Source: Patescibacteria group bacterium
GTDB taxonomy: Bacteria > Patescibacteriota > Dojkabacteria > GCA-002793355
Length of the DNA stretch: 64,000 nt
NCBI GenBank assembly: GCA_016860985.1
Contig: BOKM01000001.1
Span: forward strand, 463,462-527,461
Direction of reading: 5' to 3'
The position numbers and the translations under genes are program-made. Under the pieces are notes generated by a model. It worked only from the letters and a program-made list of their open reading frames with translations, searched no databases and had not been told where the DNA came from. The first letter of the stretch is position 1. The number at the start of each line of letters is the position of its first letter. This document shows positions 1 to 64,000 of this stretch, piece after piece.

Positions 1-1
1 A

Positions 2-697
2 GACCAACATTTGGAGCGTTTTAAAAGCAAGTCGGAGCTTGCGCAGGCTCTTTCAGAAGTTTTTAGTAACAGTAAACCTCAGTCAGTAAAATTCTGCGAC
101 AAGGAAACAATTAATTTAATTGCTCCCTATTATCCAGAAATAAAAGAGATTCGAGTGCCAGAACCACTTACAAACGCGAACATGGTATCACTCTCAGAAA
201 GTAACCAACATAACCTACGATACGCGGTTTCAATTGCAAAGGAACTCGGAGTGCCAGAGGATATACTACACTCTGCAGTACAGAACATAGAACTACCCGA
301 AAGACGGCAACAGATGACCAATCTGTTTGGATTTGAGGCCATAGACGACTCATATAACATTAGCTTTACAACGGCAACCGCAGGAATAAAGGCTGCAAAA
401 GAACTTGCACAACAAAAAAATAAAAAACTGTTAGTAATTACCGCAGGCATTCCAGAATTGGCAAAAAACGAAAAGGATAAGAACAAAGAACTTGGAGTAT
501 TACTCTCTTCACACGCCGACTTTACTATTATCCTTGCAAGTATGTTTGCACAAGAGATAGCAAAAGGGTTTTCGAAAATGGATCACTACGCCATTGTTTC
601 TACGTTGACCGAAACGATTCAATCGGTACTACCTACCTACAATAAAGACGAATGGGTACTTCTTTTGCAGCCAGAGTTGAATGACTTATATTACTAA
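2..697 (+). CDS. murF: UDP-N-acetylmuramoyl-tripeptide--D-alanyl-D-alanine ligase (MurF), C-terminal part; 5' end lies outside the window
   Basis: Mur-ligase C-domain with 'IDDSYNIS' (the MurF DDxYNANP-type signature) and the end of the central domain. No start codon before position 11 in this frame. Lies in a mur/ddl neighbourhood. Confidence 0.75.
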   Translation, partial: DQHLERFKSKSELAQALSEVFSNSKPQSVKFCDKETINLIAPYYPEIKEIRVPEPLTNANMVSLSESNQHNLRYAVSIAKELGVPEDILHSAVQNIELPERRQQMTNLFGFEAIDDSYNISFTTATAGIKAAKELAQQKNKKLLVITAGIPELAKNEKDKNKELGVLLSSHADFTIILASMFAQEIAKGFSKMDHYAIVSTLTETIQSVLPTYNKDEWVLLLQPELNDLYY

Positions 698-1842
698 CTG
701 CCTTTAATAAACTTTTCTACAATATCCGTTGTGTAGTCGATTTCGTAACTCCGTTTTGTTGCAGCATCTTTAATACTTTGCTCAATGGCATCGGTTATTT
801 GCTGCTTAAACTGAATTCCAGTTGCTTCCCACAAGTAAAAGGCAAGAGAGCCAGGAATTGGGTTAATTTCTGTTAGGTAGAGATTATCGTCTTCTGCTGC
901 CATAAAATCTATTCGAACCAAGCCTTTACATCGACATGCGACATATGCCTTTTTCGCAAAATTTTGTATGGTTGTTTTTAGTTGGTCGGAAATCTTTGCT
1001 GGCAGTTCTCTTGTCAAAGAGGCCATTCCACTTCCTCCAGTCTTTTTGGCGCCCTTTTTATATTTGTCCTCAAAGCTTAGGATTTCATCTTTTCCCATTG
1101 GCCTTTCAATTTCGCTAGTTTCAAGTACACCATTTTGCATTCGAACTGAGCAGTTATACTCTACGTATTTGGGTATGAAGGTTTCGATTACCAATTCTGA
1201 ATCAAGATATGACGCCTCAAGCAACATTCTTTTTAAATCGCCTTCGTTGTGAGCAACAGAAATACCAATACTTGAACCTAAATGAGCGGGTTTAATAATT
1301 AGCGGAAGTCCCAACAAAGCGACAGCTTCTTTAGCAATTTGAGCATATCTCTCTCGCAGCGTAAAGGTATCGACACATATTCCAGGAACAGTAGCAATTC
1401 CCGCTTCTTTTACTAACTGCTTGGTAAGTTGCTTGTTCATTGTGAGTACAGAACCTTCTACACCCGATGAGGTAAACGGAATACCGACACTTTCTAATAA
1501 TCCTTGTAAGGCACCACCTTCCCCCAATCCTCCGTGAAAAGCCAGAAAAGCTGCGATTGGATAGATCTTCTGACCAAAGATGCCGCTAAGTTGGATATAT
1601 CCTCCTTTTTCGTCTCTCCCGAACGTTGCATTCTCCCGCCTCTTTTTTAAAAAATCCTTCTTGCTTCCCAGTTCTCCAATAAAGTGGAATTCACCTTTTT
1701 TTGTTACGTAGAGCACTTGAGGAATATACTTTGATTTGTCGAGATGTTCTGCTATTTGTAAGCCAGAAATAATTGAGACTTCGTGCTCAGGAGCAATACC
1801 GCCAAACATAATAAGCACTGAATGCTTTTCTACAGACGCCAT
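694..1842 (-). CDS. ddl: D-alanine--D-alanine ligase
   Basis: ATP-grasp Ddl hallmarks: N-terminal 'VLIMFGGIAPEHEVSIISG', 'LIIKPAHLGSSIGISVA' and 'RIDFMAAEDDNLYLTEINPIPG'. Its 3' end overlaps the murF stop by 4 nt (convergent). Confidence 0.9.
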   Translation of the reverse strand: MASVEKHSVLIMFGGIAPEHEVSIISGLQIAEHLDKSKYIPQVLYVTKKGEFHFIGELGSKKDFLKKRRENATFGRDEKGGYIQLSGIFGQKIYPIAAFLAFHGGLGEGGALQGLLESVGIPFTSSGVEGSVLTMNKQLTKQLVKEAGIATVPGICVDTFTLRERYAQIAKEAVALLGLPLIIKPAHLGSSIGISVAHNEGDLKRMLLEASYLDSELVIETFIPKYVEYNCSVRMQNGVLETSEIERPMGKDEILSFEDKYKKGAKKTGGSGMASLTRELPAKISDQLKTTIQNFAKKAYVACRCKGLVRIDFMAAEDDNLYLTEINPIPGSLAFYLWEATGIQFKQQITDAIEQSIKDAATKRSYEIDYTTDIVEKFIKGS

Positions 1843-1963
1843 GGGGTGGAGATTTTAGCTTAGTATTCAAGTGTACCACACTGCACTATTTTTGAGTTCA
1901 GTACGATACATTGGGCGATTACAAGCTAATCCGCATATTTTTTCTGCATGCTACAATCGAATA

Positions 1964-3355
1964 ATGAAACAATTTCCACAATATGAGGGCAAGAAAGTTC
2001 TAGTATTTGGGCTTGGCCTAAATGATGGAGGACTTGGAATGGTCGATTTTTTTGTAGAGCAAGGCGCAGAAGTAACGATAACCGATGGAAAAACCGAAGA
2101 ACAACTTGCCAGCACACTCGAAAAGCTCAAAGAAAAAGGAGGAACGCTAACCTTTCATCTTGGAGGGCATATTGAAAGTGATTTTACTGATAACGACATT
2201 ATTATTCGTAACCCGGCAATAAAACCAGACAACCCATATCTCAAAATTGCCAAAGAGGCAGGAAAAACGATAGAGATGGAAATGTCCCTCTTTTTTAAAC
2301 TCGCTCCCTGTAAAATCGTAGGAATATCCGGAACAAAGGGGAAGTCAACCACCACAACACTTACCTACCTTATGTTAAAAAAGAAATTCGGCGATTCAGT
2401 TGTACTCGCAGGAAATATAGGCAAGAGTGCGATACGGGAACTACCGAAACTGACAAAAGATAACCTTGTGGTTCTTGAAATGTCGAGTTTTCAGCTAGAT
2501 GCACTTCGTGATGCAAAACTATCTCCCCATGTTTCTCTACTTACAAATATCTACGAAGATCACTTGAATTGGCACAAAGATATGGCTGATTACATCGACT
2601 GCAAGCAGACGATGTTCACTTTTCAAAAAGCAGGCGATATTACCATTTTGAATAGTGATGACCCAAGAGTTCATAATATGGAAAACGCAGCAAAAAAAAC
2701 AGGAGCAAAAGTTGTCACTTTTTCGAGCCAAGAATCAGCCGATTACCAAAGAAAAGAAATGGTGGTTTTTGAACAAAGCAAAGAGCTACTCACACTTGAA
2801 GGAATGATCGTAAATGGCGAGCATAATTTTCAGAATGCACTTGGAGCAATTGCCCTAGCCCGACAGTTTGACGTGACTGTGCCACAAATTTTAGAGGTAC
2901 TTTCAGAATTCACCGGTGTTGACGGAAGAGAACAATTGGTACGAGAAGTAAACGGCATAAAGATTTATAATGATACCACCGCGACCGCGATGGAATCGAT
3001 GTTAGCTGCAATGAACCGCTTTGGGCCACAGTTTCCAAAAAAGATAATAATGATTGCAGGGGGAATGGATAAAGGTATGGATTATTCACAGGTTGCACCT
3101 GTATGGAATACCTACTTAAAAGCGTTAGTTTTATTGGAAGGGACAGCATCTGAAAAAATGGCAACCGTAATGGACTCGAGTACAGTTCCTGTTCACAAAT
3201 ATTTTGGAGTTTTCAAAGACGCAGTAGAAAAGGCCTACTCTCTTGCACAATCTGGGGATATGATTATCCTTTGCCCTGGAGGAACAAGTTTTAATATGTT
3301 TGCAAACGAATTTGACCGCGGCAGACAATTCAACGACTTAGTTAACGCACTCTAA
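1964..3355 (+). CDS. murD: UDP-N-acetylmuramoylalanine--D-glutamate ligase
   Basis: N-terminal Rossmann 'KKVLVFGLGLNDGGLGMVDFFVEQGAEVTITD' followed by the Mur-ligase P-loop 'GISGTKGKSTTTTL'. I chose the ATG at 1964 (MKQFPQYEGKKVLVFGLG) over the longer ORF from 1871. Confidence 0.9.
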   Translation: MKQFPQYEGKKVLVFGLGLNDGGLGMVDFFVEQGAEVTITDGKTEEQLASTLEKLKEKGGTLTFHLGGHIESDFTDNDIIIRNPAIKPDNPYLKIAKEAGKTIEMEMSLFFKLAPCKIVGISGTKGKSTTTTLTYLMLKKKFGDSVVLAGNIGKSAIRELPKLTKDNLVVLEMSSFQLDALRDAKLSPHVSLLTNIYEDHLNWHKDMADYIDCKQTMFTFQKAGDITILNSDDPRVHNMENAAKKTGAKVVTFSSQESADYQRKEMVVFEQSKELLTLEGMIVNGEHNFQNALGAIALARQFDVTVPQILEVLSEFTGVDGREQLVREVNGIKIYNDTTATAMESMLAAMNRFGPQFPKKIIMIAGGMDKGMDYSQVAPVWNTYLKALVLLEGTASEKMATVMDSSTVPVHKYFGVFKDAVEKAYSLAQSGDMIILCPGGTSFNMFANEFDRGRQFNDLVNAL

Positions 3356-3358
3356 ACC

Positions 3359-4726
3359 ATGCATCTAACTCAACAGCAACTATCTGATACATTTAGCAGC
3401 ATTAGAAAAGTCCACTTTATTGGGATTACATCTCCGTTCTGTAGCTTCTCGGCAAGTTACCTCCTTTCAAAAGGTATAACCGTTACCGCTTCGGAAGCGA
3501 ATCAGGATTCAGAGGCCGCACAAAAATGGATTGAAAAGGGGATACTCTTCAAAGGCGGTCATTCTGCCGAATATATTCATGAGGATATTGATTTGGTCGT
3601 TTTTCCAAATGGAATTATTCCTGGAAATCCAGAAGTTGAAAAAACGCAAGAGAGTGGACTTCCTTACGTGTTGGTACAAGAATTGCTCGGTATTATCAGT
3701 CAACAATACAAGACAATTGCAATTGCGGGAACACACGGAAAAACAACGACTACCGCACTCGTTATCTGGTTACTGCACAAAACGATAGGAACACCAAACT
3801 TTATAGTCGGAGATGCAAAAGATAAAATAGCAGAATTAGGAACGAACTGGGAATCTCACCCAGAAAGTGAATACTTAGTAATCGAAGCGTGTGAGTACAA
3901 AAAACAATTTCTTGCCAGAGCCCCCCGTCCATACATTTCGGTAATAACGCATATCGATTTGGATCATACTGATTTCTACCCTAATCAGAGCAGTTACAAT
4001 CAAGCCTTCACAGAGTTTCTATCACACACTACCAATACCATTATTATCGATGATGCAAAGAAAAACGAGAAGGAGGTACTCAGCAATCTTCCCAAGGATA
4101 TAGCGGTAGTATCAACTGCGAATTTGAAAAAAGAGCTCGGTACAATTGAGTCAACTCACTTATTTGGTCATCATAATCAAGAAAATCTTATACGGGCGGC
4201 TGGCGTGGCTAAGGTAATTGGAATCTCCAAGATAGAAGCACTCAAAGCACTTTCACAATTTCCTGGGATTTCTTCCCGTTTTGAATATAAGGGAACAACG
4301 AAACAAGGCACACTTGTTTACAAAGATTTTGCGCATAACCCGCAAAAGATAACGGCCTGTTTGCAAGGCGCCAAAGAGGCCTATCCTAACAAAAAACTTG
4401 TTGTCGTTTACCAACCGCATAACCATGAGCGAACCAAAACGTTTGAAACAGAACTTATCAATTCTCTAAAGCAAGCAGACGTTCTTATCGTCCCAAACAT
4501 TTATTCTTTACGCGAAAGCGCCGATGAACGGGCACTTATATCTGCATCTACATTTGTCCGAAACATTCAAAAAAAATATCCTAACAAAGAAGTATTTTTT
4601 ACTGATGAGTTAGGTGTTTACCCTAAAACGCTTCAAAAGCTAACCACATTCAGCAATCCAAATAATCTGATACTTATTGTAAGCGCAGGTGATGTCGACA
4701 AAATTATTCCGGATCTACTCGGCTGA
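3359..4726 (+). CDS. murC: UDP-N-acetylmuramate--L-alanine ligase
   Basis: MurC N-domain 'HFIGITSPFCSFSASYLLSKGITVTASE' and the P-loop 'IAIAGTHGKTTTTALV'. Starts 4 nt after the murD stop. Confidence 0.9.
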   Translation: MHLTQQQLSDTFSSIRKVHFIGITSPFCSFSASYLLSKGITVTASEANQDSEAAQKWIEKGILFKGGHSAEYIHEDIDLVVFPNGIIPGNPEVEKTQESGLPYVLVQELLGIISQQYKTIAIAGTHGKTTTTALVIWLLHKTIGTPNFIVGDAKDKIAELGTNWESHPESEYLVIEACEYKKQFLARAPRPYISVITHIDLDHTDFYPNQSSYNQAFTEFLSHTTNTIIIDDAKKNEKEVLSNLPKDIAVVSTANLKKELGTIESTHLFGHHNQENLIRAAGVAKVIGISKIEALKALSQFPGISSRFEYKGTTKQGTLVYKDFAHNPQKITACLQGAKEAYPNKKLVVVYQPHNHERTKTFETELINSLKQADVLIVPNIYSLRESADERALISASTFVRNIQKKYPNKEVFFTDELGVYPKTLQKLTTFSNPNNLILIVSAGDVDKIIPDLLG

Positions 4727-5776
4727 TTGGCGCTTAGGTAGTTCGGTTTTCGCTTTTGATTCTTTAGCCGTTGTGCTTTGTTTCTGATTTACCTCAACTT
4801 TCGTAGTTTTTGGTGCAACAGCAAGCCATATTCCTACTACAAACAATAGAAGTGCAACAACGCCTAAATACGAGCCTTGTTGAGCGATTGGAGAGCCAAG
4901 TGTTGTTTGAATAAGTTCGCTCATGGAACCTATCCCCTTACCAAAACCCAGTAAGAGTAAACTCGCAAGCCCAATCGTGCCACCTGTTGCAAAAAAAGCT
5001 GCTACACGTGGGGTAAAGAGAAGCAGAAGTAACATTATAGAGACTACAATTGCGAGCCAAACCATAAGGATTCCTTTATCTAAAAAGGACTTGAGCGAAA
5101 GAAAACGCTGCCTATCCATTTCTGTTGCATTAGAATCGGAGGTTATTCCCTTTACTAGTACTTCGTTGATTTGCGGAAGCTTCATGTACTCTTTGGCTGC
5201 TGCCTCATATGTTGCACGAGATGGAGTTCCAAATGCACAAGGGACTTCCAAAAAATCTTGGGGAGAAATTTTACCAAGCTCTTTGATTTGTGCCGGAGTA
5301 CACGCTTCCAGTGCATCGTACCGAAGTTTGAGGACTGAAACTGCGAGATCTAATTGTTCGGCTGGTGTTCCGCCTGGTTTATACTTCCAAACGAGGGTTG
5401 GAGATTCACCATCTAGCCATGTATAGAAACCCGCCGCATTTGTTTTAAGGTTTTCACCGACAGACTCGGGAGAAAGAATCTTTCTGACGGTTATTCCGAG
5501 GGGAGAACTTTTATTGGCAGCTAACTGCAACGCCTCTTTTAACATGGGGTCGTCAATCGCTGTCGAAGACGAAGCACTTTCAAGTAATCCATTTACAAAG
5601 GCTTCGACTGAGTCTTTATCAGAAGCAAACGCATTAATCCATGCAAGTCCACTCTCTTTTTTGAAGAGTTCTTGCCCTGCAATCGAAAGTGGAATCGTCA
5701 CCACTACCGCGACAATTAAGGACATTCCCAGAAACAAACCTAACAACCAACGCATAATTGCAAAAAGTGTATTCAT
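4715..5776 (-). CDS. hypothetical integral membrane protein
   Basis: N-terminal TM helix, a ~200-aa soluble middle region and several C-terminal TM helices. No recognisable catalytic motif. Its 3' end overlaps the murC stop (convergent). Confidence 0.5.
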   Translation of the reverse strand: MNTLFAIMRWLLGLFLGMSLIVAVVVTIPLSIAGQELFKKESGLAWINAFASDKDSVEAFVNGLLESASSSTAIDDPMLKEALQLAANKSSPLGITVRKILSPESVGENLKTNAAGFYTWLDGESPTLVWKYKPGGTPAEQLDLAVSVLKLRYDALEACTPAQIKELGKISPQDFLEVPCAFGTPSRATYEAAAKEYMKLPQINEVLVKGITSDSNATEMDRQRFLSLKSFLDKGILMVWLAIVVSIMLLLLLFTPRVAAFFATGGTIGLASLLLLGFGKGIGSMSELIQTTLGSPIAQQGSYLGVVALLLFVVGIWLAVAPKTTKVEVNQKQSTTAKESKAKTELPKRQSAE

Positions 5777-5827
5777 GTATCAGTGTAACAAATAATCAAA
5801 AACCTGCAAATTTGTTACAATTGCAAA

Positions 5828-6559
5828 GTGGCTAAACCTCTTATCACAATAGTTACCTGCACAAAGAATCAAGGGAAATATTTACCAGAGTTATTACAAT
5901 CGCTTACCACACAGCAAAAAAAGAACTTTGAGCATGTGATCATCGACGGTTTCAGCTCAGACGATACTGTTTCCCTACTAAATAAGTATAAAAAAGAAAA
6001 CGAAACTGCTTTTCCGATACATATCCATCAATTTCCTCCGTTAGGTATTGCTGATGCTATGAACAAAGGTATTCTTCACTCACACGGCGACTGGATAATC
6101 ATAATTCACGGAGATGACTATCTTATCAGCGAGAAAGCGACTGATGTAATAGAAAAAGCAGTAAAAATGAACACTCAATCAGAATGGATTGTTGCTAATA
6201 CGACTCGAAAGTTGTGGGGAATTCGATACACGACCAAAACATTTTTACTAAAGCCAATCTTATTTCGATTGCTCCCCGTCTACAACTTTTTAAACCATCA
6301 GAACATGATTATGAGGCGTGATTTATTCCTAAAATATGGTGGATTTCGAACCGATTTCAAAATCAATATGGATTATGAGTACTACCTACGCCTTTTGCAC
6401 CACGGAGTGATGCCTGCTGCTTTTGACGGGGAGTTTTCAGTCTTTCGAAGGCATGAATCGAGTGCCTCAGCAATGCGAGAAAATCAAGCAACCGTTGTTG
6501 AAGAATTCATAAAACTAAAGCGACAGTACAAGAATACAGTGAAATGGGGCAAAAGATGA
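5828..6559 (+). CDS. family 2 glycosyltransferase
   Basis: 'LITIVTCTKNQGKYLPELLQSL' plus 'HVIIDGFSSDDT' (DxD-type) are typical GT-A/GT2 features. Starts with GTG, preceded by TACAAT 6 nt upstream. Confidence 0.75.
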   Translation: MAKPLITIVTCTKNQGKYLPELLQSLTTQQKKNFEHVIIDGFSSDDTVSLLNKYKKENETAFPIHIHQFPPLGIADAMNKGILHSHGDWIIIIHGDDYLISEKATDVIEKAVKMNTQSEWIVANTTRKLWGIRYTTKTFLLKPILFRLLPVYNFLNHQNMIMRRDLFLKYGGFRTDFKINMDYEYYLRLLHHGVMPAAFDGEFSVFRRHESSASAMRENQATVVEEFIKLKRQYKNTVKWGKR

Positions 6560-6572
6560 TAAGATACCGAAC

Positions 6573-7517
6573 ATGACTCACCTTTCAGGAGAAACTGTCG
6601 CTACTCCACGAGCAACTTCTCAAGAAACAATCAGCAAACGACATGCACTTCCAGATGTTGCGGCACAATTTGCCGACCTAGAAGTTTCTTACGTGCACAC
6701 TCAAAACCGCAATACGTTTGTGCAGTATCGACTTGCCGAGAGTAACCCAGCAACAGCAGAAAACGTAGTACTCGCATTAAACGGAGGTGGAAATAATCCA
6801 TTGCACAACTTTGCACCTTTCGCAAAAAATATCTTGCAATCCGATGCGAACGTCACACGCTTTGTAGCGATGTATTATCCATTACACTACGAAGAACGTA
6901 ACGACGGTAGTGTTTTTGATATTCCAAAAACCATGGAGGATTTAGCTCAAGCGCGCGAACTACTCAATTTACCGCCAAAAGCGCGTATTCATCTTACTGG
7001 TTTAAGCCTGAGTGCCGATCAACTTATTGCCAGCATTGTCGGAGGACAATTACCACAAGAACAGTTTGCCTCCGTAACGCTACTCAGCCCTCTTGCAATC
7101 TTCCCAGAAGGAGAAAAGCATACAAAAGAACTACTCGCTCACTTTGTAGGTGAATCAATGGCGGCAAGAATGCGTGACCGAATAATTGCTACTATCGATG
7201 ATGTTACAAGAGCTTTTGAACTGCCACCGAACATGAAATATTTAGCAGAAACAATAGAACAATTTTTTGAGCAAATGCATCATTACCTAGCAAACCCTAT
7301 TGAACCTGTGAGTAAGATCCCACGTATTACCATGAAATGGGCGACCAAACGGGAGATACTCACCCAAGAAAGGAGAATGCAACTCGCTGCTTTATTAACC
7401 CCATTCACAGATCAACTACAACTCTCTCAGGAATTAATCCCAGGTCGTCACGGTGCGTCTATGCAACCGAAATACTGGAACGATTATTCGAGAGCAGTTA
7501 TCGAAGGTATTAGTTGA
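6573..7517 (+). CDS. hypothetical protein (possible alpha/beta-fold hydrolase, weak)
   Basis: Only a weak 'LALNGGGNN' and a 'HLTGLSLSAD' nucleophile-elbow-like segment. No confident family assignment. Confidence 0.4.
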   Translation: MTHLSGETVATPRATSQETISKRHALPDVAAQFADLEVSYVHTQNRNTFVQYRLAESNPATAENVVLALNGGGNNPLHNFAPFAKNILQSDANVTRFVAMYYPLHYEERNDGSVFDIPKTMEDLAQARELLNLPPKARIHLTGLSLSADQLIASIVGGQLPQEQFASVTLLSPLAIFPEGEKHTKELLAHFVGESMAARMRDRIIATIDDVTRAFELPPNMKYLAETIEQFFEQMHHYLANPIEPVSKIPRITMKWATKREILTQERRMQLAALLTPFTDQLQLSQELIPGRHGASMQPKYWNDYSRAVIEGIS

Positions 7518-8229
7518 TTTCGACTGGGTTTCCGGCGAAGTAGAGCTTCCCTTTTGTAATAACTAAAGCATCTTCGGGTCTAAGGGCAAAACCTTTTACC
7601 CCTTTTGGTAGAAGCTTTTCGACAGCCGGCAGCAGATTATCTTCAAAGTGAGGGTATACTTCAAAATTAACCAACCCTAATGGCTTAAAGTTCATTACCT
7701 GCGGATCACTCTCACCAATAAAGTTAGCTGCCCAATGCGTTGAAGTCGATACGCACATTGCGCCTGCGCTAAAGCCTACGAAGGGCTTACCTTTCTTAAC
7801 AATTTCTACTAAATTTTCCCGAATTCCTGCCTCATCAACTGCATGAAGTAACCTAGAAACAAGCCCTCCACTCATACATATCACATCGCACGTCTCCAAC
7901 GAGCGCAGCAGTATCTCTTTTGGCCACTTTTCTAAATCAAGTTGCTTGAGATACATGTTATTTATGGTCGTAAACTCTTGTAGGTACACATAACTCATGT
8001 CTGCACGTGCTTGATCCAGTCCACCATTCGGAATCAAGACGACTTTTTTATCATCAAGAGAACCACCAAGCATCTTCTCAAGCATTGGCTTCAAAGATTT
8101 AAATAGGTGTTCGGAAGGTAGAATCATATTGAGCGTTTCATCAGGATATGCTCCAATTTCCCTTACAGGCGAGTCTACCGAAAATACCTCTTTGAAGGCT
8201 GCTTTTCCTTTAAATTTGGAATACGACAT
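7510..8229 (-). CDS. peptidase S51 (dipeptidase E / cyanophycinase-like) family protein
   Basis: Class-I glutamine-amidotransferase-like fold with the S51 'ICMSGGLVSRLL' nucleophile region and 'KKVVLIPNGG'. Confidence 0.65.
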   Translation of the reverse strand: MSYSKFKGKAAFKEVFSVDSPVREIGAYPDETLNMILPSEHLFKSLKPMLEKMLGGSLDDKKVVLIPNGGLDQARADMSYVYLQEFTTINNMYLKQLDLEKWPKEILLRSLETCDVICMSGGLVSRLLHAVDEAGIRENLVEIVKKGKPFVGFSAGAMCVSTSTHWAANFIGESDPQVMNFKPLGLVNFEVYPHFEDNLLPAVEKLLPKGVKGFALRPEDALVITKGKLYFAGNPVEIN

Positions 8230-8250
8230 ACACGAAGTATAGCATCACAA

Positions 8251-8811
8251 TTACCTATTTTCCCCAAAGCTCAATCGTTCGCTCGCATTCATATCAATAC
8301 CTTTTGCAGCATATAATTTTGCAATATCGTAATCACCAACATCTTTTCCTTGCAAACCAAGTAACGCTAACCCTTCGTTTACTTTCTCTTTAGAGTTACT
8401 TTCTATCTCTAAGTACGTTTCAAGTTTTGGCCAGGTGCACAGACTAAACTCAATGTCGTTATAGTGAAAAATATGTATTTTCTTCTCTTGATACATAGAA
8501 CGATAAAAGAAGCCAAGTTTTTCGAGAATCTCGGTCGTTTTTTTGAAATCGGAGACTTCTACTTCGATTTCTGTTGTACTTCCAACGGATTCATCATCTG
8601 CCGGTTTATATTTGTAGGTCATTTTGGTAACACCGTTTTCTTGGCGAACTCGAACCCATTTCGTGCCTTCGGTTTTCATATCAAAAAGCATTCGGTATTC
8701 TAAATATTCTGGAGTCTCCTGTGCATTAAGCTCACGCAACTTTGCAATAATTTCGGAAGGATTGATATCGAGAACTTTTGTTTCATATTCGATGTGATTC
8801 ATAATTAGCAT
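8251..8811 (-). CDS. CYTH-domain protein (class IV adenylate cyclase / triphosphate tunnel metalloenzyme family)
   Basis: N-terminal 'IEYETKVLDINPSEIIAKL' (the CYTH ExExK-type opening strand) and size (~186 aa) fit CyaB/CYTH. Confidence 0.7.
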   Translation of the reverse strand: MLIMNHIEYETKVLDINPSEIIAKLRELNAQETPEYLEYRMLFDMKTEGTKWVRVRQENGVTKMTYKYKPADDESVGSTTEIEVEVSDFKKTTEILEKLGFFYRSMYQEKKIHIFHYNDIEFSLCTWPKLETYLEIESNSKEKVNEGLALLGLQGKDVGDYDIAKLYAAKGIDMNASERLSFGENR

Positions 8812-9164
8812 TATGATTTGTTCTTGATTTTCATCAGCGGGTGATTAGCCGCCTCTTTCATTGCCGAGAAATGTGACTCTTCGAGATCAATATCGTAATG
8901 TCGTGCAATTCGAACAAGCATTAGAAAAATATCGGAAAGTTCATCACCAATTTTACTTTTTGTTGCGTTAAACTCTTTGACTGTATCTCTTCCCGCCATA
9001 TAGTACCCTTCGGCAGCTAGGATCATTTTGCTTAATTCTCCAACCTGCTTCATAAGTTCGAGTGTCGCGCCCTCAGCTCCCCACGGTCGTTTTTCCACTT
9101 TTTCAAATGCATCTATCAACACATGTGATGCAGAAATAACCTCTTGAAATGTTTTTGATTGCAT
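8811..9164 (-). CDS. MazG-like nucleoside triphosphate pyrophosphohydrolase
   Basis: All-alpha NTP-PPase pattern 'ELMKQVGELSKMI...EFNATKSKIGDELSDIFLMLVRIARHYDIDLEE' with an EExxE/D-type metal site. Start moved to the internal Met (MQSKTF). Its stop overlaps the CYTH start. Confidence 0.65.
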   Translation of the reverse strand: MQSKTFQEVISASHVLIDAFEKVEKRPWGAEGATLELMKQVGELSKMILAAEGYYMAGRDTVKEFNATKSKIGDELSDIFLMLVRIARHYDIDLEESHFSAMKEAANHPLMKIKNKS

Positions 9165-9232
9165 AAAGGATTGTACTACAAACCATGAATGCAACACGAT
9201 ATTCCAACAATACCAAGTCACCGACATCAGCT

Positions 9233-10291
9233 TCAAGCCAAGCTTGGAAGTGGAATCAAATGTTTAAGTAATTTCCCTTTCTTAAATACCAATTTTCCGC
9301 TAGATGATACTACTCGATCAAAGAATGTGAATAACTCTTGAGGGAGTTTGACAGTACAGAATGGGTTTTCAATTAACACGTACTCCCTATTCCACGGTGA
9401 ATCAGGACCGATATCTTTGAAAAACAATACGGCACTAACTCGTGTTCCCTTTGACGCTGTAAAAATTGGGTCCAAACCAAAAGTCCTCTCACCAAACAGA
9501 GTTATCTTTGCTTCCATTGGCAATTCAACAGCCCAGTCCTCTAGATTAACTGCAATTATAAATGGAGCTTCGATGCTGTATGCGGAAGCTTTTGTCCGAA
9601 TGGTCTTCTGAAATCGAATAAACGGATCATTTCCTATCCAATTCGTTTCTACACCTGTCGAACAAACGAACCTTGTTCTTTTTGGTTCCGTCTTCTTTAG
9701 AAACTTGATTTCAATTTTCCAATCGTCTTGGGTGTACATTATCTGTTCGCTTCCGACATCCATAGCAGTAATACATTGTTTTCTCACTTCAGACACTTTA
9801 ATTGGTGTACTCCCTTTGTTTTGTGTTTCTAACCATCCAAAGAACAGAGTATCTTGCAATGTATTGTTGAGGTAATCAACAAGCTCGTTGAATAATTTAT
9901 CGGATAATTTTTCAGTAGAACTATCGACTGACGAGGTTGCGCACTCGATGTACACCTTTGATTTTCCTCTTGTTGCACAGAAATCAGGAGTTTGACCACT
10001 ACCGACAGAGGGTTCAACTTCAACTGCAAAACCTGTACTAATCAATAATTCTCGAACAAAGAGCTCGAAAAATGCTGGCTTCATATGAGTACGAAATTGA
10101 GAAATGAACCTCTTCTTCAAAGGTTCCGGGTATGTTGAAAACCATTTTTCGAATAGTAGTCTTCTTTGCTCAACCTCAACTCTCGATGATTGATTGTAAA
10201 ACGTGAAGAGATCTTCGGTATACTTCATTGGCCCAGTACGGATTCTAGGAATTTGATCAAAAAGGGTTGGCATATTGGACCAATTGTTCAA
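9233..10291 (-). CDS. hypothetical protein
   Basis: 352-aa ORF with no confident family. A short 'DDWKIEIK' segment is the only nuclease-like hint. The annotated start is 3 nt from the tmRNA 3' end, so the true start may be a downstream Met. Confidence 0.45.
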   Translation of the reverse strand: MNNWSNMPTLFDQIPRIRTGPMKYTEDLFTFYNQSSRVEVEQRRLLFEKWFSTYPEPLKKRFISQFRTHMKPAFFELFVRELLISTGFAVEVEPSVGSGQTPDFCATRGKSKVYIECATSSVDSSTEKLSDKLFNELVDYLNNTLQDTLFFGWLETQNKGSTPIKVSEVRKQCITAMDVGSEQIMYTQDDWKIEIKFLKKTEPKRTRFVCSTGVETNWIGNDPFIRFQKTIRTKASAYSIEAPFIIAVNLEDWAVELPMEAKITLFGERTFGLDPIFTASKGTRVSAVLFFKDIGPDSPWNREYVLIENPFCTVKLPQELFTFFDRVVSSSGKLVFKKGKLLKHLIPLPSLA

Positions 10292-10293
10292 AG

Positions 10294-10699
10294 TGGAGGT
10301 GAGGGGAATCGAACCCCTGTTCAGCTATTCTAAAAAAGAAGTTTCTCCCAAAACAGTCTGAGTTGTTTACGAGATTATGCCTAAAAATCAGACAAAAAAG
10401 CATAACCCGCCCACACAAATACGATTCTGGCAACTCAGCGGAACTAGCGGCCAGTCGGCATGAACTTTCTTACTCCTGGCTCTCCGCTTGTCATGCGAAG
10501 GAGGAAAAGCCAGTTACGTCGAAATTAGACGTATGAGAATTGCATTGCTGGAGAAACAGCTTTGAGGGCTGAGTTCACGAACGATGCGATTTTCTCAGAA
10601 AGGGTTTGTTTGGCACTTTATGTGCTTTGATAGTTTAACGGGATATCAGCCCGTTTGGCTACTTCTTTCAACGAACAACCGTCTAAACCGATCACCCCC
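10294..10699 (-). ncRNA. ssrA: transfer-messenger RNA (tmRNA, SsrA)
   Basis: Minus-strand RNA starts 5'-GGGGGUGAUCGGUUUAGACGG (cf. E. coli GGGGCUGAUUCUGGAUUCGACGG). It ends ...CAGGGGUUCGAUUCCCCUCACCUCCA, with a T-arm GGTTCGATTCCCC. The 7-bp acceptor stem GGGGGUG/CACCUCC carries the G3:U70 alanine identity pair. Length is ~406 nt. The 3' CCA is not encoded. The tag reading frame was not resolved. Confidence 0.8.
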
Positions 10700-10740
10700 G
10701 GTTACGGAATAATGAATTATATCATTTTTCTGGGGTAAAA

Positions 10741-10749
10741 TGCTATAAT
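10741..10749 (+). promoter_or_regulatory. extended -10 element (TGcTATAAT) in the divergent tmRNA / ZIP-transporter intergenic region
   Basis: TGnTATAAT lies 23 nt upstream of the ZIP transporter ATG. On the opposite strand, a TATAAT sits ~16 nt upstream of the tmRNA 5' end. Confidence 0.35.
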
Positions 10750-10772
10750 ACCCATTATTTGACAACTATTAC

Positions 10773-11513
10773 ATGTCACCCTTTTGGCAAGCATTGTCGG
10801 GCATTCTCATCATCAGTTTTATACCTGTAGTTGGTGTTATAAGTCTGTGGCTCTCAAAAAAAACGCTGTCCCGTTATACGCATTTATTAGTGAGTTTTGC
10901 TGTAGGTGCACTTTTAGGAAATGCAATTATTCATCTACTCCCCGAAGTGTTTACAGAAGCAGAGAGAACCGAGATTGTACCCTTTCTCGTTATTGCTGGC
11001 ATACTTCTTTTCTATCTTTTGGAACAATTCCTGCGTTGGCACCATAGTCACGAACAACCCGAAACAGCAAAAGCACAATCAATCGCGACGATGAGCATTT
11101 TTGGCGATTCTGTTCATAACTTTCTTGATGGGCTTCTTATTGCCGGAAGTTTTATTGTTGATCCTCGTTTAGGGTGGTCTACCGTATTGGCAGTAATTCT
11201 TCACGAAATCCCACAGGAAATCGCGGACATAGGCATTCTTTTCTATGCAAAATGGCCTACTAAAAAAATACTCATTGCAAATATACTTTCAGGATTAATC
11301 GCTGGAGCCGGTGTTTTGGTCGGATTCATCGCAAATAATACATTTGAGGCGTTTGCGCCGTACTCGCTTGCTCTTACTGCAGGAGGGTTTATTTATATCG
11401 CGTGTACCGATCTTATTCCAGACCTTCACCAACACGGGGCAGAATCAACAAAAGAACGGCTAATCCAATTCTGTATGCTTCTTCTTGGATTAGGGCTTTT
11501 TGCGATACTCTAG
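10773..11513 (+). CDS. zupT: ZIP-family metal (zinc) transporter
   Basis: ZIP signatures 'HNFLDGLLIAGSF' and 'HEIPQEIADIGIL' with multiple TM helices. Confidence 0.85.
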   Translation: MSPFWQALSGILIISFIPVVGVISLWLSKKTLSRYTHLLVSFAVGALLGNAIIHLLPEVFTEAERTEIVPFLVIAGILLFYLLEQFLRWHHSHEQPETAKAQSIATMSIFGDSVHNFLDGLLIAGSFIVDPRLGWSTVLAVILHEIPQEIADIGILFYAKWPTKKILIANILSGLIAGAGVLVGFIANNTFEAFAPYSLALTAGGFIYIACTDLIPDLHQHGAESTKERLIQFCMLLLGLGLFAIL

Positions 11514-11522
11514 CCGACAAAC

Positions 11523-14498
11523 TTATTCAGTGAGTCGGACAATCACATCTTCATTCCGTACAATGGTCTTGACCCACTTATCACCTTCCAACACAAATTC
11601 CTGCTCCCGAAGAAGCTGCTCAGAAATGAGTGAGTTATTTGCTCTCGTCACTATAACTCTAACTACTTCTGGTTCGTACCCAGATTGTTTAAAAAGCGAG
11701 AGTTGCTGTGGAATTGTAGTCATTGTGAATTCCAGAGTAACGGGCTTTGTTTCCTGAATTGCGATAACGGTTTCGCCAAGCAAATAGGGCACCTCTTTTG
11801 AGGTTTTATAAAACATTGGCTGCTTTGTATAACCTGAAGATTGCAAATAACTGAACTCTTGCGGCACATATACCCTTTGCACATTCACGTATTTACCCTC
11901 TGGATATCCCTCGCTTTTACTTTCGTTTGTATAAAGCATTGTCATTGTGGCCTTTTTGGTAACTTCATTCACAATAATATCTGTTGAGCGCTTTATATAT
12001 CGGTTAGCTTTGTTTCCTCCCCAATTCCAATCTACAGCGAACAGTGCACGCTGCTCCGGCAGAATTTTTCTGTATGTGTCGTAATAATCAAGCACGCGAG
12101 AACGAACTTCGTTGTTTGTGGAGTACACCATTATCGAACGTTGAGCGATTGCGTTCAGTAGAACTGTGATAATCTGCTGCTTTTGAGCTGCAGGAGCATT
12201 TGCCATTTTTTCCAAGAATTTTGGCATAAAGGTTGCAACTGCCTTTGTTTTTTCTTGCGATCCAGGCACAAATTCGGAATGTAAAACCCCGACCTTATCG
12301 TAAAGATTCGCTGCGTTTACCTCGCCAAGATTCTCTATCTCCACTCCTCCAATTACAGACAGAATATTTTTAACTACCTGAAAGGTCAATGAGATTGTAA
12401 CGTCATTCGCGTTTGAGACGCTCGCTTGCTTCATTAATTCGGTAACTTGAGAAGATACTTCGGACATTTCTGGACTCCAGTTACTTAGTGATGCTTTAAC
12501 TGTTTTGACACCTAGAGCTTTTTGCATATCAATCGGTGCAGGAACTCCAGAAATCAAGCCATCTACGTTATAAATGTCGTTGACGATAAGTTGTCGAACT
12601 TGCCCATTTTCGATTCCGAGCAAAGCATAGTTAGTAAACCACCCTCCAGTCGAGCGCAATTCTGTTTCGTTTTGAATCATGAGAAAGTAATTTCTTCTTT
12701 CTTTGTATCCAAGTAGGTATGGAATAAGATCGTAGGATTTTGCTACTTCTTCGATTGCAGCTGTATAGCCTGCTGATAACTCTTTAATTTTGTACACGTA
12801 ATTGCGAACAGGAGATGGAAAATCTAAAGGATTGAGGCGCTGAATTCTTGAGTTCCCAATTTTTGCATCTTGTACAGCCTGAGTAACGGCTGTTTGTTTT
12901 GCCATAATTTGGTCAATCTCTGTAAAGTAGTCGCGCGACACTGTACCAGCAGGGTTATTAGGAGAAACCTCGCTAAAGCCCTTTAAAATTGCAATCGCAG
13001 GGGCAAGAGAGTCAAGTGTGGTAGCACCACTTTCAACAAGAGATTTTGCACCATACAAGGCATTAGCGCCATTTTCGTAGAGTGCAGCTGAAGCTGGAAT
13101 ATATTTATAGTAACCAACAGCTTTATAGTCAGAAATCAAGCCATCCATCAAATCGGGTAACTCTGATGCATAGTTCTTAAGATTTTGCGATTCAAGAGAG
13201 GCAACATCTCGAGAGAGTACACTCGCGATTCTTCCCATCTTATAAATAGTCACACCAGCATGCACATATGGTGTTGCCACAAAAAATACAAGAATAAAGA
13301 CGACAAGTGCAATAATTTGCTTTGCTTTTGCATCTTTTTGAACCTGAGACTTTTTCTTTGTACGAGGTTTTGTAAACGAAAGCACAAAGAGTACAGGTTC
13401 TAATACTAATTTTTTGTAGAGCAAGGCAAAGAGACTTTCAGAAGTATTACCAAAACTCTTCGAAACGGGCTGCTGTTTTTCAGTTGCTGGCGGCTGGGGT
13501 GCTACTCCCGCTACTGGCTTCCAAGGAACATTAAGTTGCGTTGCCATTGCATCAACTGTTTCTGCTAGTGCTTGTTCTAACGGAATTTGAGGTTCCCACC
13601 CAAGGCTCAATACAGAAGGAGCTAAACAAATTTCTTTAAGATGAGCAACCTTATCATGATCAGGCAATACTTCGTTGAAAACCACTTGCTTCTCTTCTGA
13701 GGTAAGCTCGAGTAATTGGTAGGCCAAACTTAGTGAAGTAAAGGGGTGATTATACGCAGCAAGGTAAGTTTTCCCTTTTGCCTCGGGCGAAAAAGCAGCT
13801 TTCAACACGGCATATACGGCATCTTCGGTATGAACCAAAAAGTTCTGCTGCATTCCATCGCCAAAAACGTTGATTTTGCTTCGCACAAGTACTTCTCGAA
13901 CTAAGCGGGCGGTATAGGTTGGCGATGCTAAATCAGAATCGTGACCAATAAGTTCACCAATTCTAACGATTCTAGCATTTACATTGTTTCTTTCGACATA
14001 TTCTTGGACCAACGATTCTGCATATTTTTGAATTTGTATATTCGACTCAGGAATTGCCTCCAAGAACTGACTAATATATCCAGAAGTAATGAGTGTAAAC
14101 GTTGCTTCAAAAGAAACCGTTAACTTCATGTACGCATCAATTCGGTTGGACTCCCTAATAAATTCTTTATGATCAATTTTGTCGATTTCCATACTTTCTG
14201 CAAGAACTTCAGGGTACGAGCTACCAGCAGAAAGTTGGGCAAGAAAATAATAGACGTAGTCAATCTTTTTGAACTTACCAATATTCTTAAAGGTACTTTC
14301 AGAATCCATAAATAAACAATCAGACCGGTTCAACAAGTCGCCGAGTAGCTGTCGTTTTCCTGGATTCAGTTTATCGATCAACAATAGACGGCTTCCCTGT
14401 TCCAATAGAATTCGTGCCAGTTTTATTGCAACTGGGTTCGCAATATTGACCAGTACGGTAATCGGTGCAGATGATTTTGTAAATTGGTCGATTGTCAT
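11523..14498 (-). CDS. large membrane protein: N-terminal NAD-dependent epimerase/dehydratase-like domain fused to a C-terminal DUF4012-type domain
   Basis: Residues ~1-330 resemble the SDR/epimerase fold but the glycine motif is degenerate (VLVNIANPVAIKLARIL). A single TM helix follows (IIALVVFILVFFVATPYV). The ~550-aa C-terminal domain (YFLMIQNETELRSTGGWFTNYALLG...) is recalled as DUF4012. Confidence 0.55.
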   Translation of the reverse strand: MTIDQFTKSSAPITVLVNIANPVAIKLARILLEQGSRLLLIDKLNPGKRQLLGDLLNRSDCLFMDSESTFKNIGKFKKIDYVYYFLAQLSAGSSYPEVLAESMEIDKIDHKEFIRESNRIDAYMKLTVSFEATFTLITSGYISQFLEAIPESNIQIQKYAESLVQEYVERNNVNARIVRIGELIGHDSDLASPTYTARLVREVLVRSKINVFGDGMQQNFLVHTEDAVYAVLKAAFSPEAKGKTYLAAYNHPFTSLSLAYQLLELTSEEKQVVFNEVLPDHDKVAHLKEICLAPSVLSLGWEPQIPLEQALAETVDAMATQLNVPWKPVAGVAPQPPATEKQQPVSKSFGNTSESLFALLYKKLVLEPVLFVLSFTKPRTKKKSQVQKDAKAKQIIALVVFILVFFVATPYVHAGVTIYKMGRIASVLSRDVASLESQNLKNYASELPDLMDGLISDYKAVGYYKYIPASAALYENGANALYGAKSLVESGATTLDSLAPAIAILKGFSEVSPNNPAGTVSRDYFTEIDQIMAKQTAVTQAVQDAKIGNSRIQRLNPLDFPSPVRNYVYKIKELSAGYTAAIEEVAKSYDLIPYLLGYKERRNYFLMIQNETELRSTGGWFTNYALLGIENGQVRQLIVNDIYNVDGLISGVPAPIDMQKALGVKTVKASLSNWSPEMSEVSSQVTELMKQASVSNANDVTISLTFQVVKNILSVIGGVEIENLGEVNAANLYDKVGVLHSEFVPGSQEKTKAVATFMPKFLEKMANAPAAQKQQIITVLLNAIAQRSIMVYSTNNEVRSRVLDYYDTYRKILPEQRALFAVDWNWGGNKANRYIKRSTDIIVNEVTKKATMTMLYTNESKSEGYPEGKYVNVQRVYVPQEFSYLQSSGYTKQPMFYKTSKEVPYLLGETVIAIQETKPVTLEFTMTTIPQQLSLFKQSGYEPEVVRVIVTRANNSLISEQLLREQEFVLEGDKWVKTIVRNEDVIVRLTE

Positions 14499-15265
14499 TA
14501 TTTTTCGAGATTCAGTTGATATTGATACAATTTTGATTCGATTGTAATTAATTTGTCGTCTACGACTGTAATATCAAGGAGCACCGGTTTATAGCCCACC
14601 TTTTCAAGAAGAAGTTGGTGTACTCCGGCAGGGATATTTTCGTTTATATACGGCGTCGTTCCAACTTGCTTTCCATCTACAGATACAGATACGCCCTGTG
14701 GCAATGCTTTTACAATTAACTGAGCATCTTCGGGTGACCTGTCTTGTGCAGAAATAATTGTATAACTAAAAAGGCTTGAGTCAGGAGCAATGTTCGTTTT
14801 TATAATTGTTGTATTTCCTGGAAATATTTCAAAGCCAAGCGATTGCTCTTTAAAATAATTATTCACGTTATCAACCGCTTGGATAGTAAGCGTGTGCTTA
14901 CCTGCTGGAATATTCTCTCCAGTGAAGGGGGTCTGTCCAAGTGTTTTGCCATCTAGTTGCAGCTGCGTACGAACATATTCAGAAGACACAATCAGCGTGC
15001 CATTCCCTTCTTGAATGGGTGCGAATAATTTTCGTACCGGATCAAGCACGCCACTCACACTAACTAAAACGACGAGCGCAAAAGCAAGAAGAGCAACCTT
15101 TAAACCATATTGTACGAACTTGATACCTTTTCTTGATGCAACACGCGTGGGATAAAGCCCAGCTTCGATTGATTCTGTTACCTGCTTTTGTTGCTGAACT
15201 TTGTAGGTCATTACTCGCTGTTCAGGGACTGATTCTTTTTTTTTGCGTGAACGAAAGAGAGGCAT
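14498..15265 (-). CDS. PEGA-domain protein, membrane anchored
   Basis: One TM helix followed by two PEGA repeats ('IPAGKHTLTIQA', 'IPAGVHQLLLEKVGYKP'). The start overlaps the stop of the upstream DUF4012 gene. Confidence 0.65.
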   Translation of the reverse strand: MPLFRSRKKKESVPEQRVMTYKVQQQKQVTESIEAGLYPTRVASRKGIKFVQYGLKVALLAFALVVLVSVSGVLDPVRKLFAPIQEGNGTLIVSSEYVRTQLQLDGKTLGQTPFTGENIPAGKHTLTIQAVDNVNNYFKEQSLGFEIFPGNTTIIKTNIAPDSSLFSYTIISAQDRSPEDAQLIVKALPQGVSVSVDGKQVGTTPYINENIPAGVHQLLLEKVGYKPVLLDITVVDDKLITIESKLYQYQLNLEK

Positions 15266-15357
15266 GAGTCAGTATAGCATTATATTGGGCAAAATATAAA
15301 GAAATCCTCTTTATAGTATAGTTGCGATTGGCCACATGTGTGCTTTGAAATGGGGAG

Positions 15358-16689
15358 TTATTTTTTAATCTGTGCACGAAAATCCTGTTCCATCACTTTC
15401 TTTCGATATTTGTTGGCAAAACGATGGGCTTCATCTCTAAGTTCACGCAAATGGAGGTAGCCAATATTTGATTTTTCAACTTTTGTGACTCGCCACTTAC
15501 CCTCGACCTTTTTTAGAAAAAAGTCATTTGGTTTAAAGATTCCTACGATAGGGACATTCTCAAATGGAGTACCTTTGACGGCATCAATAACAGCACCTAC
15601 TTGCCCCTTTCCACCATCGATCAGAAGCAAATCGGGTAATCGCCAGGCTCGCTTGATTCTTCGGCCTAGAATTTCTTTCATCATCCAAAAGTCCGAAATA
15701 CCTGTTGTATATTTAATTCTGAATTTTCGGTACTGATCTTTAGCTAGCTTTCCGCCCTCGCTCACAACCATAGAGCCTACAGTCCATTTTTCCATGATAT
15801 TTGAGATATCGTAGCATTCTATTCGTTCGGCGGAAGGAAGTTCCAAAAATTGCGCTATATCGTCAGCCCGCCGTTTGTACACATCCACCAAGAGGTTCGG
15901 GTTATCAACATACTGGTCAGGAAGAATACTCGCGGTTTCCAATTGATGTAACTTCGAAAGTGTATCTCTAATTTCTTTTGCTTTCTCGTAATCCTCGGTT
16001 TGCGCAAGCATCCTCATCTCTTTCTCTAGCTCCTCGATTGCGGTGGAATATCCTTTTTTTAGAAACATTTCTAAACCAAGAATATTCTTTCTATTTTCCT
16101 GATATTTAGCGATATCTCCACAGGCGCCGGTGCACAAACCAATATGCGCGTACATACAAGCTCGGTGCTGTTTTAATGATTGAGTAAGCTTGGTTTTAGG
16201 ATATTCACAATGAGGGTAAATTCGTCTTAAATGCTTTAGTACTTGGATGACGAGCGAACCATCAGGAAAAGGACCGTAAAAACGAGTCCTTTTCAAACTC
16301 CTTCCATGAACACCAAAAATTTTTGAAAATGTGTATTTCTTACCTTCGAATAAAACATCAAAATCTTGCACCGCAATATATTTATATGACTTATCGTCTT
16401 TTAACGAGATATTATAGTGTGGTTTATACCGTTTAATGAGCTCTGCTTCAAGTAAGAAGGCCTCGATTTCGGAGCGGACTTGAATAATATCGAGGTCAAC
16501 AATCTGCGACACAAGCGCTTCGGTTTTGGGACCTTTGTATGTATCTACGAAATAACTTGAAACACGATTTTTTAAGTTTTTTGCTTTACCAACATAAATA
16601 ATTTTCCGCTTTTCGTTGTAGTAAAGGTAACACCCTGCGGTGGTTGGAAGGTTGGCTAATTTTTTTTGGAGTTTTATTGAGAGTACCAC
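15358..16689 (-). CDS. uvrC: excinuclease ABC subunit C (short form lacking the C-terminal HhH domain)
   Basis: GIY-YIG 'GCYLYYNEKRKIIYVGKAKNLKNRVSSYF', a UVR motif (EDYEKAKEIRDTLSKLHQLE) and an RNaseH-like endonuclease region. At 443 aa, no (HhH)2 tail is present. Confidence 0.85.
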   Translation of the reverse strand: MVLSIKLQKKLANLPTTAGCYLYYNEKRKIIYVGKAKNLKNRVSSYFVDTYKGPKTEALVSQIVDLDIIQVRSEIEAFLLEAELIKRYKPHYNISLKDDKSYKYIAVQDFDVLFEGKKYTFSKIFGVHGRSLKRTRFYGPFPDGSLVIQVLKHLRRIYPHCEYPKTKLTQSLKQHRACMYAHIGLCTGACGDIAKYQENRKNILGLEMFLKKGYSTAIEELEKEMRMLAQTEDYEKAKEIRDTLSKLHQLETASILPDQYVDNPNLLVDVYKRRADDIAQFLELPSAERIECYDISNIMEKWTVGSMVVSEGGKLAKDQYRKFRIKYTTGISDFWMMKEILGRRIKRAWRLPDLLLIDGGKGQVGAVIDAVKGTPFENVPIVGIFKPNDFFLKKVEGKWRVTKVEKSNIGYLHLRELRDEAHRFANKYRKKVMEQDFRAQIKK

Positions 16690-16715
16690 AGAGAATTATA
16701 CTATTTCTCAATTGT

Positions 16716-16994
16716 TTACGAATCTTCGAGTTCTTGCTTGGCTGCTTCCCAATCCATGTTTGGAGTGACTGTGATTTGCAGACTCGTTCCATCGGCATTC
16801 AGTTGCCTTACATCAGTGACAACTTTACAAATTCTGTGTGCAAACTGACAACCCACACATCCCTGATCAGCAAGCACTTTATCTATTGCTGCTGCTTCAT
16901 CGGGAAGAAAGGGTGGTTCTCCTATTCCGACTCGATGAGTATTTTCTTCATTCTCACACGGCATTTTTTCTAAAATTTCCCATTCAGTAGCCAT
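16716..16994 (-). CDS. small hypothetical protein with a C-x32-C-x2-C-x6-C motif
   Basis: 92-aa acidic ORF wedged between uvrA and uvrC on the same strand. Cys at positions 13, 46, 49 and 56 could bind Zn or an Fe-S cluster. Confidence 0.4.
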   Translation of the reverse strand: MATEWEILEKMPCENEENTHRVGIGEPPFLPDEAAAIDKVLADQGCVGCQFAHRICKVVTDVRQLNADGTSLQITVTPNMDWEAAKQELEDS

Positions 16995-16997
16995 GTT

Positions 16998-19900
16998 TTA
17001 CTCCGCAATATCTAACTCTTTAAGCATCTTACCCGTCCAACTCCTTGGATTTCGTCTAATGTCACCTATTGTGCCTGTCGCTACGATTTCTCCACCACCA
17101 GTTCCACCTTCGGGACCTAAATCGATGAGATAGTCAGCTTCCGCGATAAAGTCGAGGTTATGTTCAATTACAAAAACACTATTCCCTGTCGCAACTAAGG
17201 TTTTTAATACTGCTACCAGTTTCTCAATATCTGCAAAATGCAGACCAGTAGTTGGTTCATCAAGGATGTAGATTGTTTTACCTGTCGAACGCCTTCCAAG
17301 TTCTGCTGATAACTTCACTCTTTGTGCCTCTCCACCCGACAACATTGGGGCTGGCTCTCCAAGCTTCAAATAGCCAAGCCCTACTTGCTGAAGCATTTCG
17401 AATTTTTCTCGAATCATCGAGATTTCTGAAAAGAAAGCAGCAGCTTCATCTACCGACATATCCAACACATCTGCAATATTCTTTCCTTTGTACAACACTT
17501 CTAGAACCTCAGACACATATCGCTTACCGTGACAAACATCACAGTCAATATACACATCGGGCATAAACTGCATTTCGATCTTTATCTTACCCTCTCCTTT
17601 ACAGGCTTCACAACGACCACCTTTCAGGTTGAAACTAAAGCGACTTGCGGTGTAACCTCGCACTTTGGAATCCTTTGTTTGAGCAAAAAGTTCTCGAATA
17701 TCGTCGAAAACCTTTGTGTATGTTGCAGGATTACTTCTTGGTGTTCTACCAATTGGCGACTGATCAATGTAAAGGAGCTTGTCAATAACATCCGATACGT
17801 ATAGGTTTCTGTATTCTGTGTCGGGGCTATCTGTTCTCAGACCAAGAGTCTTTTTGATAGCAGGCAACAAGGTTTCCACCACAAGGGAGCTCTTTCCTGA
17901 ACCTGAAACACCAGTTATTGCAACAAATTTTCCGAGCGGAAACTTAACCGTTACATCTTTTAGATTGTGTGTTTTTGCCCCAGAAAGCTCTAAATACCGG
18001 TCAGCTACGCGCATTCGGGCATGTGACGCAAGAGCATCGTTTAATTTTTTGTTCTTACCAAGCCCTAACTTCACGAGTTTTTCGACTTCTTTTGCAATTG
18101 TTTTCTTACCAGCTAAGTACGGGCCAGTTACAGATTCGGGGTTGTCCATAATCTCTTTTGGCGTACCCATAGCAACGATTTTTCCTCCACGATCTCCTGC
18201 ACCCTTACCAAAATCAAGTACAAGATCTGCATTCATCATGGTATCTCTGTCGTGCTCAACAACGATCACAGTATTTCCCAAATCACGAAGATGCTTTAAT
18301 GTCGCGATTAATCGATGTTGATCTCGTGCATGCAGCCCAATCGAAGGTTCATCTAGTACGTAAATTACCCCCGAAAGGCCTGTTCCAATCTGACTCGCAA
18401 GGCGAATTCGCTGTGCTTCTCCACCAGAAAGCGTAGTTGCAGTTCTACTCACGGTTAAGTATTCAAGCCCCACGTCTAATAGAAATTGCGAACGAAGGAG
18501 GATTTCTCGAATTACTGGTTGTGCAATTGTCTGAGCTTTTGAATCAAATTCTTTAATAAATCCCTTGGTCTCATCTGTAAACTCTTTGATGGTTAAATCG
18601 CAAAGCTGGGAGATATTTAGATTATTAATGGTTACCGCAAGCACAATATCTTTAAGCCTTGTTCCTTTACAAGTTGGGCACGTAACCGTACTCATAAACT
18701 TCTCAATTTCGGTTCGAATAAAATCTGAATTTGTTTCTTTATACCTGCGCTCTAAGTTCGGAATTATCCCCTCGTATTTGGCATGAAGCGAGCGTTCTGT
18801 TCCGTCTTGGCTCGAAAAGTACGTTACTTTGTACTTTTGATCTCCCGTTCCGTAAAGAATCAGGTGTAATTTACCCTCAGTAAGCATACTCACTGGCGTA
18901 TGAATCGAAATAGTGTGTGCATCACAGACTAGTTCAAGCAACCTTCTAAAGTAAGAATCTCTCTCAAGCATTTTTGCGTACGGCATGATGCCACCTGCAA
19001 GTATCGAACGCTTTCCGTCGATAATTCCCTCTGTTGATATCTTCTTTATAACGCCAAGTCCATCACATTCAGGGCAGGCACCGTGTGGGGAATTAAAGGA
19101 AAAATCTCTAGGTTCAAGATCAGGAACAGAAATACCGCATTTTTTACAACTTTTGGTAACGCTATAATCGTGGGAAAGTACTGAGGTTGGACGAGCAGGT
19201 ATTCCCGGTTGTGGATCTCTTATTTCTAAAATTCGAACAAAGGTTGGTTGAATTTTAAGTGCGGCCTCAACTGATTGAAATATTCTTGAGCGCATTTCTT
19301 TTAGCGCTTCTTCTGAATCAAAGAGCGTTTTGCTCACACTTAAGGTGTCGACTACTACTTCTATTTCGTGTTGCTTGTACTTGTCGAGCTGTGGCAACAT
19401 TAATTTCAAGTCAATATATTCACCATCAACTCGAACAACATTCCACCCCTGTTTTCGCAAGTTCATAAATACCTGCTCATATTCACCTTTTCTTCCAGAA
19501 ATTGGAACTGCGGTAATCATAAAGCGGAACCCAAATTTTTGAGTATTTTTATCGTTTTCGTATTCGCGTTTTATCTTCTGCAATAAACCATCTACTACCT
19601 GGTCAATTGTTTGGGAGGTAAGTACCGCCCCACATTGTGGACAATGCGCAACACCGACTCTCGCGTACAACAATCGTAGGTAATCATAGATCTCGGTGAT
19701 TGTACCAACAGTCGAACGAGGATTATGTGATACCGTTTTCTGGTCAATAGCTATAGAGGGTGACAATCCTTCAATTTTATCGACATCTGGCTTACGTAGT
19801 TCACCCAAGAATTGCCTTGCATATGCAGATAAGCTCTCCACATATTTTCGCTGGCCTTCGGCATAAATGGTATCCATTGCAAGTGAGCTCTTGCCAGACC

Positions 19901-20000
19901 CCGACAAGCCAGTAAAAACAATCAACTTGTTTTTTGGGATATCGACGTCAATATTCTTGAGATTGTTCTCGCGCGCACCGCGAATCGAGAGAAAGTCCAT
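16998..20000 (-). CDS. uvrA: excinuclease ABC subunit A
   Basis: Two ABC ATPase modules ('GLSGSGKSSLAMDTIYAEGQRKYVESLSAYARQFLG' and 'GVSGSGKSSLV'), zinc-finger Cys pairs and a length of 1000 aa. Confidence 0.95.
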   Translation of the reverse strand: MDFLSIRGARENNLKNIDVDIPKNKLIVFTGLSGSGKSSLAMDTIYAEGQRKYVESLSAYARQFLGELRKPDVDKIEGLSPSIAIDQKTVSHNPRSTVGTITEIYDYLRLLYARVGVAHCPQCGAVLTSQTIDQVVDGLLQKIKREYENDKNTQKFGFRFMITAVPISGRKGEYEQVFMNLRKQGWNVVRVDGEYIDLKLMLPQLDKYKQHEIEVVVDTLSVSKTLFDSEEALKEMRSRIFQSVEAALKIQPTFVRILEIRDPQPGIPARPTSVLSHDYSVTKSCKKCGISVPDLEPRDFSFNSPHGACPECDGLGVIKKISTEGIIDGKRSILAGGIMPYAKMLERDSYFRRLLELVCDAHTISIHTPVSMLTEGKLHLILYGTGDQKYKVTYFSSQDGTERSLHAKYEGIIPNLERRYKETNSDFIRTEIEKFMSTVTCPTCKGTRLKDIVLAVTINNLNISQLCDLTIKEFTDETKGFIKEFDSKAQTIAQPVIREILLRSQFLLDVGLEYLTVSRTATTLSGGEAQRIRLASQIGTGLSGVIYVLDEPSIGLHARDQHRLIATLKHLRDLGNTVIVVEHDRDTMMNADLVLDFGKGAGDRGGKIVAMGTPKEIMDNPESVTGPYLAGKKTIAKEVEKLVKLGLGKNKKLNDALASHARMRVADRYLELSGAKTHNLKDVTVKFPLGKFVAITGVSGSGKSSLVVETLLPAIKKTLGLRTDSPDTEYRNLYVSDVIDKLLYIDQSPIGRTPRSNPATYTKVFDDIRELFAQTKDSKVRGYTASRFSFNLKGGRCEACKGEGKIKIEMQFMPDVYIDCDVCHGKRYVSEVLEVLYKGKNIADVLDMSVDEAAAFFSEISMIREKFEMLQQVGLGYLKLGEPAPMLSGGEAQRVKLSAELGRRSTGKTIYILDEPTTGLHFADIEKLVAVLKTLVATGNSVFVIEHNLDFIAEADYLIDLGPEGGTGGGEIVATGTIGDIRRNPRSWTGKMLKELDIAE

Positions 20001-20045
20001 GAAGAGTATTATACAGGATTGTTCGAAAAAATGGAACTTATAACC

Positions 20046-20675
20046 TTATTGGACTCCGGCCTTCTTTAGCTTTGTAATCACAAAATATGTTAATGGTGTT
20101 GCCACTACTTCATATACTACTTTTACGACCCATTGAGTAAGAACCATCGTTACGATTTGTGCCGATGCTAATAGTCCTCCAAATGCGATCCCCAGAAATA
20201 AGATTGTATCTACACCTTCACCGAGCACCGTTGAGGAGATAGTTCTCAACCACAAAAACCTGCCCTTGGTCAATTCCTTGATTTTGTGCATGCTCCAAGC
20301 GTTTAAAAGAGAGCCTCCCAAATAGCCGGAAAATGAAGCAACGAGGATTCTCGGTGCTACACCTAAAATAGCATCAAAGCTGAGCTGTAAATCCCAAAAA
20401 GGAGCAGCAGGCAAGGCTTGGGCAGCAGCGATGGCAAGCACCACAATAAAGTTTGCAACAAAACCAAGTAGAATTGCGAATTTTGCTTTCTGAAATCCAA
20501 ATATCTCCGTCATTACATCTCCAATGATGTAACTTAATGGGAAAACTACTATACCAGCAGGAAGAAAAACGCCACCAAGTCCCACAATTTTTACAGCAAT
20601 TATATTGGCAGCAATCAGACAGGCAATAAATAAAGAGGTCAACCCAACAAAATAACCTGAATACATAATTTGCAA
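20046..20675 (-). CDS. yhhQ: queuosine-precursor (preQ0/preQ1) transporter, YhhQ/DUF165 (VUT) family
   Basis: ~209 aa with 6 TM helices and the YhhQ-like pattern 'IAANIIAVKIV...FPLSYIIGDVMTEIFG...FVANFIV'. TTG start. Divergent from the TGT-like operon. Confidence 0.75.
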   Translation of the reverse strand: MQIMYSGYFVGLTSLFIACLIAANIIAVKIVGLGGVFLPAGIVVFPLSYIIGDVMTEIFGFQKAKFAILLGFVANFIVVLAIAAAQALPAAPFWDLQLSFDAILGVAPRILVASFSGYLGGSLLNAWSMHKIKELTKGRFLWLRTISSTVLGEGVDTILFLGIAFGGLLASAQIVTMVLTQWVVKVVYEVVATPLTYFVITKLKKAGVQ

Positions 20676-20728
20676 TCAAATTTATCTTTCTACCGATGAT
20701 ACATTAAGTTAGGCCCCCCCTCAATAGC

Positions 20729-20757
20729 TTGACTATGGGACCGCACTTCTTTAAAAT
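20729..20757 (+). promoter_or_regulatory. sigma70-like promoter (TTGACT-17 nt-TAAAAT) ending 5 nt before the ATG at 20763 (leaderless)
   Basis: TTGACT at 20729-20734, 17-nt spacer, TAAAAT at 20752-20757, ATG at 20763. No Shine-Dalgarno sequence. Confidence 0.5.
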
Positions 20758-20762
20758 AACGC

Positions 20763-21545
20763 ATGCGCCTTGCGATTATTGCACCAAATGCATATCTGCA
20801 GGATTTTTCAGCTTTTCATAACAACTCATACCATCTTGTTCTTGCACATCGATTCAACTCCGAGCCCGAATACCGTAGTTTTTACATTGAGCAAAGAAAG
20901 AAGACTCACAGTTTTATAATTCTTGATAACGGAGCTTGCGAACTCGGAGAGTCGATTAACAATGGCACACTACTAGAAACTGCCAGTGTCCTTCGTCCTG
21001 ACGTACTTGTTCTTCCCGACGTCTTGCATCAAAGTCAAGCAACAATTGCCAGAACAGAGAAATTCATTGAGTCCTATAAACACCAGAACAAAATAAAGTG
21101 CAAATTGATGGCAGTTGTACAGGGCAAAACAAGAAAGGAGTGGCTCTCAACATTATCTTCCTTTACCTCTAATCCATATATCGATATGATTGGGATTTCG
21201 AGTACAAACGCCGTATACCCGAAGACAAAAAACTACTATACCAGAATCAAAACACTTAGGTATTTGCATCAAAGACAACTTATAGGGAAGAAAAAAATTC
21301 ATATGCTCGGGTTAGATGACTCTGGACACTTCGAATTACGTCATTTCTCAAAATATTCCTTCATCGAAGGAGCAGATTCTAGCGCTCCAGTAGTTCATGG
21401 AGCAAAAGGGATAAAAATTTACAAGAACAAGCGTTACGAAAAGATTCGAACGTATCTACCAAGCGATGCAATCCTCACGAAGGAGCAGGTATTAGCAGTA
21501 AAAGCTAATCTGCAAGTATTTTTTGACATGGCTTCACATGAATAG
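20763..21545 (+). CDS. TGT-like (tRNA/DNA-guanine transglycosylase-like, DpdA-like) minimal TIM-barrel protein, putative
   Basis: Four collinear matches to TGT motifs with TGT-like spacing: 'FIILDNGACE' (cf. ILTDSGGFQ, catalytic Asp), 'LMAVVQGK' (cf. FGIIQGS), 'IHMLGLDD' (cf. LMGVGKPDD) and 'GADSSAPV' (cf. FDCVMPTR). 260 aa, with no CxCxxC...H zinc subdomain. Confidence 0.45.
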   Translation: MRLAIIAPNAYLQDFSAFHNNSYHLVLAHRFNSEPEYRSFYIEQRKKTHSFIILDNGACELGESINNGTLLETASVLRPDVLVLPDVLHQSQATIARTEKFIESYKHQNKIKCKLMAVVQGKTRKEWLSTLSSFTSNPYIDMIGISSTNAVYPKTKNYYTRIKTLRYLHQRQLIGKKKIHMLGLDDSGHFELRHFSKYSFIEGADSSAPVVHGAKGIKIYKNKRYEKIRTYLPSDAILTKEQVLAVKANLQVFFDMASHE

Positions 21546-23292
21546 AAAAATATTTGTATCGGGCGAAGGTGCTCGAGGAGCAGGAAAAACCTCTACGTTA
21601 AATGTTCTACTGCAAGAATCTACGACTCCCACTGCTGTTAACAGGGTAGCCCCAAACATACCTACAGAGCACCTTCTTCTGATTGACACTCATAAAGCGA
21701 CAAGCCCGTTTCACAAGAGAGCGCTCGAAATACATAAACAGTGGGAAGAAGCCGTCAAAACCCCAGGTGAAGGTGCAGAGCGATTATCATGGAAAAAGTT
21801 TGAGCTCGGAATACTACAGCTACGGTATGAATCCGACAGCTATCACGACGCAACTAGCAAAGCGGAGCAAATTTTTCTCGATAGAGATATTGATACAGCT
21901 GTCGTATACTCTGCAGCAGAGATTATTTTATCCAATCCTCACAAATACGATTCGGTACGTTCGCATATTGCGCTACTACACAATCTATGGCAGAAAGTAT
22001 ATTCAGTATGCCAGACAAACGACTGGGACGTGAGCACTTTTCCACACCTTGATACCGAAGATGATGTCTTATCATTAGTTGATTTTTTAAAACAACAACC
22101 CTTAAGGGATATACCCACTAATACCTTTTACTTCTTTACAAAAGATAAGACTGAATCACTAAAAAGGAGCCACACTTTACGTATAGACACTGCACTCGAA
22201 TACAATCTCACCGTAGTACAGCAAGCAACACAAGATATTATCCAACCATTGTACCTCTATTCCTTTCTCATCCGAAAACAATTATTCCCTGAGGCGCAAG
22301 TTCATTATCTCTCTTCAGATGCGCACAACATCAAAGAGCTCGCGAATTTGGTAAAACTACATGTTAATACGACGACGCTTGAGGTTCCAGGCGCAGACCA
22401 TATCCCCGTTAAGCTACGAATACCTTTTAACAAAGACCACTCCCTACCCTCATCCATTGAGACGCTTAGCCAAGTAATATTCGAAAGCACTGTTGGATCA
22501 ACCTTCCCAAGCAAACGAGAAGTACACATTAATGGAGAATCAAATTGTGTTTACAACAATAAGGCACTGTACGAATACGCATCATTACTAGGACTTGGCC
22601 ACATTGAATTCGTCCAAATTCAACGAGAGACATTCTCTGAAACTTGTCCTGTCCACTGGGCGTGTATTGAGTGGCTTACTCCCCAAAGAGATACTGCACG
22701 AATAATTGATCTGACACCTTTTAGAATTAAGCCCTACATTTCCCAACCTTGTAAAGTTACACACAATGGGGATACATACCAACTGACCTCGCTCACACAA
22801 CAGCCTATTGAATTTACTCAAGTAAAGAAAGAAACGTCATTAATTCCAGAAAGAGCCATGGAATTCGCCTATAACGTTGAATATACTTTCCAGGAAGAAT
22901 CGTTACAAGCATTAACACGTGAGGGATATGAATTGTTAGGCCAATCAAACAACGAATCGCAGAATATATTTTTAACTATTAGGTTAGGAAGATTGTTGCA
23001 GAAACAGGAACGCATCCAAGAGGCAGTCGAATTGCTTGAGCGAGCAGTGACCACTTTCCCGCAAAATCTTATACTTGCCAGGGAAGTTGCAAAGTATGTC
23101 ATTGATGGGTACATTAAATTCGTACCACCGTATTTTTATACTTACCTCAGTAACGCAAACCAGATTCTTGAACGAACTACCCAAACAATGCGAGAACATG
23201 ATATTGATGAAACTGAAATCAATGCGTATTATGAGTATAGGAAATTTATTCCACATGCACTTAAGTTAATCACCGAAGAACATGAAAGTTGA
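21538..23292 (+). CDS. P-loop nucleoside/nucleotide-kinase-like domain fused to a ~400-aa uncharacterised Cys-containing, partly TPR-like C-terminal domain
   Basis: N-terminus 'KIFVSGEGARGAGKTST' is a dNK/thymidylate-kinase-type Walker A, followed by 'LDRDIDTAVVY'. The C-terminal region contains 'CVYNN', 'CPVHWACIEW', 'PCKVTHNGDTYQ' and a helical repeat (LERAVTTFPQNLILAREVAKYV). The ATG at 21538 overlaps the upstream stop by 8 nt; the track start is a TTG at 21523. Confidence 0.5.
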   Translation: MNRKIFVSGEGARGAGKTSTLNVLLQESTTPTAVNRVAPNIPTEHLLLIDTHKATSPFHKRALEIHKQWEEAVKTPGEGAERLSWKKFELGILQLRYESDSYHDATSKAEQIFLDRDIDTAVVYSAAEIILSNPHKYDSVRSHIALLHNLWQKVYSVCQTNDWDVSTFPHLDTEDDVLSLVDFLKQQPLRDIPTNTFYFFTKDKTESLKRSHTLRIDTALEYNLTVVQQATQDIIQPLYLYSFLIRKQLFPEAQVHYLSSDAHNIKELANLVKLHVNTTTLEVPGADHIPVKLRIPFNKDHSLPSSIETLSQVIFESTVGSTFPSKREVHINGESNCVYNNKALYEYASLLGLGHIEFVQIQRETFSETCPVHWACIEWLTPQRDTARIIDLTPFRIKPYISQPCKVTHNGDTYQLTSLTQQPIEFTQVKKETSLIPERAMEFAYNVEYTFQEESLQALTREGYELLGQSNNESQNIFLTIRLGRLLQKQERIQEAVELLERAVTTFPQNLILAREVAKYVIDGYIKFVPPYFYTYLSNANQILERTTQTMREHDIDETEINAYYEYRKFIPHALKLITEEHES

Positions 23293-23794
23293 TCAAGCAA
23301 AACTTGGAGTAGGTACAATCTGTTACCTACACTCAAACGACTCTTACTTACTAGGCGAAAAAAAGTACGGTGGCGCACAAGGTAAAGTTAATGGGTTTGG
23401 TGGCAAGATCGAAACGACAGACCAATCAATCTATGATGCAGTTAAGAGGGAATTTCGTGAAGAAACATCAATCCAACTCAACGCACCCAAGTATTGTGGC
23501 ATTATCGAAATTTTTAAGAACGAGACGAGAAAAGCAATTTTTTATCTGTTTAAAGCAGATGACTTTATCGGCCAACCTCAAGAATCTGAGGAGATGAAAG
23601 TGTACTGGGTGAAAAATACTGAGGTCCCTTTCGAAAAAATGTGGGCATCAGATGCATTATGGCTTCCACTCTTTCTTAAAAATGACAATATACGTGTAAA
23701 ACTTTATTTTCAGGAAGGCAATGACAAAGCAGATCGAATGGAAGTAACCTTTAATGCGACTCTAGATGAAACATATCACGAAAACTTTATCTAA
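23282..23794 (+). CDS. Nudix hydrolase
   Basis: Nudix box 'GGKIETTDQSIYDAVKREFREETSI' (GX5EX7REUXEEXGU-like). 170 aa. The start overlaps the upstream stop (ATGAAAGTTGA). Confidence 0.75.
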   Translation: MKVDQAKLGVGTICYLHSNDSYLLGEKKYGGAQGKVNGFGGKIETTDQSIYDAVKREFREETSIQLNAPKYCGIIEIFKNETRKAIFYLFKADDFIGQPQESEEMKVYWVKNTEVPFEKMWASDALWLPLFLKNDNIRVKLYFQEGNDKADRMEVTFNATLDETYHENFI

Positions 23795-24668
23795 GGTTCC
23801 ATCCTATTTGATAGAAACTATTGAGAAGGAATCTATTCCCTACCTCGAGCAAGTTCGTGTAAAGGAATATTCTAAACGTCTTCCACCACTTGAAGGGCAA
23901 AGAGTTGCAGTAATCCCTTGGAGTGGTGGGTTAGACTCAACAACCAGTCTTATCATGGCGATAGAAGCAGGCATCTCAATCAGGACCATATTTCTGAATT
24001 ACGGACAACCTTACATAAAGAAAGAATTGCTCGCAACCAATAAGTTAGAAAAACTGATACGCGCAAAATATCCGGAAGCAGATTGGACCGAGCATTACAT
24101 AGTCGATGTGAGCTTCATAGACCAGCTTGTGAAATCGAAATTCAACGGAGAATGGGGACATATTTTCCCAATGCGTAACTTTCTCATCCTTGAAGAATCA
24201 GCCGCGATAGCACAACCAAATAGATACACAGAAGTTTGGTTTAGCAGTGTGCAAGGAGAAATGCCTTATTCAGGAGGAGACAAGAGTGTGGTATTTCTCA
24301 CCTATATGAAAGAAATTTTTGGAAAACGGAATATTAATTTAACCACGCCGCTCGTCGGCCTCACAAAGGCAGATATGGTTCAATGGGCTATTGCCCAACT
24401 AGATAGGTTCCGTATTATTCGACATACGATATCCTGCTTCAACGGAGAAGGAGATTCCCACTGTGGTGAATGTCAAGCTTGTTTCAATCGTGCAGTAGCA
24501 TTTTTCGCTGCAAATCAACTCCCACTTAGCGGAGTCCCTTACCACAAAAACGCATTGCAAAATTTTGGAGAAAATTATATTCGTAAACTTGCTAAAGAAA
24601 GTTATTACTCCCCAACAAGAAGAAGCCAGTTACAGCAGTTCATAAACTTTATAAGCCAACAAACATGA
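23766..24668 (+). CDS. QueC-family PP-loop ATPase (7-cyano-7-deazaguanine synthase homologue) with a ~50-aa N-terminal extension
   Basis: Collinear with B. subtilis QueC: PP-loop 'VAVIPWSGGLDSTT' (SGGxDS), 'NYGQ' (cf. DYGQRH), 'PMRNFLIL' (cf. PGRNLLFL) and a C-terminal zinc site 'SCFNGEGDSHCGECQAC' (cf. CYNG...GCGECPAC). Confidence 0.8.
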   Translation: MKHITKTLSKVPSYLIETIEKESIPYLEQVRVKEYSKRLPPLEGQRVAVIPWSGGLDSTTSLIMAIEAGISIRTIFLNYGQPYIKKELLATNKLEKLIRAKYPEADWTEHYIVDVSFIDQLVKSKFNGEWGHIFPMRNFLILEESAAIAQPNRYTEVWFSSVQGEMPYSGGDKSVVFLTYMKEIFGKRNINLTTPLVGLTKADMVQWAIAQLDRFRIIRHTISCFNGEGDSHCGECQACFNRAVAFFAANQLPLSGVPYHKNALQNFGENYIRKLAKESYYSPTRRSQLQQFINFISQQT

Positions 24669-25534
24669 TTAGCTTTGTTATACCCTCTTATCAGCGAGCA
24701 GACGGTGCAATCTTTATGATACTTAATTTGTTGCACCAAACAGTTTTCACAAAATATCCAACAGAACTAATACTGTCTATTGATGAAACTGATACCCAAA
24801 AAGAATTGTATGCAAACTACATCATTCAAGCAAAAAAAATTGCGCAAGAAATCGTACCTGCATGTAACATATCACTCCTGGTTAATCAGACAAAAGGCTT
24901 AGTCGCAGCAAAGAATAACGCTGTGCGAGCTTCTAAATACGAGTTCATCATGATGCTCGATGATGATCTTGCTGCAGTAGATAATTACGTTGAAGCCTTG
25001 TTAGCCGACATGAAGGCTGCCCCTTCAGTAGGTGCTATTTCAGGATTTATAGTTTCATACCTTTCTGCTATATCTCACACTCAACCCTCCGATTTCATTG
25101 AAGAGGTACCTAAGGAATCGCATCTACAGACACTAAAACTGGACTCCAACAATGGTGCTTGGAGAACATTTTTCGGCAAGAAAGAGCAGGTCATGGATTG
25201 GAGTAGAATCAATAAGAATATTCCTTCTACGGTTCGCTATACCATGGACTATTTTGTCAATTCGTATCTCTTTAGAAGAAGCGCATACAACAAAATAGGT
25301 GGATACTCAAATGATTTAAATTCTAAGACATCTGCCCACGAGGAGGTCGATTTCACTTATAGAATGAGAAAAGCTGGCTACCAACTTCTTTTTAATCCAT
25401 TTGTCCAGATGTGGCATATTACCGTCGGCCACGGAGGTATCTACAAAGGAGCAGATTACAATGAGAGTAAAGAAATCTTAGAAAAAGAGTATAAAGAAAG
25501 TATACCTCTATTTGTTCAGTCGATTTCCAGGTAG
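24665..25534 (+). CDS. family 2 glycosyltransferase
   Basis: 'ISFVIPSYQRADG' N-terminal GT-A start and the 'FIMMLDDDL' DxD motif. ATGA overlap with the QueC-like stop. Confidence 0.7.
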   Translation: MISFVIPSYQRADGAIFMILNLLHQTVFTKYPTELILSIDETDTQKELYANYIIQAKKIAQEIVPACNISLLVNQTKGLVAAKNNAVRASKYEFIMMLDDDLAAVDNYVEALLADMKAAPSVGAISGFIVSYLSAISHTQPSDFIEEVPKESHLQTLKLDSNNGAWRTFFGKKEQVMDWSRINKNIPSTVRYTMDYFVNSYLFRRSAYNKIGGYSNDLNSKTSAHEEVDFTYRMRKAGYQLLFNPFVQMWHITVGHGGIYKGADYNESKEILEKEYKESIPLFVQSISR

Positions 25535-25577
25535 AATCCTTGCCCTCAAGCTGTTTCCGTGTTAAACTCGCGCAAAG

Positions 25578-26372
25578 ATGAAATCCCCGTATGTTCAGGG
25601 TTTGAAACAGGGGTTCGCCGAACTTTCAGTCTACTCTCTCGATTTCCTGTTTGGGTTATTCCAAGCAGTTGCGCTTGTCGGCTTTGAAATACTCCTGTGG
25701 ACTTTTGTCCTCCCTGCTGATAACCAAACTGCCCTATTTGAACGCACCTCTTATTTTTTGCTAGCCAATGGCATTGCCTTGGTAATCGGAGGTGCCCGAT
25801 ATCGCTTTGCCAGAGATTTATCACTCGTCATCAAAGAGGGAACGTTGTCGCACTACCTTCTTAAACCGATTAATCCTGTACTTTACATCTATTCAGAACA
25901 TGTTGGAGGAAAAGGACCAGATTTTATGATCGGATTAATTTTTATAATCATGGGAACTTTGTGGATACCGACCTTTACGCTCGTTAAGCTACCATTGTTG
26001 TTGATAACGCTGGCTGCAGCTCTCATAAATACAATCTCACTAAACGTTATCGCAGGGGCTGTAGCCTTTTGGACAACCGAGGCAAACGGTATTAAGAATG
26101 CCTTTGCGCAAACAACGCGATTATTTAACGGACAGCAAGTTCCCATCAATCTTTTCATGGAAATGATCAGTCCTTTTTGGGCGCAATTCTTGTATATTCT
26201 CCCCTTCGCAAGTGTTGCATATACGCCAACGCACATAGTTATTGCCAAAACATTCGACGCAATAGATTTTAGATTTATCATCGCTTCGATTATCTGGGCG
26301 TTCATTCTCCCGTTACTCGCAACACTAATTTGGAATAGAGGACTCAAACGATATGAGGGGACTGGTCTCTAA
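25578..26372 (+). CDS. ABC-2-type transporter permease (6 TM)
   Basis: 264-aa polytopic membrane protein. First of two permeases preceding an ABC ATPase in the same operon. Confidence 0.55.
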   Translation: MKSPYVQGLKQGFAELSVYSLDFLFGLFQAVALVGFEILLWTFVLPADNQTALFERTSYFLLANGIALVIGGARYRFARDLSLVIKEGTLSHYLLKPINPVLYIYSEHVGGKGPDFMIGLIFIIMGTLWIPTFTLVKLPLLLITLAAALINTISLNVIAGAVAFWTTEANGIKNAFAQTTRLFNGQQVPINLFMEMISPFWAQFLYILPFASVAYTPTHIVIAKTFDAIDFRFIIASIIWAFILPLLATLIWNRGLKRYEGTGL

Positions 26373-27171
26373 CCTACGATTCTACTTTCGAGTACTTGCA
26401 AAAAAGATTTTGTTTGCCTGGCAGATAGAAACGGCTTACGCAGGGAACACGATAGGTGAGCTTTTTTCAACCATTTTTTACAACATTACCTTTATTATTT
26501 TTATCGATATTGTACTGCGAAAATATAAGCTGCTCGCTGGCTACTCTTTCAACGATATGCTGGTACTTGTTTTTGTGACACAGATTGTATTCTATACAGG
26601 ACTAACTATTACTTACGATAGCATGTCAAAATTCGTACAATCTGTAAGAGATGGTATTTTTGATACGTACCTTCTCAAACCGATGTCTGTTTTCTTTCAA
26701 GTGATGACCTTAAGCATCAGGCCGTTTTCTGGGCTGTTCTTTTCTGTTCCACCATTGCTAATTTATGTAGTGCTCATCATTAAAAATCAAGCATTTCATC
26801 CCGAACCTTTTGGGCTAACGGTTGGCTTACTTGGAATGTTGGTTGGGATTCTCTACCTTCATTTTTATCGATTTACGTTTGCGATGTTCGTGTTTAAAAC
26901 AAAACAGGTAAAAAACCTACTCAAAACACTTGACCTACTTGGGGATGCTGGATCTTTTCCCTACGAGGCTTATGTTGAACCGTTTAGAACAATTGTCTTT
27001 TTTATTGCGCCATTTCTTGCTGCGGCTGCCATTCCTGCAACCTACTTCTTAAACAAAACGACTTCTCTTTGGCCATTTGTTATTCAGATTGGACTCATGC
27101 TATTTTTTATGACTACTGCACTACTTTTATGGAGAAAAGGATTAAAAGAATATGAATCAATTTCATCTTAA
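26353..27171 (+). CDS. ABC-2-type transporter permease (6 TM)
   Basis: 272-aa polytopic membrane protein. The start overlaps the previous permease stop. Confidence 0.55.
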   Translation: MRGLVSNLRFYFRVLAKKILFAWQIETAYAGNTIGELFSTIFYNITFIIFIDIVLRKYKLLAGYSFNDMLVLVFVTQIVFYTGLTITYDSMSKFVQSVRDGIFDTYLLKPMSVFFQVMTLSIRPFSGLFFSVPPLLIYVVLIIKNQAFHPEPFGLTVGLLGMLVGILYLHFYRFTFAMFVFKTKQVKNLLKTLDLLGDAGSFPYEAYVEPFRTIVFFIAPFLAAAAIPATYFLNKTTSLWPFVIQIGLMLFFMTTALLLWRKGLKEYESISS

Positions 27172-27186
27172 TTATTCACCCCTATT

Positions 27187-28170
27187 ATGAAACCAGTTAT
27201 CACTACACAAAACCTCAAAAAGGATTTTCTTGTTCCTGCACGACAGTCATTTTGGCAAAGACTGTTTACTCCAAAATACGAAGAAGTCACGGCTGTCGAC
27301 AACATTTCTTTTCACATTATGGAAGGCGAATCTGTTGCACTTCTTGGACCGAATGGCGCGGGCAAAACAACAACCATGAAAATGATGACCGGCATACTTT
27401 ATCCAACAGCCGGAAGTTGCAATGTGCTTGGATACAACCCTAATAAACGCAACCCTGCGATGCTTAAAAACATTGGCTTTGTAATGGGCAATAAAAGCAC
27501 GCTTTCTATGGACCTTTCCCCTATGCAAAACTACGAGCTTAACAGAGTTATTTACGATATTGATGCCACAAGATTTTATAACACGATAGACGAACTTGGG
27601 GAACTTCTTGAGGTAAAAGATCATTTATATAAACAAACACGAAAACTCTCGCTTGGACAAAGAATGAAAGCGGAAATGATAAACTCGATACTACACAGAC
27701 CGAAGATTCTCTTTCTAGACGAACCGACCATTGGACTAGACATCTCCTCTCAGAACAATATTCGCACATTTCTTAAAAAAGTTAACAAAGAGCTAGGAAC
27801 GACGATTATCCTTACGAGCCACAATATGGAAGATATTTCACAAGTTTCTGAAAGAGTACTTATAATCAATCAAGGCAAACTCGTTTACGACAACTCTCTC
27901 GAAATGCTGAAGCGGACTTTTTCAACAAAAAAATACATCAAGGTTATTGTTACAACAAAAGGAAACTCCCGCTCCTTTGAGAAAAAGTTTAAGCCATTTG
28001 GTGACATTGTCAGCTCTGGTAAAGATTTCGTGACGCTCGAAATTGATAAAAACAGACAGGCACCCATTATTGCAGCAATACTCAACATGGAGCACGTTCA
28101 TGATATCGATATTGAGGGGGTACCACTCACAAAAATCATAGAATCGATTTTCAAGAAAAAACTTGATTAG
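27187..28170 (+). CDS. ABC transporter ATP-binding protein with a C-terminal accessory (DUF4162-like) domain
   Basis: Walker A 'GPNGAGKTTTMKMM', signature 'LSLGQRMK', Walker B 'ILFLDEPTIGLD' and H-loop 'TSHNMED'. The C-terminal ~100-aa extension is typical of ABC-2 exporter ATPases. Confidence 0.9.
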   Translation: MKPVITTQNLKKDFLVPARQSFWQRLFTPKYEEVTAVDNISFHIMEGESVALLGPNGAGKTTTMKMMTGILYPTAGSCNVLGYNPNKRNPAMLKNIGFVMGNKSTLSMDLSPMQNYELNRVIYDIDATRFYNTIDELGELLEVKDHLYKQTRKLSLGQRMKAEMINSILHRPKILFLDEPTIGLDISSQNNIRTFLKKVNKELGTTIILTSHNMEDISQVSERVLIINQGKLVYDNSLEMLKRTFSTKKYIKVIVTTKGNSRSFEKKFKPFGDIVSSGKDFVTLEIDKNRQAPIIAAILNMEHVHDIDIEGVPLTKIIESIFKKKLD

Positions 28171-28178
28171 GTTACGTA

Positions 28179-28991
28179 TTACTTTGTTACTTGCAGTGTT
28201 TTCATAACCGAATCACAAATGGCGATGTACGACGCATCGATTGAACAATACGCACTAAACCAAATGTCCTTATTGTAGGTTAAGGCGGGTGAAGCACAAG
28301 GCGATGTAGTCGCATCAGAAATAACAGGTTCTGTGCACTCTTTCCCACTCGAGAGAGAAGAAGGCGTCACATACGCAACAGCAAAGCTGTAGCTACCCGA
28401 ATTACCAAATACCTTTTTAGAACGAACTCTTTTTAAATCCTTAATTGATGAACTCACATTGGTTAGTGATGAGTAACCCTGAATTTCATACAACTCATAA
28501 GGGAGGTTAAACGCCATAAAGGCCTTCGTTCCCTTTCGTAAGAGAATGCCATTCCAGGTCCCAATTTTTGTTTCTGATACCGTCACATCTGCCGGCAATT
28601 TCATAGTAAAAGTGAGTGTAAAACTACCCTCCCACTCTTTAATTTTGGCCGTCTTTGTTACTGTAGATGCGGTGGCAGTCGGGGTTGGCGTTGAGGTTGC
28701 AGAAGGTGTTGGAGATTCTGTTGGTGTATCAGAAACCGAAGGAGTCACACTCTCGGTTGGGGTAGGTGTGACGGTCACAGTAGGAGTTGGAGTCAATGGT
28801 GTTGGTGTTTTTTGTTTGCCGGCATAAAAGCCCAAAGCGGAGGCGAGTGCAATAAGCGCGACTACTAGGCCAATTATCAATCCTTTTGATAATGACTGCG
28901 ATTGCACTTGAGGCTCAATCTGCGGCTGGCTATCTAACTGAACGCCTTCTGCATTTGCTTCAGGCATATTTGTTGGCTGTGAAATTTCCAT
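28179..28991 (-). CDS. membrane-anchored surface protein with a Pro/Thr-rich linker
   Basis: TM anchor (LIIGLVVALIALASALGFYAG), then 'TPTPLTPTPTVTVTPTPTESVTPSVSDTPTESPTPSATSTPTPTATAS', then a globular C-terminal domain. Start moved to the internal Met (MEISQ); the track ORF extends to 29060. Confidence 0.5.
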   Translation of the reverse strand: MEISQPTNMPEANAEGVQLDSQPQIEPQVQSQSLSKGLIIGLVVALIALASALGFYAGKQKTPTPLTPTPTVTVTPTPTESVTPSVSDTPTESPTPSATSTPTPTATASTVTKTAKIKEWEGSFTLTFTMKLPADVTVSETKIGTWNGILLRKGTKAFMAFNLPYELYEIQGYSSLTNVSSSIKDLKRVRSKKVFGNSGSYSFAVAYVTPSSLSSGKECTEPVISDATTSPCASPALTYNKDIWFSAYCSIDASYIAICDSVMKTLQVTK

Positions 28992-29003
28992 AATGAAGAG
29001 TAG

Positions 29004-29053
29004 CGCGAATTTTCGAATCTGTAAAATGAAATGCCTCTGGCGAAAATTCGCGC
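29004..29053. promoter_or_regulatory. perfect 13-bp inverted repeat GCGCGAATTTTCG-(24 nt)-CGAAAATTCGCGC immediately upstream of the tyrS -10 element
   Basis: Arms at 29004-29016 and 29041-29053. An extended -10 TGTATAAT follows at 29060-29067, with the tyrS ATG at 29073. Confidence 0.35.
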
Positions 29054-29072
29054 AAAACATGTATAATCTACC

Positions 29073-30425
29073 ATGTCAAACTTATCAGTAGACGAGCGAA
29101 TTGCTCTCATAAAATCCATCACCGAAAATGGTGGAGAGTTCATCGGCGAAGATGAACTAGAAAAGGTCCTTACCTCTGGAGAGCAACTCTATACGTACGA
29201 TGGGTTCGAACCCTCTGGCCAAATGCATATTGCACAAGGAATTATCCGCGCAATTAACGTTAATAAGATGATTGACGCTGGCTTCACTTTTAGAATGTGG
29301 GTAGCTGACTGGTTCGGTTATTTGAATAACAAAATGGGCGGCGATTTAGAGAAAATAAAAACTGTTGGTCGCTATTTTGTTGAGATTTGGAAAGCAAGCG
29401 GCATGAATCTTGATAAAACAGAATTCCTTTGGACCTCAGATTTTGTTGGCCAGCGATGGTACTGGGAATTGGTTATGAAGATAGCCAAGGCAGTTACCCT
29501 CAAACGTGCGCTTAGAACAACTGCAATTATGGGGCGGACCGAAAGTGACGATCTTTCCGCTGGTCAAATCTTTTATCCGTGCATGCAAATTGCTGACATA
29601 TTCGGTGTTATGAATGCGCAAGTTACACAACTTGGGCTTGATCAGCAAAAAGTAAACGTTCTTGCTCGAGAAATAGGAGAAGAATTAGGTTACTGGAAAC
29701 CCGTAATTGTGAGCCATGGTATGTTGCAAGGATTGCAAAAGCCAGAAGACAAAAAACGAACAGTTATCTCAACCAACAATTTTATGGCTCAAGAACTGAT
29801 TTACAAAGGGAGTAAAGCTTCTATTGTAGTTCAAGGAAGAGAAGAAAACTGCATAACCCTCAGTTTTGTTAATACAAAACAAGACGTACTACGAACCGAA
29901 GATGTGTCCACAGAAAAAAGTATAAAGTACTTCGATTTGCAGATTACATTACACACCAATGGCGAGCTCGAAATACTCGAGAATACTCCAGAAAGAATGA
30001 TATCCATGAAGATGAGTAAATCAAAACCAGACACCGCCATCTTTATGACCGACACCTCAGAAGAAGTTCAGCGCAAAATTATGAAGGCATACTGTCCAGA
30101 AGGAATAATCGACGACAATCCCGTACTTGATTATTGCAAACAAATCATTTTTAACGCTCACTATCTAAAACGCGAAAATCCACTTCTGAAAGACGGGGTG
30201 TTCGAGATTAAGCGAAAACCAGAGTTCGGTGGAGATATCACCTTTGCATCGTATCAGGTACTTGAAAAAGCATATGCAGATAAACAAGTGTACCCACTTG
30301 ATCTAAAGAATACCGTTATTGAGTACTTGAATGCATTATTGCAACCAGTACGAGATCATTTTGAAAACAATGCCGAGGCAAAAGCACTTCTTGAACAGGT
30401 GCGTAGCTTTCAAGTATCACGCTAA
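29073..30425 (+). CDS. tyrS: tyrosyl-tRNA synthetase, archaeal/eukaryal type
   Basis: Collinear with M. jannaschii TyrRS: 'DGFEPSGQMHIAQ' (cf. IGFEPSGKIHLGH), 'AGFTFRMWVADWFGYLN', 'FYPCMQIADI', the KMSKS loop 'MKMSKSK', 'KAYCPEG' and 'KRKPEFGGDITFASY'. An ~88-aa insertion precedes KMSKS. Confidence 0.9.
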   Translation: MSNLSVDERIALIKSITENGGEFIGEDELEKVLTSGEQLYTYDGFEPSGQMHIAQGIIRAINVNKMIDAGFTFRMWVADWFGYLNNKMGGDLEKIKTVGRYFVEIWKASGMNLDKTEFLWTSDFVGQRWYWELVMKIAKAVTLKRALRTTAIMGRTESDDLSAGQIFYPCMQIADIFGVMNAQVTQLGLDQQKVNVLAREIGEELGYWKPVIVSHGMLQGLQKPEDKKRTVISTNNFMAQELIYKGSKASIVVQGREENCITLSFVNTKQDVLRTEDVSTEKSIKYFDLQITLHTNGELEILENTPERMISMKMSKSKPDTAIFMTDTSEEVQRKIMKAYCPEGIIDDNPVLDYCKQIIFNAHYLKRENPLLKDGVFEIKRKPEFGGDITFASYQVLEKAYADKQVYPLDLKNTVIEYLNALLQPVRDHFENNAEAKALLEQVRSFQVSR

Positions 30426-31180
30426 TCCTGTGGATAGATGCATTCGAGTATCGTTGCAAAAAGTACTTTGGTCATGGGACTGTGCAATAAGGGAAGTACG
30501 TCTTCTAACCTGCCATTTCCAACAATAGGGCCATTATCCTCGCATAATCGGGGGTAAAGTATTTCGCACCGTTGCATTGCTGCAACTTCATCTTGCGCCA
30601 CATCTTTTTGATCGTACGCGGAGAATAGCTCCATCACATTTGATGTGCGCAAAAGATTATTAAGTCCAACTGCGAATTTGTCTCCCTGCTTTGCTTTCTC
30701 ACGTACTTCCTGTTGCAACGACTGCTGAACGAACATCGCCCGCGAACTAACAGAATCTCTTAGAGCAATCATTAATAATTTACCTTTTTTTTCGTCTACA
30801 AATCTTTTTGGGTGTTCGGGTAGAAACAACTGCCCCGCAAGTTTGTCGATATAAGCCAGAGGAGCTCCCATTATTCGTAGCTCATCTTTTAGGTTGGAAT
30901 TCCATGATTTAGGCAATAACAAGACAATATCAAACAACACTCCTACTCGTCCTCGGGTTCTTAGGAGTTTATCTAGTTCATACTTAACTCCCCAACTCAA
31001 TTTCTTCTTTTGTGTTTCCTGGCTGAAAATTCTTTGAAAACTCGTTAAGGTAGGCACAGAATCCCATTTTGTAAGTACGCCCTTTGTATCCATTTCCGCC
31101 GCAATGGTTTGAATATCACTTAAGGCGCCACAATCCGAGGCATATCCTCTTGCGCGCTCGTCTCGGTAATAATGAAACAT
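30422..31180 (-). CDS. hypothetical protein (possible Cys-containing nuclease-like fold)
   Basis: 252 aa. One N-terminal Cys (DCG) and three C-terminal Cys (RCEILYPRLCED...ECIYP) are reminiscent of Cas4/AddB-type 1+3 Cys sets, but no clear D...ExK motif is present. Confidence 0.35.
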   Translation of the reverse strand: MFHYYRDERARGYASDCGALSDIQTIAAEMDTKGVLTKWDSVPTLTSFQRIFSQETQKKKLSWGVKYELDKLLRTRGRVGVLFDIVLLLPKSWNSNLKDELRIMGAPLAYIDKLAGQLFLPEHPKRFVDEKKGKLLMIALRDSVSSRAMFVQQSLQQEVREKAKQGDKFAVGLNNLLRTSNVMELFSAYDQKDVAQDEVAAMQRCEILYPRLCEDNGPIVGNGRLEDVLPLLHSPMTKVLFATILECIYPQD

Positions 31181-31202
31181 TACACAATTATACTATAAGC
31201 CA

Positions 31203-33257
31203 CTAGCTTTTAAGATTTTTTATAAGTTCACGTAGTTCAATTGCTTTTTCAAAATTCAGGGACATCGCTTCTTTCTTCATCTCTTTTGTTAACCAATCAA
31301 TTGTGGATTTTTGCTCTTTTTTGGGCATAGTGCGGTACGAAGCAGTCATAATTTCGATATCTTTCCCAAGCATTGTATGGATCTTCTTCTCGCGTGCTAC
31401 ATCTGTTTCTTCTTCAATTTTTGGCAATATACGTTCTCTGATTGCTTTGTGGATAGATTGTGGAGTAATTCCCATCTTCTGGTTATACTCTAACTGTGCC
31501 TTTCGGCGTCTTTCTACTTCAAAGAGCGCTTCTTGCATACTGTGAGTTGTATGGTTCGCGTACAAAATGACTCGTCCTTCTACGTGCCTTGCTGCTCTCC
31601 CCATTGTTTGGATTAAACTTGTTCTGGAGCGCAAAAAACCTTCTTTATCCGCATCAAGAATTGCAACCAACGAAACTTCCGGCAAGTCCAAGCCTTCACG
31701 CAACAGGTTAATTCCTACCAAAACATCGTAATTACCTGCTCTTAGGTCAGAAAGAATATCAGTTCTGTCCATCGTATCGATATCAGAGTGCAAGTAGGTC
31801 ACCCTTACTCCACCTTCTTTTAGATACTCAGACAAGTCTTCTGCCATCCGTTTTGTCATTGTGGTAACCAGTACGCGTTCTTTTTTGGCAATTGTCGTTT
31901 TAATTTCAGTTACCAAATCCTGGATCTGATTTTCGGCAGGACGTACCTCAACAACCGGATCAACGATGCCTGTAGGTCTAATGAGTTGCTCTGCAACGTT
32001 CTCTTTTCCTGCTTTTTCCATTTCATATTCTTCCGGTGTTGCCGAGAGAAACACTGTATACCCCATTCGGTCTTCGAATTCAGGAAACCGCAAGGGTCTG
32101 TTCTCTTTTGCCGAAGGAAGGCGAAAGCCATAGTCTATAAGATTTTGCTTTCTTGCTTGGTCACCATTGTACATGCCTCTGATCTGAGGAACAGTCATAT
32201 GTGATTCATCAATAACCAGCAAGTAGTCTTTTGGAAAATAGTCCATTAGTGAATATGGCGGGTCACCAAGCTGTCGGCCATCAAAGTAATAGGAGTAGTT
32301 TTCAATGCCTTTGCAATATCCAATTTCGCGAATCATTTCTAAATCATATTGAACCTTTTGCTTTAATCGGTGAGCTTCTATCAATTTTCCTTGAGATTCG
32401 AACTCTTTAACTCGTTTTGCCGTATCTTGTTGTATCCTTTCTATTGCTTGCTGCTGAAGTGCCTCGTCCATTACATAGTGCTTCGCGGGGTACAAGACTA
32501 CTTTTTTAATCGCTTCGCCTTCTGTTTCTAGCAACATGTCGATATAGTACGAATAGTCTGTGATAACTGCTCCATCTATTGGGTTAAATAGCTCTAAAGA
32601 AGAAACCTCGTCACCCAAGTATGTGACTCGAACACCAATATCTGCATATGAAATGTAAATATCAACAGAATTACCCCTAATTCGAAAGGTTCCTCTTTTA
32701 AAGTCGATATCGTTTCGTTCATAATACAAGTTGACTAACTGTGCTTGCAGCTTTTGTGGACCATTTCCTTTTCCAACTTCAACCAGTGCCATCGCATTTT
32801 TATACGTTTTTGGTGAACCAAGGTTGTAAATTGCCGATACTGACGCGATAACAATTGCATCCTCTCTTGTCATTAATGCAGTAGTTGCAGCCAGTCGGAG
32901 TTTATCAATTTCTTCATTAATATCCGAGTCTTTTTCAATATACAAGTCACGCTGAGGAATATACGCCTCTGGTTGATAGTAGTCGTAGTAACTAACGAAG
33001 TAATGAACAGCATTTTTAGGAAAAAACTCTTTAAACTCTTGGTACAACTGCGCCGCGAGTGTCTTGTTGTGAGAAATAATCAGGGTCGGTTTTTGAACAC
33101 GCTGAATAAGATTTGCCACTGTAAAGGTTTTTCCGCTACCAGTCACTCCGAGTAATACTTGTGAATGTTGACCGTTACCGACTCCTGCAACTAGTTTTTC
33201 TATTGCCGTAGGCTGGTCACCCATCGGACTATATTGTGCAGAGAGTTGGAACTTCAT
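31203..33257 (-). CDS. uvrB: excinuclease ABC subunit B
   Basis: 'PMGDQPTAIEKLVAGVGNGQHSQVLLGVTGSGKTFTVANLIQ', helicase motifs and the C-terminal UVR domain 'NFEKAIELRELIKNLK'. Confidence 0.95.
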   Translation of the reverse strand: MKFQLSAQYSPMGDQPTAIEKLVAGVGNGQHSQVLLGVTGSGKTFTVANLIQRVQKPTLIISHNKTLAAQLYQEFKEFFPKNAVHYFVSYYDYYQPEAYIPQRDLYIEKDSDINEEIDKLRLAATTALMTREDAIVIASVSAIYNLGSPKTYKNAMALVEVGKGNGPQKLQAQLVNLYYERNDIDFKRGTFRIRGNSVDIYISYADIGVRVTYLGDEVSSLELFNPIDGAVITDYSYYIDMLLETEGEAIKKVVLYPAKHYVMDEALQQQAIERIQQDTAKRVKEFESQGKLIEAHRLKQKVQYDLEMIREIGYCKGIENYSYYFDGRQLGDPPYSLMDYFPKDYLLVIDESHMTVPQIRGMYNGDQARKQNLIDYGFRLPSAKENRPLRFPEFEDRMGYTVFLSATPEEYEMEKAGKENVAEQLIRPTGIVDPVVEVRPAENQIQDLVTEIKTTIAKKERVLVTTMTKRMAEDLSEYLKEGGVRVTYLHSDIDTMDRTDILSDLRAGNYDVLVGINLLREGLDLPEVSLVAILDADKEGFLRSRTSLIQTMGRAARHVEGRVILYANHTTHSMQEALFEVERRRKAQLEYNQKMGITPQSIHKAIRERILPKIEEETDVAREKKIHTMLGKDIEIMTASYRTMPKKEQKSTIDWLTKEMKKEAMSLNFEKAIELRELIKNLKS

Positions 33258-33288
33258 ACTGAATTATAGCGCAAAAGTGGGAATTTCC

Positions 33289-34050
33289 CTATTTTTTGCC
33301 CGTGTACTTTACTATCTTTCCTGTTCTCCACGCTTCTTCGAGATCCTTTGCACCAGTCATGCCACTACCTATATGTGCCATCTCTTGAGCTTCTCTGTAT
33401 CCTTGACGAGCTACGAGCCCAACTGCCAATCCACCTACAATACCCAATGGATTTAAACCAGTAGCCAACCCTCCGATGATTCCAGATAACATGACAAAGT
33501 CAGTGTCTGCACGCAATTTATCATGCTGAAATAGTGTTAATACCACCACACCAAACCTCTCCACTCCTGATTCAATCCGTTCCTTAATCGTTGGACGTGG
33601 CGCACTTTTCTGGATCCGACCTGTTTTTAGTGCTCTTGCGAGCATTGTAATTCCTGAAACATTAATATCTCTATCGTCTGGCCGAGTTATTTCGCGAACA
33701 GCGTTACCAACAAGAGGAGACACAAGAATCCCAAGCGCCGCCCCAGTTATTGGATTCGACGAAATAAGCCCAAGTGCCACTGCGGAAGCGAGATCTTCAT
33801 GAACATTCCGATTCGTAAGCATAGTCAAAAAAACGGCACCCGCTTTTTCTAATTGGTCAACAATGGCTTTTCCAACTTTGGTGGAGTCTAGTTTTTTAAC
33901 CAATGGGTCCGCAAGTTCCGTCACCTTTCTCTCAAAAGCACCCATTTTCGGCTGTTTCTTGACCGGACGAGCTGCATAATGCTCGACATATTGAAATGTC
34001 CTCCCGTTCGGTGCAACCCTAACTGGTTCTTTTGAAGGTTCAGTTGCCAT
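33289..34050 (-). CDS. hypothetical protein, Gly/Ala-rich amphipathic C-terminal half
   Basis: 253-aa ORF with no family assignment. C-terminal glycine-zipper-like segments (GIIGGLATGLNPLGIVGGLAVGLVA). Confidence 0.4.
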   Translation of the reverse strand: MATEPSKEPVRVAPNGRTFQYVEHYAARPVKKQPKMGAFERKVTELADPLVKKLDSTKVGKAIVDQLEKAGAVFLTMLTNRNVHEDLASAVALGLISSNPITGAALGILVSPLVGNAVREITRPDDRDINVSGITMLARALKTGRIQKSAPRPTIKERIESGVERFGVVVLTLFQHDKLRADTDFVMLSGIIGGLATGLNPLGIVGGLAVGLVARQGYREAQEMAHIGSGMTGAKDLEEAWRTGKIVKYTGKK

Positions 34051-34055
34051 ATTTA

Positions 34056-34403
34056 CTATTCTTCTTTTAATGCAAGATAAATTTCATGTCCCTTTTTTAC
34101 TAACTCTTCTTCAAGTGCTTGGGCATAGGAAACCTGCTCTTCTGCAGTGAGTGTCTTGAACTTTTGTGCAAAGACCTCAGCTACTAAGGAAGTTTGTTTA
34201 TCAGTATCTTTTGTTTGTTCAAGAATCTTTTCAACTAGTTGATATTCCTGAGGTGTGTTAAAAAGCATTTTTTCTGCATAAACAAACAGATGCATAATCA
34301 AGCGCTTTGTAATTTCTTCATATTCTTCAGGAAGTAAATCAGGCAAAAGCTTTTCTAAGGCCTGTCGGATTACTTCTGCAGAAATAACAGAGGTAGTTTC
34401 CAT
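34056..34403 (-). CDS. small acidic hypothetical protein
   Basis: 115-aa ORF, helical, Glu-rich. Confidence 0.4.
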   Translation of the reverse strand: METTSVISAEVIRQALEKLLPDLLPEEYEEITKRLIMHLFVYAEKMLFNTPQEYQLVEKILEQTKDTDKQTSLVAEVFAQKFKTLTAEEQVSYAQALEEELVKKGHEIYLALKEE

Positions 34404-34438
34404 CTGTAATTATACACCTTTAAGAGACATCGTGTCGA

Positions 34439-35812
34439 TTACCCAGCCTTCTTTGGCCTTCGAGCAACATTTACATATCGCGCTCCAACAAAAGCGAATA
34501 CTCCAATAGCATACAGCGTACCCCCAATGTATAGCAGCACATCGTCAGCAAAACCGGTTTCACTTGGAGTGTGAGTAACAGAAGGAGTTCTTGTGCCAGT
34601 TGTTGTTGGAGGTACCGTAGTTGTTGGAGGAGGGGGGAAGTTGCATGTGTAACTAGTATTGGTACAATCGTCACTTGTGTACTGACACCCAGAAGGAAGT
34701 GGAACCCTTGTACACTGAGGAGTTATCGAAGGGGTTGTTGTTCCAGTACTTGAGACTGTTGGCGTTGAGGTTGGAGTTGGGGAACCGGTGTTTGTTGGTG
34801 TCGGTGTCCTCGATGTTGTCGGAGTAGGAGTTCTTGTTGCCGTTGGACTTGGAGTACGTGTCGCTGTTGGTGAGGGAGTTCGAGTTGCTGTCGGAGTAGG
34901 AGTTCTTGTTGCGGTGGGGGTAGGGGTAACAGTATTTGTTGTTGCATCACAGTAAAAACTGCCACTCGTGCCCTTAACAACTGCTCCAGGAGCACAACAA
35001 TCTTTGATAACATCTGTAGAGGAAGCATTCAAACATTTTCTCCCAATGGCGTTAGCAACCCACTCATTTCTACAATCAAGTCCCGTCCCAAAATTTGCAC
35101 AAGAGGTATTTGAGCAAGTGTTTTTTGGATGCGAACCATAATCATTGCAATACGCCTTTGTTGGGGTTGGGACTGGGGTTGTTGGACCAATGATCACACA
35201 TGCGGTTCCGGCGCTGTTAATCACCTGCCCTGAGGGGCAACAATCAAATATTTGATCATATGTCGACCTACTTACACATTTTACATTCGATGCTCCTGAT
35301 AAAGATTTCGATGCACAATAACGGCCACTTGGGCACGTTGCATTTGTACATGAATTTTTGGCGTGATTTCCATAGCTACTGCAATACCCAGAACTTGGTG
35401 TAGGGGTGGGGGTAGGAGTTCGAGTTGGTGTTGGCGTAGCAGTTGGTGTTGTACCGGGGCAAACTCCAGAAGCAGATGGTGCTCCGTTGCGACAGCAGTC
35501 GACTATCTGATCCTGTTCTCCTATTATTCTACATTTTGTTACATACCCAGTCCCACTCAATGCACGTGATGCACATTTGTTCCCAAGATTTCCCGTTCCA
35601 AGTGCTGTAGTACACGATGTGTTATTACATGTACCTGAAGAATATGTTCCATAATTATTACAAAAGCCCGCCGCTTCCGAACCTGGCTCCCACAATTTTC
35701 TTCCTGGATCGGAAAGTAAAAAACCTGTCACGCCCAATACAATTAACCCAGCGATTGCAAAAATGATAGTTGGCAACTGTTTCATCCGATTCTTGGAGGC
35801 AAGTTTTTTCAT
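34439..35812 (-). CDS. membrane-anchored Cys-rich modular surface protein with a (TPTATRTPSP)n linker
   Basis: N-terminal signal/TM. Three ~65-aa Cys-rich modules share the pattern C-x-x-YG-x-x-x-K/G-x-x-C-x-N-T/A-S/T-C...KC...DCC. A Thr/Pro-rich repeat tract and a C-terminal TM anchor (LLYIGGTLYAIGVFAFVG-ARYVNVARRPKK) follow. Confidence 0.6.
   Translation of the reverse strand: MKKLASKNRMKQLPTIIFAIAGLIVLGVTGFLLSDPGRKLWEPGSEAAGFCNNYGTYSSGTCNNTSCTTALGTGNLGNKCASRALSGTGYVTKCRIIGEQDQIVDCCRNGAPSASGVCPGTTPTATPTPTRTPTPTPTPSSGYCSSYGNHAKNSCTNATCPSGRYCASKSLSGASNVKCVSRSTYDQIFDCCPSGQVINSAGTACVIIGPTTPVPTPTKAYCNDYGSHPKNTCSNTSCANFGTGLDCRNEWVANAIGRKCLNASSTDVIKDCCAPGAVVKGTSGSFYCDATTNTVTPTPTATRTPTPTATRTPSPTATRTPSPTATRTPTPTTSRTPTPTNTGSPTPTSTPTVSSTGTTTPSITPQCTRVPLPSGCQYTSDDCTNTSYTCNFPPPPTTTVPPTTTGTRTPSVTHTPSETGFADDVLLYIGGTLYAIGVFAFVGARYVNVARRPKKAG
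34765..34945. repeat. imperfect tandem 24-bp coding repeats encoding (T-A-T-R-T-P-S/T-P)n
   Basis: Repeated ACTCGAACTCC(C/T)... units on the complementary strand produce the spurious antisense ORFs 34471-34674 and 34723-35028. Confidence 0.5.
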
Positions 35813-35849
35813 ATCTACATTCTATCCCAATCGTTTTAAGACGTCAAAA

Positions 35850-37064
35850 TCATGTGCCTACCAAAATCAACTCCTCCTCCGCTCTTGTGACGCCAGTATA
35901 TAACCAGCGCCTCCATTCGTCATCGCTCATTTTAGCGAAACGTTCTTCAAAGAGAACAACACGTTTTGCTTGGCTTCCTTGGGCTTTATGCACGGTAAGC
36001 GCATAACCATAATCAAAAAGATCAAATTGTCGAGTAATAGATCGGTCTTTCGTAAAATTCATCGCTGCTGGGGCGTGAAATTGAGCTGCTAATACGTCCC
36101 CTCGGAATGGGTAATCTTCTCCGTCTAGCCGAGCTTCGATAAAATAATTACCATCGTCTCGCATATCGACTGTTTCTACAGTACCCAACATCCCATTATA
36201 AATCTGAGCAGTGTGATTATTCCGTAAACAGATGACTCTATCGCGAGGCTTTGGAATATCAGTTTCATAACCCCGCTGTTTTCGAATATATTTATTCAAA
36301 TCGACGCGCGTTTTGTTGTAACCGCAAAGAAGCATTGTTTCTGCGTTATAACTTTCAAGAATGGTACCAATTTGCTCTCTAGCCTCTGGATCATACCTAT
36401 TCACCTTCTTGACGCGTTCTCCATATTTGCCGATTGGAATATTCCCTTCTGTTCGTGCCATAAGCGAAACCATAATAATTGGATTCCCTTCATTTTGCCT
36501 ATGAATCTTTTCAAGTTTAATTTGTGGTTCTTGCATTAAGTTGAAATTTCCACGAACTGGAGGAAGTTGCCCATGGTCTCCGACTGCCACGATAGGAATA
36601 CCGTAAGATTGAATATCAAACCAAATATTTTCATCGACCATAGAGGCCTCATCTATAACGATTAAGTCGGCCTTTATCTCCTTTCTCCTTTCCCATCCTA
36701 TAATTTCTTCTGTTTTTGTGTCAGTTACGGGTGAATACATTAGGGAATGGATTGTTCCGACAGAATCGATAATTTTCAGCGCATTATGAATTTTTAACCG
36801 TTGCTGCAAAACTCTAGCTGCTTTTCCGGTGTAACTACAAAAAGCAACTTTTGTTAAGTCAGAAAGTTTTGAGAGTTCTTTTCTAAATTCTGCTAGTACA
36901 GTTGTTTTTCCTGTTCCGGCATAACCACCTACCGTAATGTAAGGTGCCCTTTGAACAGAGGTATTCCAATCTAACAAAGCCTCAAGGACTTTTCTTTGAT
37001 CTTCGGATAACTGGAATTCTGCCATGTGCGAGTATAGCAAGGTCGTAAAGGTATTTGGTTTCAC
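35850..37064 (-). CDS. RecD/PIF1-like ATP-dependent DNA helicase (short form)
   Basis: Walker A 'VGGYAGTGKTT', 'IVIDEASMVD' (Walker B), 'VGDHGQLPPV' and a C-terminal UvrD_C_2-like 'ALTVHKAQGSQ'. Confidence 0.75.
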   Translation of the reverse strand: MKPNTFTTLLYSHMAEFQLSEDQRKVLEALLDWNTSVQRAPYITVGGYAGTGKTTVLAEFRKELSKLSDLTKVAFCSYTGKAARVLQQRLKIHNALKIIDSVGTIHSLMYSPVTDTKTEEIIGWERRKEIKADLIVIDEASMVDENIWFDIQSYGIPIVAVGDHGQLPPVRGNFNLMQEPQIKLEKIHRQNEGNPIIMVSLMARTEGNIPIGKYGERVKKVNRYDPEAREQIGTILESYNAETMLLCGYNKTRVDLNKYIRKQRGYETDIPKPRDRVICLRNNHTAQIYNGMLGTVETVDMRDDGNYFIEARLDGEDYPFRGDVLAAQFHAPAAMNFTKDRSITRQFDLFDYGYALTVHKAQGSQAKRVVLFEERFAKMSDDEWRRWLYTGVTRAEEELILVGT

Positions 37065-37097
37065 GGACTCTCACAATATAAGCTATAATTTGCCATC

Positions 37098-38060
37098 ATG
37101 TTAACAGTTGGTAACCTCCTCAAAAAAGCTAGAGAGCACTCAGGCAAGCACATTGAAGAGATTGCACAGATTATAAAAATCAAACCCGAGTATCTTAATA
37201 AGATTGAACAGAACGACTTTTCTTCGTTTAACTCGTCAACTTTTGTAAAAGGTTTCATCAGAAGTTACGCCGCCTTTCTTGGACTTGATGCAGAGAATAT
37301 CGTGGCACTGTTTCGCAGGCAAATTGGGGAAGAAGATGTTCCTTTAAAAGCAAAAAAAACGCTAATAAAGCAGCAAAGCATCGTTATTTCTCCGACTTCA
37401 ATTATGTCGGTTGCAATTATTTTATTCTTTGTTGCAGTATTTGGATTTTTAATCAGTCAATTCTATCGATTACAACAGCCACCAGTATTAAAAATAGTAC
37501 AGCCAAGCACAGAGATCACAACATCTGACTCACCAAACTTTGAAATTAAAGGTCTCACAGAAGAAAACACTATAGTTACGGTAAATGAAACGCAACTACA
37601 ACTTCGCGAAGATAATACTTTTTCACTCGCCGTAGAATTAAAAGAAGGTGACAATACGTTTACATTCAATGCGTGGAAGAAAAATATTGAAGGCAAGCAT
37701 GCGACGCAAATTGTTACCATTCTCTATAATCCAAGGGGTAATTCATCCCCATCAGTTACACCAACTGAAGGAGCATCGACAAGTAATAACAATGGACAGG
37801 ACCTTCAAGTAGAGTTTACGCTTAGTGACCAAGCTTGGATTCAAATCGTAAGCGACGATACACAAAAGGCTGTTGGCGTAAAAAACAAAGGATATGTTCT
37901 GAACTTTACCGCAAAAAAGATGATTGAAATAACGACAGGAAAGCCAGCAGTATCTGCAATCAAACTAAACGGAAAACCAACCTCCTGGAGACTAAAGAAT
38001 GGCGTTGGCTCGCTTGTTTGCGCGTACAGTACAGAAATCAACGACTGGAAGTGTAATTAA
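37098..38060 (+). CDS. rodZ: RodZ-like cytoskeleton protein (HTH_XRE + TM + DUF4115)
   Basis: N-terminal HTH 'LGNLLKKAREHSGKHIEEIAQIIKIKPEYLNKIEQNDF', a single TM helix and a C-terminal DUF4115-like beta domain (QAWIQIVSDD...SAIKLNGKP). Confidence 0.7.
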   Translation: MLTVGNLLKKAREHSGKHIEEIAQIIKIKPEYLNKIEQNDFSSFNSSTFVKGFIRSYAAFLGLDAENIVALFRRQIGEEDVPLKAKKTLIKQQSIVISPTSIMSVAIILFFVAVFGFLISQFYRLQQPPVLKIVQPSTEITTSDSPNFEIKGLTEENTIVTVNETQLQLREDNTFSLAVELKEGDNTFTFNAWKKNIEGKHATQIVTILYNPRGNSSPSVTPTEGASTSNNNGQDLQVEFTLSDQAWIQIVSDDTQKAVGVKNKGYVLNFTAKKMIEITTGKPAVSAIKLNGKPTSWRLKNGVGSLVCAYSTEINDWKCN

Positions 38061-38066
38061 CCAACG

Positions 38067-39866
38067 CTATACTGCAAAGTTTCCAACTTCTGCCTCTGTT
38101 ACTTCTGCAAGATCTTCTCCTTTCATGGTAATTGAACATGTCTGCATACCTGCGTTAAACGACACCTGTTCGAGTTGCGCAATAGCGCTATCCATGTACA
38201 CTTTCATGCCCAAAAGATTGCCAAAAGGAGGGACTCCCCCAACTTTAATACCATAGGTCGCGAGAATGTTCTCTGGCTTCTCAAACTCTGCTTTTTCTCC
38301 AATGGCGGCAGTTACTGCTTCAAAGGATATTTTTTTATCGCCTGGAATAACTACCATAACCGGAGTATTGGTCTTTTTTCCAGAAAGAATAAGCGCCTTT
38401 GCTCCATTAGAGAGAGATGTTCCTCGAAGCGCTGCGGCCTCTTCACTTGTTCGCACAGCTTCGTGTTCAGAAAATTCGTATGCAACTGCACGGCTATCAA
38501 GTATTTTTTTAATTTTTGCCACAACTTCCTTATCAGAACCAAGCTTTTCCTTGATTCTATTTGCACCTGCGATTCTCTTGAGATCAGAAGGGAATAAGGT
38601 TGCCTCTCGGATATTTTGCAAGTTGAACAACTTCATGGTTAATCGCTCAAGTCCAAAAGAAAATCCTGCCTCTGAAGGCATTCCGTATTTAAAGGCTTGG
38701 AAATAGTGCTCGTAATACGCTTCAGACAAGCCTTGCTCTTTAAATCTTTCGAAAAGCTTTTCGTATTCGTGGATACGATGGGTACCTGAAAGCATTTCAA
38801 GACCTCTAAACTCAAGGTCAAAGCTAAGAGATTCCGAAGCTTCTTCTGGGTTATCCCATGTATAAAAGTTTTTGTTGCTTTTAAAGTTTACAACCCACAG
38901 AAAATCTGAACCTTTTTCCTCTAATGCCCACTTGCTAATCTCACGCTCGTCTTCCGGATCGAGGTCTAACTCCTCTCGTTCTGCTGACTTTCCGATTCTT
39001 CTTTCTATAATCTCCAAAGCTTCTCGAACTTTTATTTTCGGAAATCGACCATTTGGTAATTTGGGAAGCTCAACCCCATACAAGGCGAACACATCTTTTG
39101 AGGTCTCCACTACACCATCAACAATATGTCGAATAACATTTTCAGCAATCTGCATGGCCTCGTCGTAATTATCAATAAAGCCCATCTCCGCATCCATTTG
39201 CGTGAGTTCCATTATGTGGCGGGTAGTATTATGCTTCTCTGCTCGAAAAACGGGACCGACACAGAAAGCGCGTTCAAAGGCTGTAACCATAATTTGCTTA
39301 TAAACCTGTGGCGACTGCGCCAAATATGCTTTTCCTTCAAAGTAGTTCACTTCAAAAACACTTGCACCACTTTCAGACGGAGCACTCATAATTACCGGTG
39401 ACTTAAATTCGGTAAAACCTTGAGAGCGTAGAGATTCCGCAAACTTTTGTAAAATAACCGCTTGTACTTTAAAAATTGCTTGTTTTTTAAGATTTCTTAG
39501 CACCAAAGGTCTGTAATCCAACTCTGTGTCGATATTGACATCAATTGATTTTTTGTTGTACGAAACCGGTGGAACTTCCTTAATTGGGACCTTTATTTCG
39601 ACCGTAGGGTTAACTACTTCAACACCAATATCTGTTGAGTCAGTTTTTTTTACCGTTCCCACAACACGAACAACACTTCCGGGTTGCAACGACGCTAATT
39701 CTTTTAACGTATCTTTATTATCAACAACTACCTGAACTAAGCCACCTCGATCACGAACAATCAAGAAACCGAGTTTGCCTAACTCACGAAAGTTATGAAG
39801 CCACCCATCAAGGCGTACTTCTTTGCTCTCATATCCAGAGAGCTCTGTTGAAATAATACGTTCCAT
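38067..39866 (-). CDS. aspS: aspartyl-tRNA synthetase (archaeal type) fused to a C-terminal YbaK/ProX-type aminoacyl-tRNA deacylase domain
   Basis: Residues ~1-440 form a class II AspRS: N-terminal OB fold, 'AQSPQVYKQIMV' (QSPQ), motif 2 'GPVFRAEKHNTTRH' and motif 3 'GFSFGLERLTMKL'. Residues ~450-599 are collinear with E. coli YbaK: 'AYEFSEHE' (cf. IHTYEHD), 'GIKVGGVPPFG' (cf. GYLVGGISPLG) and 'VSFNAGMQTCSITMKGEDLAEV' (cf. [22 protein letters not shown]). A TATAAT lies 5 nt upstream of the ATG. Confidence 0.85.
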   Translation of the reverse strand: MERIISTELSGYESKEVRLDGWLHNFRELGKLGFLIVRDRGGLVQVVVDNKDTLKELASLQPGSVVRVVGTVKKTDSTDIGVEVVNPTVEIKVPIKEVPPVSYNKKSIDVNIDTELDYRPLVLRNLKKQAIFKVQAVILQKFAESLRSQGFTEFKSPVIMSAPSESGASVFEVNYFEGKAYLAQSPQVYKQIMVTAFERAFCVGPVFRAEKHNTTRHIMELTQMDAEMGFIDNYDEAMQIAENVIRHIVDGVVETSKDVFALYGVELPKLPNGRFPKIKVREALEIIERRIGKSAEREELDLDPEDEREISKWALEEKGSDFLWVVNFKSNKNFYTWDNPEEASESLSFDLEFRGLEMLSGTHRIHEYEKLFERFKEQGLSEAYYEHYFQAFKYGMPSEAGFSFGLERLTMKLFNLQNIREATLFPSDLKRIAGANRIKEKLGSDKEVVAKIKKILDSRAVAYEFSEHEAVRTSEEAAALRGTSLSNGAKALILSGKKTNTPVMVVIPGDKKISFEAVTAAIGEKAEFEKPENILATYGIKVGGVPPFGNLLGMKVYMDSAIAQLEQVSFNAGMQTCSITMKGEDLAEVTEAEVGNFAV

Positions 39867-40024
39867 GGGGAATTATAACGCAACACAATCGAGAATGAAA
39901 TAAACGTTGACCTGCCCACTGCCGCACGAAGTCGTATAATACGAGTATGGTTTATCATTCAGCAACAAAAGAGAATTGCGAACTCGTACTCCCTCCCTTA
40001 TCACTTAACTAAAAACCTTTTCAG

Positions 40025-40765
40025 TTGAATCAGCCAAAATTCGGTGCAAAATATAGTATGGAGACAATTAAACTACACTATTTTCAAAAAGAGTTATTAA
40101 AGAAACTCACACTTTCTGCCAAAGGACTTCGGTTCAACGAACTACTGATCGAAGGACTGGAAAGTGAGCACATGAATTACCATCTACAAAAACTTATTGA
40201 GTTCGAGCTGGTACAGAAACAAGAGCAATACTATCAACTAACAGATGAAGGAAAAGACTACTCGAATCAGCTTGATGACAATGTCGACGTTGTCGAAAAA
40301 CAGCCAAAGACATCGGTTCTGCTGGTAGTTGTTCGATACAACAAAGAAAAGAAAGAGGAAGAATACCTTGTGAATAAACGACTACGCCAACCATATTACG
40401 GAAAGGTAGGATTACTCACAGGGAAAGTCCGTTTCGGTGAATCTTTGGAACAAGCAGTCAAGAGAGAACTCTACGAAGAATCAGGGCTTTCTGCCGGGTT
40501 AGTAAAACTACTCAGCATTTATCACAAAATACGAACAAAAGGTGTGGAAACCGTTCAAGATGTAATCTTTTACAGGCATTTAGTCACAGAAATTTCTGGA
40601 GACCTCATCACTAAAACTGCGTTTCAAGAAAATTTTTGGGCAACTGCAAAAGAGCTGCAACAAAGAGACGATCGATACGATACCTTTCAGTTGAAATCAA
40701 CCGAGGCATACTTACAAGATATGCTCACGTACACAGAGGACATAGGAGTTGCAAAAGATTTTTAA
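40025..40765 (+). CDS. Nudix hydrolase with an N-terminal winged-helix domain
   Basis: Nudix box 'GKVRFGESLEQAVKRELYEESGL'. The N-terminal ~90 aa are predicted wHTH (LLKKLTLSAKGLRFNELL). Confidence 0.7.
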   Translation: MNQPKFGAKYSMETIKLHYFQKELLKKLTLSAKGLRFNELLIEGLESEHMNYHLQKLIEFELVQKQEQYYQLTDEGKDYSNQLDDNVDVVEKQPKTSVLLVVVRYNKEKKEEEYLVNKRLRQPYYGKVGLLTGKVRFGESLEQAVKRELYEESGLSAGLVKLLSIYHKIRTKGVETVQDVIFYRHLVTEISGDLITKTAFQENFWATAKELQQRDDRYDTFQLKSTEAYLQDMLTYTEDIGVAKDF

Positions 40766-41541
40766 ATAGCTAGATCAACAAGCAATGCTTTGTGGTCACT
40801 AATTGGAACTTTGAACATTCGCTTCCGTACGATTTTCATTCCTTCTGGGATAAGTATATGATCAAGTTGCTGGTGAAATGGGTAATTGGTCGTTTTAAGG
40901 TGTGCAAAGGGATTTTGTAGGTGATAGTCTTTCACGATTTTGTTTACTTCTTTTCGCTCATCATAAAAGTAATCACCCAATGTGTAACCACATGCCCATC
41001 CGGCAATTATTTTAAACATCATGTCGCTTACAATGTTGAAATCACCACAAAAGATAGTCCTTCCGTCGGCAAAGCGCTGAAGCATCTTAGTTAACTGACT
41101 TATTCTAACTCGTGGACCGCAGGCAGTAGAAAGATGTAGGTTAACTACTCTGTATTTCTCGCCATTTCGACGAAATGTGGTCACAAGGCCCTCGTGCCGC
41201 TCGCGTAATTTTGCAACTTTTTGATAGATAAATGCCCACGGCACAGCTATAGGTGAATCATAGTATCGTGCCTTCTCAACAGAGATAATACTCTGAGCAC
41301 TTCTCACGCCGGTTGTGACAAAACCCGTTTGCCCTCCGATATGTTGATAGTCAGCAACTTGTCCAGTCTTGTATCCAAGCTTGGTAAGATGATCAATTCT
41401 TGACTGCAAAACCTCTTGCAGACAGACAATATCGGGCAATCTTCGGTGAGTCATACGTAAGGCAAGCTTCCCAAACGGATTTTTTCTTCCGACATTCAGA
41501 CTTACAATTCGTAACGGTTTTTGTTCCATAGCAATAGACAC
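40762..41541 (-). CDS. endonuclease/exonuclease/phosphatase (EEP) family nuclease, ExoIII/AP-endonuclease-like
   Basis: 'LRIVSLNV...PDIVCLQEV' N-terminal EEP motif and the C-terminal 'SDHKALLVDL' (cf. ExoIII SDHAPV). Confidence 0.6.
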   Translation of the reverse strand: MSIAMEQKPLRIVSLNVGRKNPFGKLALRMTHRRLPDIVCLQEVLQSRIDHLTKLGYKTGQVADYQHIGGQTGFVTTGVRSAQSIISVEKARYYDSPIAVPWAFIYQKVAKLRERHEGLVTTFRRNGEKYRVVNLHLSTACGPRVRISQLTKMLQRFADGRTIFCGDFNIVSDMMFKIIAGWACGYTLGDYFYDERKEVNKIVKDYHLQNPFAHLKTTNYPFHQQLDHILIPEGMKIVRKRMFKVPISDHKALLVDLAI

Positions 41542-41546
41542 CGATT

Positions 41547-42359
41547 TTACCGTGGCTGAAAGAGATTTTCCAGCTTGTTAACAAAAGACGCAGCGTTTTT
41601 TGCAGAAAAACCAAAGCGCAGCCAGATACCTATTGAAAATACGAATACCGCAAAAAGGAACTCAACCCTGCCGTACGTCCAAAGAAGAGAGATAAAGGCA
41701 AGGAACAAAAAAAAGTTCCCAAAAACGCTTAAGCCCCTAGATGAGTAATTGCCAATCAAAAAAGTACGCTTCCTCCCTCCTTGTAGTTTTCCCAACTGTT
41801 TTTCTGCATGTAAAAAGCATGCAACAAAATACATCAGCGACAAAAAAGGAAGATAAGGGAGAAGTGTTGTAATTGCAACCCCACACAAAGAAAGTGCGGT
41901 AAGGTACTTAATAGGATGAGTGAAAGAAATAAACAGCAACTCAAGATACGGAACACCTTTCATTGCCCAAGAGTAAAATATATTAATTCCAAGAAGGAGC
42001 AGCATGTATCCAAGCATTTGCAAGGAAAACCACCCAACATACCCTAATGTAACCGCAATTAATACAACTGCTGCAAACGTTGCTGTTTTTCGGTTTAATC
42101 TATTAGAAGCAATCAATCTAGACTTGTTATGGTAATCTCTTCGATCTCCTTTGTAATCGGCTATGTCATTCAGCAAATACACTGCCCCATAAAAAAGTAG
42201 ATAGGCGAAAACTGCAACCGTATGCTTCCAATCAAATTGTGAATGACTCCAAAACAGGGCGAGTCCAATAAAAAAACTGGGATGAGAAGTAAATATTCGT
42301 TCTGGCTTTAAGGCAGGAAGTAACAAACCTACTTGCGTCATATTCGAACGATAACACAA
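41547..42359 (-). CDS. UbiA-family prenyltransferase
   Basis: First Asp-rich motif 'YLLNDIADYKGDRRD' and a polytopic membrane topology. Confidence 0.65.
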   Translation of the reverse strand: MCYRSNMTQVGLLLPALKPERIFTSHPSFFIGLALFWSHSQFDWKHTVAVFAYLLFYGAVYLLNDIADYKGDRRDYHNKSRLIASNRLNRKTATFAAVVLIAVTLGYVGWFSLQMLGYMLLLLGINIFYSWAMKGVPYLELLFISFTHPIKYLTALSLCGVAITTLLPYLPFLSLMYFVACFLHAEKQLGKLQGGRKRTFLIGNYSSRGLSVFGNFFLFLAFISLLWTYGRVEFLFAVFVFSIGIWLRFGFSAKNAASFVNKLENLFQPR

Positions 42360-42377
42360 CCGCTATAATACGTACAT

Positions 42378-43025
42378 ATGCAAAAGGTTACCATCTACGA
42401 GCTCTACGATATTCTGGAACGCGCGACCAAAGGGTTTCCAGAACCACTTGCCGAACACGTATTTCATTGGACAAAATCACCCTTTTTCACCCTTGTATCC
42501 ACAGTACTTTCAGCTCGAACAAAAGATAGCCTTACAATTACAAAACTCCCCGATTTATGGAGCACTGCGAAAACTCCGCTCGAGTTTTCGCAGCTCACCA
42601 CAGAACGACTCGAGCCAATGCTCCGCCCCATCGGTTTTTACAAAACGAAGGCACATCATTTAATCGACCTCGGAGCGATTGTTCACCAGCAATACAACGA
42701 TGTCGTCCCTTCTAATATGGAAGATTTACTTAAACTTCCAGGAGTTGGAAGAAAAACGGCGAATTTGCAGCTTTCTGTTGTTAATAATATTCCTGCAATT
42801 TGTGTTGATACTCATGTTCACCGCATCATGAATCACATTGGGTACGTTAAAACCAATACTCCTGAACAAACGGAATTTGCGCTACGAAAAAAACTTCCTA
42901 TGGATTTATGGAACAAAACTAACTACCTTCTTGTACTCACTGGGCAAAATCTAGCAAATCACATTCAGATTAAAGATCCCAACAACATACTAAACACCTA
43001 CGAGCTTATCGAGCGAGTCCGCTAA
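42378..43025 (+). CDS. nth: endonuclease III-like HhH-GPD DNA glycosylase lacking the [4Fe-4S] Cys cluster
   Basis: HhH-GPD 'LLKLPGVGRKTANLQLSVV' plus 'VDTHVHRIMNHIG' (catalytic Lys/Asp region). No C-x6-C-x2-C-x5-C tail. Confidence 0.75.
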   Translation: MQKVTIYELYDILERATKGFPEPLAEHVFHWTKSPFFTLVSTVLSARTKDSLTITKLPDLWSTAKTPLEFSQLTTERLEPMLRPIGFYKTKAHHLIDLGAIVHQQYNDVVPSNMEDLLKLPGVGRKTANLQLSVVNNIPAICVDTHVHRIMNHIGYVKTNTPEQTEFALRKKLPMDLWNKTNYLLVLTGQNLANHIQIKDPNNILNTYELIERVR

Positions 43026-43938
43026 AAAGCGCGACTCCTGCCACCAACAACGATAACAAGAGCAAGAGAAAGAGCACAAGACCTAGCCGGTGATGCAAAA
43101 AGAAAGCAAACCCATCTTCGGCAATATCCTTTCTGTTTTCTGCAAAGCACATATATTCATGCACTACTAACAAAACGAGAAAGTACAGGACATCCGTATA
43201 GACCAAAGGCAACGCGACCACCGACATTGCAAGAAAATAAAATATTACGGATACCATCATAAAAAAAGTCATGAGAAATTTCAGTGCACGAGGTGAGTAT
43301 TTCTTAATTACAGGTCGAGCCGCAACATTATTAACCGCGACTTCGGCAAGTCGTTGAACGGTAAGTATAAAAAGGAATAGTGCCATAACCGCACCAACCA
43401 AAAACCAATTCACTGCGACTCCAAGAAGAAAAAAACCGGAAGCGGCACGAATCCCCGCAAATAATGCGACAAAAACAATATCAACATACGGAATATGCTT
43501 TATGTAGTAGGTGTAAAGCAAGTTTAACAACACATACCCAAACAAAAGAGCCGTAAATTGGACATTTGCAAGTAACCCCACTAAAACAAGAACCAAACCT
43601 GAAAGTAGTACCATAAGGCTCGCGACCTCAAAAGGAGTAAGTACACCAGAAGCGAGTGGTCGCAACTTTTTTACAGGGTGTTGTCTATCGCGTTCTATAT
43701 CGCCAAGGTCGTTAATGATGTAAACTATACTACTCGACAATGCAAACGCGATTGCTCCTGCAAGAACTAAACTAAAAGAACCTACCGATTGATGTTGCAG
43801 AAAAAGGAGAACAGAAAAGACAAGAAGGGCCTTATACCACTGATGCCAGCGAAGTTGCCTAAGAATATCGTACGTTTTTACGAAAAGTTGCATTTTATTG
43901 ATATAAAATATACTACTCTCGTTTTCACGACAGTACAA
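43006..43938 (-). CDS. UbiA-family prenyltransferase (second paralogue)
   Basis: 'YIINDLGDIERDRQHPVKKLRPLASG' is the canonical NDxxDxxxD...RP(L)xSG motif. Its 3' end overlaps the nth-like gene (convergent). Its 5' end overlaps the PAP2 gene (divergent). Confidence 0.7.
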   Translation of the reverse strand: MYCRENESSIFYINKMQLFVKTYDILRQLRWHQWYKALLVFSVLLFLQHQSVGSFSLVLAGAIAFALSSSIVYIINDLGDIERDRQHPVKKLRPLASGVLTPFEVASLMVLLSGLVLVLVGLLANVQFTALLFGYVLLNLLYTYYIKHIPYVDIVFVALFAGIRAASGFFLLGVAVNWFLVGAVMALFLFILTVQRLAEVAVNNVAARPVIKKYSPRALKFLMTFFMMVSVIFYFLAMSVVALPLVYTDVLYFLVLLVVHEYMCFAENRKDIAEDGFAFFLHHRLGLVLFLLLLLSLLVAGVALFSGLAR

Positions 43939-44385
43939 AAGTATACCTTTCTTCGCATAGCGAGTAAAGTTATTGCCGAAATCTCCAATGGGCCAGCACT
44001 TCCCTTGTTTTTAATTCTCTATTGGTTATACGGTAATCCATCTGCATTTACGTTCTCTGCGTACATAATTTTTTGGGTTCTATACCACGAATTCGGAGTA
44101 AAAGAGCTCTTTCAGCGAAGTCGCCCAGATACAGCCGGGCAGCAAAAAGGGTTTTCCTTTCCCTCTTCCCACTCTTTCGCCTCTGGATTAATACTCACCA
44201 GTTGTATCTTCTTTTCACTTCCCTACGAACCAATAATAATGGCTTTTGCGGTACTCAACGCGATTAATCGACCTGCGATTGGCGTACATTATATCGCTGA
44301 TGTAGTTGCAGGCCTCTCACTTGGGGTAATCGCGGGCTTAGGCTGGCCGTTTATCCTAGAAATTGCAAGGGTAGCTCTACCGTAA
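43843..44385 (+). CDS. PAP2-family (type 2 phosphatidic acid / polyprenyl-pyrophosphate) phosphatase
   Basis: PAP2 tripartite motif 'QRSRPD' ... 'PSSHS' ... 'NRPAIGVHYIADV'. Start uncertain (track ORF from 43789; I chose the internal Met). Confidence 0.65.
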   Translation: MPAKLPKNIVRFYEKLHFIDIKYTTLVFTTVQKYTFLRIASKVIAEISNGPALPLFLILYWLYGNPSAFTFSAYIIFWVLYHEFGVKELFQRSRPDTAGQQKGFSFPSSHSFASGLILTSCIFFSLPYEPIIMAFAVLNAINRPAIGVHYIADVVAGLSLGVIAGLGWPFILEIARVALP

Positions 44386-45856
44386 TTACCTGTTTTCCAG
44401 ACTCCACTACGACTTCGTCTGCTTTGTAAGCCATAGACATCCCGACTGGATCAAAGAAAGGCATAAAAAGAACAACCGTATCCTTTGCAGATGATTCTGC
44501 GAATTTCTCAATTGTGGAAGCCAGACGTCGAGGGTCTTTCGGTTTAGCAAATAACACCCCAAAGGTTATGTCACCGCGCTCAAACACAATATCGACCTTA
44601 TGACCTGAATAATTCTGCCAATAGGTAATTTGGGGCACGTGTGCCAAAAGACTAAAGCCAGAGAGCATCGTACTTAACAGCCATGTTCCAACAATTCTTG
44701 AATAGGTATCTGGCCTGAGCATCTCTTGCATCGACGTCACATACGATAAATTGTTCAGAATTCCGGAATCAAGATAGTACATCACCACACTTTTAGTTGC
44801 ATCTTCATCCCCCCCACTTGTTAAGGGATATACCTTTTTGATCAAATAAGTGTTTTCGAGCAAATCGAGATATTTGTACAAACTTGGACGAGAAATACCA
44901 ACATCCTTGCTCACTTGATTGATATTAAGCGTAGAACCGTTTTGCTGCGCAAAAGACTGCAAACTGAGCCCAAACAATTCCAAATCAAGGTTACGGGCTA
45001 ACGTCCCAATTTCTTTTTCCATATACACGTCAATATAGTTTTTGATCATTCGAACACGTTCCTCAATAGTACTCGTAATTACGCGCGGAAGCCCACCATA
45101 AAAAAGCGTTTCGACCACACTGGCAGTTGCTTCTCTCACTATTGGTGCCAATTGTCGGTGATATTCAGGAAATTTTTGTTCGAAGTATTGCTTTATTTCA
45201 GAAAAGATTTCTTCTTTTGACTTACTCGCCGAGAGTTGCGAGAGTATTGAATCCGCAGAAGAATCAGCTGCTTCCCCACCTGAAATCGAGTCAACTTTCT
45301 GTATAAGGTCAAGAAAGAAGTGTTGCCGAACGCCTGTTTTTGCCTGCAACAACTCGCTATACACAAAGGGATAAACGTTAATATACTCCACTCTACCGGC
45401 AAGAGTTTCACTTGCAACAGAGGTAATTGATATTGCAGAAGACCCAGAGAGTACAAATTTTACATGCTCACTATTTGCATCAAAAATCTGCTTAATCCAG
45501 TCAAAAAGGGAAGGCATTTTTTGCACTTCATCTATAAAAATGAAAACTCGTTGCTCTGTCTTTTCGAGCGTTTCTCCCAACGATAATTCGATATCTTTTT
45601 GAATAAAGCGAATATCTTTTTTTAGTGCGCTTCGTAGCTGCAAATCATCCAAAATATAGGTAAAAACATTTCTGGCAAGAACAATTCCACCGGCCTCTTT
45701 GTTTTTCTCCTGCTCTTGAAGCTCAACTTTTGCCTGTGCTTGTTGCATTAAAGTCGTCTTTCCCACCTGTCGTGGACCAATTACCATTGTTATCAAGCCT
45801 GAAGAAATTGACTTTTCTAACCGTTCTTCTACAAATCGTGTGATATAACCTTTCAT
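44351..45856 (-). CDS. AAA+ ATPase of the AAA_14/DUF4143 family
   Basis: Walker A 'MVIGPRQVGKTTLM', Walker B 'VFIFIDEVQK' and a C-terminal DUF4143-like domain. Start set at the internal Met (MKGYITRF). Confidence 0.7.
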   Translation of the reverse strand: MKGYITRFVEERLEKSISSGLITMVIGPRQVGKTTLMQQAQAKVELQEQEKNKEAGGIVLARNVFTYILDDLQLRSALKKDIRFIQKDIELSLGETLEKTEQRVFIFIDEVQKMPSLFDWIKQIFDANSEHVKFVLSGSSAISITSVASETLAGRVEYINVYPFVYSELLQAKTGVRQHFFLDLIQKVDSISGGEAADSSADSILSQLSASKSKEEIFSEIKQYFEQKFPEYHRQLAPIVREATASVVETLFYGGLPRVITSTIEERVRMIKNYIDVYMEKEIGTLARNLDLELFGLSLQSFAQQNGSTLNINQVSKDVGISRPSLYKYLDLLENTYLIKKVYPLTSGGDEDATKSVVMYYLDSGILNNLSYVTSMQEMLRPDTYSRIVGTWLLSTMLSGFSLLAHVPQITYWQNYSGHKVDIVFERGDITFGVLFAKPKDPRRLASTIEKFAESSAKDTVVLFMPFFDPVGMSMAYKADEVVVESGKQVITVELPLQFLG

Positions 45857-45899
45857 ACAAAGAATGTAACAGGTGTTTACAAATTTAGCAAGAACTTTG

Positions 45900-46382
45900 C
45901 TAGTAACCAGTACAAGGAATCTGAACACTCCGGCTTACGGTTCCACCTGCAGCAACCGCGCTACTTGCCCCAATACCCTTAGAATTTCCAACTTTTTTAC
46001 CATATGCATCGTAGGCTGTTACGGTTTGAATTGCCATTGCTCGCCCTTTGTACGTTGTTTTTAACTGGTGAGTAAAGCTACTCGGAACGGCAGTCTTTTT
46101 GAATGAGGTTGTGGAGGAACCCCATTGAACGGATGTACTATCGGCATTAACCCATTTTGAATACACGGTGTAGGAAGCTATTTTCGAATTGCATCCAGTT
46201 TTGTTCAGGGTAGGTTTAACTTGCACATTATAGTAATACGTTGTTGCAGCCTCTGGTTCTACCTCAAATAAAGGATTTTGCACCACATACACTAGTCCAA
46301 ACATAGCGACAACCGACACAAATACGCCAAGAAACAACTTCAAGCTATTTTTCTTTGTAAAAGTGAATGTTTTTGCTTTCAT
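45900..46382 (-). CDS. secreted/anchored hypothetical protein
   Basis: N-terminal TM/signal (LKLFLGVFVSVVAMFGLVYV) followed by a beta-rich ~120-aa domain. Confidence 0.4.
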   Translation of the reverse strand: MKAKTFTFTKKNSLKLFLGVFVSVVAMFGLVYVVQNPLFEVEPEAATTYYYNVQVKPTLNKTGCNSKIASYTVYSKWVNADSTSVQWGSSTTSFKKTAVPSSFTHQLKTTYKGRAMAIQTVTAYDAYGKKVGNSKGIGASSAVAAGGTVSRSVQIPCTGY

Positions 46383-46418
46383 ATATCATTATACACTTCT
46401 CTTTTAATCTCCCGTTTT

Positions 46419-47972
46419 TTGCATTACAATGGGCATATGAAACAGTCCCGAGCAAAAATTTTGCTCTTTTTATTACTCTCCGCAATTGCGATTCCGCTCA
46501 CAATAGTCGCATTACAACGCTTTAACATCTTTAATCCAAACGCAGCGGGTGCAACACCAGAACTTGTAATCATTTCGAACCTTACCGATGTCACTGCCTC
46601 AATTTCCTGGACTTCTGGAGAATCCGCAACACTCACAAACCTCCATTGGGGAGAGTCCACCTTACTGGGTAATGTTGAATCTGATTTGCGCGATAAACGT
46701 GACAAAACGACCAAATTGCGCACCACTCATTACGTGCAACTCACAGGATTACAGCCCAATACAACCTATTACTATCGAATAATTTCGGGCGAAACGACAT
46801 ACCCCGCAGAAGACCAGCCTCCTGCTACCTTTAAAACACTGGCTAGATCGTCAGCTACCCAACCGCTTTCGCTTACCGCCTACGGAGATATTGAAACACA
46901 AGAAGAAGACGTCGTTGTTATCGCCTATATTCCAGGAAAAACCGCCTATGCCGGAATTATTCCCCTCTCCACGGTACTCAACGACGATGGTACATGGCTA
47001 CTCAATGTTGCCTCCGCACGGAATACCGACGGAACTTATGTAGATCCAGCCGAGAATGGAGAGATTGCCCTACTTACCATTGGAGCCCAAGGAAAAGGCT
47101 CAATAAAAACATATTCAATTGCAGACAGCCCGCTCTCTTTAAACGCAACTGCAACACTAACACAAAGCGGACTAGACTCCATACTTCTTTCTGCGCCTAT
47201 CACCACGACTCCTACACCTACCAATACTCCAACCACCACGACCAAACCACGACAAGACGTTCCCCTCAGACCTCCAGGCTCAACAGTAACAGTTACACCC
47301 ACGACCTCAGGTACTGTGACTCCAACACCGACGACCACCATTCCACAATCAAATATTTCAAAGAGCCAACTCCTGGCATCTTTTGCCTCGCCTTCAGTAT
47401 CAAACGTGACCGACAGCTCACTTAGTATCATGTTTCTTACCACCACAAAAATTGTTGGAACTTTAAACTGGGGCACGAGTTCAACTTCGCTCACATCAAA
47501 CCGCCTTGATGACCGAGATACCTCGGCAGCAACCGCTCGATACATCCACCACTACACACTAACGGGACTTACAGCCAACAAACAGTACTTCTTTAAACCA
47601 ACCGCCGACCCAACAACTCGTACCTTTACAACTCCAGCCAAAATCGCGACGCCTTCGGGGCAAACCATTATTACCGGTAGTCTTACAAATGGGTCGGGAG
47701 AATGCTTAGTAAGAACTCAAATCCAGCGAAATTCGGTCTATTCTTCTGTAATAACGACCTTACCAAACTCGCTCAACTCATGGGCAGTAAATGTAATGCC
47801 TGTTCGAACTGCTGCACTTGATACCTTTATGATACCAGTCGCAACCGACACAGTACTTACAAACGCGTTTTGCTTTGAATCTAATGGCGATGTGTACTAC
47901 CAAGCAGATGCCACAACGGTACAACAAGCTGTAACAAGCGGGATTTCAATGACTTTGGTTAAACTTCAGTAG
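46419..47972 (+). CDS. secreted protein with two FN3/purple-acid-phosphatase-N-like beta domains and a Thr/Pro-rich linker
   Basis: Signal/TM (ILLFLLLSAIAIPLTIVAL). 'NLTDVTASISWTSGESATLTNLHWGES...LQPNTTYYYRI' and 'SNVTDSSLSIMFLTTT...LTANKQYFFKP' are fibronectin-III-like. Linker 'TTTPTPTNTPTTTTKP...TVTPTPTTT'. Confidence 0.55.
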   Translation: MHYNGHMKQSRAKILLFLLLSAIAIPLTIVALQRFNIFNPNAAGATPELVIISNLTDVTASISWTSGESATLTNLHWGESTLLGNVESDLRDKRDKTTKLRTTHYVQLTGLQPNTTYYYRIISGETTYPAEDQPPATFKTLARSSATQPLSLTAYGDIETQEEDVVVIAYIPGKTAYAGIIPLSTVLNDDGTWLLNVASARNTDGTYVDPAENGEIALLTIGAQGKGSIKTYSIADSPLSLNATATLTQSGLDSILLSAPITTTPTPTNTPTTTTKPRQDVPLRPPGSTVTVTPTTSGTVTPTPTTTIPQSNISKSQLLASFASPSVSNVTDSSLSIMFLTTTKIVGTLNWGTSSTSLTSNRLDDRDTSAATARYIHHYTLTGLTANKQYFFKPTADPTTRTFTTPAKIATPSGQTIITGSLTNGSGECLVRTQIQRNSVYSSVITTLPNSLNSWAVNVMPVRTAALDTFMIPVATDTVLTNAFCFESNGDVYYQADATTVQQAVTSGISMTLVKLQ

Positions 47973-48666
47973 TGGCAACAACACGCTGCTCATACTGTTT
48001 TCGAGGATAGAGATACCATCCGATACCTGCAATAACAACCGCAACACCTACAATAATTCGAGGATCAACGCCAAGATTATCTGGTGGTTTTGGAGTCGGA
48101 GTCGCAATACTGTTTACGACAGAATAAGCCCCATCTTGAGGTGCAGTCATAATAAAGGTTGGAGGGCTGTTTGAGTCTTTAATACCAGACATACCATCTG
48201 CTTCGCGACCATTAAACATAAACGAAAGATCGGCAGTACCAGTTTTTTTTGCTTTAAATGTAACACGCGCAAACATGTTTCCCGCCGTTGTGATTTCTGG
48301 GTATGGACATGAGGTTTCTCCGGTAGAAATGCCGGTAATCATCAACTGCCCTTCTTCGTTATCGGCTATGTAGTTATCTTCGTCTGTTGGGTAGTTACAA
48401 AATAGACTTCCTGCCTCTACAGCTTGCGGAATTTCGAGCATAGTTGGATCAAAAACCAGGATTGCGCGTGCGTAGCTGATTTGCTTATTCGCCGTTGCTT
48501 TAAGATTGATTACCACATCAAACGACGTGTTTTTTACGACTGTTTTTGTCTTTGGAGATAACGCAAACGTAACCGTTGCACTTTGCGCAGCCACAGGGAG
48601 TATCCCCAAAGAAGCCACATAAAGTACAAACATTAAAATTGAGAAAAATCGTATGCACCAGTTCAT
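47959..48666 (-). CDS. secreted cohesin/Ig-like domain protein with a C-terminal TM anchor
   Basis: Signal peptide, beta-sandwich-like 'TVTFALSPKTKTVVKNTSFDVVINLKATANKQISYARAILVFDP', and a C-terminal 'IIVGVAVVIAGIGWYLY' anchor. Confidence 0.45.
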   Translation of the reverse strand: MNWCIRFFSILMFVLYVASLGILPVAAQSATVTFALSPKTKTVVKNTSFDVVINLKATANKQISYARAILVFDPTMLEIPQAVEAGSLFCNYPTDEDNYIADNEEGQLMITGISTGETSCPYPEITTAGNMFARVTFKAKKTGTADLSFMFNGREADGMSGIKDSNSPPTFIMTAPQDGAYSVVNSIATPTPKPPDNLGVDPRIIVGVAVVIAGIGWYLYPRKQYEQRVVATTEV

Positions 48667-48713
48667 ATCTGCATTATAGTAGCACGACCACGCAATACAT
48701 GCTACATTCAGTC

Positions 48714-49565
48714 ATGCCATTTCAAATGAAGAAACAATTTGGCCAACATTTTTTGCGGCAAGTTCCCAAGGAAGTTCTTTTTCCACTTGATGTGCTCGAA
48801 CAGCGCCAGTCTCTGCAAAAGAATACCTCCATCACTATTTATGAAATTGGACCTGGAAGCGGCGTGGTCACTCAAGCCGTTGTGCAGCAACTTCTCCCCT
48901 TCTCACACCTTTCGATAACCTACGAAGTCGTTGATATCGACCTTGAAGCAATACAAACTACCAAAGAACTTATCGCCGGCATGGCTCTACCAAAACGTTT
49001 CAAATTCATTTATACCCACAAAGACGTGCTAAAGCACTCGCCAACCGCGGTTGACAAAGCAGAATTTATCTACATATTTGGTTCACTGCCTTACAATATT
49101 TCCAAGAAAATTGTAAACGCTACCAAACATTTTTCTATAAAACTCTCTCAAAAAAGTGTACTGCTGCCTTCTCGCTTTATTATTCAAAAAGAGGTTGCAG
49201 AAGATTATGTTTCGGCGCCACCGAGCGCAGCTTTTTTGGGCGCCGACCTCTCTCTTTTTGCGGATTATCGGAAAATCACAAAGAAATTACCTCCAGGAGC
49301 TTTTTTTCCACCTCCAAAGGTCGAAAGTGCCGTGCTTGAGATAGGGTGGAAGTCTCTAAAAAATACCGAAGGTGATAAAGCTCTGGAGTTAGCCAAAGTG
49401 ATTCGCCAAGGATTTATCGCAAAAAGAAAGGTTATTGGTTCTGTATTTAAAAATCGGATTAGCGAAAAAAAGAAGACGCCGACGCTTGAACATCTCATGC
49501 ACCTTCGTGCTCACGAGGTGTCTCTTGCCGAATGGGAGTTGATTTTTCACTCACTTGGTAAATAG
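48714..49565 (+). CDS. rsmA: 16S rRNA (adenine1518/1519-N6)-dimethyltransferase KsgA/RsmA
   Basis: N-terminal 'KKQFGQHFL' KsgA signature and the SAM motif 'IYEIGPGSGVVT'. Start set at the Met giving MPFQMKKQFGQHFL. Confidence 0.85.
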   Translation: MPFQMKKQFGQHFLRQVPKEVLFPLDVLEQRQSLQKNTSITIYEIGPGSGVVTQAVVQQLLPFSHLSITYEVVDIDLEAIQTTKELIAGMALPKRFKFIYTHKDVLKHSPTAVDKAEFIYIFGSLPYNISKKIVNATKHFSIKLSQKSVLLPSRFIIQKEVAEDYVSAPPSAAFLGADLSLFADYRKITKKLPPGAFFPPPKVESAVLEIGWKSLKNTEGDKALELAKVIRQGFIAKRKVIGSVFKNRISEKKKTPTLEHLMHLRAHEVSLAEWELIFHSLGK

Positions 49566-49575
49566 CCGGGATTCA

Positions 49576-50004
49576 TTATGCAATAAATTTCTTCATCACC
49601 ACGAGTGCAGCGTACACAATCTGTTCATTGTCACCATAAACCTGTAATCCTTCATGCACAACTTCGTTACGCATATGGTGAAATTGCTTAAGAACTCTGA
49701 ATTGGTCGTATGTGAGAGTGTTTCTTTCAAGGGCGGAACGCAATTGTTGCTTCACACTTGAATCTTTTAGTCCGTAATTCCACAGAATTTGAGAAAGCAC
49801 TCGGTCTGCAGAGATGGTTAACTTATGAAGTCGAAGACGTTTTTTCTCTAAATCCTTTTCGGTATGAGCAATAAAATACTCGTCGATCAAACCTTTTACT
49901 GCTACTTCAAGGTACTTTGTATTGGGGTTAAGCCTTTTGGGAATAACGACCGCTGCAAGATAAATAAACAAAAGTAACAACGCAGCAAGAATATAGTAGA
50001 ACAT
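49576..50004 (-). CDS. membrane-anchored HEPN-domain protein (HepT/DUF86-like)
   Basis: N-terminal TM helix (YYILAALLLLFIYLAAVVI). The C-terminal 'HHMRNEVVHEGLQVY' matches the HepT R-N-x-x-x-H-x-Y motif. Confidence 0.5.
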   Translation of the reverse strand: MFYYILAALLLLFIYLAAVVIPKRLNPNTKYLEVAVKGLIDEYFIAHTEKDLEKKRLRLHKLTISADRVLSQILWNYGLKDSSVKQQLRSALERNTLTYDQFRVLKQFHHMRNEVVHEGLQVYGDNEQIVYAALVVMKKFIA

Positions 50005-50046
50005 GATTTTATTATAGCCGTCTATCCGATGTTTGTCACAAAGAGT

Positions 50047-50769
50047 CTAGCTCCCGCCAAAGCGTCGCTGCCTTTCGTAATATTCACCCACAACTTCCTT
50101 TAATTTTTGCTTCGTAAGATCTGGAAAGTTTATCGGAAGAAAACAAAGCTCTGCGTATCCCGATTGATAGGCCATAAACCCAGAAGTTCGTTGTTCTCCG
50201 GAGGTTCTGATAATAAAGTCTGGATTAGGAACTCCCTTTGTATCGAGGTATTCGGAGAACATATCTGTTGTAATGTCATCCGGCTGCAATTTACCAGCCT
50301 GAACATCCTCGATGATTTGTTTTGTTGCCCTTACCACTTCGTCTTGCCCACCGTAATCAAGCCCGACAATGTAGTGCCACTCTGTAAAATGCGCGGTGTC
50401 TTTTTCTAGCTGGGTTAAACCTTCAAGCAAATCAGGTGCGAGTCGATCCTTTCTACCAATGTGGCGAAAGTTAATCTTGTATTTGATAATGTCATCGCGT
50501 TTTTTCTTTATAAAATCTCGAAAAAGATTCATTAATTGCTCGACTTCTTCTGGACCGCGCTTCCAATTTTCCGTTGAAAATCCCCACATTGAAAGGTAGG
50601 GAATTCCGAGTTCTTGGCATGCTTCAAGTATTCCTTGGATATTTTCGGCTCCTCTGCGATGCCCCTCCCATGTTGGAAGCCCTTTCGCACGTGCCCAGCG
50701 TCTATCGCCATCGGGCATAATAACAAGGTGCTTTAAAGGAATCACCTGTTCTTCTTTATTTTCAAGCAT
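50047..50769 (-). CDS. uppS: undecaprenyl-diphosphate synthase (cis-prenyltransferase)
   Basis: 'HLVIMPDGDRRWARAKG', 'MWGFSTENWKR' and the C-terminal 'RRFGG'. Start set to the internal Met; the track ORF extends to 50817. Confidence 0.85.
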   Translation of the reverse strand: MLENKEEQVIPLKHLVIMPDGDRRWARAKGLPTWEGHRRGAENIQGILEACQELGIPYLSMWGFSTENWKRGPEEVEQLMNLFRDFIKKKRDDIIKYKINFRHIGRKDRLAPDLLEGLTQLEKDTAHFTEWHYIVGLDYGGQDEVVRATKQIIEDVQAGKLQPDDITTDMFSEYLDTKGVPNPDFIIRTSGEQRTSGFMAYQSGYAELCFLPINFPDLTKQKLKEVVGEYYERQRRFGGS

Positions 50770-50852
50770 GACATTTTTTGTAGATTTATACTGGATGCCA
50801 GTCAAGTAGAGTACCATATAAACGCGAAAAAGGCACCATTACCAACAGTAAG

Positions 50853-52673
50853 CTAGATTCCTTTTAACTCATCGACGGTTGTTGCCTGTTCCGCCTTCTT
50901 TTCCCTGAATTTTTTAAACCTTGGAAAGCGAAGTGCATAACCTGAAGAATGAAGGGGGCTTTTGGTTATTTCGTCTGCTTCGACTTCTACTACAAGCGAG
51001 GGCAATAAATAAACATCTGGAGTGAGCGACTTAGGAATAACTACATTATCCAGTTTTCTATCGGTCTTTACCTCGTCACAGGCTGCTTTAATGATTTTCC
51101 ATTGCTCGTGTGTAACCCCCGTGCCTATTTTTGTTACGGTTAGGTACTCATCTGTCTCTCGGTTATAAACAGCAGCAAGCAGTGCACCGATACCAAATTG
51201 GGCGAGTTTTCCTTCTCCGCGATAATAACCTACCAAAACGATATCAACCGTATCTGCGAGTTCTTTTTTCATCGCTTTTTTATATTTTAACCAATCAAAG
51301 TTACGCGTTCCTGGAGTATAAATAGATGACGTATCCTTAAAAATGACTCCCTCTAAACCCTCTGCCACATATTCAAGGAAAAGTTTTTCCGCCTCAGCAA
51401 CATCTTTTGGATAATGAATTGGAGTTTTAACAATTGTACGTTGAACCTCCTGATTTTCGTCGAGAAAAGTTAAGAGTTCTTTTCGAACTGAAAGTGATTT
51501 GTCCATCAAATTTTCATTATTTACCAAAAGAATATCAAAAGAGAAGACTTTAACAGGAACTTCGTTTGCTGCACCTTCTACCCCGTGTTTCCGCTTGCGA
51601 GTCATTGTTTGTTGGAAAGGAAGATACTCCTGAACGATATCATTGTAACCGATGACTTCACCATCGAGCACAATGGATTCAACAGAGACACCGTGCTTTT
51701 TTTCATACTGCAGTGGAAGCTTCTTTGCTGCTTCTACGACTTCGGGGAACATTTCGGTCATATTTTCGAGATTGCGGGAAAAAAGCATAACTGAGTAATC
51801 CTCTTTTTCATTCTGTTCTGGTTGAGAAAAAAGGCTAAGATTCGCTTCTTTTGACTTATCTTCGTGTGAAAAGTATGGTTGCCAAACTCTTTCTGCATAG
51901 ACGTTTTCAAGAACCTTTTCTTTGAATACGTGGAGTTGTATTCGCAAACCGTCATATTTTGGCTCTTCAATTGGCTCTGGAATTCTTTTGTAGATAGACT
52001 CGATTGAATCTTCACGTTCAACCAGCTTTGCTGAGACAGGAATTCCTGGTGAAAATACTGATCGTTCCGGGGCTGCTTCGCCATACTTTAGAGAGAGATA
52101 CACTGTATGCCCAATATCTGAACAATTCGCAAACAGCTTTTTTAGCTCGTCATTTTTTGTCCCCTGTAATGCGCCGAGTGCCTCAAGTATGGTTCTTTCG
52201 CTTGCTCCAAGCCGAAGTTTGCTGTTCACAATTCGCAGTGTATACTTGCCCGCTAGAGGTGAGCATCTTTTTAGCAGATTAATTAGTAATTCTTGTTTCT
52301 TTGCCTGTGAGCCTGTCCCTTTGGTTTTTGCAACATCCCACAAGAGAGAGTAGTAGTCGAGTAGGGTAAGGTCAGTCTCTTGTTTTGGTGCGTAGGCCTC
52401 CCATACTGAACCGATATCACCATATGTGGTTAAATCTTGCACAACATCTTTACCCAAGAGTGTTTCGACAACAGTTCGCAACGTTTTATCAGACAATTGA
52501 AACTCAACCGCAATAAATTCAGGGACAATTCTTCCTATTATCAAATATGCCGTAATTGCACCTTCTTCAGGGGTTGCCTGACGGAAATAATCAGTTAAAA
52601 GGGCCTGCATTTCGAGTCTTTTTGGTGTTTTCTCAATTGCCGAAAATAATTCCATTACTGTTGTCAGTTGCAT
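50853..52673 (-). CDS. ATP-dependent DNA ligase (archaeal/eukaryal LigB-type)
   Basis: Adenylation motif I 'EPKYDGLRIQLHV' (KxDG), downstream OB-domain motifs and a length of ~606 aa. Start chosen at an internal Met. Confidence 0.85.
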   Translation of the reverse strand: MQLTTVMELFSAIEKTPKRLEMQALLTDYFRQATPEEGAITAYLIIGRIVPEFIAVEFQLSDKTLRTVVETLLGKDVVQDLTTYGDIGSVWEAYAPKQETDLTLLDYYSLLWDVAKTKGTGSQAKKQELLINLLKRCSPLAGKYTLRIVNSKLRLGASERTILEALGALQGTKNDELKKLFANCSDIGHTVYLSLKYGEAAPERSVFSPGIPVSAKLVEREDSIESIYKRIPEPIEEPKYDGLRIQLHVFKEKVLENVYAERVWQPYFSHEDKSKEANLSLFSQPEQNEKEDYSVMLFSRNLENMTEMFPEVVEAAKKLPLQYEKKHGVSVESIVLDGEVIGYNDIVQEYLPFQQTMTRKRKHGVEGAANEVPVKVFSFDILLVNNENLMDKSLSVRKELLTFLDENQEVQRTIVKTPIHYPKDVAEAEKLFLEYVAEGLEGVIFKDTSSIYTPGTRNFDWLKYKKAMKKELADTVDIVLVGYYRGEGKLAQFGIGALLAAVYNRETDEYLTVTKIGTGVTHEQWKIIKAACDEVKTDRKLDNVVIPKSLTPDVYLLPSLVVEVEADEITKSPLHSSGYALRFPRFKKFREKKAEQATTVDELKGI

Positions 52674-52749
52674 ACAGGATTGTACCACTAGCAGCCGAAA
52701 TTGCCGTAGTATTTTACTTACACACTGCCACGTTATATAATTACTCAGT

Positions 52750-52946
52750 ACGCATTGACCCAGCAATCACTGGTGAGCGTCAGGAAGAAATGCACATTAG
52801 CATTGTAGAACCTGTCGGCGACCTCCGAACCAACTGGTTAAGCCATTTAGGCTAAGGGATACAAAAACGTATCTGAACGAGGGTGGTACCGTGAGCTAAA
52901 TCACTCACCCCTCTATAGGGATTTGCATTAATTTACTATAGAGGCC
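52750..52946 (+). promoter_or_regulatory. T-box leader (translational type) upstream of ileS
   Basis: Conserved T-box sequence 'AACGAGGGTGGTACCGTGAG' at ~52876-52895 (consensus AGGGUGGNACCGCG with the UGGN bulge). Antisequestrator arms are GAGGG/CCCTC and GTGAG/CTCAC. A mutually exclusive 9-bp helix CCTCTATAG (52909-52918) / CTATAGAGG (52935-52943) sequesters the SD 'AGAGG', 7 nt before the ATG at 52947. A candidate AUC specifier lies in a CAAUCA loop at ~52764-52769. Confidence 0.55.
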
Positions 52947-55883
52947 ATGGCACACAACGAATTTACACTCCCGAATGTCCGCAATTTTTACACTGACGTC
53001 GAACAACCTATTCTATCGTTTTGGAAAGAGAACAAAATCTTCGAAAAATCAGTAGATCAGCGCAGTGACAAGGATCGATTTGTATTCTACGACGGTCCTC
53101 CCTTTGTTACTGGTTTACCCCATTATGGGCACTTGCTTGCGAGCGTACTCAAAGACATCGTCCCTCGTTACCAAACAATGAAAGGCAAGAAAGTCGAGAG
53201 ACTCTGGGGTTGGGATTGTCACGGCATTCCAATTGAAGAGATGGTCGAAAGAAAATACAAAACAAAGAACCGAAGAGAAATCGAATCACGGGTTGGCATC
53301 AAAGAGTTTATAGAAGCCTGTGCGTCATATGTCACCGATGTTTCGGGAGAATGGGAGTGGTATATCGACAGAATCGCGCGCTGGGTCGATATGAAAAAAC
53401 CATACAGAACAATGGACCTTTCCTACATGGAAACAGTGATGTGGGTGTTTAAGCAATTCTACGAAAAAGGGTTAGTCTATAAAGGAAAACGCGTTTCTTT
53501 GTACTGCACCCGCTGTGGTACGCCTCTCTCAAACTTTGAAATCGCTATGGACAACTCGTACCGAGACCTTGAAGATCCTTCAGTATTTGTGAAATTCCCC
53601 GTCAAAGATGAAAAGAATACCTACATACTCGCATGGACAACAACACCATGGACTCTTCCGGCAAACAGTGCGTTGGTAGTTAATCAAGAGGCAGATTATG
53701 TAAAAGTAAAATCCGGCACCGATTCTATGTACCTTGCAAAAGCTCTCGTAGAAAAAGTCTTTAAAGATTTAGAATACACGGTAGAAGACGAAGTAAAAGG
53801 AGCAGCATTGATTGGGCTACATTACGAACCATTATTCAACTACTTTACTGCAGGGGAGCATGATTATCAGGTTTATCACGCAGATTTTGTCAGCATGGAA
53901 GAAGGTACAGGAATAATCCACATGGCTCCTGGATTTGGTGAGGACGACACTGCGCTCGGAAAGCAAATCGGGTTATCCATGCACGAAACAATCGACGACG
54001 AAGGAAGGCTTATACCCGAAGTTACTGATTATGCAGGCAAGTACTTTAAAGAAGCCGATCCATTTATCTCCGAAGACTTAACAAAGCGAGGTCTTATGCT
54101 AAAAGCGGAGCGAATCGTTCACAGTTATCCTATCTGTCACCGATGCAAAACACCTCTTGTTTATAAAGCACAGGACTCTTGGTATGTGAATATCCAGCAA
54201 ATTAAGGACCAACTCTACAAAAACAACGAAAATATCAACTGGATTCCAGAACATATCAAACACGGAAGATTTGAAGATGCGATTAAAACCTTCCCAGATT
54301 GGGGTATTTCAAGAACTCGTTATTGGGCAACTCCGATGCCAATTTGGGAATGTGACTCCTGTGACCACCAGGAAGTGTTAGGCTCAGTAGCAGAAATTGA
54401 AGAGCGATCAGGCAAAAAAGTTACAGACCTTCATCGTCCATACATAGATGAGCATACGTACGCTTGTAAAAAGTGTGAGAAAGGAACAATGAAGCGTGTC
54501 GCAGAGGTTGTTGATAGCTGGTTGGAATCAGCCTCCATGCCGTTTGCGCAATTCCACTATCCCTTTGAAAACAAAGAAAAGTTTGAAGCCAACTTCCCCG
54601 GTGATTTTATTACCGAATACGTGGGGCAAACGAGAGCTTGGTTTAACGTGATGCACGTGGTTTCAACTATACTTTTCGGTACAAATGCCTTCAACAATGT
54701 AATCTGCACAGGCGTTATCAAAGGAACCGATGGCCAAAAAATGAGTAAAAGCCTTGGCAACTACCCAGACCCTCGAGGTGTTATCGAAAAATACGGTGGC
54801 GACGCATTCAGACTCTATATTGCAGGAAGCGTATTACCATTAGGTGAGGACTTGAACGTTTCTGAAGAATCAATATCTGCCCCCGGAAAAGAGATTCTCA
54901 TGCCACTAATGAATACATACAAGTACTTTGCGTTATACGCCAATCAACATACCTTTGCTTTTGACCAAAATGCAAAATCGGAGCATGTACTCGATAGGTG
55001 GATTCTTGCACGTGTTAATTCTGTTGTTAGAACAATAGATTCAATGATTGCCGGATATACACTTCCAAAGGCAATTGCAGAGATTAAGCCCCTTGTAGAC
55101 GACATTTCCACTTGGTACATCCGAAGATCCCGAGATCGTTTTGTTGAGGGTGATAACAATGCATTGCAAACGTTATATCAAGTACTTCTTCTTGTGGTTA
55201 CCGCAATAGCACCAATCTCACCGTTTATAGCAGAGTATCTTTACCAAGAGTTAAAACGTGCGTTACCTACAGACCTTCAACAGGAATCAGTGCACCTACT
55301 CCTTTTCCCGTCACTTGCAGAGCAAACTGCAGAAGAACAATCAGTCCTAGCAACAATGGAACTTGCACGAAAGGCTGCATCGCTTGGGCAAAGTATTCGA
55401 GTAGAAAAAGCAATTGCACTCAAACAACCGCTTAGCCAAATGTTAGTTAATACAAAGGAGAAGCTCACAGCAGAATACCTAGACCTTTTATCAGAAGAGC
55501 TTAATGTTCAGGAGACACTCGCCGTGACCGAATTAACAGAAAAAGAGTTTTTGGCGGTTAAGAAAGATCAAGGAATAGAAGTCGGCTTAAATCTCGAAAT
55601 TACACCAGAACTTGCAGAAAAAGGGTTACTTCGCGAAGTGACAAGAGCGATCCAAGCCTCAAGAAAGAATGCTTCTCTCCAAATCGGGCAACATGCAAAG
55701 GTGCGAATTTTCACAGAAAGTACCGCAATCAAGGAACTTGTTGCAAAATACGGCACAGAGCTAAAGCAGGGAACACTCCTCGAAAGCATCGATACCGTTC
55801 AGCAACCACTTGGTGAAAACGCATTTACAGCAGCTGTAGGGCCACAGAAAGAGCAATTATCCATTGAAGTCACGCCACTTTAG
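52947..55883 (+). CDS. ileS: isoleucyl-tRNA synthetase, type 2 (archaeal/eukaryal-like)
   Basis: 'FYDGPPFVTGLPHYGHLLAS' (HIGH), 'KMSKSLGN', a CP1 editing region and a length of 978 aa without a bacterial C-terminal Zn domain. Confidence 0.95.
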   Translation: MAHNEFTLPNVRNFYTDVEQPILSFWKENKIFEKSVDQRSDKDRFVFYDGPPFVTGLPHYGHLLASVLKDIVPRYQTMKGKKVERLWGWDCHGIPIEEMVERKYKTKNRREIESRVGIKEFIEACASYVTDVSGEWEWYIDRIARWVDMKKPYRTMDLSYMETVMWVFKQFYEKGLVYKGKRVSLYCTRCGTPLSNFEIAMDNSYRDLEDPSVFVKFPVKDEKNTYILAWTTTPWTLPANSALVVNQEADYVKVKSGTDSMYLAKALVEKVFKDLEYTVEDEVKGAALIGLHYEPLFNYFTAGEHDYQVYHADFVSMEEGTGIIHMAPGFGEDDTALGKQIGLSMHETIDDEGRLIPEVTDYAGKYFKEADPFISEDLTKRGLMLKAERIVHSYPICHRCKTPLVYKAQDSWYVNIQQIKDQLYKNNENINWIPEHIKHGRFEDAIKTFPDWGISRTRYWATPMPIWECDSCDHQEVLGSVAEIEERSGKKVTDLHRPYIDEHTYACKKCEKGTMKRVAEVVDSWLESASMPFAQFHYPFENKEKFEANFPGDFITEYVGQTRAWFNVMHVVSTILFGTNAFNNVICTGVIKGTDGQKMSKSLGNYPDPRGVIEKYGGDAFRLYIAGSVLPLGEDLNVSEESISAPGKEILMPLMNTYKYFALYANQHTFAFDQNAKSEHVLDRWILARVNSVVRTIDSMIAGYTLPKAIAEIKPLVDDISTWYIRRSRDRFVEGDNNALQTLYQVLLLVVTAIAPISPFIAEYLYQELKRALPTDLQQESVHLLLFPSLAEQTAEEQSVLATMELARKAASLGQSIRVEKAIALKQPLSQMLVNTKEKLTAEYLDLLSEELNVQETLAVTELTEKEFLAVKKDQGIEVGLNLEITPELAEKGLLREVTRAIQASRKNASLQIGQHAKVRIFTESTAIKELVAKYGTELKQGTLLESIDTVQQPLGENAFTAAVGPQKEQLSIEVTPL

Positions 55884-56700
55884 CGAAAGAGAACCGAAAA
55901 AGGGGTACTGAAGCTAAAAATAAGCGAACCGACTGATCTTTTGACAACGTATCAAGCATTACGGTTGTTGTTGCTCCGGTTGTAATTACATCATCTACGA
56001 CAATCACTACCTCTGGAGCGAGTGAGATGAGGTTGGGGACTTGAAAAGCATTGAGGGAATATTCACTGTTTAGCGTTAACAACCGCTGTTGTCGGGTTTT
56101 TTTTGCTTGCGCTATGCTGCCTTCACGTTTTTTCAGAATTTCTTGCGAAATATAACAATTACATGCAAAGTTATCGCGAAGATATCTTCCGAGCAGAATC
56201 GCTAATTCTCGCGCGGGCGAAAAACCTCGTTCAGTATATTTATTGCGTGACATAGGGACCGGAAGGAGCAGTATTCTCAAGTCTTTCCATTTTTCGAAGC
56301 ATGAAACAATGTAATTAAACGGATCTAGCCGAAAGTACGACTGAATCATCAAGGCAATCTCATTAAAAAGATGATAACAACCCTTGTATTTATAGGTGGA
56401 GAGAAGATATTTTACAGTTTTTGCATACTCAAAGCAAGAAATCGTCTGGGCATAAGTTAATCGTTTTGTCTGACATATCGAATGAAGCAACCCTTTTTCC
56501 GAGAATTGATTGCATTCAGCACAGGAGGGAGTGGAAAAAAGAAATTGCTCTGCGCATGTACAACAAAGAGGGTACACTTCGTGGTTACAAGCAGCACAAG
56601 TAAAAAGCCCACAGTTTCGTGAAACAAAATACGATATTCGAGAAAAAAGATTTTCTGTGTACAAATTGTATTCAGACAGCAGGGCAAAATCTTTTCTCAC
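55870..56700 (-). CDS. comFC: ComF-family protein (ComFC-like phosphoribosyltransferase-fold protein with an N-terminal zinc finger)
   Basis: N-terminal Cys cluster 'CGLFTCAACNHEV...CCTCAEQ...CAEC' and the C-terminal PRTase motif 'VVIVVDDVITTGATT'. Confidence 0.75.
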   Translation of the reverse strand: MRKDFALLSEYNLYTENLFSRISYFVSRNCGLFTCAACNHEVYPLCCTCAEQFLFSTPSCAECNQFSEKGLLHSICQTKRLTYAQTISCFEYAKTVKYLLSTYKYKGCYHLFNEIALMIQSYFRLDPFNYIVSCFEKWKDLRILLLPVPMSRNKYTERGFSPARELAILLGRYLRDNFACNCYISQEILKKREGSIAQAKKTRQQRLLTLNSEYSLNAFQVPNLISLAPEVVIVVDDVITTGATTTVMLDTLSKDQSVRLFLASVPLFRFSFAKVA

Positions 56701-56727
56701 ACAAAGAATATATAGCCCAAATTATGA

Positions 56728-57408
56728 CTATGTTCTCTTTTTTAGCAAAAAATACTGAAAACTCCTCCCTTTTCGAATCCATTTTTGGTGAAAATGCGTG
56801 ATAGGGAGCCCAAACTTGGGCGCTTCATACACACCATCCTCGACAGAGTATTTCGTGGTGACTTCATTCGCCTGACTGGCTATAAACTTGCTGTAATCGT
56901 CCCAATCTGTGGCAATAAGTATTTCACCATTTGATTTGAGATAGGGATATACTTTTTCAAAAAATTCTTTGGTAATTGGTCTTCGTTTGGCATGCTTTTT
57001 CTTGTGCCAAGGGTCGGGAAAGAGAATCACAATTCGAGAAATTGAATCCGGAGCATAATGCAAATCGAGTGACTCGTATCCGCTTCCTTTATAGACAAAA
57101 ACGTCAGAGCGTTTACGAATTTTACGTTTTGTAAGCAAGTAAAAACGTGCCTTAATTTCATACCCGACAGTAACGGACCTTGCAGAATCATTTGCTAAAA
57201 GCACCTCTCCGTGTCCTGAGCCAATTTCAACTTGCAGTGACCTCCCTTGAGCTATTGCACTCCAGTTTACTGGCGAAGGAAGTTTTTGATACTCAATATT
57301 CTTAAGTTTTTCAACAGTTGGTCTAAAGAAAAAGCTTTGAATTCTCTTGGTGATACGTTTAAACACATCTCTACTTGTTTTTTTGAGTAACCACCAATTT
57401 CTTTTCAC
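56728..57408 (-). CDS. trmB: tRNA (guanine46-N7)-methyltransferase
   Basis: 'LQVEIGSGHGEVLL' SAM motif and the TrmB signature 'ILFPDPWHKKKHAKRRP'. GTG start. Confidence 0.85.
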   Translation of the reverse strand: MKRNWWLLKKTSRDVFKRITKRIQSFFFRPTVEKLKNIEYQKLPSPVNWSAIAQGRSLQVEIGSGHGEVLLANDSARSVTVGYEIKARFYLLTKRKIRKRSDVFVYKGSGYESLDLHYAPDSISRIVILFPDPWHKKKHAKRRPITKEFFEKVYPYLKSNGEILIATDWDDYSKFIASQANEVTTKYSVEDGVYEAPKFGLPITHFHQKWIRKGRSFQYFLLKKRT

Positions 57409-57459
57409 AATATCGTGCTATAATTGAATTGTTAGATTATATCGCATTATTGGGCAACA

Positions 57460-58665
57460 ATGAATAACCGACGCGAAGATTTTCCCTTACTAAAACGGCA
57501 CCTTAATGGTTTTCCACTTATTTACTTTGATAATGCTGCGACCTCACTAAAACCAAAACAAGTGATTTCTGCGATAAGCTCCCATTACGAAACACTTGGC
57601 GGAAATCCAGGCAGAGGAACACACGAGCTGGCATTTGAAACTTCGAAAAAAATAGCGCAAACCAGGCAACTCATTCTCCGCTTCCTAAATGCAGATGACT
57701 CTTATACGGTACTTTTTACAAAAAACGCGACAGAAGGGTTTAACCTTGTCGCACAATCTATAGGCAAAGATCCTGCGATTAATGCTGTAATCACGACCGA
57801 ACTTGAGCACCATTCTAACCTCGTTCCTTGGCTGCAATATGTAAAAGACAAAAAGATAGTTGTGGTTCCCATAAGTTCCGATGGACTCCTGAAAGAAGAA
57901 ATTATTGAACAAACACTTAAAAATGAAAAAGGTAGCGACCTGCTTGCAATAACACTCGCCTCCAACGTAACTGGTCAAACGATCTCATTCGACAAAATCC
58001 TTCCCATGGCACGTGCAAAAAACGATGTCGTCCTTGTTGACGCAACACAGGCTATTGGGCATAAGAAAATTAGCTTAAACGATACCCCTTTCGATTTTCT
58101 TGTTGCTTCAGGTCATAAAATGTTTGGACCAGAGGGGATTGGTTTTGTGGTTCTAAAAAAACTGCATCTCCCCCGTATGATTCCGCTTTTATATGGTGGA
58201 GGAGCAATTAAAACAGTGTCTACTCAAAGCTTTAAACTCCTCGAGGACTTAGAGAAATTTGAAGCAGGGACTCCCCACTCAGCGGGTATAAGCGGACTTC
58301 ATGCTGCCATTACCTACATTCAAGAGATTGGGATAGACGCTATATATGCCTACGAATCTGAACTAAAAGAATACCTTATCCAAAAGCTTACAAAGCTTCC
58401 GAGTTGTCGCGTTTTAGGAGAAAACGTACCACATGGAAGCCCAATATGTAGCTTTGTTCACGAAACACTCCACCCACACGATATTGCAGAATATCTGAAT
58501 GAACACGGCGTTGCTGTAAGGGCAGGGCTACACTGTGCAGAACCATTACATAAAGCACTCAAGGTGCAGGGAAGTACCAGATTAAGTCTTTCTATCGCAA
58601 ATACAAAAGAAGAAATTGATTATGTTATTTCATTGTTAACAGCATGCTTTCAGAAATACGCATAA
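57460..58665 (+). CDS. sufS: cysteine desulfurase (SufS/CsdA-like, class V aminotransferase)
   Basis: 'IYFDNAATSLKP', the PLP lysine in 'SGHKMFGPEGIGF' and the catalytic Cys in 'RAGLHCAEPLH'. Confidence 0.85.
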   Translation: MNNRREDFPLLKRHLNGFPLIYFDNAATSLKPKQVISAISSHYETLGGNPGRGTHELAFETSKKIAQTRQLILRFLNADDSYTVLFTKNATEGFNLVAQSIGKDPAINAVITTELEHHSNLVPWLQYVKDKKIVVVPISSDGLLKEEIIEQTLKNEKGSDLLAITLASNVTGQTISFDKILPMARAKNDVVLVDATQAIGHKKISLNDTPFDFLVASGHKMFGPEGIGFVVLKKLHLPRMIPLLYGGGAIKTVSTQSFKLLEDLEKFEAGTPHSAGISGLHAAITYIQEIGIDAIYAYESELKEYLIQKLTKLPSCRVLGENVPHGSPICSFVHETLHPHDIAEYLNEHGVAVRAGLHCAEPLHKALKVQGSTRLSLSIANTKEEIDYVISLLTACFQKYA

Positions 58666-58682
58666 AACCACGCCTCCCGAGG

Positions 58683-59267
58683 ATGATAACAAAATCAATT
58701 AAAGAGGTAATTGGTTTAATCGTCCTTTTTATAATTGGTAGTATATTGCTACTCCAGCTTCCTACCCAACAGCCTGCACCTTACGAGGATACCTACAAAT
58801 ATTTAAGCAGTACAGGCCAACTATACCAAGATGTCGCGATTGCAAAGGAAAAGAACTTAGAAAAAGTGTATGTAGAAGAAATTACAGACGGAGACACTAT
58901 AAAAGTTACTCGAGCAGATGGTTCCAAAGCAATAATCAGATATATCGGCATTGATACCCCAGAGATTAAACACAGAGAAGGTGAAATAAATGAGAAGTAC
59001 GGGCAAGAAGCAACTAGTGTCAATGCGTGGTTGGTATATAACAAAGAAGTATATCTGCAAAAGGATGCTGCAGAAACGGACAAATATGGAAGACTACTTC
59101 GTTATGTTTACCTTGAAGACGGCACTATGGTTAACTACGTGTTAATTCGTTTGGGCTATGCAACTATCATGACCATTCCACCGAATGTTGCTTTTCAGCA
59201 ACAATTTTATGCAGCACAGGAGCTTGCAAAAACGGAAGGGCGCAACCTTTTCGCACCAACAGAATAA
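58683..59267 (+). CDS. thermonuclease (staphylococcal nuclease / SNase-like) with an N-terminal TM anchor
   Basis: 'EITDGDTIKVT', 'IRYIGIDTPE' and 'DKYGRLLRYVYLEDG' are SNase active-site motifs. Start uncertain: the track ORF begins at 58644, overlapping the sufS end. Confidence 0.8.
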   Translation: MITKSIKEVIGLIVLFIIGSILLLQLPTQQPAPYEDTYKYLSSTGQLYQDVAIAKEKNLEKVYVEEITDGDTIKVTRADGSKAIIRYIGIDTPEIKHREGEINEKYGQEATSVNAWLVYNKEVYLQKDAAETDKYGRLLRYVYLEDGTMVNYVLIRLGYATIMTIPPNVAFQQQFYAAQELAKTEGRNLFAPTE

Positions 59268-59306
59268 CCAGCTGAGTCGATGAAAATAGTGTTATAATGA
59301 TTCAAA

Positions 59307-59453
59307 ATGCTCGGATTTTTGAGAAAAAATGATGTATTGCTCTTCTGGACTGCGTTTGTGATACTTTCATTCATTTGTTACGGAGGGTTCACTTACATGT
59401 TTAGCAGGTATTCACCTCCAACCGAAGCGGAACTTATTTTGAAAATCAAATAA
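59307..59453 (+). CDS. possible small membrane protein (48 aa) translationally coupled to murJ
   Basis: ORF MLGFLRKNDVLLFWTAFVILSFICYGGFTYMFSRYSPPTEAELILKIK is below the track's length cutoff. A TATAAT lies 8 nt upstream of its ATG. Its stop overlaps the murJ start (TAATG). Confidence 0.3.
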   Translation: MLGFLRKNDVLLFWTAFVILSFICYGGFTYMFSRYSPPTEAELILKIK

Positions 59454-61225
59454 TGACTATCGCCTCACTTAAAGAGAAAATATCACACTTTGAATCCAAG
59501 CTGATTTCAATTTCTATTTTGATCGGGAGCTTGTCAATTATTAGTAAACTCCTTGGTTTCTTTAAAGTTCACCTTATTGCCCGACTTTTTGGTACAAGCA
59601 AAGAGAGTGACATTTTCTATGCCGCCTTTGCTCTCCCTGATCTTGTTTTTGCATTGCTTGTTGTTGGAACAGTTAACGCAGCGCTTGTGCCGATTTTCAT
59701 CAAAATTATTAAAAAGAAAGAAGATAAAACGTTACATACAACCCTAAATACCGTTATTACACTGCTTTTTGTAACAATGTTGGTGCTTTTGGGGACGCTT
59801 TATTTTCTAATGCCCTCGATAACTTCTTGGATATTTTCCAGCAAAGAAGTATTAAAAGCTTTTGACCTAAGCTTAGATCTTCCTAGAGGGAGCAACGAGT
59901 ACTATCAAAACCTATTTGTTAACCTTTCACGATTAATGTTGGTTTCGCCCTTACTCCTTTCGGTAAGCAGTGTATTTGGGGCATATTTGCAAGCCCATAA
60001 ACGCTTTATTTCCACCGCGATAGCCCCTTTAATGTATAACATTGGAATTGTTATCGGCATTGCCTTTTTCGTGAAGTTCGCGCCACAGTATGGAGTATAT
60101 GCGTTAAGTTATTCAGTTCTTATCGGCACAATGCTGCACTTTATTACGCAGTTAATCGGAGTATTAAACCTGCACGATAACGATTTTTCCTGGTCTTTTT
60201 CAGTCAATTCCTACGTCAAAGATATTGCGAAACTTTCTCTTCCTAGAATTTTTGGCTTAGCAGTCGAGCAAACTGCTATTATGTTCAACACCTTTTGGGG
60301 TTTTACTCTTGGAACTGGGGCGCTTTCTGTGTTCAAATTTGCAAGTACCCTTTATCTAGTACCGGTAGACCTGTTGTCTGGTACCTTTTTGCAATTGGTT
60401 TTTCCACGATTAAACGAGCGAGCGCACGAAGATGACAATTACCGCTCGCTTAACAAGCTCTACTGGAGGACTCTTATATTGTTAGTGCTTATTGCACTGC
60501 CAATTATTATTCTTTTTATTGTACTTCGACTCCCTATTGTACGTCTTGTGCTTGGGGCAGGTCGTTTTACATGGACCGCAACACTCGTAACTAGTTTTAC
60601 ACTCGCGTTCTTTACACCGGCAATTCTTTTACAAGCGTTAGCTGCCCTAAACATTAGGACTTTTTATGCAATTAACAACACTAAAACACCGCTTGTCATC
60701 AGTATTGTTGGAGTAGTATTAAATATTCTTTTTAGCATTGGCTTTACAAACTTCTTCTCGCATTCAACTCAGATAAAAGCTCTTTCTTTAGGGAATCTTG
60801 TAAACCTTCAATCCATTGAACAGTTGTTAAGCTGGTTTACCACAAGAGGCGACTCGTTTGGTGCAGTTGCAGGTTTAGCTTTTGGTATTTCTGTGGGCCT
60901 GTTTGTTGAGGTTGCAGTGAGTTTTTGGCTCCTTTCTCGTAAAACAAAATTGTGGCAACACGCAAAAGCAGAACAAAAGCCAATTACTTCGATTAAGACG
61001 ATGGTATTTGCATCGATTGTGACGCTGCTTATTACCTACGGAATGTATAAGATTGCAGATATTGGCATTGACACAAGTAGAGCGCTGGGCGTCTTAACCG
61101 TCGGTGCCTTTACCAGTATTCCTTGTTTAATTGTCTATGGCTACCTTACACGCTATGTGTGGAATGATTATGTGCACATATCAAAGATAAAAGAAAAGGT
61201 TTCGAAAATTTTCAAGAGAAAATAA
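59453..61225 (+). CDS. murJ: lipid II flippase MurJ (MviN)
   Basis: N-terminal 'ISISILIGSLSIISKLLGFFKVHLIARLFGTSKESDIFYAAFALPDLVFALLVVGTVNAALVPIF' is a classic MurJ. ~14 TM helices, 590 aa. Confidence 0.85.
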   Translation: MTIASLKEKISHFESKLISISILIGSLSIISKLLGFFKVHLIARLFGTSKESDIFYAAFALPDLVFALLVVGTVNAALVPIFIKIIKKKEDKTLHTTLNTVITLLFVTMLVLLGTLYFLMPSITSWIFSSKEVLKAFDLSLDLPRGSNEYYQNLFVNLSRLMLVSPLLLSVSSVFGAYLQAHKRFISTAIAPLMYNIGIVIGIAFFVKFAPQYGVYALSYSVLIGTMLHFITQLIGVLNLHDNDFSWSFSVNSYVKDIAKLSLPRIFGLAVEQTAIMFNTFWGFTLGTGALSVFKFASTLYLVPVDLLSGTFLQLVFPRLNERAHEDDNYRSLNKLYWRTLILLVLIALPIIILFIVLRLPIVRLVLGAGRFTWTATLVTSFTLAFFTPAILLQALAALNIRTFYAINNTKTPLVISIVGVVLNILFSIGFTNFFSHSTQIKALSLGNLVNLQSIEQLLSWFTTRGDSFGAVAGLAFGISVGLFVEVAVSFWLLSRKTKLWQHAKAEQKPITSIKTMVFASIVTLLITYGMYKIADIGIDTSRALGVLTVGAFTSIPCLIVYGYLTRYVWNDYVHISKIKEKVSKIFKRK

Positions 61226-61258
61226 ACTGATCACTGAACGGCACACTCTTTTGGTAAC

Positions 61259-62413
61259 TTAGAAACAATCCGAGTAAATCGCCCTCATCTGTTCTTCGTT
61301 CAGTGGAATTTCTCCCATTGGGTCACGATTAACGGCCTTTTCCACAAGCTTCGCAACCTCAGTAGAGGAGATTCCCCATTCAGAAAAGGTCATTTTGACA
61401 CCCAAACTCTCAAAAAATTCACTTGTCTTGTTTATGGCTTGTTGCGCTACTTCCTCGTTTGTACCTGACAATCCCCATACACGACGCCCATATTGTGCCA
61501 TTTTAGCGAGTTTTTGAGTCAACCCAATATGCTTCATCCACCGTGGCGTAATTACCGCTAAACCAGCTGCATGGGGAATATCATAAAAGCCACTAACAAC
61601 ATGCTCTAATTCGTGCGTAGCCCAGTCTTGGCCAACACCAGAGCCGATCAGATTATTAAGCGCCATTGAAGCAGCAAACGCAATATTCGCACGTGCGGAA
61701 TAGGAGGTAGGTTCTTTCAGCACTACTGGCCCCCATTCGATTAGGGTTAACATGAGCCCTTCTGCGAACCTGTCCTGCACTGTTGCATGTTCAGTTTGAT
61801 TAATATATTGCTCCAATATATGTGAAAACGTATCAATTACCCCATATGCAGATTGATCGACAGGCAGAGAATACTGAAACTCAGGATTCACAATTGAAAA
61901 GACGGGATTGACCTTTACAGTGGAAAAATAGTCTTTCTCGTTTGTTTCCCATTTTGTAATAACCGAACCGCCGTTTACCTCAGAAGCCGTTGCAGAAATC
62001 GTAAGTACTGTTGCCAAAGGAATAATTTTTGCTGCAATTTTTTCGCCTTTTGTCGCGATTACATCCCATGCGTCACCATCATAATAGGTAGCTGCAGCAA
62101 TAAGTTTAGAGCCATCTATCGTACTTCCTCCACCAACAGCAAGAATAATATCTGGCTGAAATTCTTTTGCTTGGGCGATAGCTTTTCGCAAGGTCTCAAC
62201 ACGTGGATTTGGCTCAATTCCGCCAAACTCTTGTACGTCAAAATCAGTGAGTTGCTGCATCACTTTGTCGTAGATACCATTCTTTTTAATACTTCCACCA
62301 CCGTAGGTTACAAAAACTTTTTTGCCAATCTTTGCTGTCTCGCTTGCTAATGAGTCGAGTGCGTTTTTACCAAAAATGTAATTTGTTGGATTATAAAATG
62401 AGAAATCTTCCAT
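61259..62413 (-). CDS. iron-containing (group III) alcohol dehydrogenase
   Basis: 'KVFVTYGGGSIKKNGIYDKV', 'ILAVGGGSTIDGSK' (GGGS) and His-rich metal-site motifs downstream. Confidence 0.85.
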   Translation of the reverse strand: MEDFSFYNPTNYIFGKNALDSLASETAKIGKKVFVTYGGGSIKKNGIYDKVMQQLTDFDVQEFGGIEPNPRVETLRKAIAQAKEFQPDIILAVGGGSTIDGSKLIAAATYYDGDAWDVIATKGEKIAAKIIPLATVLTISATASEVNGGSVITKWETNEKDYFSTVKVNPVFSIVNPEFQYSLPVDQSAYGVIDTFSHILEQYINQTEHATVQDRFAEGLMLTLIEWGPVVLKEPTSYSARANIAFAASMALNNLIGSGVGQDWATHELEHVVSGFYDIPHAAGLAVITPRWMKHIGLTQKLAKMAQYGRRVWGLSGTNEEVAQQAINKTSEFFESLGVKMTFSEWGISSTEVAKLVEKAVNRDPMGEIPLNEEQMRAIYSDCF

Positions 62414-62434
62414 TATTCGTATGAATAAGTTTAT

Positions 62435-64000
62435 TTATGACTCATCAAAAGCATCGACTTCATCAATACTTGTAACGAGGACCTCTCGTGGTTTACTCCC
62501 ATTTGGACCACCCACGACTCCAATTTTTTCCATTAAGTCGATATAACGCGCAGCTCGATTAAAACCAATCTGCAAAAAACGCTGAATAGTTGAAGCAGAA
62601 CCTTTTTGTTGCTGAATTACGAGCTCAACCGCTCTTCTGAATAAAGGGTCGCTCTTTATCTCTGCGCCATAATCTCCGTCGCCTTGGCCACCCGCGCCGC
62701 CGCCTGCAGCATTAAAGTTCTCGATACCAGCGAGATACCATGTCTCTTGCCCTGGATCGAGTAATCTTGCTTGATCACGAATAGCTTTTGTAACCTTATT
62801 TACCTCATCTGTACCTACAAAAGCGCCTTGTAACCTTCGGATTTTTGCGTTATCAGGTGTTTTTACCAACATATCACCCTTTCCAATAAGTGTTTCTGCA
62901 CCTTGTTGGTCAATGATTACACGAGAATCAACCCCTTGTGATACAGCAAGAGAAATTCGTGCGGGAATGTTTGCCTTAATAAGTCCGGTAATAACATTTA
63001 CGCTTGGCCTTTGCGTTGCAAGAATCAAGTGAATTCCGGTCGCACGTGCAAGCTGGGCAAGTCGAACAATCTTGTTTTCTACCTCTTGCTTTTTGGTCAT
63101 CATAAGGTCAGCCATTTCATCTACCACAATAATTATGGTTGGAAGTTTATAACTCGCTTTTTCGTTGAACTCTTCTAGATTTCGCACAACATTATCCTTA
63201 AACAGCTGCAAACGCTTGGTCATTTCTGTAATTGCCCAGTCGAGAGCGTGAACAACGTTGTCCATTTCGTCGATTGCAGGGGTAAGTAAATGCGGGATTC
63301 CATTATATGGCGTCATTTCAACACGCTTTGGGTCAACAAGAATCAAGCGAAGCTCGTCTGGAGTGAACTTCATGAGTAAACCTACCAAAATGGTGTTAAT
63401 TGCTGCAGATTTACCTGTTCCTGTTGCACCCGCTACAAGCACGTGAGGCATACTATAGAGGTCGATAACTACCGATTCATTGCGAATATCGGCACCCAAC
63501 GCCAGTGGAATCTTTTTAGTTTTTCGGGACATTTCGGCAGATTGGATAATTTCGCTAGCTCGAACCATTCTGCCTTTTGTCTTTGGAACTTCAATACCAA
63601 CATACGATGTGTTTGCGATAGATTCAATACGAATATAGTCTGCGGACGCAGATTCTAAGGCAACACCAATATCTCTTGCTAAGCCCTTAACTTTCGAAAG
63701 TCTTGTTCCGGTGGCAAGATTTAACGCGTACTGAACAACCGAAGGACCAGGAAAGACTTTAACAACCCTTGCCTGTATATTGAAACTCGCAAGTGTTTGC
63801 TCGATTTTTTTACTCTTTTCAATCAAATCCGCCTTATCATCAGTACCCGCAACTGGTGGTTCTAAAAGGGAGAGTGGAGGGAGAGCCCAGTTTTCAAAAC
63901 GAGTTGGATACTTCGAGCGAAATTCTTGTTCCAAGTCAGATACCTGAACATTTCCTTCTTCGCCACTTTCAGGGTTACCTTGTAAATCTTTACCATAAGA
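62435..64000 (-). CDS. ftsK: DNA translocase FtsK/SpoIIIE, motor and gamma domains; N-terminal part lies beyond the 3' edge of the window
   Basis: Walker A 'VLVAGATGTGKSAAINTIL', Walker B 'IIVVDEMADLMM', the gamma domain 'LFRRAVELVIQQQKGSASTIQRFLQIGFNRAARYIDLMEKIGV' and its terminus '...GSKPREVL'. The reading frame stays open upstream of the track's TTG 'start' through to position 64000. Confidence 0.9.
   Translation of the reverse strand, partial: SYGKDLQGNPESGEEGNVQVSDLEQEFRSKYPTRFENWALPPLSLLEPPVAGTDDKADLIEKSKKIEQTLASFNIQARVVKVFPGPSVVQYALNLATGTRLSKVKGLARDIGVALESASADYIRIESIANTSYVGIEVPKTKGRMVRASEIIQSAEMSRKTKKIPLALGADIRNESVVIDLYSMPHVLVAGATGTGKSAAINTILVGLLMKFTPDELRLILVDPKRVEMTPYNGIPHLLTPAIDEMDNVVHALDWAITEMTKRLQLFKDNVVRNLEEFNEKASYKLPTIIIVVDEMADLMMTKKQEVENKIVRLAQLARATGIHLILATQRPSVNVITGLIKANIPARISLAVSQGVDSRVIIDQQGAETLIGKGDMLVKTPDNAKIRRLQGAFVGTDEVNKVTKAIRDQARLLDPGQETWYLAGIENFNAAGGGAGGQGDGDYGAEIKSDPLFRRAVELVIQQQKGSASTIQRFLQIGFNRAARYIDLMEKIGVVGGPNGSKPREVLVTSIDEVDAFDES

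What the first reader, a model, noticed from the sequence alone, without database searches (positions are those of the whole stretch)
21538..23292. Fusion of a dNMP/dNK-like P-loop kinase domain to a ~400-aa uncharacterised domain
The N-terminus (KIFVSGEGARGAGKTST ... LDRDIDTAV) looks like a thymidylate/deoxynucleoside-kinase-type P-loop. The remaining ~400 residues have scattered Cys/His (CVYNN, CPVHWACIEW, PCKVTHNG) and a C-terminal helical repeat. They have no family I can recognise. Co-operonic kinase plus Nudix pairs are characteristic of pathways that process a modified nucleotide. Known hypermodified-base pathways use kinases and NTP pyrophosphatases in this way.
Basis: partly seen in the sequence, partly recalled or inferred. 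Interest (0 to 1): 0.5.

Follow-up and report, generated by a model that had tools for sequence, protein, structure and literature searches.

The report
Kinase–thiol-enzyme fusion in deazaguanine operon
This gene from an uncultured ultra-small (Patescibacteria) bacterium encodes a rare three-part enzyme: a thymidylate-kinase-like nucleotide kinase, a previously unrecognised Cys-His-Asp domain and a helical repeat. It always sits in an operon with a phage-type DNA guanine transglycosylase, a Nudix hydrolase, a QueC-like enzyme and a glycosyltransferase, so it probably helps make an undescribed 7-deazaguanine modification of nucleic acid.

Summary

The family is tiny: 16 hits among 1.84 billion representative proteins, none with a functional name; the two named copies are Patescibacteria/Daviesbacteria MAG hypothetical proteins. 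In every full-length member whose context was read, the gene order is DpdA3-like transglycosylase, this protein, Nudix, QueC-like, GT2. QueD-QueE or a divergent YhhQ transporter is often attached.

My best reading, which is inferred, is a bifunctional enzyme acting on a 7-deazaguanine (deoxy)nucleotide. The kinase domain would phosphorylate the modified NMP, and the thiol domain would remodel the 7-substituent.

No Pfam, PDB, PHROG or PADLOC family covers the fusion, and the papers I could search do not describe this cassette. Novelty: new variant of a known kind. Interest: 0.65.

The parts
21538..23292 (+). Whole gene: 584-aa three-domain protein (ATG start; stop TGA 23290-23292).
   Evidence: ORF. 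The 584-aa database twin is P0001. Coordinates were checked. The AF2 model has pLDDT 91.6 and pTM 0.88.
21538..22377 (+). Domain 1 (aa 1-280): thymidylate-kinase / deoxynucleoside-kinase-fold phosphotransferase domain. It carries a clade-specific insertion at about aa 160-190 and a flexible lid at about aa 200-230.
21565..21597 (+). Walker A / P-loop EGARGAGKTST (aa 10-20). R13 is invariant at the position where the aligned TMPKs have Asp or Glu.
   Evidence: Invariant columns. Alignments to 3hjn (FEGIDGSGKS) and 4mqb (FEGPEGSGKT).
21640..21645 (+). Invariant N35-R36, aligned with the Arg of the TMPK 'REP' motif that follows strand 2.
21880..21909 (+). DRDIDTAVVY (aa 115-124), the counterpart of the TMPK DR(Y/H)xxS motif. 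D115, R116 and D119 are invariant.
   Evidence: aligned to 'LLDRYTDSSVAYQ' of 3hjn.
22438..22833 (+). Domain 2 (aa ~301-432): sequence-orphan α+β domain. It has an invariant Cys337 (22546-22548) at the N-terminus of helix 337-351, His373 (22654-22656) at the start of strand 374-379, and Asp391 (22708-22710) at the end of strand 386-391. This is a papain/transglutaminase-like arrangement.
22840..23289 (+). Domain 3 (aa 435-584): all-helical TPR-like repeat domain.
20763..21545 (+). Upstream gene (260 aa): DpdA3-family (TGT-like) guanine transglycosylase. Its stop overlaps the ATG of the fusion gene by 8 nt.
   Evidence: tblastn hits to CP220 gp056 (2e-10) and to the Flavobacterium phage immuto_2-6A 'DNA guanine transglycosylase' (6e-9). 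hhalign to the latter gives 99.6 % probability, E 2.8e-24, over the full length. phrog_19058 is hit at 1.5e-16. The family is defined in PMC10516641.
23282..23794 (+). Downstream gene (170 aa): MutT-like Nudix hydrolase. It overlaps the fusion gene by 11 nt.
   Evidence: PF00293 at 2e-9. The best NCBIfam hits are MutT and NudG type (d)NTP diphosphatases.
23766..24668 (+). QueC-like ATP-dependent enzyme (300 aa).
   Evidence: PF06508 at 6.8e-24, TIGR00364 at 3.6e-19 (below its cut-off), phrog_1550 at 1.5e-30.
24665..25534 (+). GT2-family glycosyltransferase (289 aa), the last gene of the conserved five-gene cassette.
   Evidence: PF00535 at 1.5e-10. It also scores 29.8 bits on PF20691 TAGT, above that model's cut-off of 27.5. 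The gene is conserved in L001, L003, L004, L007, L009 and L011.
20046..20675 (-). Divergently transcribed YhhQ/Vut_1 queuosine-precursor transporter.
   Evidence: PF02592 at 1.9e-49 and TIGR00697 at 2.5e-34. It has the same position in L001 and L004.

Best explanation
The gene encodes a three-domain enzyme of a dedicated 7-deazaguanine nucleic-acid modification operon in a Patescibacteria (CPR) bacterium.

**What is shown**
- Domain 1 has the thymidylate-kinase fold. It keeps the catalytic equipment of an NMP kinase: the Walker A Lys, the Arg that follows strand 2, the DRx motif and a lid Arg.
- Domain 2 is an orphan α+β domain with an invariant Cys-His-Asp set placed as in papain/transglutaminase-like thiol enzymes.
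- Domain 3 is TPR-like.
- The gene is translationally coupled to a DpdA3-type transglycosylase upstream and a MutT-like Nudix downstream.
- The order DpdA3-like, fusion, Nudix, QueC-like, GT2 is conserved down to about 27-30 % identity. The 7-deazaguanine supply is either QueD-QueE (de novo 7-carboxy-7-deazaguanine, CDG) or a YhhQ importer.

**What is inferred**
- The cassette works at least partly at the nucleotide level, following the logic of T4 hydroxymethyl-C synthesis:
  1. The Nudix converts (d)GTP to (d)GMP.
  2. The DpdA3-like enzyme exchanges guanine for a 7-deazaguanine base.
  3. The kinase domain of this protein phosphorylates the resulting modified (d)NMP to the diphosphate so it can re-enter the polymerisable pool.
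  4. The fused thiol domain attacks the 7-substituent (the nitrile of preQ0 or the carboxamide of ADG) through a covalent thioimidate or thioester, hydrolysing it or transferring it to an amine.
  5. The QueC-like enzyme handles the ATP-dependent carboxylate chemistry.
  6. The GT2 finally adds a sugar.
- The TPR-like domain probably docks a partner protein.
- The invariant Arg13, at a position where TMPKs carry an acidic residue, suggests an acceptor that differs from dTMP.

For: **Pathway context.**
- The upstream protein belongs to DpdA3.
- The five-gene order is conserved in the window, L001, L003, L004, L007, L009/L010 and L011.
- QueD and QueE sit in the operon in L007 and L011.
- YhhQ is adjacent in the window, L001 and L004.
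- A second cassette type keeps a stand-alone copy of the kinase domain next to DpdA3-like, QueC-like and Nudix genes, and adds an RNase_T exonuclease.

**Nucleotide-level logic.**
- Phages with DpdA3 carry small P-loop kinases next to or within three genes of DpdA3: CP220 gp057 and immuto gp203 (AAA_28, about 1e-12) and MA9V-3 (AAA_18).
- They also carry NTP phosphohydrolases nearby: CP220 gp055 (HD) and immuto gp208 (MazG-like PRA-PH), and the phiST dUTPase_2-type gene.
- Nudix, MazG and HD would then be non-orthologous fillers of one role.
- Gene overlaps of 8, 11, 29 and 4 nt indicate co-translation.
Against: - No biochemical data exist for any member.
- TGT-family enzymes, including DpdA, are known only to act on polynucleotides. 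The paper that defined DpdA3 argues that insertion is post-replicative.
- The phage kinases next to DpdA3 align to this family only at the P-loop. They are analogues, not orthologues.
- Several DpdA3 phage contexts have no nearby kinase: MaInes, and the phage-like contigs carrying P0017 and P0019.
- The window protein itself does not reach any Pfam kinase threshold.
- Heavy replacement of G in a cellular chromosome would be unprecedented.
Confidence: 0.42

Rival explanations
1. DNA-level helper, a functional analogue of DpdB plus DpdC. The DpdA3-like enzyme would insert preQ0 or CDG directly into chromosomal DNA. The P-loop domain would act as the NTPase that drives or licenses this exchange, as the DpdB ATPase does for bacterial DpdA. 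The Cys-His-Asp domain would convert the inserted base on DNA (for example preQ0 to ADG, as DpdC does), and the TPR domain would bind the transglycosylase.
For: DpdA-family enzymes are described as DNA transglycosylases, and insertion as post-replicative (PMC10516641). The fusion gene is translationally coupled to the DpdA3-like gene by an 8-nt overlap. pTM 0.88 suggests one compact multi-domain machine. A TPR-like domain fits protein docking. The GT2 resembles DNA-base glycosyltransferases (TAGT 29.8 bits, phrog_842).
Against: The fold is that of small-molecule NMP/nucleoside kinases, with the acceptor-site Arg36 and the DRx motif conserved. It is not a ParB-like or motor ATPase. The PADLOC scan (whether that library holds Dpd models was not checked) gave no hit for this protein or its upstream neighbour. 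This reading leaves the universally co-conserved MutT-like Nudix without a role.
Confidence: 0.22
2. Small-molecule pathway. The cassette would make a glycosylated 7-deazapurine nucleoside or nucleotide (an antibiotic-like or signalling or cell-surface compound) rather than modifying nucleic acid. The kinase and the Nudix would set the phosphorylation state of the nucleotide intermediate, and the thiol domain and the QueC-like enzyme would tailor the 7-carboxyl or amide group.
For: Known deazapurine natural-product clusters use a Nudix (tubercidin TubG, listed), QueC homologues that act as amide synthetases (RoyL) and glycosyltransferases (huimycin HuiG). In the window the cassette is followed by an ABC-2 exporter. 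The type-B cassette in L008 sits beside DegT, ADH and GT1 sugar-tailoring genes.
Against: A DpdA3-family transglycosylase is the invariant first gene, and the genome-mining work treats DpdA as the marker of nucleic-acid rather than secondary-metabolite pathways. The ABC transporter is missing in the syntenic relative L001 and in the other loci. An RNase_T exonuclease in the type-B cassettes points to nucleic acid.
Confidence: 0.15
3. Salvage or tRNA role. The operon would recycle queuosine-family bases or nucleotides scavenged from a host cell for tRNA modification. The kinase and the Nudix would be general nucleotide-salvage enzymes.
For: CPR bacteria are known episymbionts (abstract listed); from my own knowledge they have minimal biosynthesis. 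A YhhQ precursor importer is adjacent in three loci.
Against: The transglycosylase is of the short phage DpdA3 type (about 260 aa), not a bacterial tRNA TGT, and its profile gives no hit to any PDB chain, TGT structures included. Two loci carry de novo QueD-QueE instead of an importer. Salvage does not explain a glycosyltransferase and a thiol enzyme.
Confidence: 0.08
4. Housekeeping thymidylate kinase (Tmk) that happens to be fused to unrelated domains, or a catalytically dead scaffold.
For: The best structural and profile matches are bona fide TMPKs.
Against: The family has only 16 hits in 1.84e9 representative proteins, far too rare for a housekeeping enzyme. The P-loop acidic residue of TMPKs is replaced by an invariant Arg. 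Identity to TMPKs is 13-16 %. The gene always sits in the deazaguanine cassette. Invariance of the kinase motifs and of the Cys-His-Asp set argues against a dead scaffold.
Confidence: 0.03

Closest known systems
Thymidylate kinase (Tmk, PF02223) and the wider dNMP/deoxynucleoside-kinase fold (dCK, dGK, herpes TK)
   Different: Only 13-16 % identity. The window protein is below every Pfam threshold. It has an invariant Arg where TMPKs carry Asp or Glu in the P-loop. It carries extra helical insertions, so the domain is about 280 aa against about 200. It is fused to two further domains and is locked into a deazaguanine operon.
Papain-like / transglutaminase-like thiol enzymes (cluster with PNGase, arylamine N-acetyltransferases, NTAQ1 deamidase, menin; PMC10318531)
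   Different: There is no detectable sequence relationship to any Pfam or PDB papain-like family. The predicted substrate is a nucleobase substituent rather than a protein. Activity is untested.
Phage DpdA3 7-deazaguanine systems (Campylobacter phage CP220, Cellulophaga phiST, Flavobacterium phage immuto_2-6A; PMC10516641)
   Same: Same transglycosylase subfamily (hhalign 99.6 %). A QueC-type enzyme and CDG-pathway genes are nearby. A small P-loop kinase and an NTP phosphohydrolase lie close to DpdA3.
   Different: Here the system is chromosomal in a cellular organism. The kinase is TMPK-like and fused to a thiol domain plus TPR. The NTPase is a Nudix. A GT2 is part of the cassette. The phage kinases share only the P-loop with this family.
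Bacterial Dpd modification module (DpdA-DpdB-DpdC; PMC10164549)
   Same: A TGT-like transglycosylase is combined with an NTP-using partner and an enzyme that could convert the nitrile or amide at C7.
   Different: No sequence similarity to any PADLOC model. No restriction genes (dpdD-K-type helicases or nucleases) were seen in the window cassette or in related loci. Nudix and GT2 genes are added.
T4-type pre-replicative hypermodification (dCTPase gp56, dCMP hydroxymethylase gp42, dNMP kinase gp1, then DNA glucosyltransferases). This comparison rests on my own knowledge.
   Same: The same enzyme roles appear in one operon: an NTP pyrophosphatase, a base-modifying or base-exchanging enzyme, an NMP kinase and a glycosyltransferase.
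   Different: The base is different (G rather than C). The protein families are unrelated. The host is cellular. The analogy is an inference only.

Membership tests
Thymidylate kinase / dNMP-kinase fold (PF02223 and relatives) | P-loop GxxGxGK[ST] at the N-terminus, after strand 1 | tested here: met
   EGARGAGKTST at aa 10-20. G11, G14, G16 and K17 are invariant in 15 members. The motif aligns to the TMPK P-loops.
Thymidylate kinase / dNMP-kinase fold (PF02223 and relatives) | DR(Y/H) motif whose Arg binds the acceptor phosphate | tested here: met
   D115-R116-D117 has D115 and R116 invariant. It aligns to 'LLDRYTDS' and 'LCDRYIDS' of the PDB TMPKs.
Thymidylate kinase / dNMP-kinase fold (PF02223 and relatives) | Overall three-dimensional fold | tested here: met
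Thymidylate kinase / dNMP-kinase fold (PF02223 and relatives) | Acidic P-loop residue (Asp/Glu four residues before the Lys) that contacts the deoxyribose 3'-OH in TMPKs (the role is from my own knowledge) | tested here: not met
   The position holds an invariant Arg13. The aligned TMPKs have D (3hjn) or E (4mqb).
Thymidylate kinase / dNMP-kinase fold (PF02223 and relatives) | Score above the Pfam gathering threshold | tested here: not met
   The window protein has no PF02223 hit at E <= 1. Nine of 15 relatives hit it weakly, with a best E of 6.4e-6.
Thymidylate kinase / dNMP-kinase fold (PF02223 and relatives) | Phosphorylates dTMP or another dNMP | not testable with these tools
   Needs an enzyme assay.
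Papain-like / transglutaminase-like thiol enzymes | [quoted passage not shown] | tested here: met
   The invariant C337 is the first residue of helix 337-351 in the model, where local pLDDT is about 95. The definition is from PMC10318531.
Papain-like / transglutaminase-like thiol enzymes | The helix is followed by an antiparallel sheet, with His on strand 2 and a polar residue on strand 3 | tested here: met
   The strands are 355-364, 374-379, 386-391, 405-410, 413-418 and 426-431. The invariant H373 precedes strand 2 and the invariant D391 ends strand 3. The 43215 sheet order and the side-chain geometry could not be checked because I had no coordinates.
Papain-like / transglutaminase-like thiol enzymes | Detectable homology to a known papain-like family (sequence or structure) | tested here: inconclusive
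TPR repeat proteins | Tandem helix-turn-helix repeats that match TPR profiles | tested here: inconclusive
Bacterial Dpd system proteins (DpdB ATPase, DpdC) | Match to the defence-system models | tested here: not met
   The PADLOC scan gave 0 families for this protein. I did not check which Dpd models that library holds.
DpdA3 transglycosylase (the upstream neighbour, not this protein) | Full-length homology to the phage DpdA3 proteins named in PMC10516641 | tested here: met
   hhalign against Flavobacterium phage immuto_2-6A DpdA gives 99.6 % probability, E 2.8e-24 and 247 aligned columns. tblastn against CP220 gives 2e-10.

The most novel reading that the evidence does not exclude
Some Patescibacteria would run a T4-like, pre-replicative pathway for guanine. 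A Nudix would drain dGTP to dGMP, and a DpdA3-type enzyme would swap the base on the mononucleotide. This fused kinase/thiol enzyme would re-phosphorylate and tailor the product, and a GT2 would glycosylate it. The result would be a cellular chromosome that carries a heavily substituted, glycosylated 7-deazaguanine. A corollary is that DpdA3 enzymes in phages with 100 % G replacement (CP220, phiST, immuto) would also act on nucleotides rather than on DNA, contrary to the current post-replicative model.
Probability: 0.15. Interest if true: 0.9.

Novelty: new variant of a known kind. Interest (0 to 1): 0.65.

Why it matters
- 7-Deazaguanine DNA modification is known from phages and from bacterial Dpd defence islands. 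The DpdA3 subfamily, the one linked to complete guanine replacement, has so far been described only in viruses.
- Here a DpdA3-type enzyme sits in the chromosome of CPR bacteria. It lies in a fixed five-gene cassette whose second gene is an undescribed fusion of a nucleotide kinase with a putative thiol enzyme.
- If the cassette works as proposed, it would reveal a new glycosylated deazaguanine modification in cellular life.
- It would also supply a new enzyme family for tailoring the C7 substituent.
- It would give a concrete, testable argument (the recurring kinase plus NTP-pyrophosphatase pairing) for reopening the question of whether DpdA3-type replacement is pre-replicative or post-replicative.
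- The five genes are small and could be expressed together in E. coli with preQ0 or CDG feeding.

Tried and rejected
- **Direct family scans.** Pfam, NCBIfam, PHROGs, PADLOC and PDB sequence searches of the whole protein gave only sub-threshold TPR and AAA_28 hits and chance matches such as XendoU and Ig lambda.
- **First AF2 run.** With 4 sequences the model was unusable (pLDDT 60). It became reliable only after the exhaustive HMMER search supplied 11 more members.
- **Metal-binding reading of the Cys/His residues.** Rejected, because only one Cys and one His are invariant.
- **Sequence identification of the middle domain.** All attempts failed: profile against PDB, Pfam on all members at E <= 10, hhalign against E. 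coli YchA, a transglutaminase-like/TPR protein, and a last large-database search with the mid-plus-C-terminal profile, which returned only family members.
- **Orthology with the phage kinases next to DpdA3.** Not supported, because only the P-loop aligns.
- **Search for the family in other collections.** Nothing was found in IMG/VR viral contigs or JGI metagenome contigs. The alignment-based genome scan first failed for lack of a conserved stretch. A second attempt found two loci.
- **Fold searches.** The afdb50 library was unavailable. The BFVD viral search returned only kinases.
- **Other checks.** No preQ1 riboswitch or other Rfam family lies near the operon. The profile of the DpdA3-like protein found no PDB TGT by sequence.
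Full report
**1. The observation**

The + strand carries an open frame 21523-23292. The ATG at 21538 gives a 584-aa product that is identical in sequence and length to database protein P0001, and a cluster member of P0001 is annotated 'MAG: hypothetical protein [Patescibacteria group bacterium]'. The ATG overlaps the stop of the upstream gene by 8 nt (ATGAATAG). The stop of the gene is overlapped by 11 nt by the next gene. The following two junctions overlap by 29 and 4 nt. The five genes from 20763 to 25534 are therefore one tightly coupled operon.

**2. How rare the protein is**

A word-indexed search of 5.8 billion proteins found 4 relatives. An exhaustive HMMER scan of 1.84 billion cluster representatives found 16:
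- 13 are full-length proteins of 520-580 aa.
- 1 is a 403-aa protein (P0004) that lacks the helical tail.
- 2 are stand-alone N-terminal domains of 247-267 aa.
- 1 is a stand-alone C-terminal helical domain of 126 aa.

A later search with a profile of the C-terminal 285 aa returned only family members. Pattern scans of viral and JGI metagenome contigs returned none. No member carries a functional name. Two loci come from named MAGs, Candidatus Daviesbacteria and a bin labelled Gammaproteobacteria.

**3. Domain 1 is a thymidylate-kinase-fold kinase**

With 15 sequences AlphaFold2 gave a confident model (pLDDT 91.6, pTM 0.88). With 4 sequences it had failed.
- Foldseek against the PDB and against BFVD agrees.
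- A family profile hits PDB thymidylate kinases by sequence (3hjn, E 4.3e-6). The P-loop aligns (fEGeRGtGK to FEGIDGSGK), as do the Arg after strand 2 (NRe to KRE) and the DRY-type motif (llDRdlDtvVvY to LLDRYTDSSVAY).
- Pfam Thymidylate_kin is hit by 9 of 15 members and AAA_28 by 8.
- All these motif residues are invariant in the family, and a lid Arg (R210) is nearly so.

One defining TMPK feature is not met. The P-loop residue four positions before the Lys is Asp or Glu in the aligned TMPKs but is an invariant Arg here. This is a TMPK-fold kinase, but not a Tmk orthologue.

**4. The 'unknown 400 aa' is two domains**

The kinase domain extends to about aa 280. It includes a clade-specific insertion at about aa 160-190 that is absent from more distant members.

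*Residues ~300-432.* This region contains the family's other block of invariant residues: L310, G320, P324, N336-C337, L344, P371, H373-W374, R388, D391 and P394-F395.
- In the model C337 is the first residue of helix 337-351. H373 sits at the start of the second following strand (374-379). D391 sits at the end of the third strand (386-391), and three more strands follow.
- This is the published definition of the papain-like core: Cys at the N-terminus of the core helix, with strands 2 and 3 delivering His and a polar residue (PMC10318531).
- Sequence methods found nothing, so domain 2 is a sequence orphan. I call it papain/transglutaminase-like by inference, not as a demonstrated member.

**5. 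Context**

*The window operon*
- The upstream 260-aa protein has no Pfam hit. It matches phrog_19058 at 1.5e-16.
- By tblastn it matches a Campylobacter phage CP220 protein and the 'DNA guanine transglycosylase DpdA' of Flavobacterium phage immuto_2-6A. Profile comparison with the latter gives 99.6 % probability and E 2.8e-24 over the full length.
- These phages define the DpdA3 subfamily, which is associated with complete guanine replacement (PMC10516641).
- Downstream lie a MutT-like Nudix, a QueC-like enzyme and a GT2 glycosyltransferase. The GT2 also exceeds the threshold of the TET-associated DNA glycosyltransferase model.
- A YhhQ/Vut_1 queuosine-precursor transporter is transcribed divergently.

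*Related loci*
- The order DpdA3-like, fusion, Nudix, QueC-like, GT2 is identical in L001 (54 % identity), L003, L004, L007, L009/L010 and L011 (about 27-32 % identity).
- In L007 and L011 the cassette is preceded by QueD and QueE, which make 7-carboxy-7-deazaguanine.
- In the window, L001 and L004 YhhQ is adjacent.
- The flanking genes are housekeeping (uvrA, uvrC, tyrS, dnaK/dnaJ), so the cassette is chromosomal.
- A second cassette type keeps the stand-alone kinase domain with DpdA3-like, QueC-like and Nudix genes, and adds an APH-like kinase and an RNase_T exonuclease.
- The invariant core is therefore transglycosylase + TMPK-like kinase + QueC-like + Nudix. The thiol domain, the TPR domain and the GT2 travel together as an add-on.

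**6. Mechanism**

*What is shown*
- The fold of domain 1, its conserved catalytic motifs and the conserved triad of domain 2.
- The translational coupling and the fixed gene neighbourhood tied to 7-deazaguanine supply.

*What is inferred*
- I think the kinase domain phosphorylates a 7-deazaguanine (deoxy)nucleoside monophosphate.
- A MutT-type Nudix and an NMP kinase only make sense if free nucleotides are intermediates.
- The combination of NTP pyrophosphatase, base-changing enzyme, NMP kinase and glycosyltransferase is, from my own knowledge, the logic of T4 glucosyl-hydroxymethyl-C synthesis.

*Independent hints from DpdA3 phages*
- In CP220 the DpdA3 gene is flanked by an HD-phosphohydrolase/AAA_33 protein and an AAA_28 kinase, inside a block of structural genes.
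- In immuto_2-6A an AAA_28 kinase and a MazG-like pyrophosphohydrolase lie within the deazaguanine cluster.
- In Chryseobacterium phage MA9V-3 an AAA_18 kinase immediately precedes DpdA3.
- In phiST a dUTPase_2-type gene lies in the five-gene block that contains DpdA3.

*The thiol domain and its partners*
- For the thiol domain, the chemically natural substrates are the nitrile of preQ0 or the carboxamide of ADG.
- Cys would add to give a thioimidate or thioester. This would then be hydrolysed or passed to an amine.
- From my own knowledge, QueF-type enzymes use the same chemistry on nitriles and transglutaminases use it on Gln amides.
- QueC homologues that act as amide synthetases on CDG are documented, so the QueC-like enzyme and the thiol domain may build a substituted amide that the GT2 then glycosylates.

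*Caveats*
- The phage kinases are analogues only.
- Some DpdA3 contexts lack any kinase.
- No TGT-family enzyme is known to act on mononucleotides.
- The authors who defined DpdA3 favour post-replicative insertion.

**7. Rivals**

| Reading | Main support | Main problem | Weight |
|---|---|---|---|
| DNA-level DpdB/DpdC analogue | Explains the fusion and the TPR domain | Does not explain the kinase-type acceptor site or the universal Nudix | 0.22 |
| Glycosylated deazapurine small molecule | Fits the Nudix, QueC-like and GT genes | Does not fit an invariant DpdA3 gene or the RNase_T of type-B cassettes | 0.15 |
| Salvage for tRNA | YhhQ importer and CPR lifestyle | Short phage-type transglycosylase; QueD-QueE in two loci | 0.08 |
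| Housekeeping Tmk | Best matches are true TMPKs | Rarity, the P-loop Arg and the fixed context | 0.03 |

**8. Novelty**

The N-terminal fold is familiar. The fusion, the orphan thiol domain and the five-gene cassette are not covered by any library searched, and the literature I could search does not describe them. In particular, the DpdA3 paper never mentions a kinase or a Nudix, and the 2026 deazapurine genome-mining preprint mentions neither a kinase, a Nudix nor Patescibacteria. I rate the finding a new variant of a known kind (7-deazaguanine nucleic-acid modification systems), with interest 0.65.

Noticed in passing
window 25578-28170 (+): Two ABC-2-type permease genes and an ABC ATPase gene follow the GT2 directly. 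They are absent at the same position in the syntenic 54 %-identity relative L001, where the GT2 is followed by a minus-strand gene and then tyrS. They look like a lineage-specific insertion, not part of the cassette.
   Followed up: partly
L008 7229-13075, and a JGI contig without DNA: A second ('type B') cassette has the order DpdA3-like, stand-alone TMPK-like kinase (247-267 aa), QueC-like, APH/fructosamine-kinase-like, Nudix, RNase_T exonuclease. Vut_1 follows in one locus. GT1, DegT aminotransferase and ADH genes are nearby in the other.
   Followed up: partly
L005 (CP220) 6814-9307; L006 (immuto_2-6A) 7222-9945; L015 (MA9V-3) 4465-5732: Phage DpdA3 genes are repeatedly next to small P-loop kinases (AAA_28, AAA_18/33) and NTP phosphohydrolases (HD, MazG-like PRA-PH). 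The records annotate the AAA_28 proteins as 'thymidylate kinase'. The DpdA3 paper does not discuss this pairing, and it bears on whether replacement is pre-replicative or post-replicative.
   Followed up: partly
window 24665-25534 (+): The GT2 glycosyltransferase scores 29.8 bits on PF20691 (TET-associated DNA glycosyltransferase, cut-off 27.5). It also hits phrog_842 (beta-glucosyl-HMC alpha-glucosyltransferase), which hints at a DNA-base acceptor. The Daviesbacteria orthologue scores below that cut-off (19.8 bits).
   Followed up: partly
L002 1071-2620: In this short contig the protein is split. A 403-aa kinase-plus-thiol-domain ORF is followed by a 126-aa ORF at the position of the C-terminal helical domain; a 126-aa helical-domain-only protein (P0036) is probably this ORF, but I did not check their identity. 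If so, the TPR-like part is a separable module.
   Followed up: partly
window 21565-21597 (aa 13): An invariant Arg occupies the P-loop position where the aligned thymidylate kinases have Asp or Glu. This charge reversal may mark a different acceptor substrate.
   Followed up: partly
window 10291-10699 (-): tmRNA gene (Rfam RF00023, 92 bits). It is the only Rfam family above threshold in the window. No preQ1 riboswitch lies near yhhQ or the operon.
   Followed up: no
L004 52-1647: A serine-recombinase-like gene (Recombinase and Zn_ribbon_recom domains) lies just beyond YhhQ next to the cassette, in a MAG labelled Gammaproteobacteria. This could indicate mobility of the cassette or mis-binning.
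   Followed up: no
window 28179-29060 (-): A 293-aa ORF has a long Pro/Thr/Ser-rich low-complexity stretch (TPTPTVTVTPTPTESVTPS...) after an N-terminal hydrophobic segment. It is probably a surface-anchored protein.
   Followed up: no
L016 2889-7762; L019 447-5617: More distant DpdA3-like genes (about 28 % identity) sit in phage-like contigs. They lie two to three genes downstream of a UDG-PolA fusion polymerase and a DUF3987 protein, with no kinase nearby.
   Followed up: no

What the first reader, a model, noticed from the sequence alone, without database searches (positions are those of the whole stretch)
23766..24668. Orphan, N-terminally extended QueC homologue with no QueD/QueE/FolE/QueF partners nearby
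The PP-loop (SGGLDSTT), the YGQ motif and the C-terminal C-x-x-C zinc site are all canonical QueC. This enzyme is normally useless without its substrate CDG, which QueD/QueE produce, and those genes are absent here. The adjacent transporter is of the preQ0/preQ1-importing family. That makes a conventional CDG-to-preQ0 role odd. One possibility is that the protein performs a QueC-like ATP-dependent amidation or nitrile chemistry on a salvaged substrate, as Gat-QueC/QueC-like enzymes do in dADG/G+ pathways. Alternatively, the rest of the pathway is encoded elsewhere in the genome. The extra ~50 N-terminal residues are not found in standard QueC.
Basis: partly seen in the sequence, partly recalled or inferred. 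Interest (0 to 1): 0.6.

Follow-up and report, generated by a model that had tools for sequence, protein, structure and literature searches.

The report
QueC-like enzyme in deazaguanine cassette
The "orphan" QueC gene is really one of five overlapping genes, found only in ultra-small Patescibacteria, that pair a divergent QueC-type enzyme with a phage-type guanine-swapping enzyme, a nucleotide kinase, a nucleotide pyrophosphatase and a sugar transferase, which points to an undescribed way of making a modified, possibly sugar-decorated, 7-deazaguanine from scavenged precursors.

Summary
The ORF (23766-24668, 300 aa) is real. It has the PP-loop, YGQ, a four-Cys zinc site and a conserved 47-residue N-terminal extension. 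No folE/queD/queE/queF/tgt lies in the 64-kb window.

It is not housekeeping QueC. It scores 69 bits against a 150-bit QueC equivalog cutoff, and the YPDC substrate motif is replaced by an invariant [YF]SGGDKS. It belongs to an uncharacterised metagenome-only "GGDKS" clade whose viral and Amesbacteria members sit beside queD/queE/folE.

It is not an orphan either. It is gene 4 of a five-gene operon with overlapping junctions (20763-25534):
- a DpdA3-type TGT-fold transglycosylase
- a thymidylate-kinase-like / Cys-His-Asp / TPR fusion protein
- an MTH1-like Nudix hydrolase
- the QueC-like enzyme
- a GT2 glycosyltransferase

The cassette recurs in at least five flanking contexts in Patescibacteria MAGs. 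A YhhQ importer gene lies beside it in two independent contexts, once next to a serine recombinase.

Best reading: a salvage-fed 7-deazaguanine DNA or nucleotide hypermodification module. The product and the target are unproven. NCBI annotates the gene as plain QueC. I rate it a new variant of a known kind.

The parts
20046..20675 (-). YhhQ/Vut_1-family 7-deazaguanine precursor transporter, divergently transcribed from the cassette
   Evidence: Pfam Vut_1 at 168 bits and TIGR00697 'queuosine precursor transporter' at 119 bits against a cutoff of 51. It is adjacent to the cassette in the window and L002, and independently in L007. It is absent beside the cassette in L004, L006 and L008.
20729..20757 (+). 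Promoter-like site (TTGACT-17-TAAAAT) just upstream of the first cassette gene
   Evidence: Matches 10 of 12 consensus positions. The number of such sites in the region is not above chance, so this is weak evidence.
20763..21545 (+). DpdA3-type TGT-fold (TIM barrel) guanine transglycosylase homolog, 260 aa, without a zinc subdomain
   Evidence: No Pfam or NCBIfam hit. AF2 pLDDT is 95.4. Foldseek top PDB hits are bacterial TGT (E 4e-7) and DpdA 7ui4. The top BFVD hit is a 259-aa Cellulophaga phage phiST protein with TM-score 0.84. tblastn hits Campylobacter CP220-group phages and Flavobacterium immuto_2-6A 'DNA guanine transglycosylase', which are the DpdA3 subfamily of PMC10516641. hhalign to phiSM DpdA aligns ILDNGA with IIDSGAF and GADS with SVDS. 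D55, D86 and D205 are invariant.
21523..23292 (+). Three-part fusion protein (589 aa from TTG 21523, or 584 aa from ATG 21538): an N-terminal thymidylate/deoxynucleoside-kinase-like P-loop domain (about aa 1-290), an unassigned domain with invariant Cys342/His378/Asp396 (about aa 320-400), and a TPR-like helical tail (about aa 440-589)
   Evidence: P-loop FEGERGTGKTS and a DRDxDT motif. Pfam Thymidylate_kin hits 4 of 8 members (best E 9e-5) and AAA_28 hits 6 of 8. A profile search against PDB hits thymidylate kinases (best E 1e-3). Foldseek on the low-confidence model gives deoxyadenosine kinase and TMKs as top hits. The Cys-His-Asp domain has no Pfam or PDB match. The AF2 model is poor, with pLDDT 57. 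In L003 only the kinase part is present, as a separate 249-aa protein.
23282..23794 (+). MTH1/NUDT1-like Nudix hydrolase, a candidate purine (d)NTP to (d)NMP pyrophosphohydrolase
   Evidence: Pfam NUDIX at 38 bits. phmmer against PDB hits vertebrate MTH1/NUDT1 at E 1e-23 to 1e-18, with bacterial MutT-family proteins only at 1e-6. NCBI names it 8-oxo-dGTP diphosphatase.
23766..24668 (+). The finding itself: a QueC-family PP-loop, zinc-binding enzyme of the 'GGDKS' clade, 300 aa
   Evidence: Pfam QueC at 85 bits. TIGR00364 at 69 bits against a cutoff of 150. GGDKS-clade HMM at 208 bits versus canonical QueC HMM at 92 bits. Only 5 clusters among 1.84 billion representatives score above 290 bits.
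23766..23906 (+). Conserved, basic N-terminal extension (aa 1-47) with the invariant EQxRVKE[YH] motif
   Evidence: pI 9.45. The motif occurs only in the core family.
23922..23939 (+). PP-loop SGGLDS (aa 53-58)
   Evidence: Invariant in all family members and in canonical QueCs.
24267..24287 (+). [YF]SGGDKS loop (aa 168-174) that replaces the canonical YPDC substrate-binding motif
   Evidence: Alignment A5. 129 of the 145 nearest representatives have DKS and only 2 have YPDC.
24435..24482 (+). Zinc site C224-x8-C233-x2-C236-x2-C239, with Phe225 in place of the essential canonical Tyr
   Evidence: The essential role of the canonical Tyr is from PMC13329287.
24507..24665 (+). Basic C-terminal extension (aa 248-300) shared with phage GGDKS-clade relatives
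   Evidence: The family HMM aligns to position 301 in L016 and 293 in L014. See also alignment A5. pI is 9.87.
24665..25534 (+). GT-A fold family-2 glycosyltransferase with an LDDD motif, 289 aa
   Evidence: Pfam Glycos_transf_2 hits 6 of 6 family members. TAGT (TET-associated glycosyltransferase) hits 5 of 6, and the window protein scores 29.8 bits against a cutoff of 27.5. phrog_842 beta-glucosyl-HMC-alpha-glucosyltransferase hits at E 3e-7. Its start overlaps the QueC-like stop by 4 nt.

Best explanation
The gene encodes a divergent QueC-family enzyme: a PP-loop ATP pyrophosphatase with a four-Cys zinc site. It does not serve tRNA-queuosine biosynthesis. It is one step of a self-contained, horizontally mobile five-gene 7-deazaguanine modification cassette found in Patescibacteria.

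Proposed mechanism (all steps inferred unless marked as shown):
1. A 7-deazaguanine precursor is taken up rather than made. No folE/queD/queE is nearby, and a YhhQ importer gene accompanies the cassette in two contexts.
2. The DpdA3-type TGT-fold enzyme swaps guanine for the deazaguanine on its substrate through the conserved Asp general-acid and Asp nucleophile pair. The substrate is either DNA or a (deoxy)guanine nucleotide.
3. The QueC-like enzyme adenylates the 7-carboxylate of a CDG-type substrate and resolves the adenylate with ammonia or another amine, giving a 7-amido, N-substituted amido or 7-cyano group. Its remodelled [YF]SGGDKS loop and basic N- and C-terminal extensions adapt it to a substrate or partner different from the free CDG used by housekeeping QueC.
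4. The MTH1-like Nudix hydrolase and the thymidylate-kinase-like domain interconvert the triphosphate, monophosphate and diphosphate forms of the purine nucleotide involved.
5. The GT2 enzyme adds a sugar.

Shown by the data: family placement, operon structure, partner folds, conserved catalytic residues, and association of both key families with queD/queE/folE elsewhere.

Inferred only: the substrate, the order of steps, the target (DNA versus nucleotide), and the final product.
For: 1. The protein is not housekeeping QueC. It scores 69 bits on TIGR00364 against a cutoff of 150. It scores 208 bits on the GGDKS-clade HMM versus 92 bits on the canonical HMM. YPDC is deleted, H39 is Tyr and Y189 is Phe, while SGGxDS, Y35, Q37, R99/N100, K165 and the four zinc-site Cys are kept (signature from PMC13329287).

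2. The clade still works on the QueE product. GGDKS-type genes sit directly beside queD/queE/folE in viral contigs L014-L017 and L021-L022, and in the Amesbacteria locus L010.

3. It is a conserved operon. All four gene junctions overlap by 4-29 nt. The same five genes occur in the same order in L002, L004/L005/L009, L006, L007 and L008, at 43-57% QueC-like identity and in different flanks. L003 carries a variant.

4. The partner is a transglycosylase. ORF260 has a TGT/DpdA fold and is sequence-related to phage DpdA3. It has three invariant Asp residues, as in TGT and DpdA (PMC10164549).

5. DpdA3-like genes are linked to queD/queE/folE in most of the 47 viral loci and in 24 of 32 metagenome loci of at least 8 kb. 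They are also linked in Bacillus and Weizmannia phages.

6. There is a nucleotide-handling parallel. In Campylobacter phage CP220, whose DNA is 100% dADG, DpdA3 is flanked by an HD-phosphohydrolase/P-loop fusion and a thymidylate kinase. Here it is flanked by a TMK-like kinase and an MTH1-like Nudix. In addition, 27 of the 145 nearest GGDKS-clade relatives are fused to a HAD-phosphatase-like domain.

7. There is a salvage link. YhhQ lies beside the cassette in the window/L002 context and, independently, in L007 next to a serine recombinase.

8. The GT2 shows weak affinity to DNA-base glycosyltransferase families, TAGT and phrog_842.
Against: - There is no biochemical or analytical evidence of any kind.
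- DpdA3 activity has never been reconstituted, even for phages (PMC10516641).
- The source of a carboxylated (CDG-type) substrate is unexplained. From my own knowledge, characterised YhhQ proteins import preQ0, preQ1 or queuine, none of which needs a QueC.
- YhhQ is next to the cassette in only two independent contexts.
- folE/queD/queE elsewhere in the ~1.05-Mb genome cannot be excluded, because only 64 kb was available.
- No restriction or effector partner that would give a DNA modification an obvious purpose is visible.
- The GT2 scores better on generic GT2 models than on TAGT, so it could be a cell-envelope enzyme.
- The kinase assignment rests on three weak lines of evidence (E about 1e-3 to 1e-4).
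- The Cys-His-Asp domain is unassigned.
- The MTH1-like Nudix could simply be a sanitising enzyme that was co-opted by chance.
Confidence: 0.5

Rival explanations
1. Housekeeping QueC. The protein simply converts CDG to preQ0 for tRNA queuosine. The genes folE, queD, queE, queF and tgt lie elsewhere in the genome, and the neighbouring genes are unrelated.
For: The Pfam QueC hit is above its cutoff. The PP-loop, Y35, Q37, R99, N100, K165 and the zinc site are kept. NCBI and JGI name it 7-cyano-7-deazaguanine synthase. Clade relatives replace canonical queC next to queD/queE/folE, so preQ0 synthase chemistry itself is not excluded. The rest of the genome could not be searched.
Against: It scores 69 bits against the 150-bit equivalog cutoff. 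The YPDC motif, whose Tyr is essential, is deleted, and the essential Y189 is Phe (PMC13329287). The paper's authors predict loss of preQ0 synthesis when this signature is altered. The five-gene order is conserved at 43-57% identity in different flanks, with overlapping junctions. The family is extremely rare, with 5 clusters among 1.84 billion representatives, which does not fit a housekeeping gene. From my own knowledge, Patescibacteria generally lack such biosynthetic pathways.
Confidence: 0.1
2. tRNA modification by salvage. The DpdA3-like enzyme is this lineage's tRNA-guanine transglycosylase. The QueC-like enzyme and GT2 tailor a queuosine-like, possibly glycosylated, base in tRNA.
For: The TGT fold and catalytic Asp residues are present. 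A YhhQ importer gene is adjacent. No canonical tgt is in the window. From my own knowledge, glycosylated queuosines made by GT-A and GT-B enzymes exist in vertebrate tRNA. TyrRS and AspRS genes lie in the same window.
Against: The sequence relatives of ORF260 are phage DpdA3 proteins linked to DNA polymerase genes and DNA modification, not to tRNA (PMC10516641). The zinc subdomain that TGTs use is absent. A dNTP pyrophosphatase homolog and a dNMP-kinase-like domain have no role in a tRNA pathway. No queA/queG/queH is nearby.
Confidence: 0.12
3. A small-molecule 7-deazapurine nucleoside or nucleotide, such as an antibiotic, a signal or a glycosylated nucleoside. It would be built by base exchange on a guanine nucleotide, followed by amide formation, phosphate trimming and glycosylation, and it would never enter a nucleic acid.
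For: QueC homologs such as RoyL ligate amines to CDG in roseomycin-type pathways, huimycin carries a glycosylated deazapurine, and tubercidin clusters include a PF00293 (Nudix-family) hydrolase (preprint 10.64898/2026.04.15.718813). The cassette has a kinase, a Nudix hydrolase and a GT. In the window an ABC-2 exporter follows the cassette. The L003 variant sits among sugar-aminotransferase, dehydratase and GT genes.
Against: The ABC-2 exporter is absent from the other cassette loci. Known deazapurine metabolite clusters use phosphoribosyltransferases and encode folE/queD/queE, and they lack TGT-family enzymes. A secondary-metabolite pathway would be unexpected in 1-Mb parasitic genomes. The L003 variant carries a DEDD (RNase_T) exonuclease, which hints at nucleic acid.
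Confidence: 0.12
4. Protein deazaguanylation. As with Cap9/Cap10 (type IV CBASS) or QatC, the QueC-like enzyme ligates CDG to a partner protein's N-terminus, the TGT-like protein binds or processes the conjugate, and the whole acts as a defence or signalling system.
For: A QueC-like plus TGT-like pairing is exactly what type IV CBASS has (preprint 10.1101/2025.04.06.647259). There are weak hits to Cap9 (PDB 9nto, E 5e-4), to QatC (27 bits) and to PADLOC QueC (58 bits). The fusion protein has a TPR tail of unknown role.
Against: No CD-NTase, effector, QatA, QatB or QatD is present, and no other PADLOC hit was found apart from a weak Nudix hit. QatC scores 27 bits against a cutoff of 280. No cassette protein has the conserved N-terminal Gly used as acceptor. 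ORF260 is closest to phage DpdA3, and Cap10 does not appear among its hits. The cassette is embedded among housekeeping genes rather than in a defence island.
Confidence: 0.06

Closest known systems
Canonical QueC (7-cyano-7-deazaguanine synthase; TIGR00364; Cluster 1 of PF06508 in Libby et al. 2026, PMC13329287)
   Same: Rossmann-type PP-loop SGGxDS. YGQ. The Arg-Asn of VPxRN. The conserved Lys (K165, here K201). The C-x8-C-x2-C-x2-C zinc site. About 25-31% identity to the solved QueCs 2pg3 and 3bl5.
   Different: 300 aa versus about 220 aa, with conserved basic N-terminal (47 aa) and C-terminal (about 50 aa) extensions. H39 is Tyr. YPDC is replaced by [YF]SGGDKS. The Tyr after the first zinc-site Cys is Phe. 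It scores below the equivalog cutoff. It is not linked to queD/queE but to a DpdA3-like, kinase, Nudix and GT2 set.
Phage 7-deazaguanine DNA-modification modules with DpdA3 (Cellulophaga phiST, Campylobacter CP220, Flavobacterium immuto_2-6A; Hutinet et al. 2023, PMC10516641)
   Same: A DpdA3-type minimal TGT-fold enzyme is co-encoded with QueC-family or CDG-pathway genes. In CP220 the flanking genes are a P-loop kinase and a phosphohydrolase.
   Different: It is found in cellular Patescibacteria chromosomes rather than in phages. There is no folE/queD/queE. The QueC is of the GGDKS type rather than canonical, and no viral DpdA3-like locus examined had that combination. It adds an MTH1-like Nudix, a Cys-His-Asp/TPR fusion and a GT2, none of which is seen in the 47 viral or 80 metagenome DpdA3-like loci.
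Bacterial Dpd system (DpdA/DpdB/DpdC with DpdD-K restriction; PMC10164549)
   Same: It is a cellular system with a TGT-fold transglycosylase that carries the same three active-site Asp residues and would install a 7-deazaguanine into DNA.
   Different: There is no DpdB ATPase, no DpdC and no restriction genes. The transglycosylase is of the DpdA3 type, with no large Ins8 insertion or zinc region. The cassette contains its own QueC-like enzyme, nucleotide enzymes and a glycosyltransferase.
Cap9/Cap10 of type IV CBASS and QatC of QatABCD (protein deazaguanylation)
   Same: A QueC-family enzyme is co-encoded with a TGT-family protein and presumably uses CDG-adenylate chemistry.
   Different: No CD-NTase or Qat partners are present. 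The size is different (Cap9 is about 185 aa, QatC about 400 aa). Cap9 keeps YxDC, and QatC has its own motifs. Profile scores are far below the cutoffs.
T4-type nucleotide-pool hypermodification logic (dCTPase gp56, dCMP hydroxymethylase gp42, dNMP kinase gp1, glucosyltransferases) and S-2L DatZ/MazZ/PurZ. This comparison rests on my own knowledge and on PMC8342488 as listed.
   Same: The same four functional classes occur together: a dNTP pyrophosphatase candidate, a base-altering enzyme, a dNMP-kinase-like domain and a glycosyltransferase.
   Different: It concerns guanine and 7-deazaguanine. The base-altering step would be a transglycosylation, which is unprecedented at the nucleotide level. 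It is in a cellular genome. It is entirely unproven.

Membership tests
Canonical QueC (TIGR00364 / PF06508 Cluster 1) | SGGxDS pyrophosphate loop | tested here: met
   SGGLDS at residues 53-58, invariant.
Canonical QueC (TIGR00364 / PF06508 Cluster 1) | C-x8-C-x2-C-x2-C zinc motif | tested here: met
   C224, C233, C236 and C239 are invariant.
Canonical QueC (TIGR00364 / PF06508 Cluster 1) | YxQxHxxE motif (Y35 essential) | tested here: inconclusive
   Y79 and Q81 are kept. The His is replaced by an invariant Tyr83, and the Glu is shifted by one position to E87.
Canonical QueC (TIGR00364 / PF06508 Cluster 1) | VPxRN motif (R99 essential) | tested here: met
   FP-x-R137-N138, with P135, R137 and N138 invariant.
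Canonical QueC (TIGR00364 / PF06508 Cluster 1) | YPDC substrate-binding motif (Y131 essential) | tested here: not met
   There is a four-residue deletion, and the motif is replaced by an invariant [YF]SGGDKS. Only 2 of the 145 nearest relatives have YPDC.
Canonical QueC (TIGR00364 / PF06508 Cluster 1) | Tyr after the first zinc-site Cys (Y189 essential) | tested here: not met
   Phe225 is invariant.
Canonical QueC (TIGR00364 / PF06508 Cluster 1) | Curated equivalog score | tested here: not met
   69.1 bits against a cutoff of 150.3 on TIGR00364, and 51 bits against 378 on NF008317.
Canonical QueC (TIGR00364 / PF06508 Cluster 1) | Genomic linkage to queD/queE | tested here: not met
   None is present in the 64-kb window or in any cassette flank.
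Canonical QueC (TIGR00364 / PF06508 Cluster 1) | CDG to preQ0 activity, or complementation of delta-queC | not testable with these tools
   This needs an enzyme assay or an E. coli delta-queC complementation test.
Gat-QueC (phage and archaeal dG+/G+ synthase) | N-terminal class-II glutamine amidotransferase domain fused to QueC | tested here: not met
   Only a 47-aa extension is present. phrog_10428 matches only the QueC half, at profile positions 247-461. There is no GATase Pfam hit.
Cap9 (type IV CBASS) | Minimal QueC of about 185 aa that keeps YxDC and is encoded next to a CD-NTase and Cap10 | tested here: not met
   The protein is 300 aa, YxDC is lost, and no CD-NTase is present. The PDB 9nto match covers only residues 48-97.
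QatC (QatABCD) | QatC profile score and QatA/QatB/QatD neighbours | tested here: not met
   NF041925 scores 27 bits against a cutoff of 280. PADLOC QatC scores 20 bits. No ATPase or TatD neighbours are present.
GGDKS-type QueC-like clade (defined in this work; not described in the literature searched) | [YF/x]-x-G-G-DKS loop, S-C-F at the first zinc-site Cys, and a C-terminal extension of about 50 aa | tested here: met
   208 bits on a clade HMM built without the core family. The motifs are shared.
DpdA3 subfamily of TGT/DpdA (applies to ORF260, the operon partner) | TGT-like TIM-barrel fold | tested here: met
   AF2 pLDDT 95. Foldseek hits TGT at E 4e-7 and DpdA 7ui4 at E 2e-5.
DpdA3 subfamily of TGT/DpdA (applies to ORF260, the operon partner) | Sequence relationship to phage DpdA3 (phiST, CP220, immuto_2-6A) | tested here: met
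   tblastn at 26-31% identity with E down to 5e-12. The family HMM hits CP220 gp056 at 2e-25. TM-score to the phiST protein is 0.84. That the phiST protein M4SLA5 is identical to CGPG_00065 was not verified directly.
DpdA3 subfamily of TGT/DpdA (applies to ORF260, the operon partner) | Three invariant active-site Asp residues (general acid/base, base recognition, nucleophile) | tested here: inconclusive
   D55, D86 and D205 are invariant and in the right order. hhalign places D55 and D205 on the DSG and DS Asp residues of phiSM DpdA (probability 64%). The equivalence of D86 rests on motif order only.
DpdA3 subfamily of TGT/DpdA (applies to ORF260, the operon partner) | Guanine/7-deazaguanine exchange in DNA | not testable with these tools
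   This has never been shown, even for phage DpdA3.
MTH1/NUDT1-type Nudix (applies to the upstream partner) | Sequence similarity across the Nudix fold, including the base-recognition region | tested here: met
   E 1e-23 to zebrafish NUDT1 over residues 21-142. The Trp and one of the two base-binding Asp residues are kept, in the segment MWASDALW.

The most novel reading that the evidence does not exclude
Patescibacteria carrying this cassette rewrite part of their guanine deoxynucleotide pool in the way T4 rewrites cytosine.
1. The MTH1-like Nudix converts dGTP to dGMP.
2. The DpdA3-type enzyme is not a post-replicative DNA enzyme. It is a mononucleotide transglycosylase that swaps the guanine of dGMP for a scavenged 7-deazaguanine.
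3. The GGDKS QueC-like enzyme amidates the 7-carboxyl group on the nucleotide. Its Gly-rich, Lys-containing loop and its extensions would bind the sugar-phosphate.
4. The TMK-like domain re-phosphorylates the product so that the polymerase can incorporate it.
5. The GT2 then glycosylates the base in DNA.

The result would be the first glycosylated 7-deazaguanine and the first such DNA in a cellular genome. It would also explain why DpdA3 phages reach 100% replacement of G.
Probability: 0.12. Interest if true: 0.9.

Novelty: new variant of a known kind. Interest (0 to 1): 0.68.

Why it matters
7-Deazaguanine modifications of DNA and tRNA are an active field that includes the Dpd systems, phage anti-restriction, and Cap9 and QatC protein deazaguanylation.

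This cassette would add three things:
- The first cellular home of the DpdA3 transglycosylase type, which so far is known only from phages and has never been reconstituted.
- A large QueC clade ("GGDKS") that is known only from metagenomes. It replaces the canonical substrate-binding motif and is missing from the recent family survey.
- A gene set (pyrophosphatase, kinase, glycosyltransferase) hinting at nucleotide-level synthesis and glycosylation of a deazaguanine. Neither has been reported.

It also matters for annotation. Public records call the gene plain "7-cyano-7-deazaguanine synthase" and call two of its partners hypothetical. That could lead metabolic reconstructions of Patescibacteria to infer a queuosine pathway that is probably not there.

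The cassette is small enough, at five genes and 4.8 kb, to be tested directly by heterologous expression and nucleoside mass spectrometry.

Tried and rejected
- **Gat-QueC identity.** Rejected. There is no amidotransferase domain.
- **Cellulophaga phiSM and Burkholderia BcepGomr QueCs as close relatives.** Rejected. Both are canonical, with YPDC and TCY. The apparent coverage of the N-terminal extension in the phiSM tblastn hit came from an in-frame run-on into the upstream gene.
- **A cultured-phage example of the GGDKS clade.** None was found among 50,697 records using two clade representatives.
- **ORF589 structure.** The fold search was usable only for the kinase part.
- **The Cys-His-Asp domain.** Profile searches against PDB and Pfam gave nothing meaningful. 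A similarity to NAT or transglutaminase-type folds rests only on motif spacing and secondary-structure order. I do not claim it.
- **A sequence-level link of ORF260 to PDB.** None was found, even with a profile. The TGT relationship rests on the predicted structure and on hhalign to a phage DpdA.
- **The 260- and 274-aa genes upstream of phage GGDKS QueC-likes (L014, L016).** They are not detectably DpdA3-like.
- **Metagenome scan for more cassette copies.** Nothing was found with the QueC-like family. With the DpdA3-like family, only viral-type relatives at 35% identity or less were found.
- **Prophage origin of the window locus.** Rejected. The flanks are housekeeping genes, GC content is uniform and no integrase is present. 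A serine recombinase does sit beside the L007 copy.
- **The ABC-2 exporter as part of the system.** Rejected. It is absent from the other loci.
- **Literature.** I found no paper linking Patescibacteria with queuosine or 7-deazaguanine pathways, and none describing this cassette.

Full report
**1. What is at the coordinates**

Positions 23766-24668(+) hold a 300-aa ORF. It matches Pfam QueC at 85 bits against a gathering score of 22.

- SGGLDSTT at residues 53-60.
- YGQ at residues 79-81.
- A four-cysteine site C224-x8-C233-x2-C236-x2-C239.

The roughly 47-residue N-terminal extension is genuine:
- It is present in all 17 full-length homologs found among 5.8 billion proteins.
- It is as conserved as the catalytic core (majority fraction 0.57-0.67 versus 0.63).
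- It carries invariant E28, Q29, R31, K33 and E34.
- No alternative start codon lies between codon 15 and codon 64, which is past the PP-loop.

There is also a conserved basic C-terminal extension of about 50 residues.

The window contains no PTPS/QueD, radical-SAM QueE, GTP cyclohydrolase I, QueF or canonical TGT. I checked this with Pfam scans of every ORF of at least 150 aa and with a six-frame scan using QueD/QueE/FolE HMMs that I built from annotated phage genes. A YhhQ/Vut_1 transporter is at 20046-20675(-) and scores 119 bits on TIGR00697 against a cutoff of 51.

The host is a Patescibacteria (CPR) MAG. The window is ordinary chromosome: Mur ligases, Ddl, UvrABC, several aminoacyl-tRNA synthetases, MurJ and FtsK.

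**2. It is not housekeeping QueC**

The curated QueC equivalog models are failed by a wide margin. TIGR00364 gives 69 bits against 150, and NF008317 gives 51 bits against 378.

Libby et al. 2026 (PMC13329287) defined the canonical catalytic signature by mutagenesis. I aligned the family with the two solved QueCs and with canonical phage QueCs.

Retained:
- SGGxDS.
- Y35 and Q37.
- R99 and N100 (here R137 and N138).
- K165 (here K201).
- The zinc cysteines.

Changed:
- The His of YxQxH is an invariant Tyr.
- The YPDC motif, whose Tyr is essential, is deleted and replaced by an invariant [YF]SGGDKS loop.
- The essential Tyr after the first zinc-site Cys is an invariant Phe.

In the Cap9 structure, the Tyr and Asp of the YxDC motif and the Arg of the RN motif hold the deazaguanine base. 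Here the Arg is kept, and an aromatic residue and an Asp persist inside the new loop. I therefore infer that a deazaguanine-type substrate is still bound, but in a remodelled pocket.

**3. It belongs to an undescribed clade**

An exhaustive profile search of 1.84 billion representatives found only five clusters scoring above 290 bits. These are the core family with the N-terminal extension. The next hits drop to 153 bits or less.

Of the 145 nearest representatives, 129 carry the DKS motif and only 2 carry YPDC. Twenty-seven have an N-terminal HAD-phosphatase-like domain.

I built an HMM of this "GGDKS" clade without the core family. It scores the window protein at 208 bits, against 92 bits for a canonical QueC HMM.

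Members of the clade sit directly next to queD, queE and folE on phage-like contigs (L014-L017, L021, L022) and in a Candidatus Amesbacteria contig (L010). The clade therefore acts downstream of CDG synthesis.

No cultured phage among 50,697 records carries a close member. The clade does not correspond to any of the ten clusters discussed in the 2026 family survey.

**4. It is not an orphan**

The gene is the fourth of five genes with overlapping junctions. The overlaps are 8, 11, 29 and 4 nt, spanning 20763-25534.

The same five genes, in the same order, occur in the following loci:

| Locus | Identity to the window QueC-like | Source |
|---|---|---|
| L002 | 57% | ENA metagenome assembly, same flanks as the window |
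| L004/L005/L009 | 43% | Saccharimonadia MAG |
| L006 | 47% | JGI metagenome contig |
| L007 | 47% | MAG labelled Gammaproteobacteria (probably a misbinned CPR contig) |
| L008 | 47% | Daviesbacteria MAG |

The flanks differ among them. The neighbours are DnaJ/HSP70 in L004, Lgt and a serine recombinase in L007, and a Na/H exchanger in L008.

L003 holds a variant. It has the transglycosylase, a stand-alone kinase domain and the QueC-like gene, followed by an APH-type kinase, another Nudix, a DEDD exonuclease and a GT1, all among sugar-modifying genes.

**5. The partners**

*Gene 1 (260 aa).* It has no Pfam or NCBIfam hit. It models confidently as a TIM barrel with pLDDT 95.
- Its best structural matches are bacterial tRNA-guanine transglycosylases and the DNA preQ0 insertase DpdA.
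- Among viral models, its best match is a 259-aa Cellulophaga phage phiST protein with TM-score 0.84.
- At the sequence level it matches Campylobacter phage CP220-group proteins and the "DNA guanine transglycosylase" of Flavobacterium phage immuto_2-6A. These are the DpdA3 subfamily that Hutinet et al. 2023 associated with complete G replacement but could not reconstitute.
- It has three invariant Asp residues in the order expected for the TGT/DpdA general acid, base-recognition Asp and nucleophile (PMC10164549). hhalign places two of them on the corresponding DpdA motifs.
- Across 47 viral loci and 32 long metagenome loci, DpdA3-like genes are usually accompanied by queD/queE/folE. In Bacillus and Weizmannia phages they lie between the que genes and the DNA polymerase gene.

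*Gene 2 (584-589 aa).* It is a fusion of three parts.
- The first is a thymidylate/deoxynucleoside-kinase-like P-loop domain. Three weak but concordant lines support this.
- The second is a domain with an invariant Cys-His-Asp set that I could not assign.
- The third is a TPR-like tail.

*Gene 3.* It is an MTH1/NUDT1-like Nudix hydrolase. It matches the vertebrate enzymes at E 1e-23 and bacterial MutT-family proteins only at 1e-6.

*Gene 5.* It is a GT-A family-2 glycosyltransferase. It has a weak but recurrent affinity for the TET-associated and T-even HMC glucosyltransferase families.

None of the kinase fusion, the MTH1-like Nudix or this GT2 was found next to DpdA3-like genes in viruses or metagenomes. 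The combination is specific to these Patescibacteria.

**6. How it most likely works**

Both signature families, DpdA3-like and GGDKS QueC-like, are tied to 7-deazaguanine synthesis genes elsewhere. Here those synthesis genes are missing. A YhhQ-type importer gene travels with the cassette in two independent contexts, once beside a serine recombinase.

The most economical reading is a salvage-fed 7-deazaguanine modification module. In it, the QueC-like enzyme performs ATP-dependent activation of a 7-carboxyl group and forms an amide or nitrile. The DpdA3-like enzyme performs the base exchange. The GT2 adds a sugar.

The MTH1-like pyrophosphatase and the dNMP-kinase-like domain fit a purely post-replicative DNA pathway poorly. 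They mirror the HD-phosphohydrolase/P-loop and thymidylate-kinase genes that flank DpdA3 in CP220 and the HAD fusions in the QueC-like clade. This is why I raise the possibility of a nucleotide-level route analogous to T4 hydroxymethylcytosine synthesis. It is inference only.

What remains unexplained:
- Where a carboxylated substrate comes from. Characterised YhhQ proteins import preQ0 and preQ1, which do not need a QueC.
- What the Cys-His-Asp domain does.
- What the modification would be for, since no restriction partner is visible.

**7. Rivals**

| Rival | Weight | Main points |
|---|---|---|
| Housekeeping QueC with the pathway elsewhere | 0.10 | Cannot be fully excluded without the genome. 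It conflicts with the failed equivalog score, the altered essential residues, the rarity of the family and the conserved operon. |
| tRNA-directed salvage pathway | 0.12 | Fits the TGT fold and YhhQ. It does not fit the phage-DpdA3 kinship or the dNTP-handling enzymes. |
| Soluble deazapurine nucleoside product | 0.12 | Precedent exists in RoyL, huimycin and tubercidin. Those clusters encode their own CDG pathway and use phosphoribosyltransferases. |
| Protein deazaguanylation, as in Cap9/Cap10 or QatC | 0.06 | It shares the QueC-like plus TGT-like pairing. All other defining partners and the acceptor N-terminal Gly are missing. |

**8. Verdict**

The locus is a new variant of the known 7-deazaguanine modification systems:
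- A rare, mobile, Patescibacteria-specific five-gene cassette.
- A QueC-like enzyme that belongs to an uncharacterised clade.
- A product that is unknown.

Public annotation calls the gene plain QueC and two partners hypothetical, and this would mislead pathway reconstruction.

I score interest at 0.68. The system is compact and directly testable, and it bears on the open question of how DpdA3-type enzymes work. Every functional step beyond family and fold assignment remains inference.

Noticed in passing
window 38067-39866 (-): A class II AspRS-type synthetase (tRNA-synt_2 plus an OB anticodon domain) carries a C-terminal YbaK/ProX-type tRNA_edit domain. This is an unusual fusion.
   Followed up: no
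window 15358-20000, 31203-33257, 35850-37064, 40025-43025: The cassette is embedded among DNA-repair genes: UvrC, UvrA, UvrB, a RecD-like helicase, a second Nudix, an Exo_endo_phos nuclease and an HhH-GPD glycosylase. L006 also has UvrB, LexA and a RecD-like helicase near its cassette. This could be coincidence or a hint of a DNA-related role.
   Followed up: partly
window 25578-28170 (+): A three-gene ABC-2 exporter (two permeases plus an ATPase) lies between the cassette and tyrS in this genome only. It is absent at the same position in L002.
   Followed up: yes
L007 52-1647 (+): A large serine recombinase lies directly beside the yhhQ-plus-cassette unit, which suggests a six-gene mobile island. 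The contig is labelled as a Gammaproteobacteria MAG but looks like a misbinned CPR contig.
   Followed up: partly
L010 7838-10837 (+), Candidatus Amesbacteria contig MEXE01000031.1: folE-queD-queE is followed directly by a 419-aa GGDKS-type QueC-like gene with about 140 extra N-terminal residues. This is a complete CDG pathway with the non-canonical QueC type in another CPR lineage.
   Followed up: partly
P0056-P0176 (representatives): 27 of the 145 nearest GGDKS-clade QueC-like proteins are fused to an N-terminal HAD-phosphatase-like domain (DxDGT ... DD[KR]G). Many of the unfused ones share a VPE[KR]P motif in their N-terminal extension.
   Followed up: partly
L023-L069 (viral contigs): About 25 of the 47 viral DpdA3-like loci have queD/queE/folE genes within 8 kb but no queC of any type, as in phage phiST (dDG DNA). 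About 16 share a fixed layout of queD-queE-folE, then a gap of about 4 kb, then DpdA3-like.
   Followed up: no
L013 5814-8307 (Campylobacter phage CP220): DpdA3 (gp056) is flanked by an HD-phosphohydrolase/P-loop fusion (gp055) and a thymidylate kinase (gp057). This context seems hard to reconcile with a purely post-replicative insertion model.
   Followed up: partly
window 50853-52766 (-): An ATP-dependent, archaeal/eukaryal-type DNA ligase with N, M and C domains is present in this bacterial genome.
   Followed up: no
window 28179-29060 (-) and 29073-30425 (+): A 293-aa protein with a long Thr/Pro-rich (TPTPT) linker has no Pfam hit. Next to it is a 450-aa TyrRS, which looks longer than usual.
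   Followed up: no
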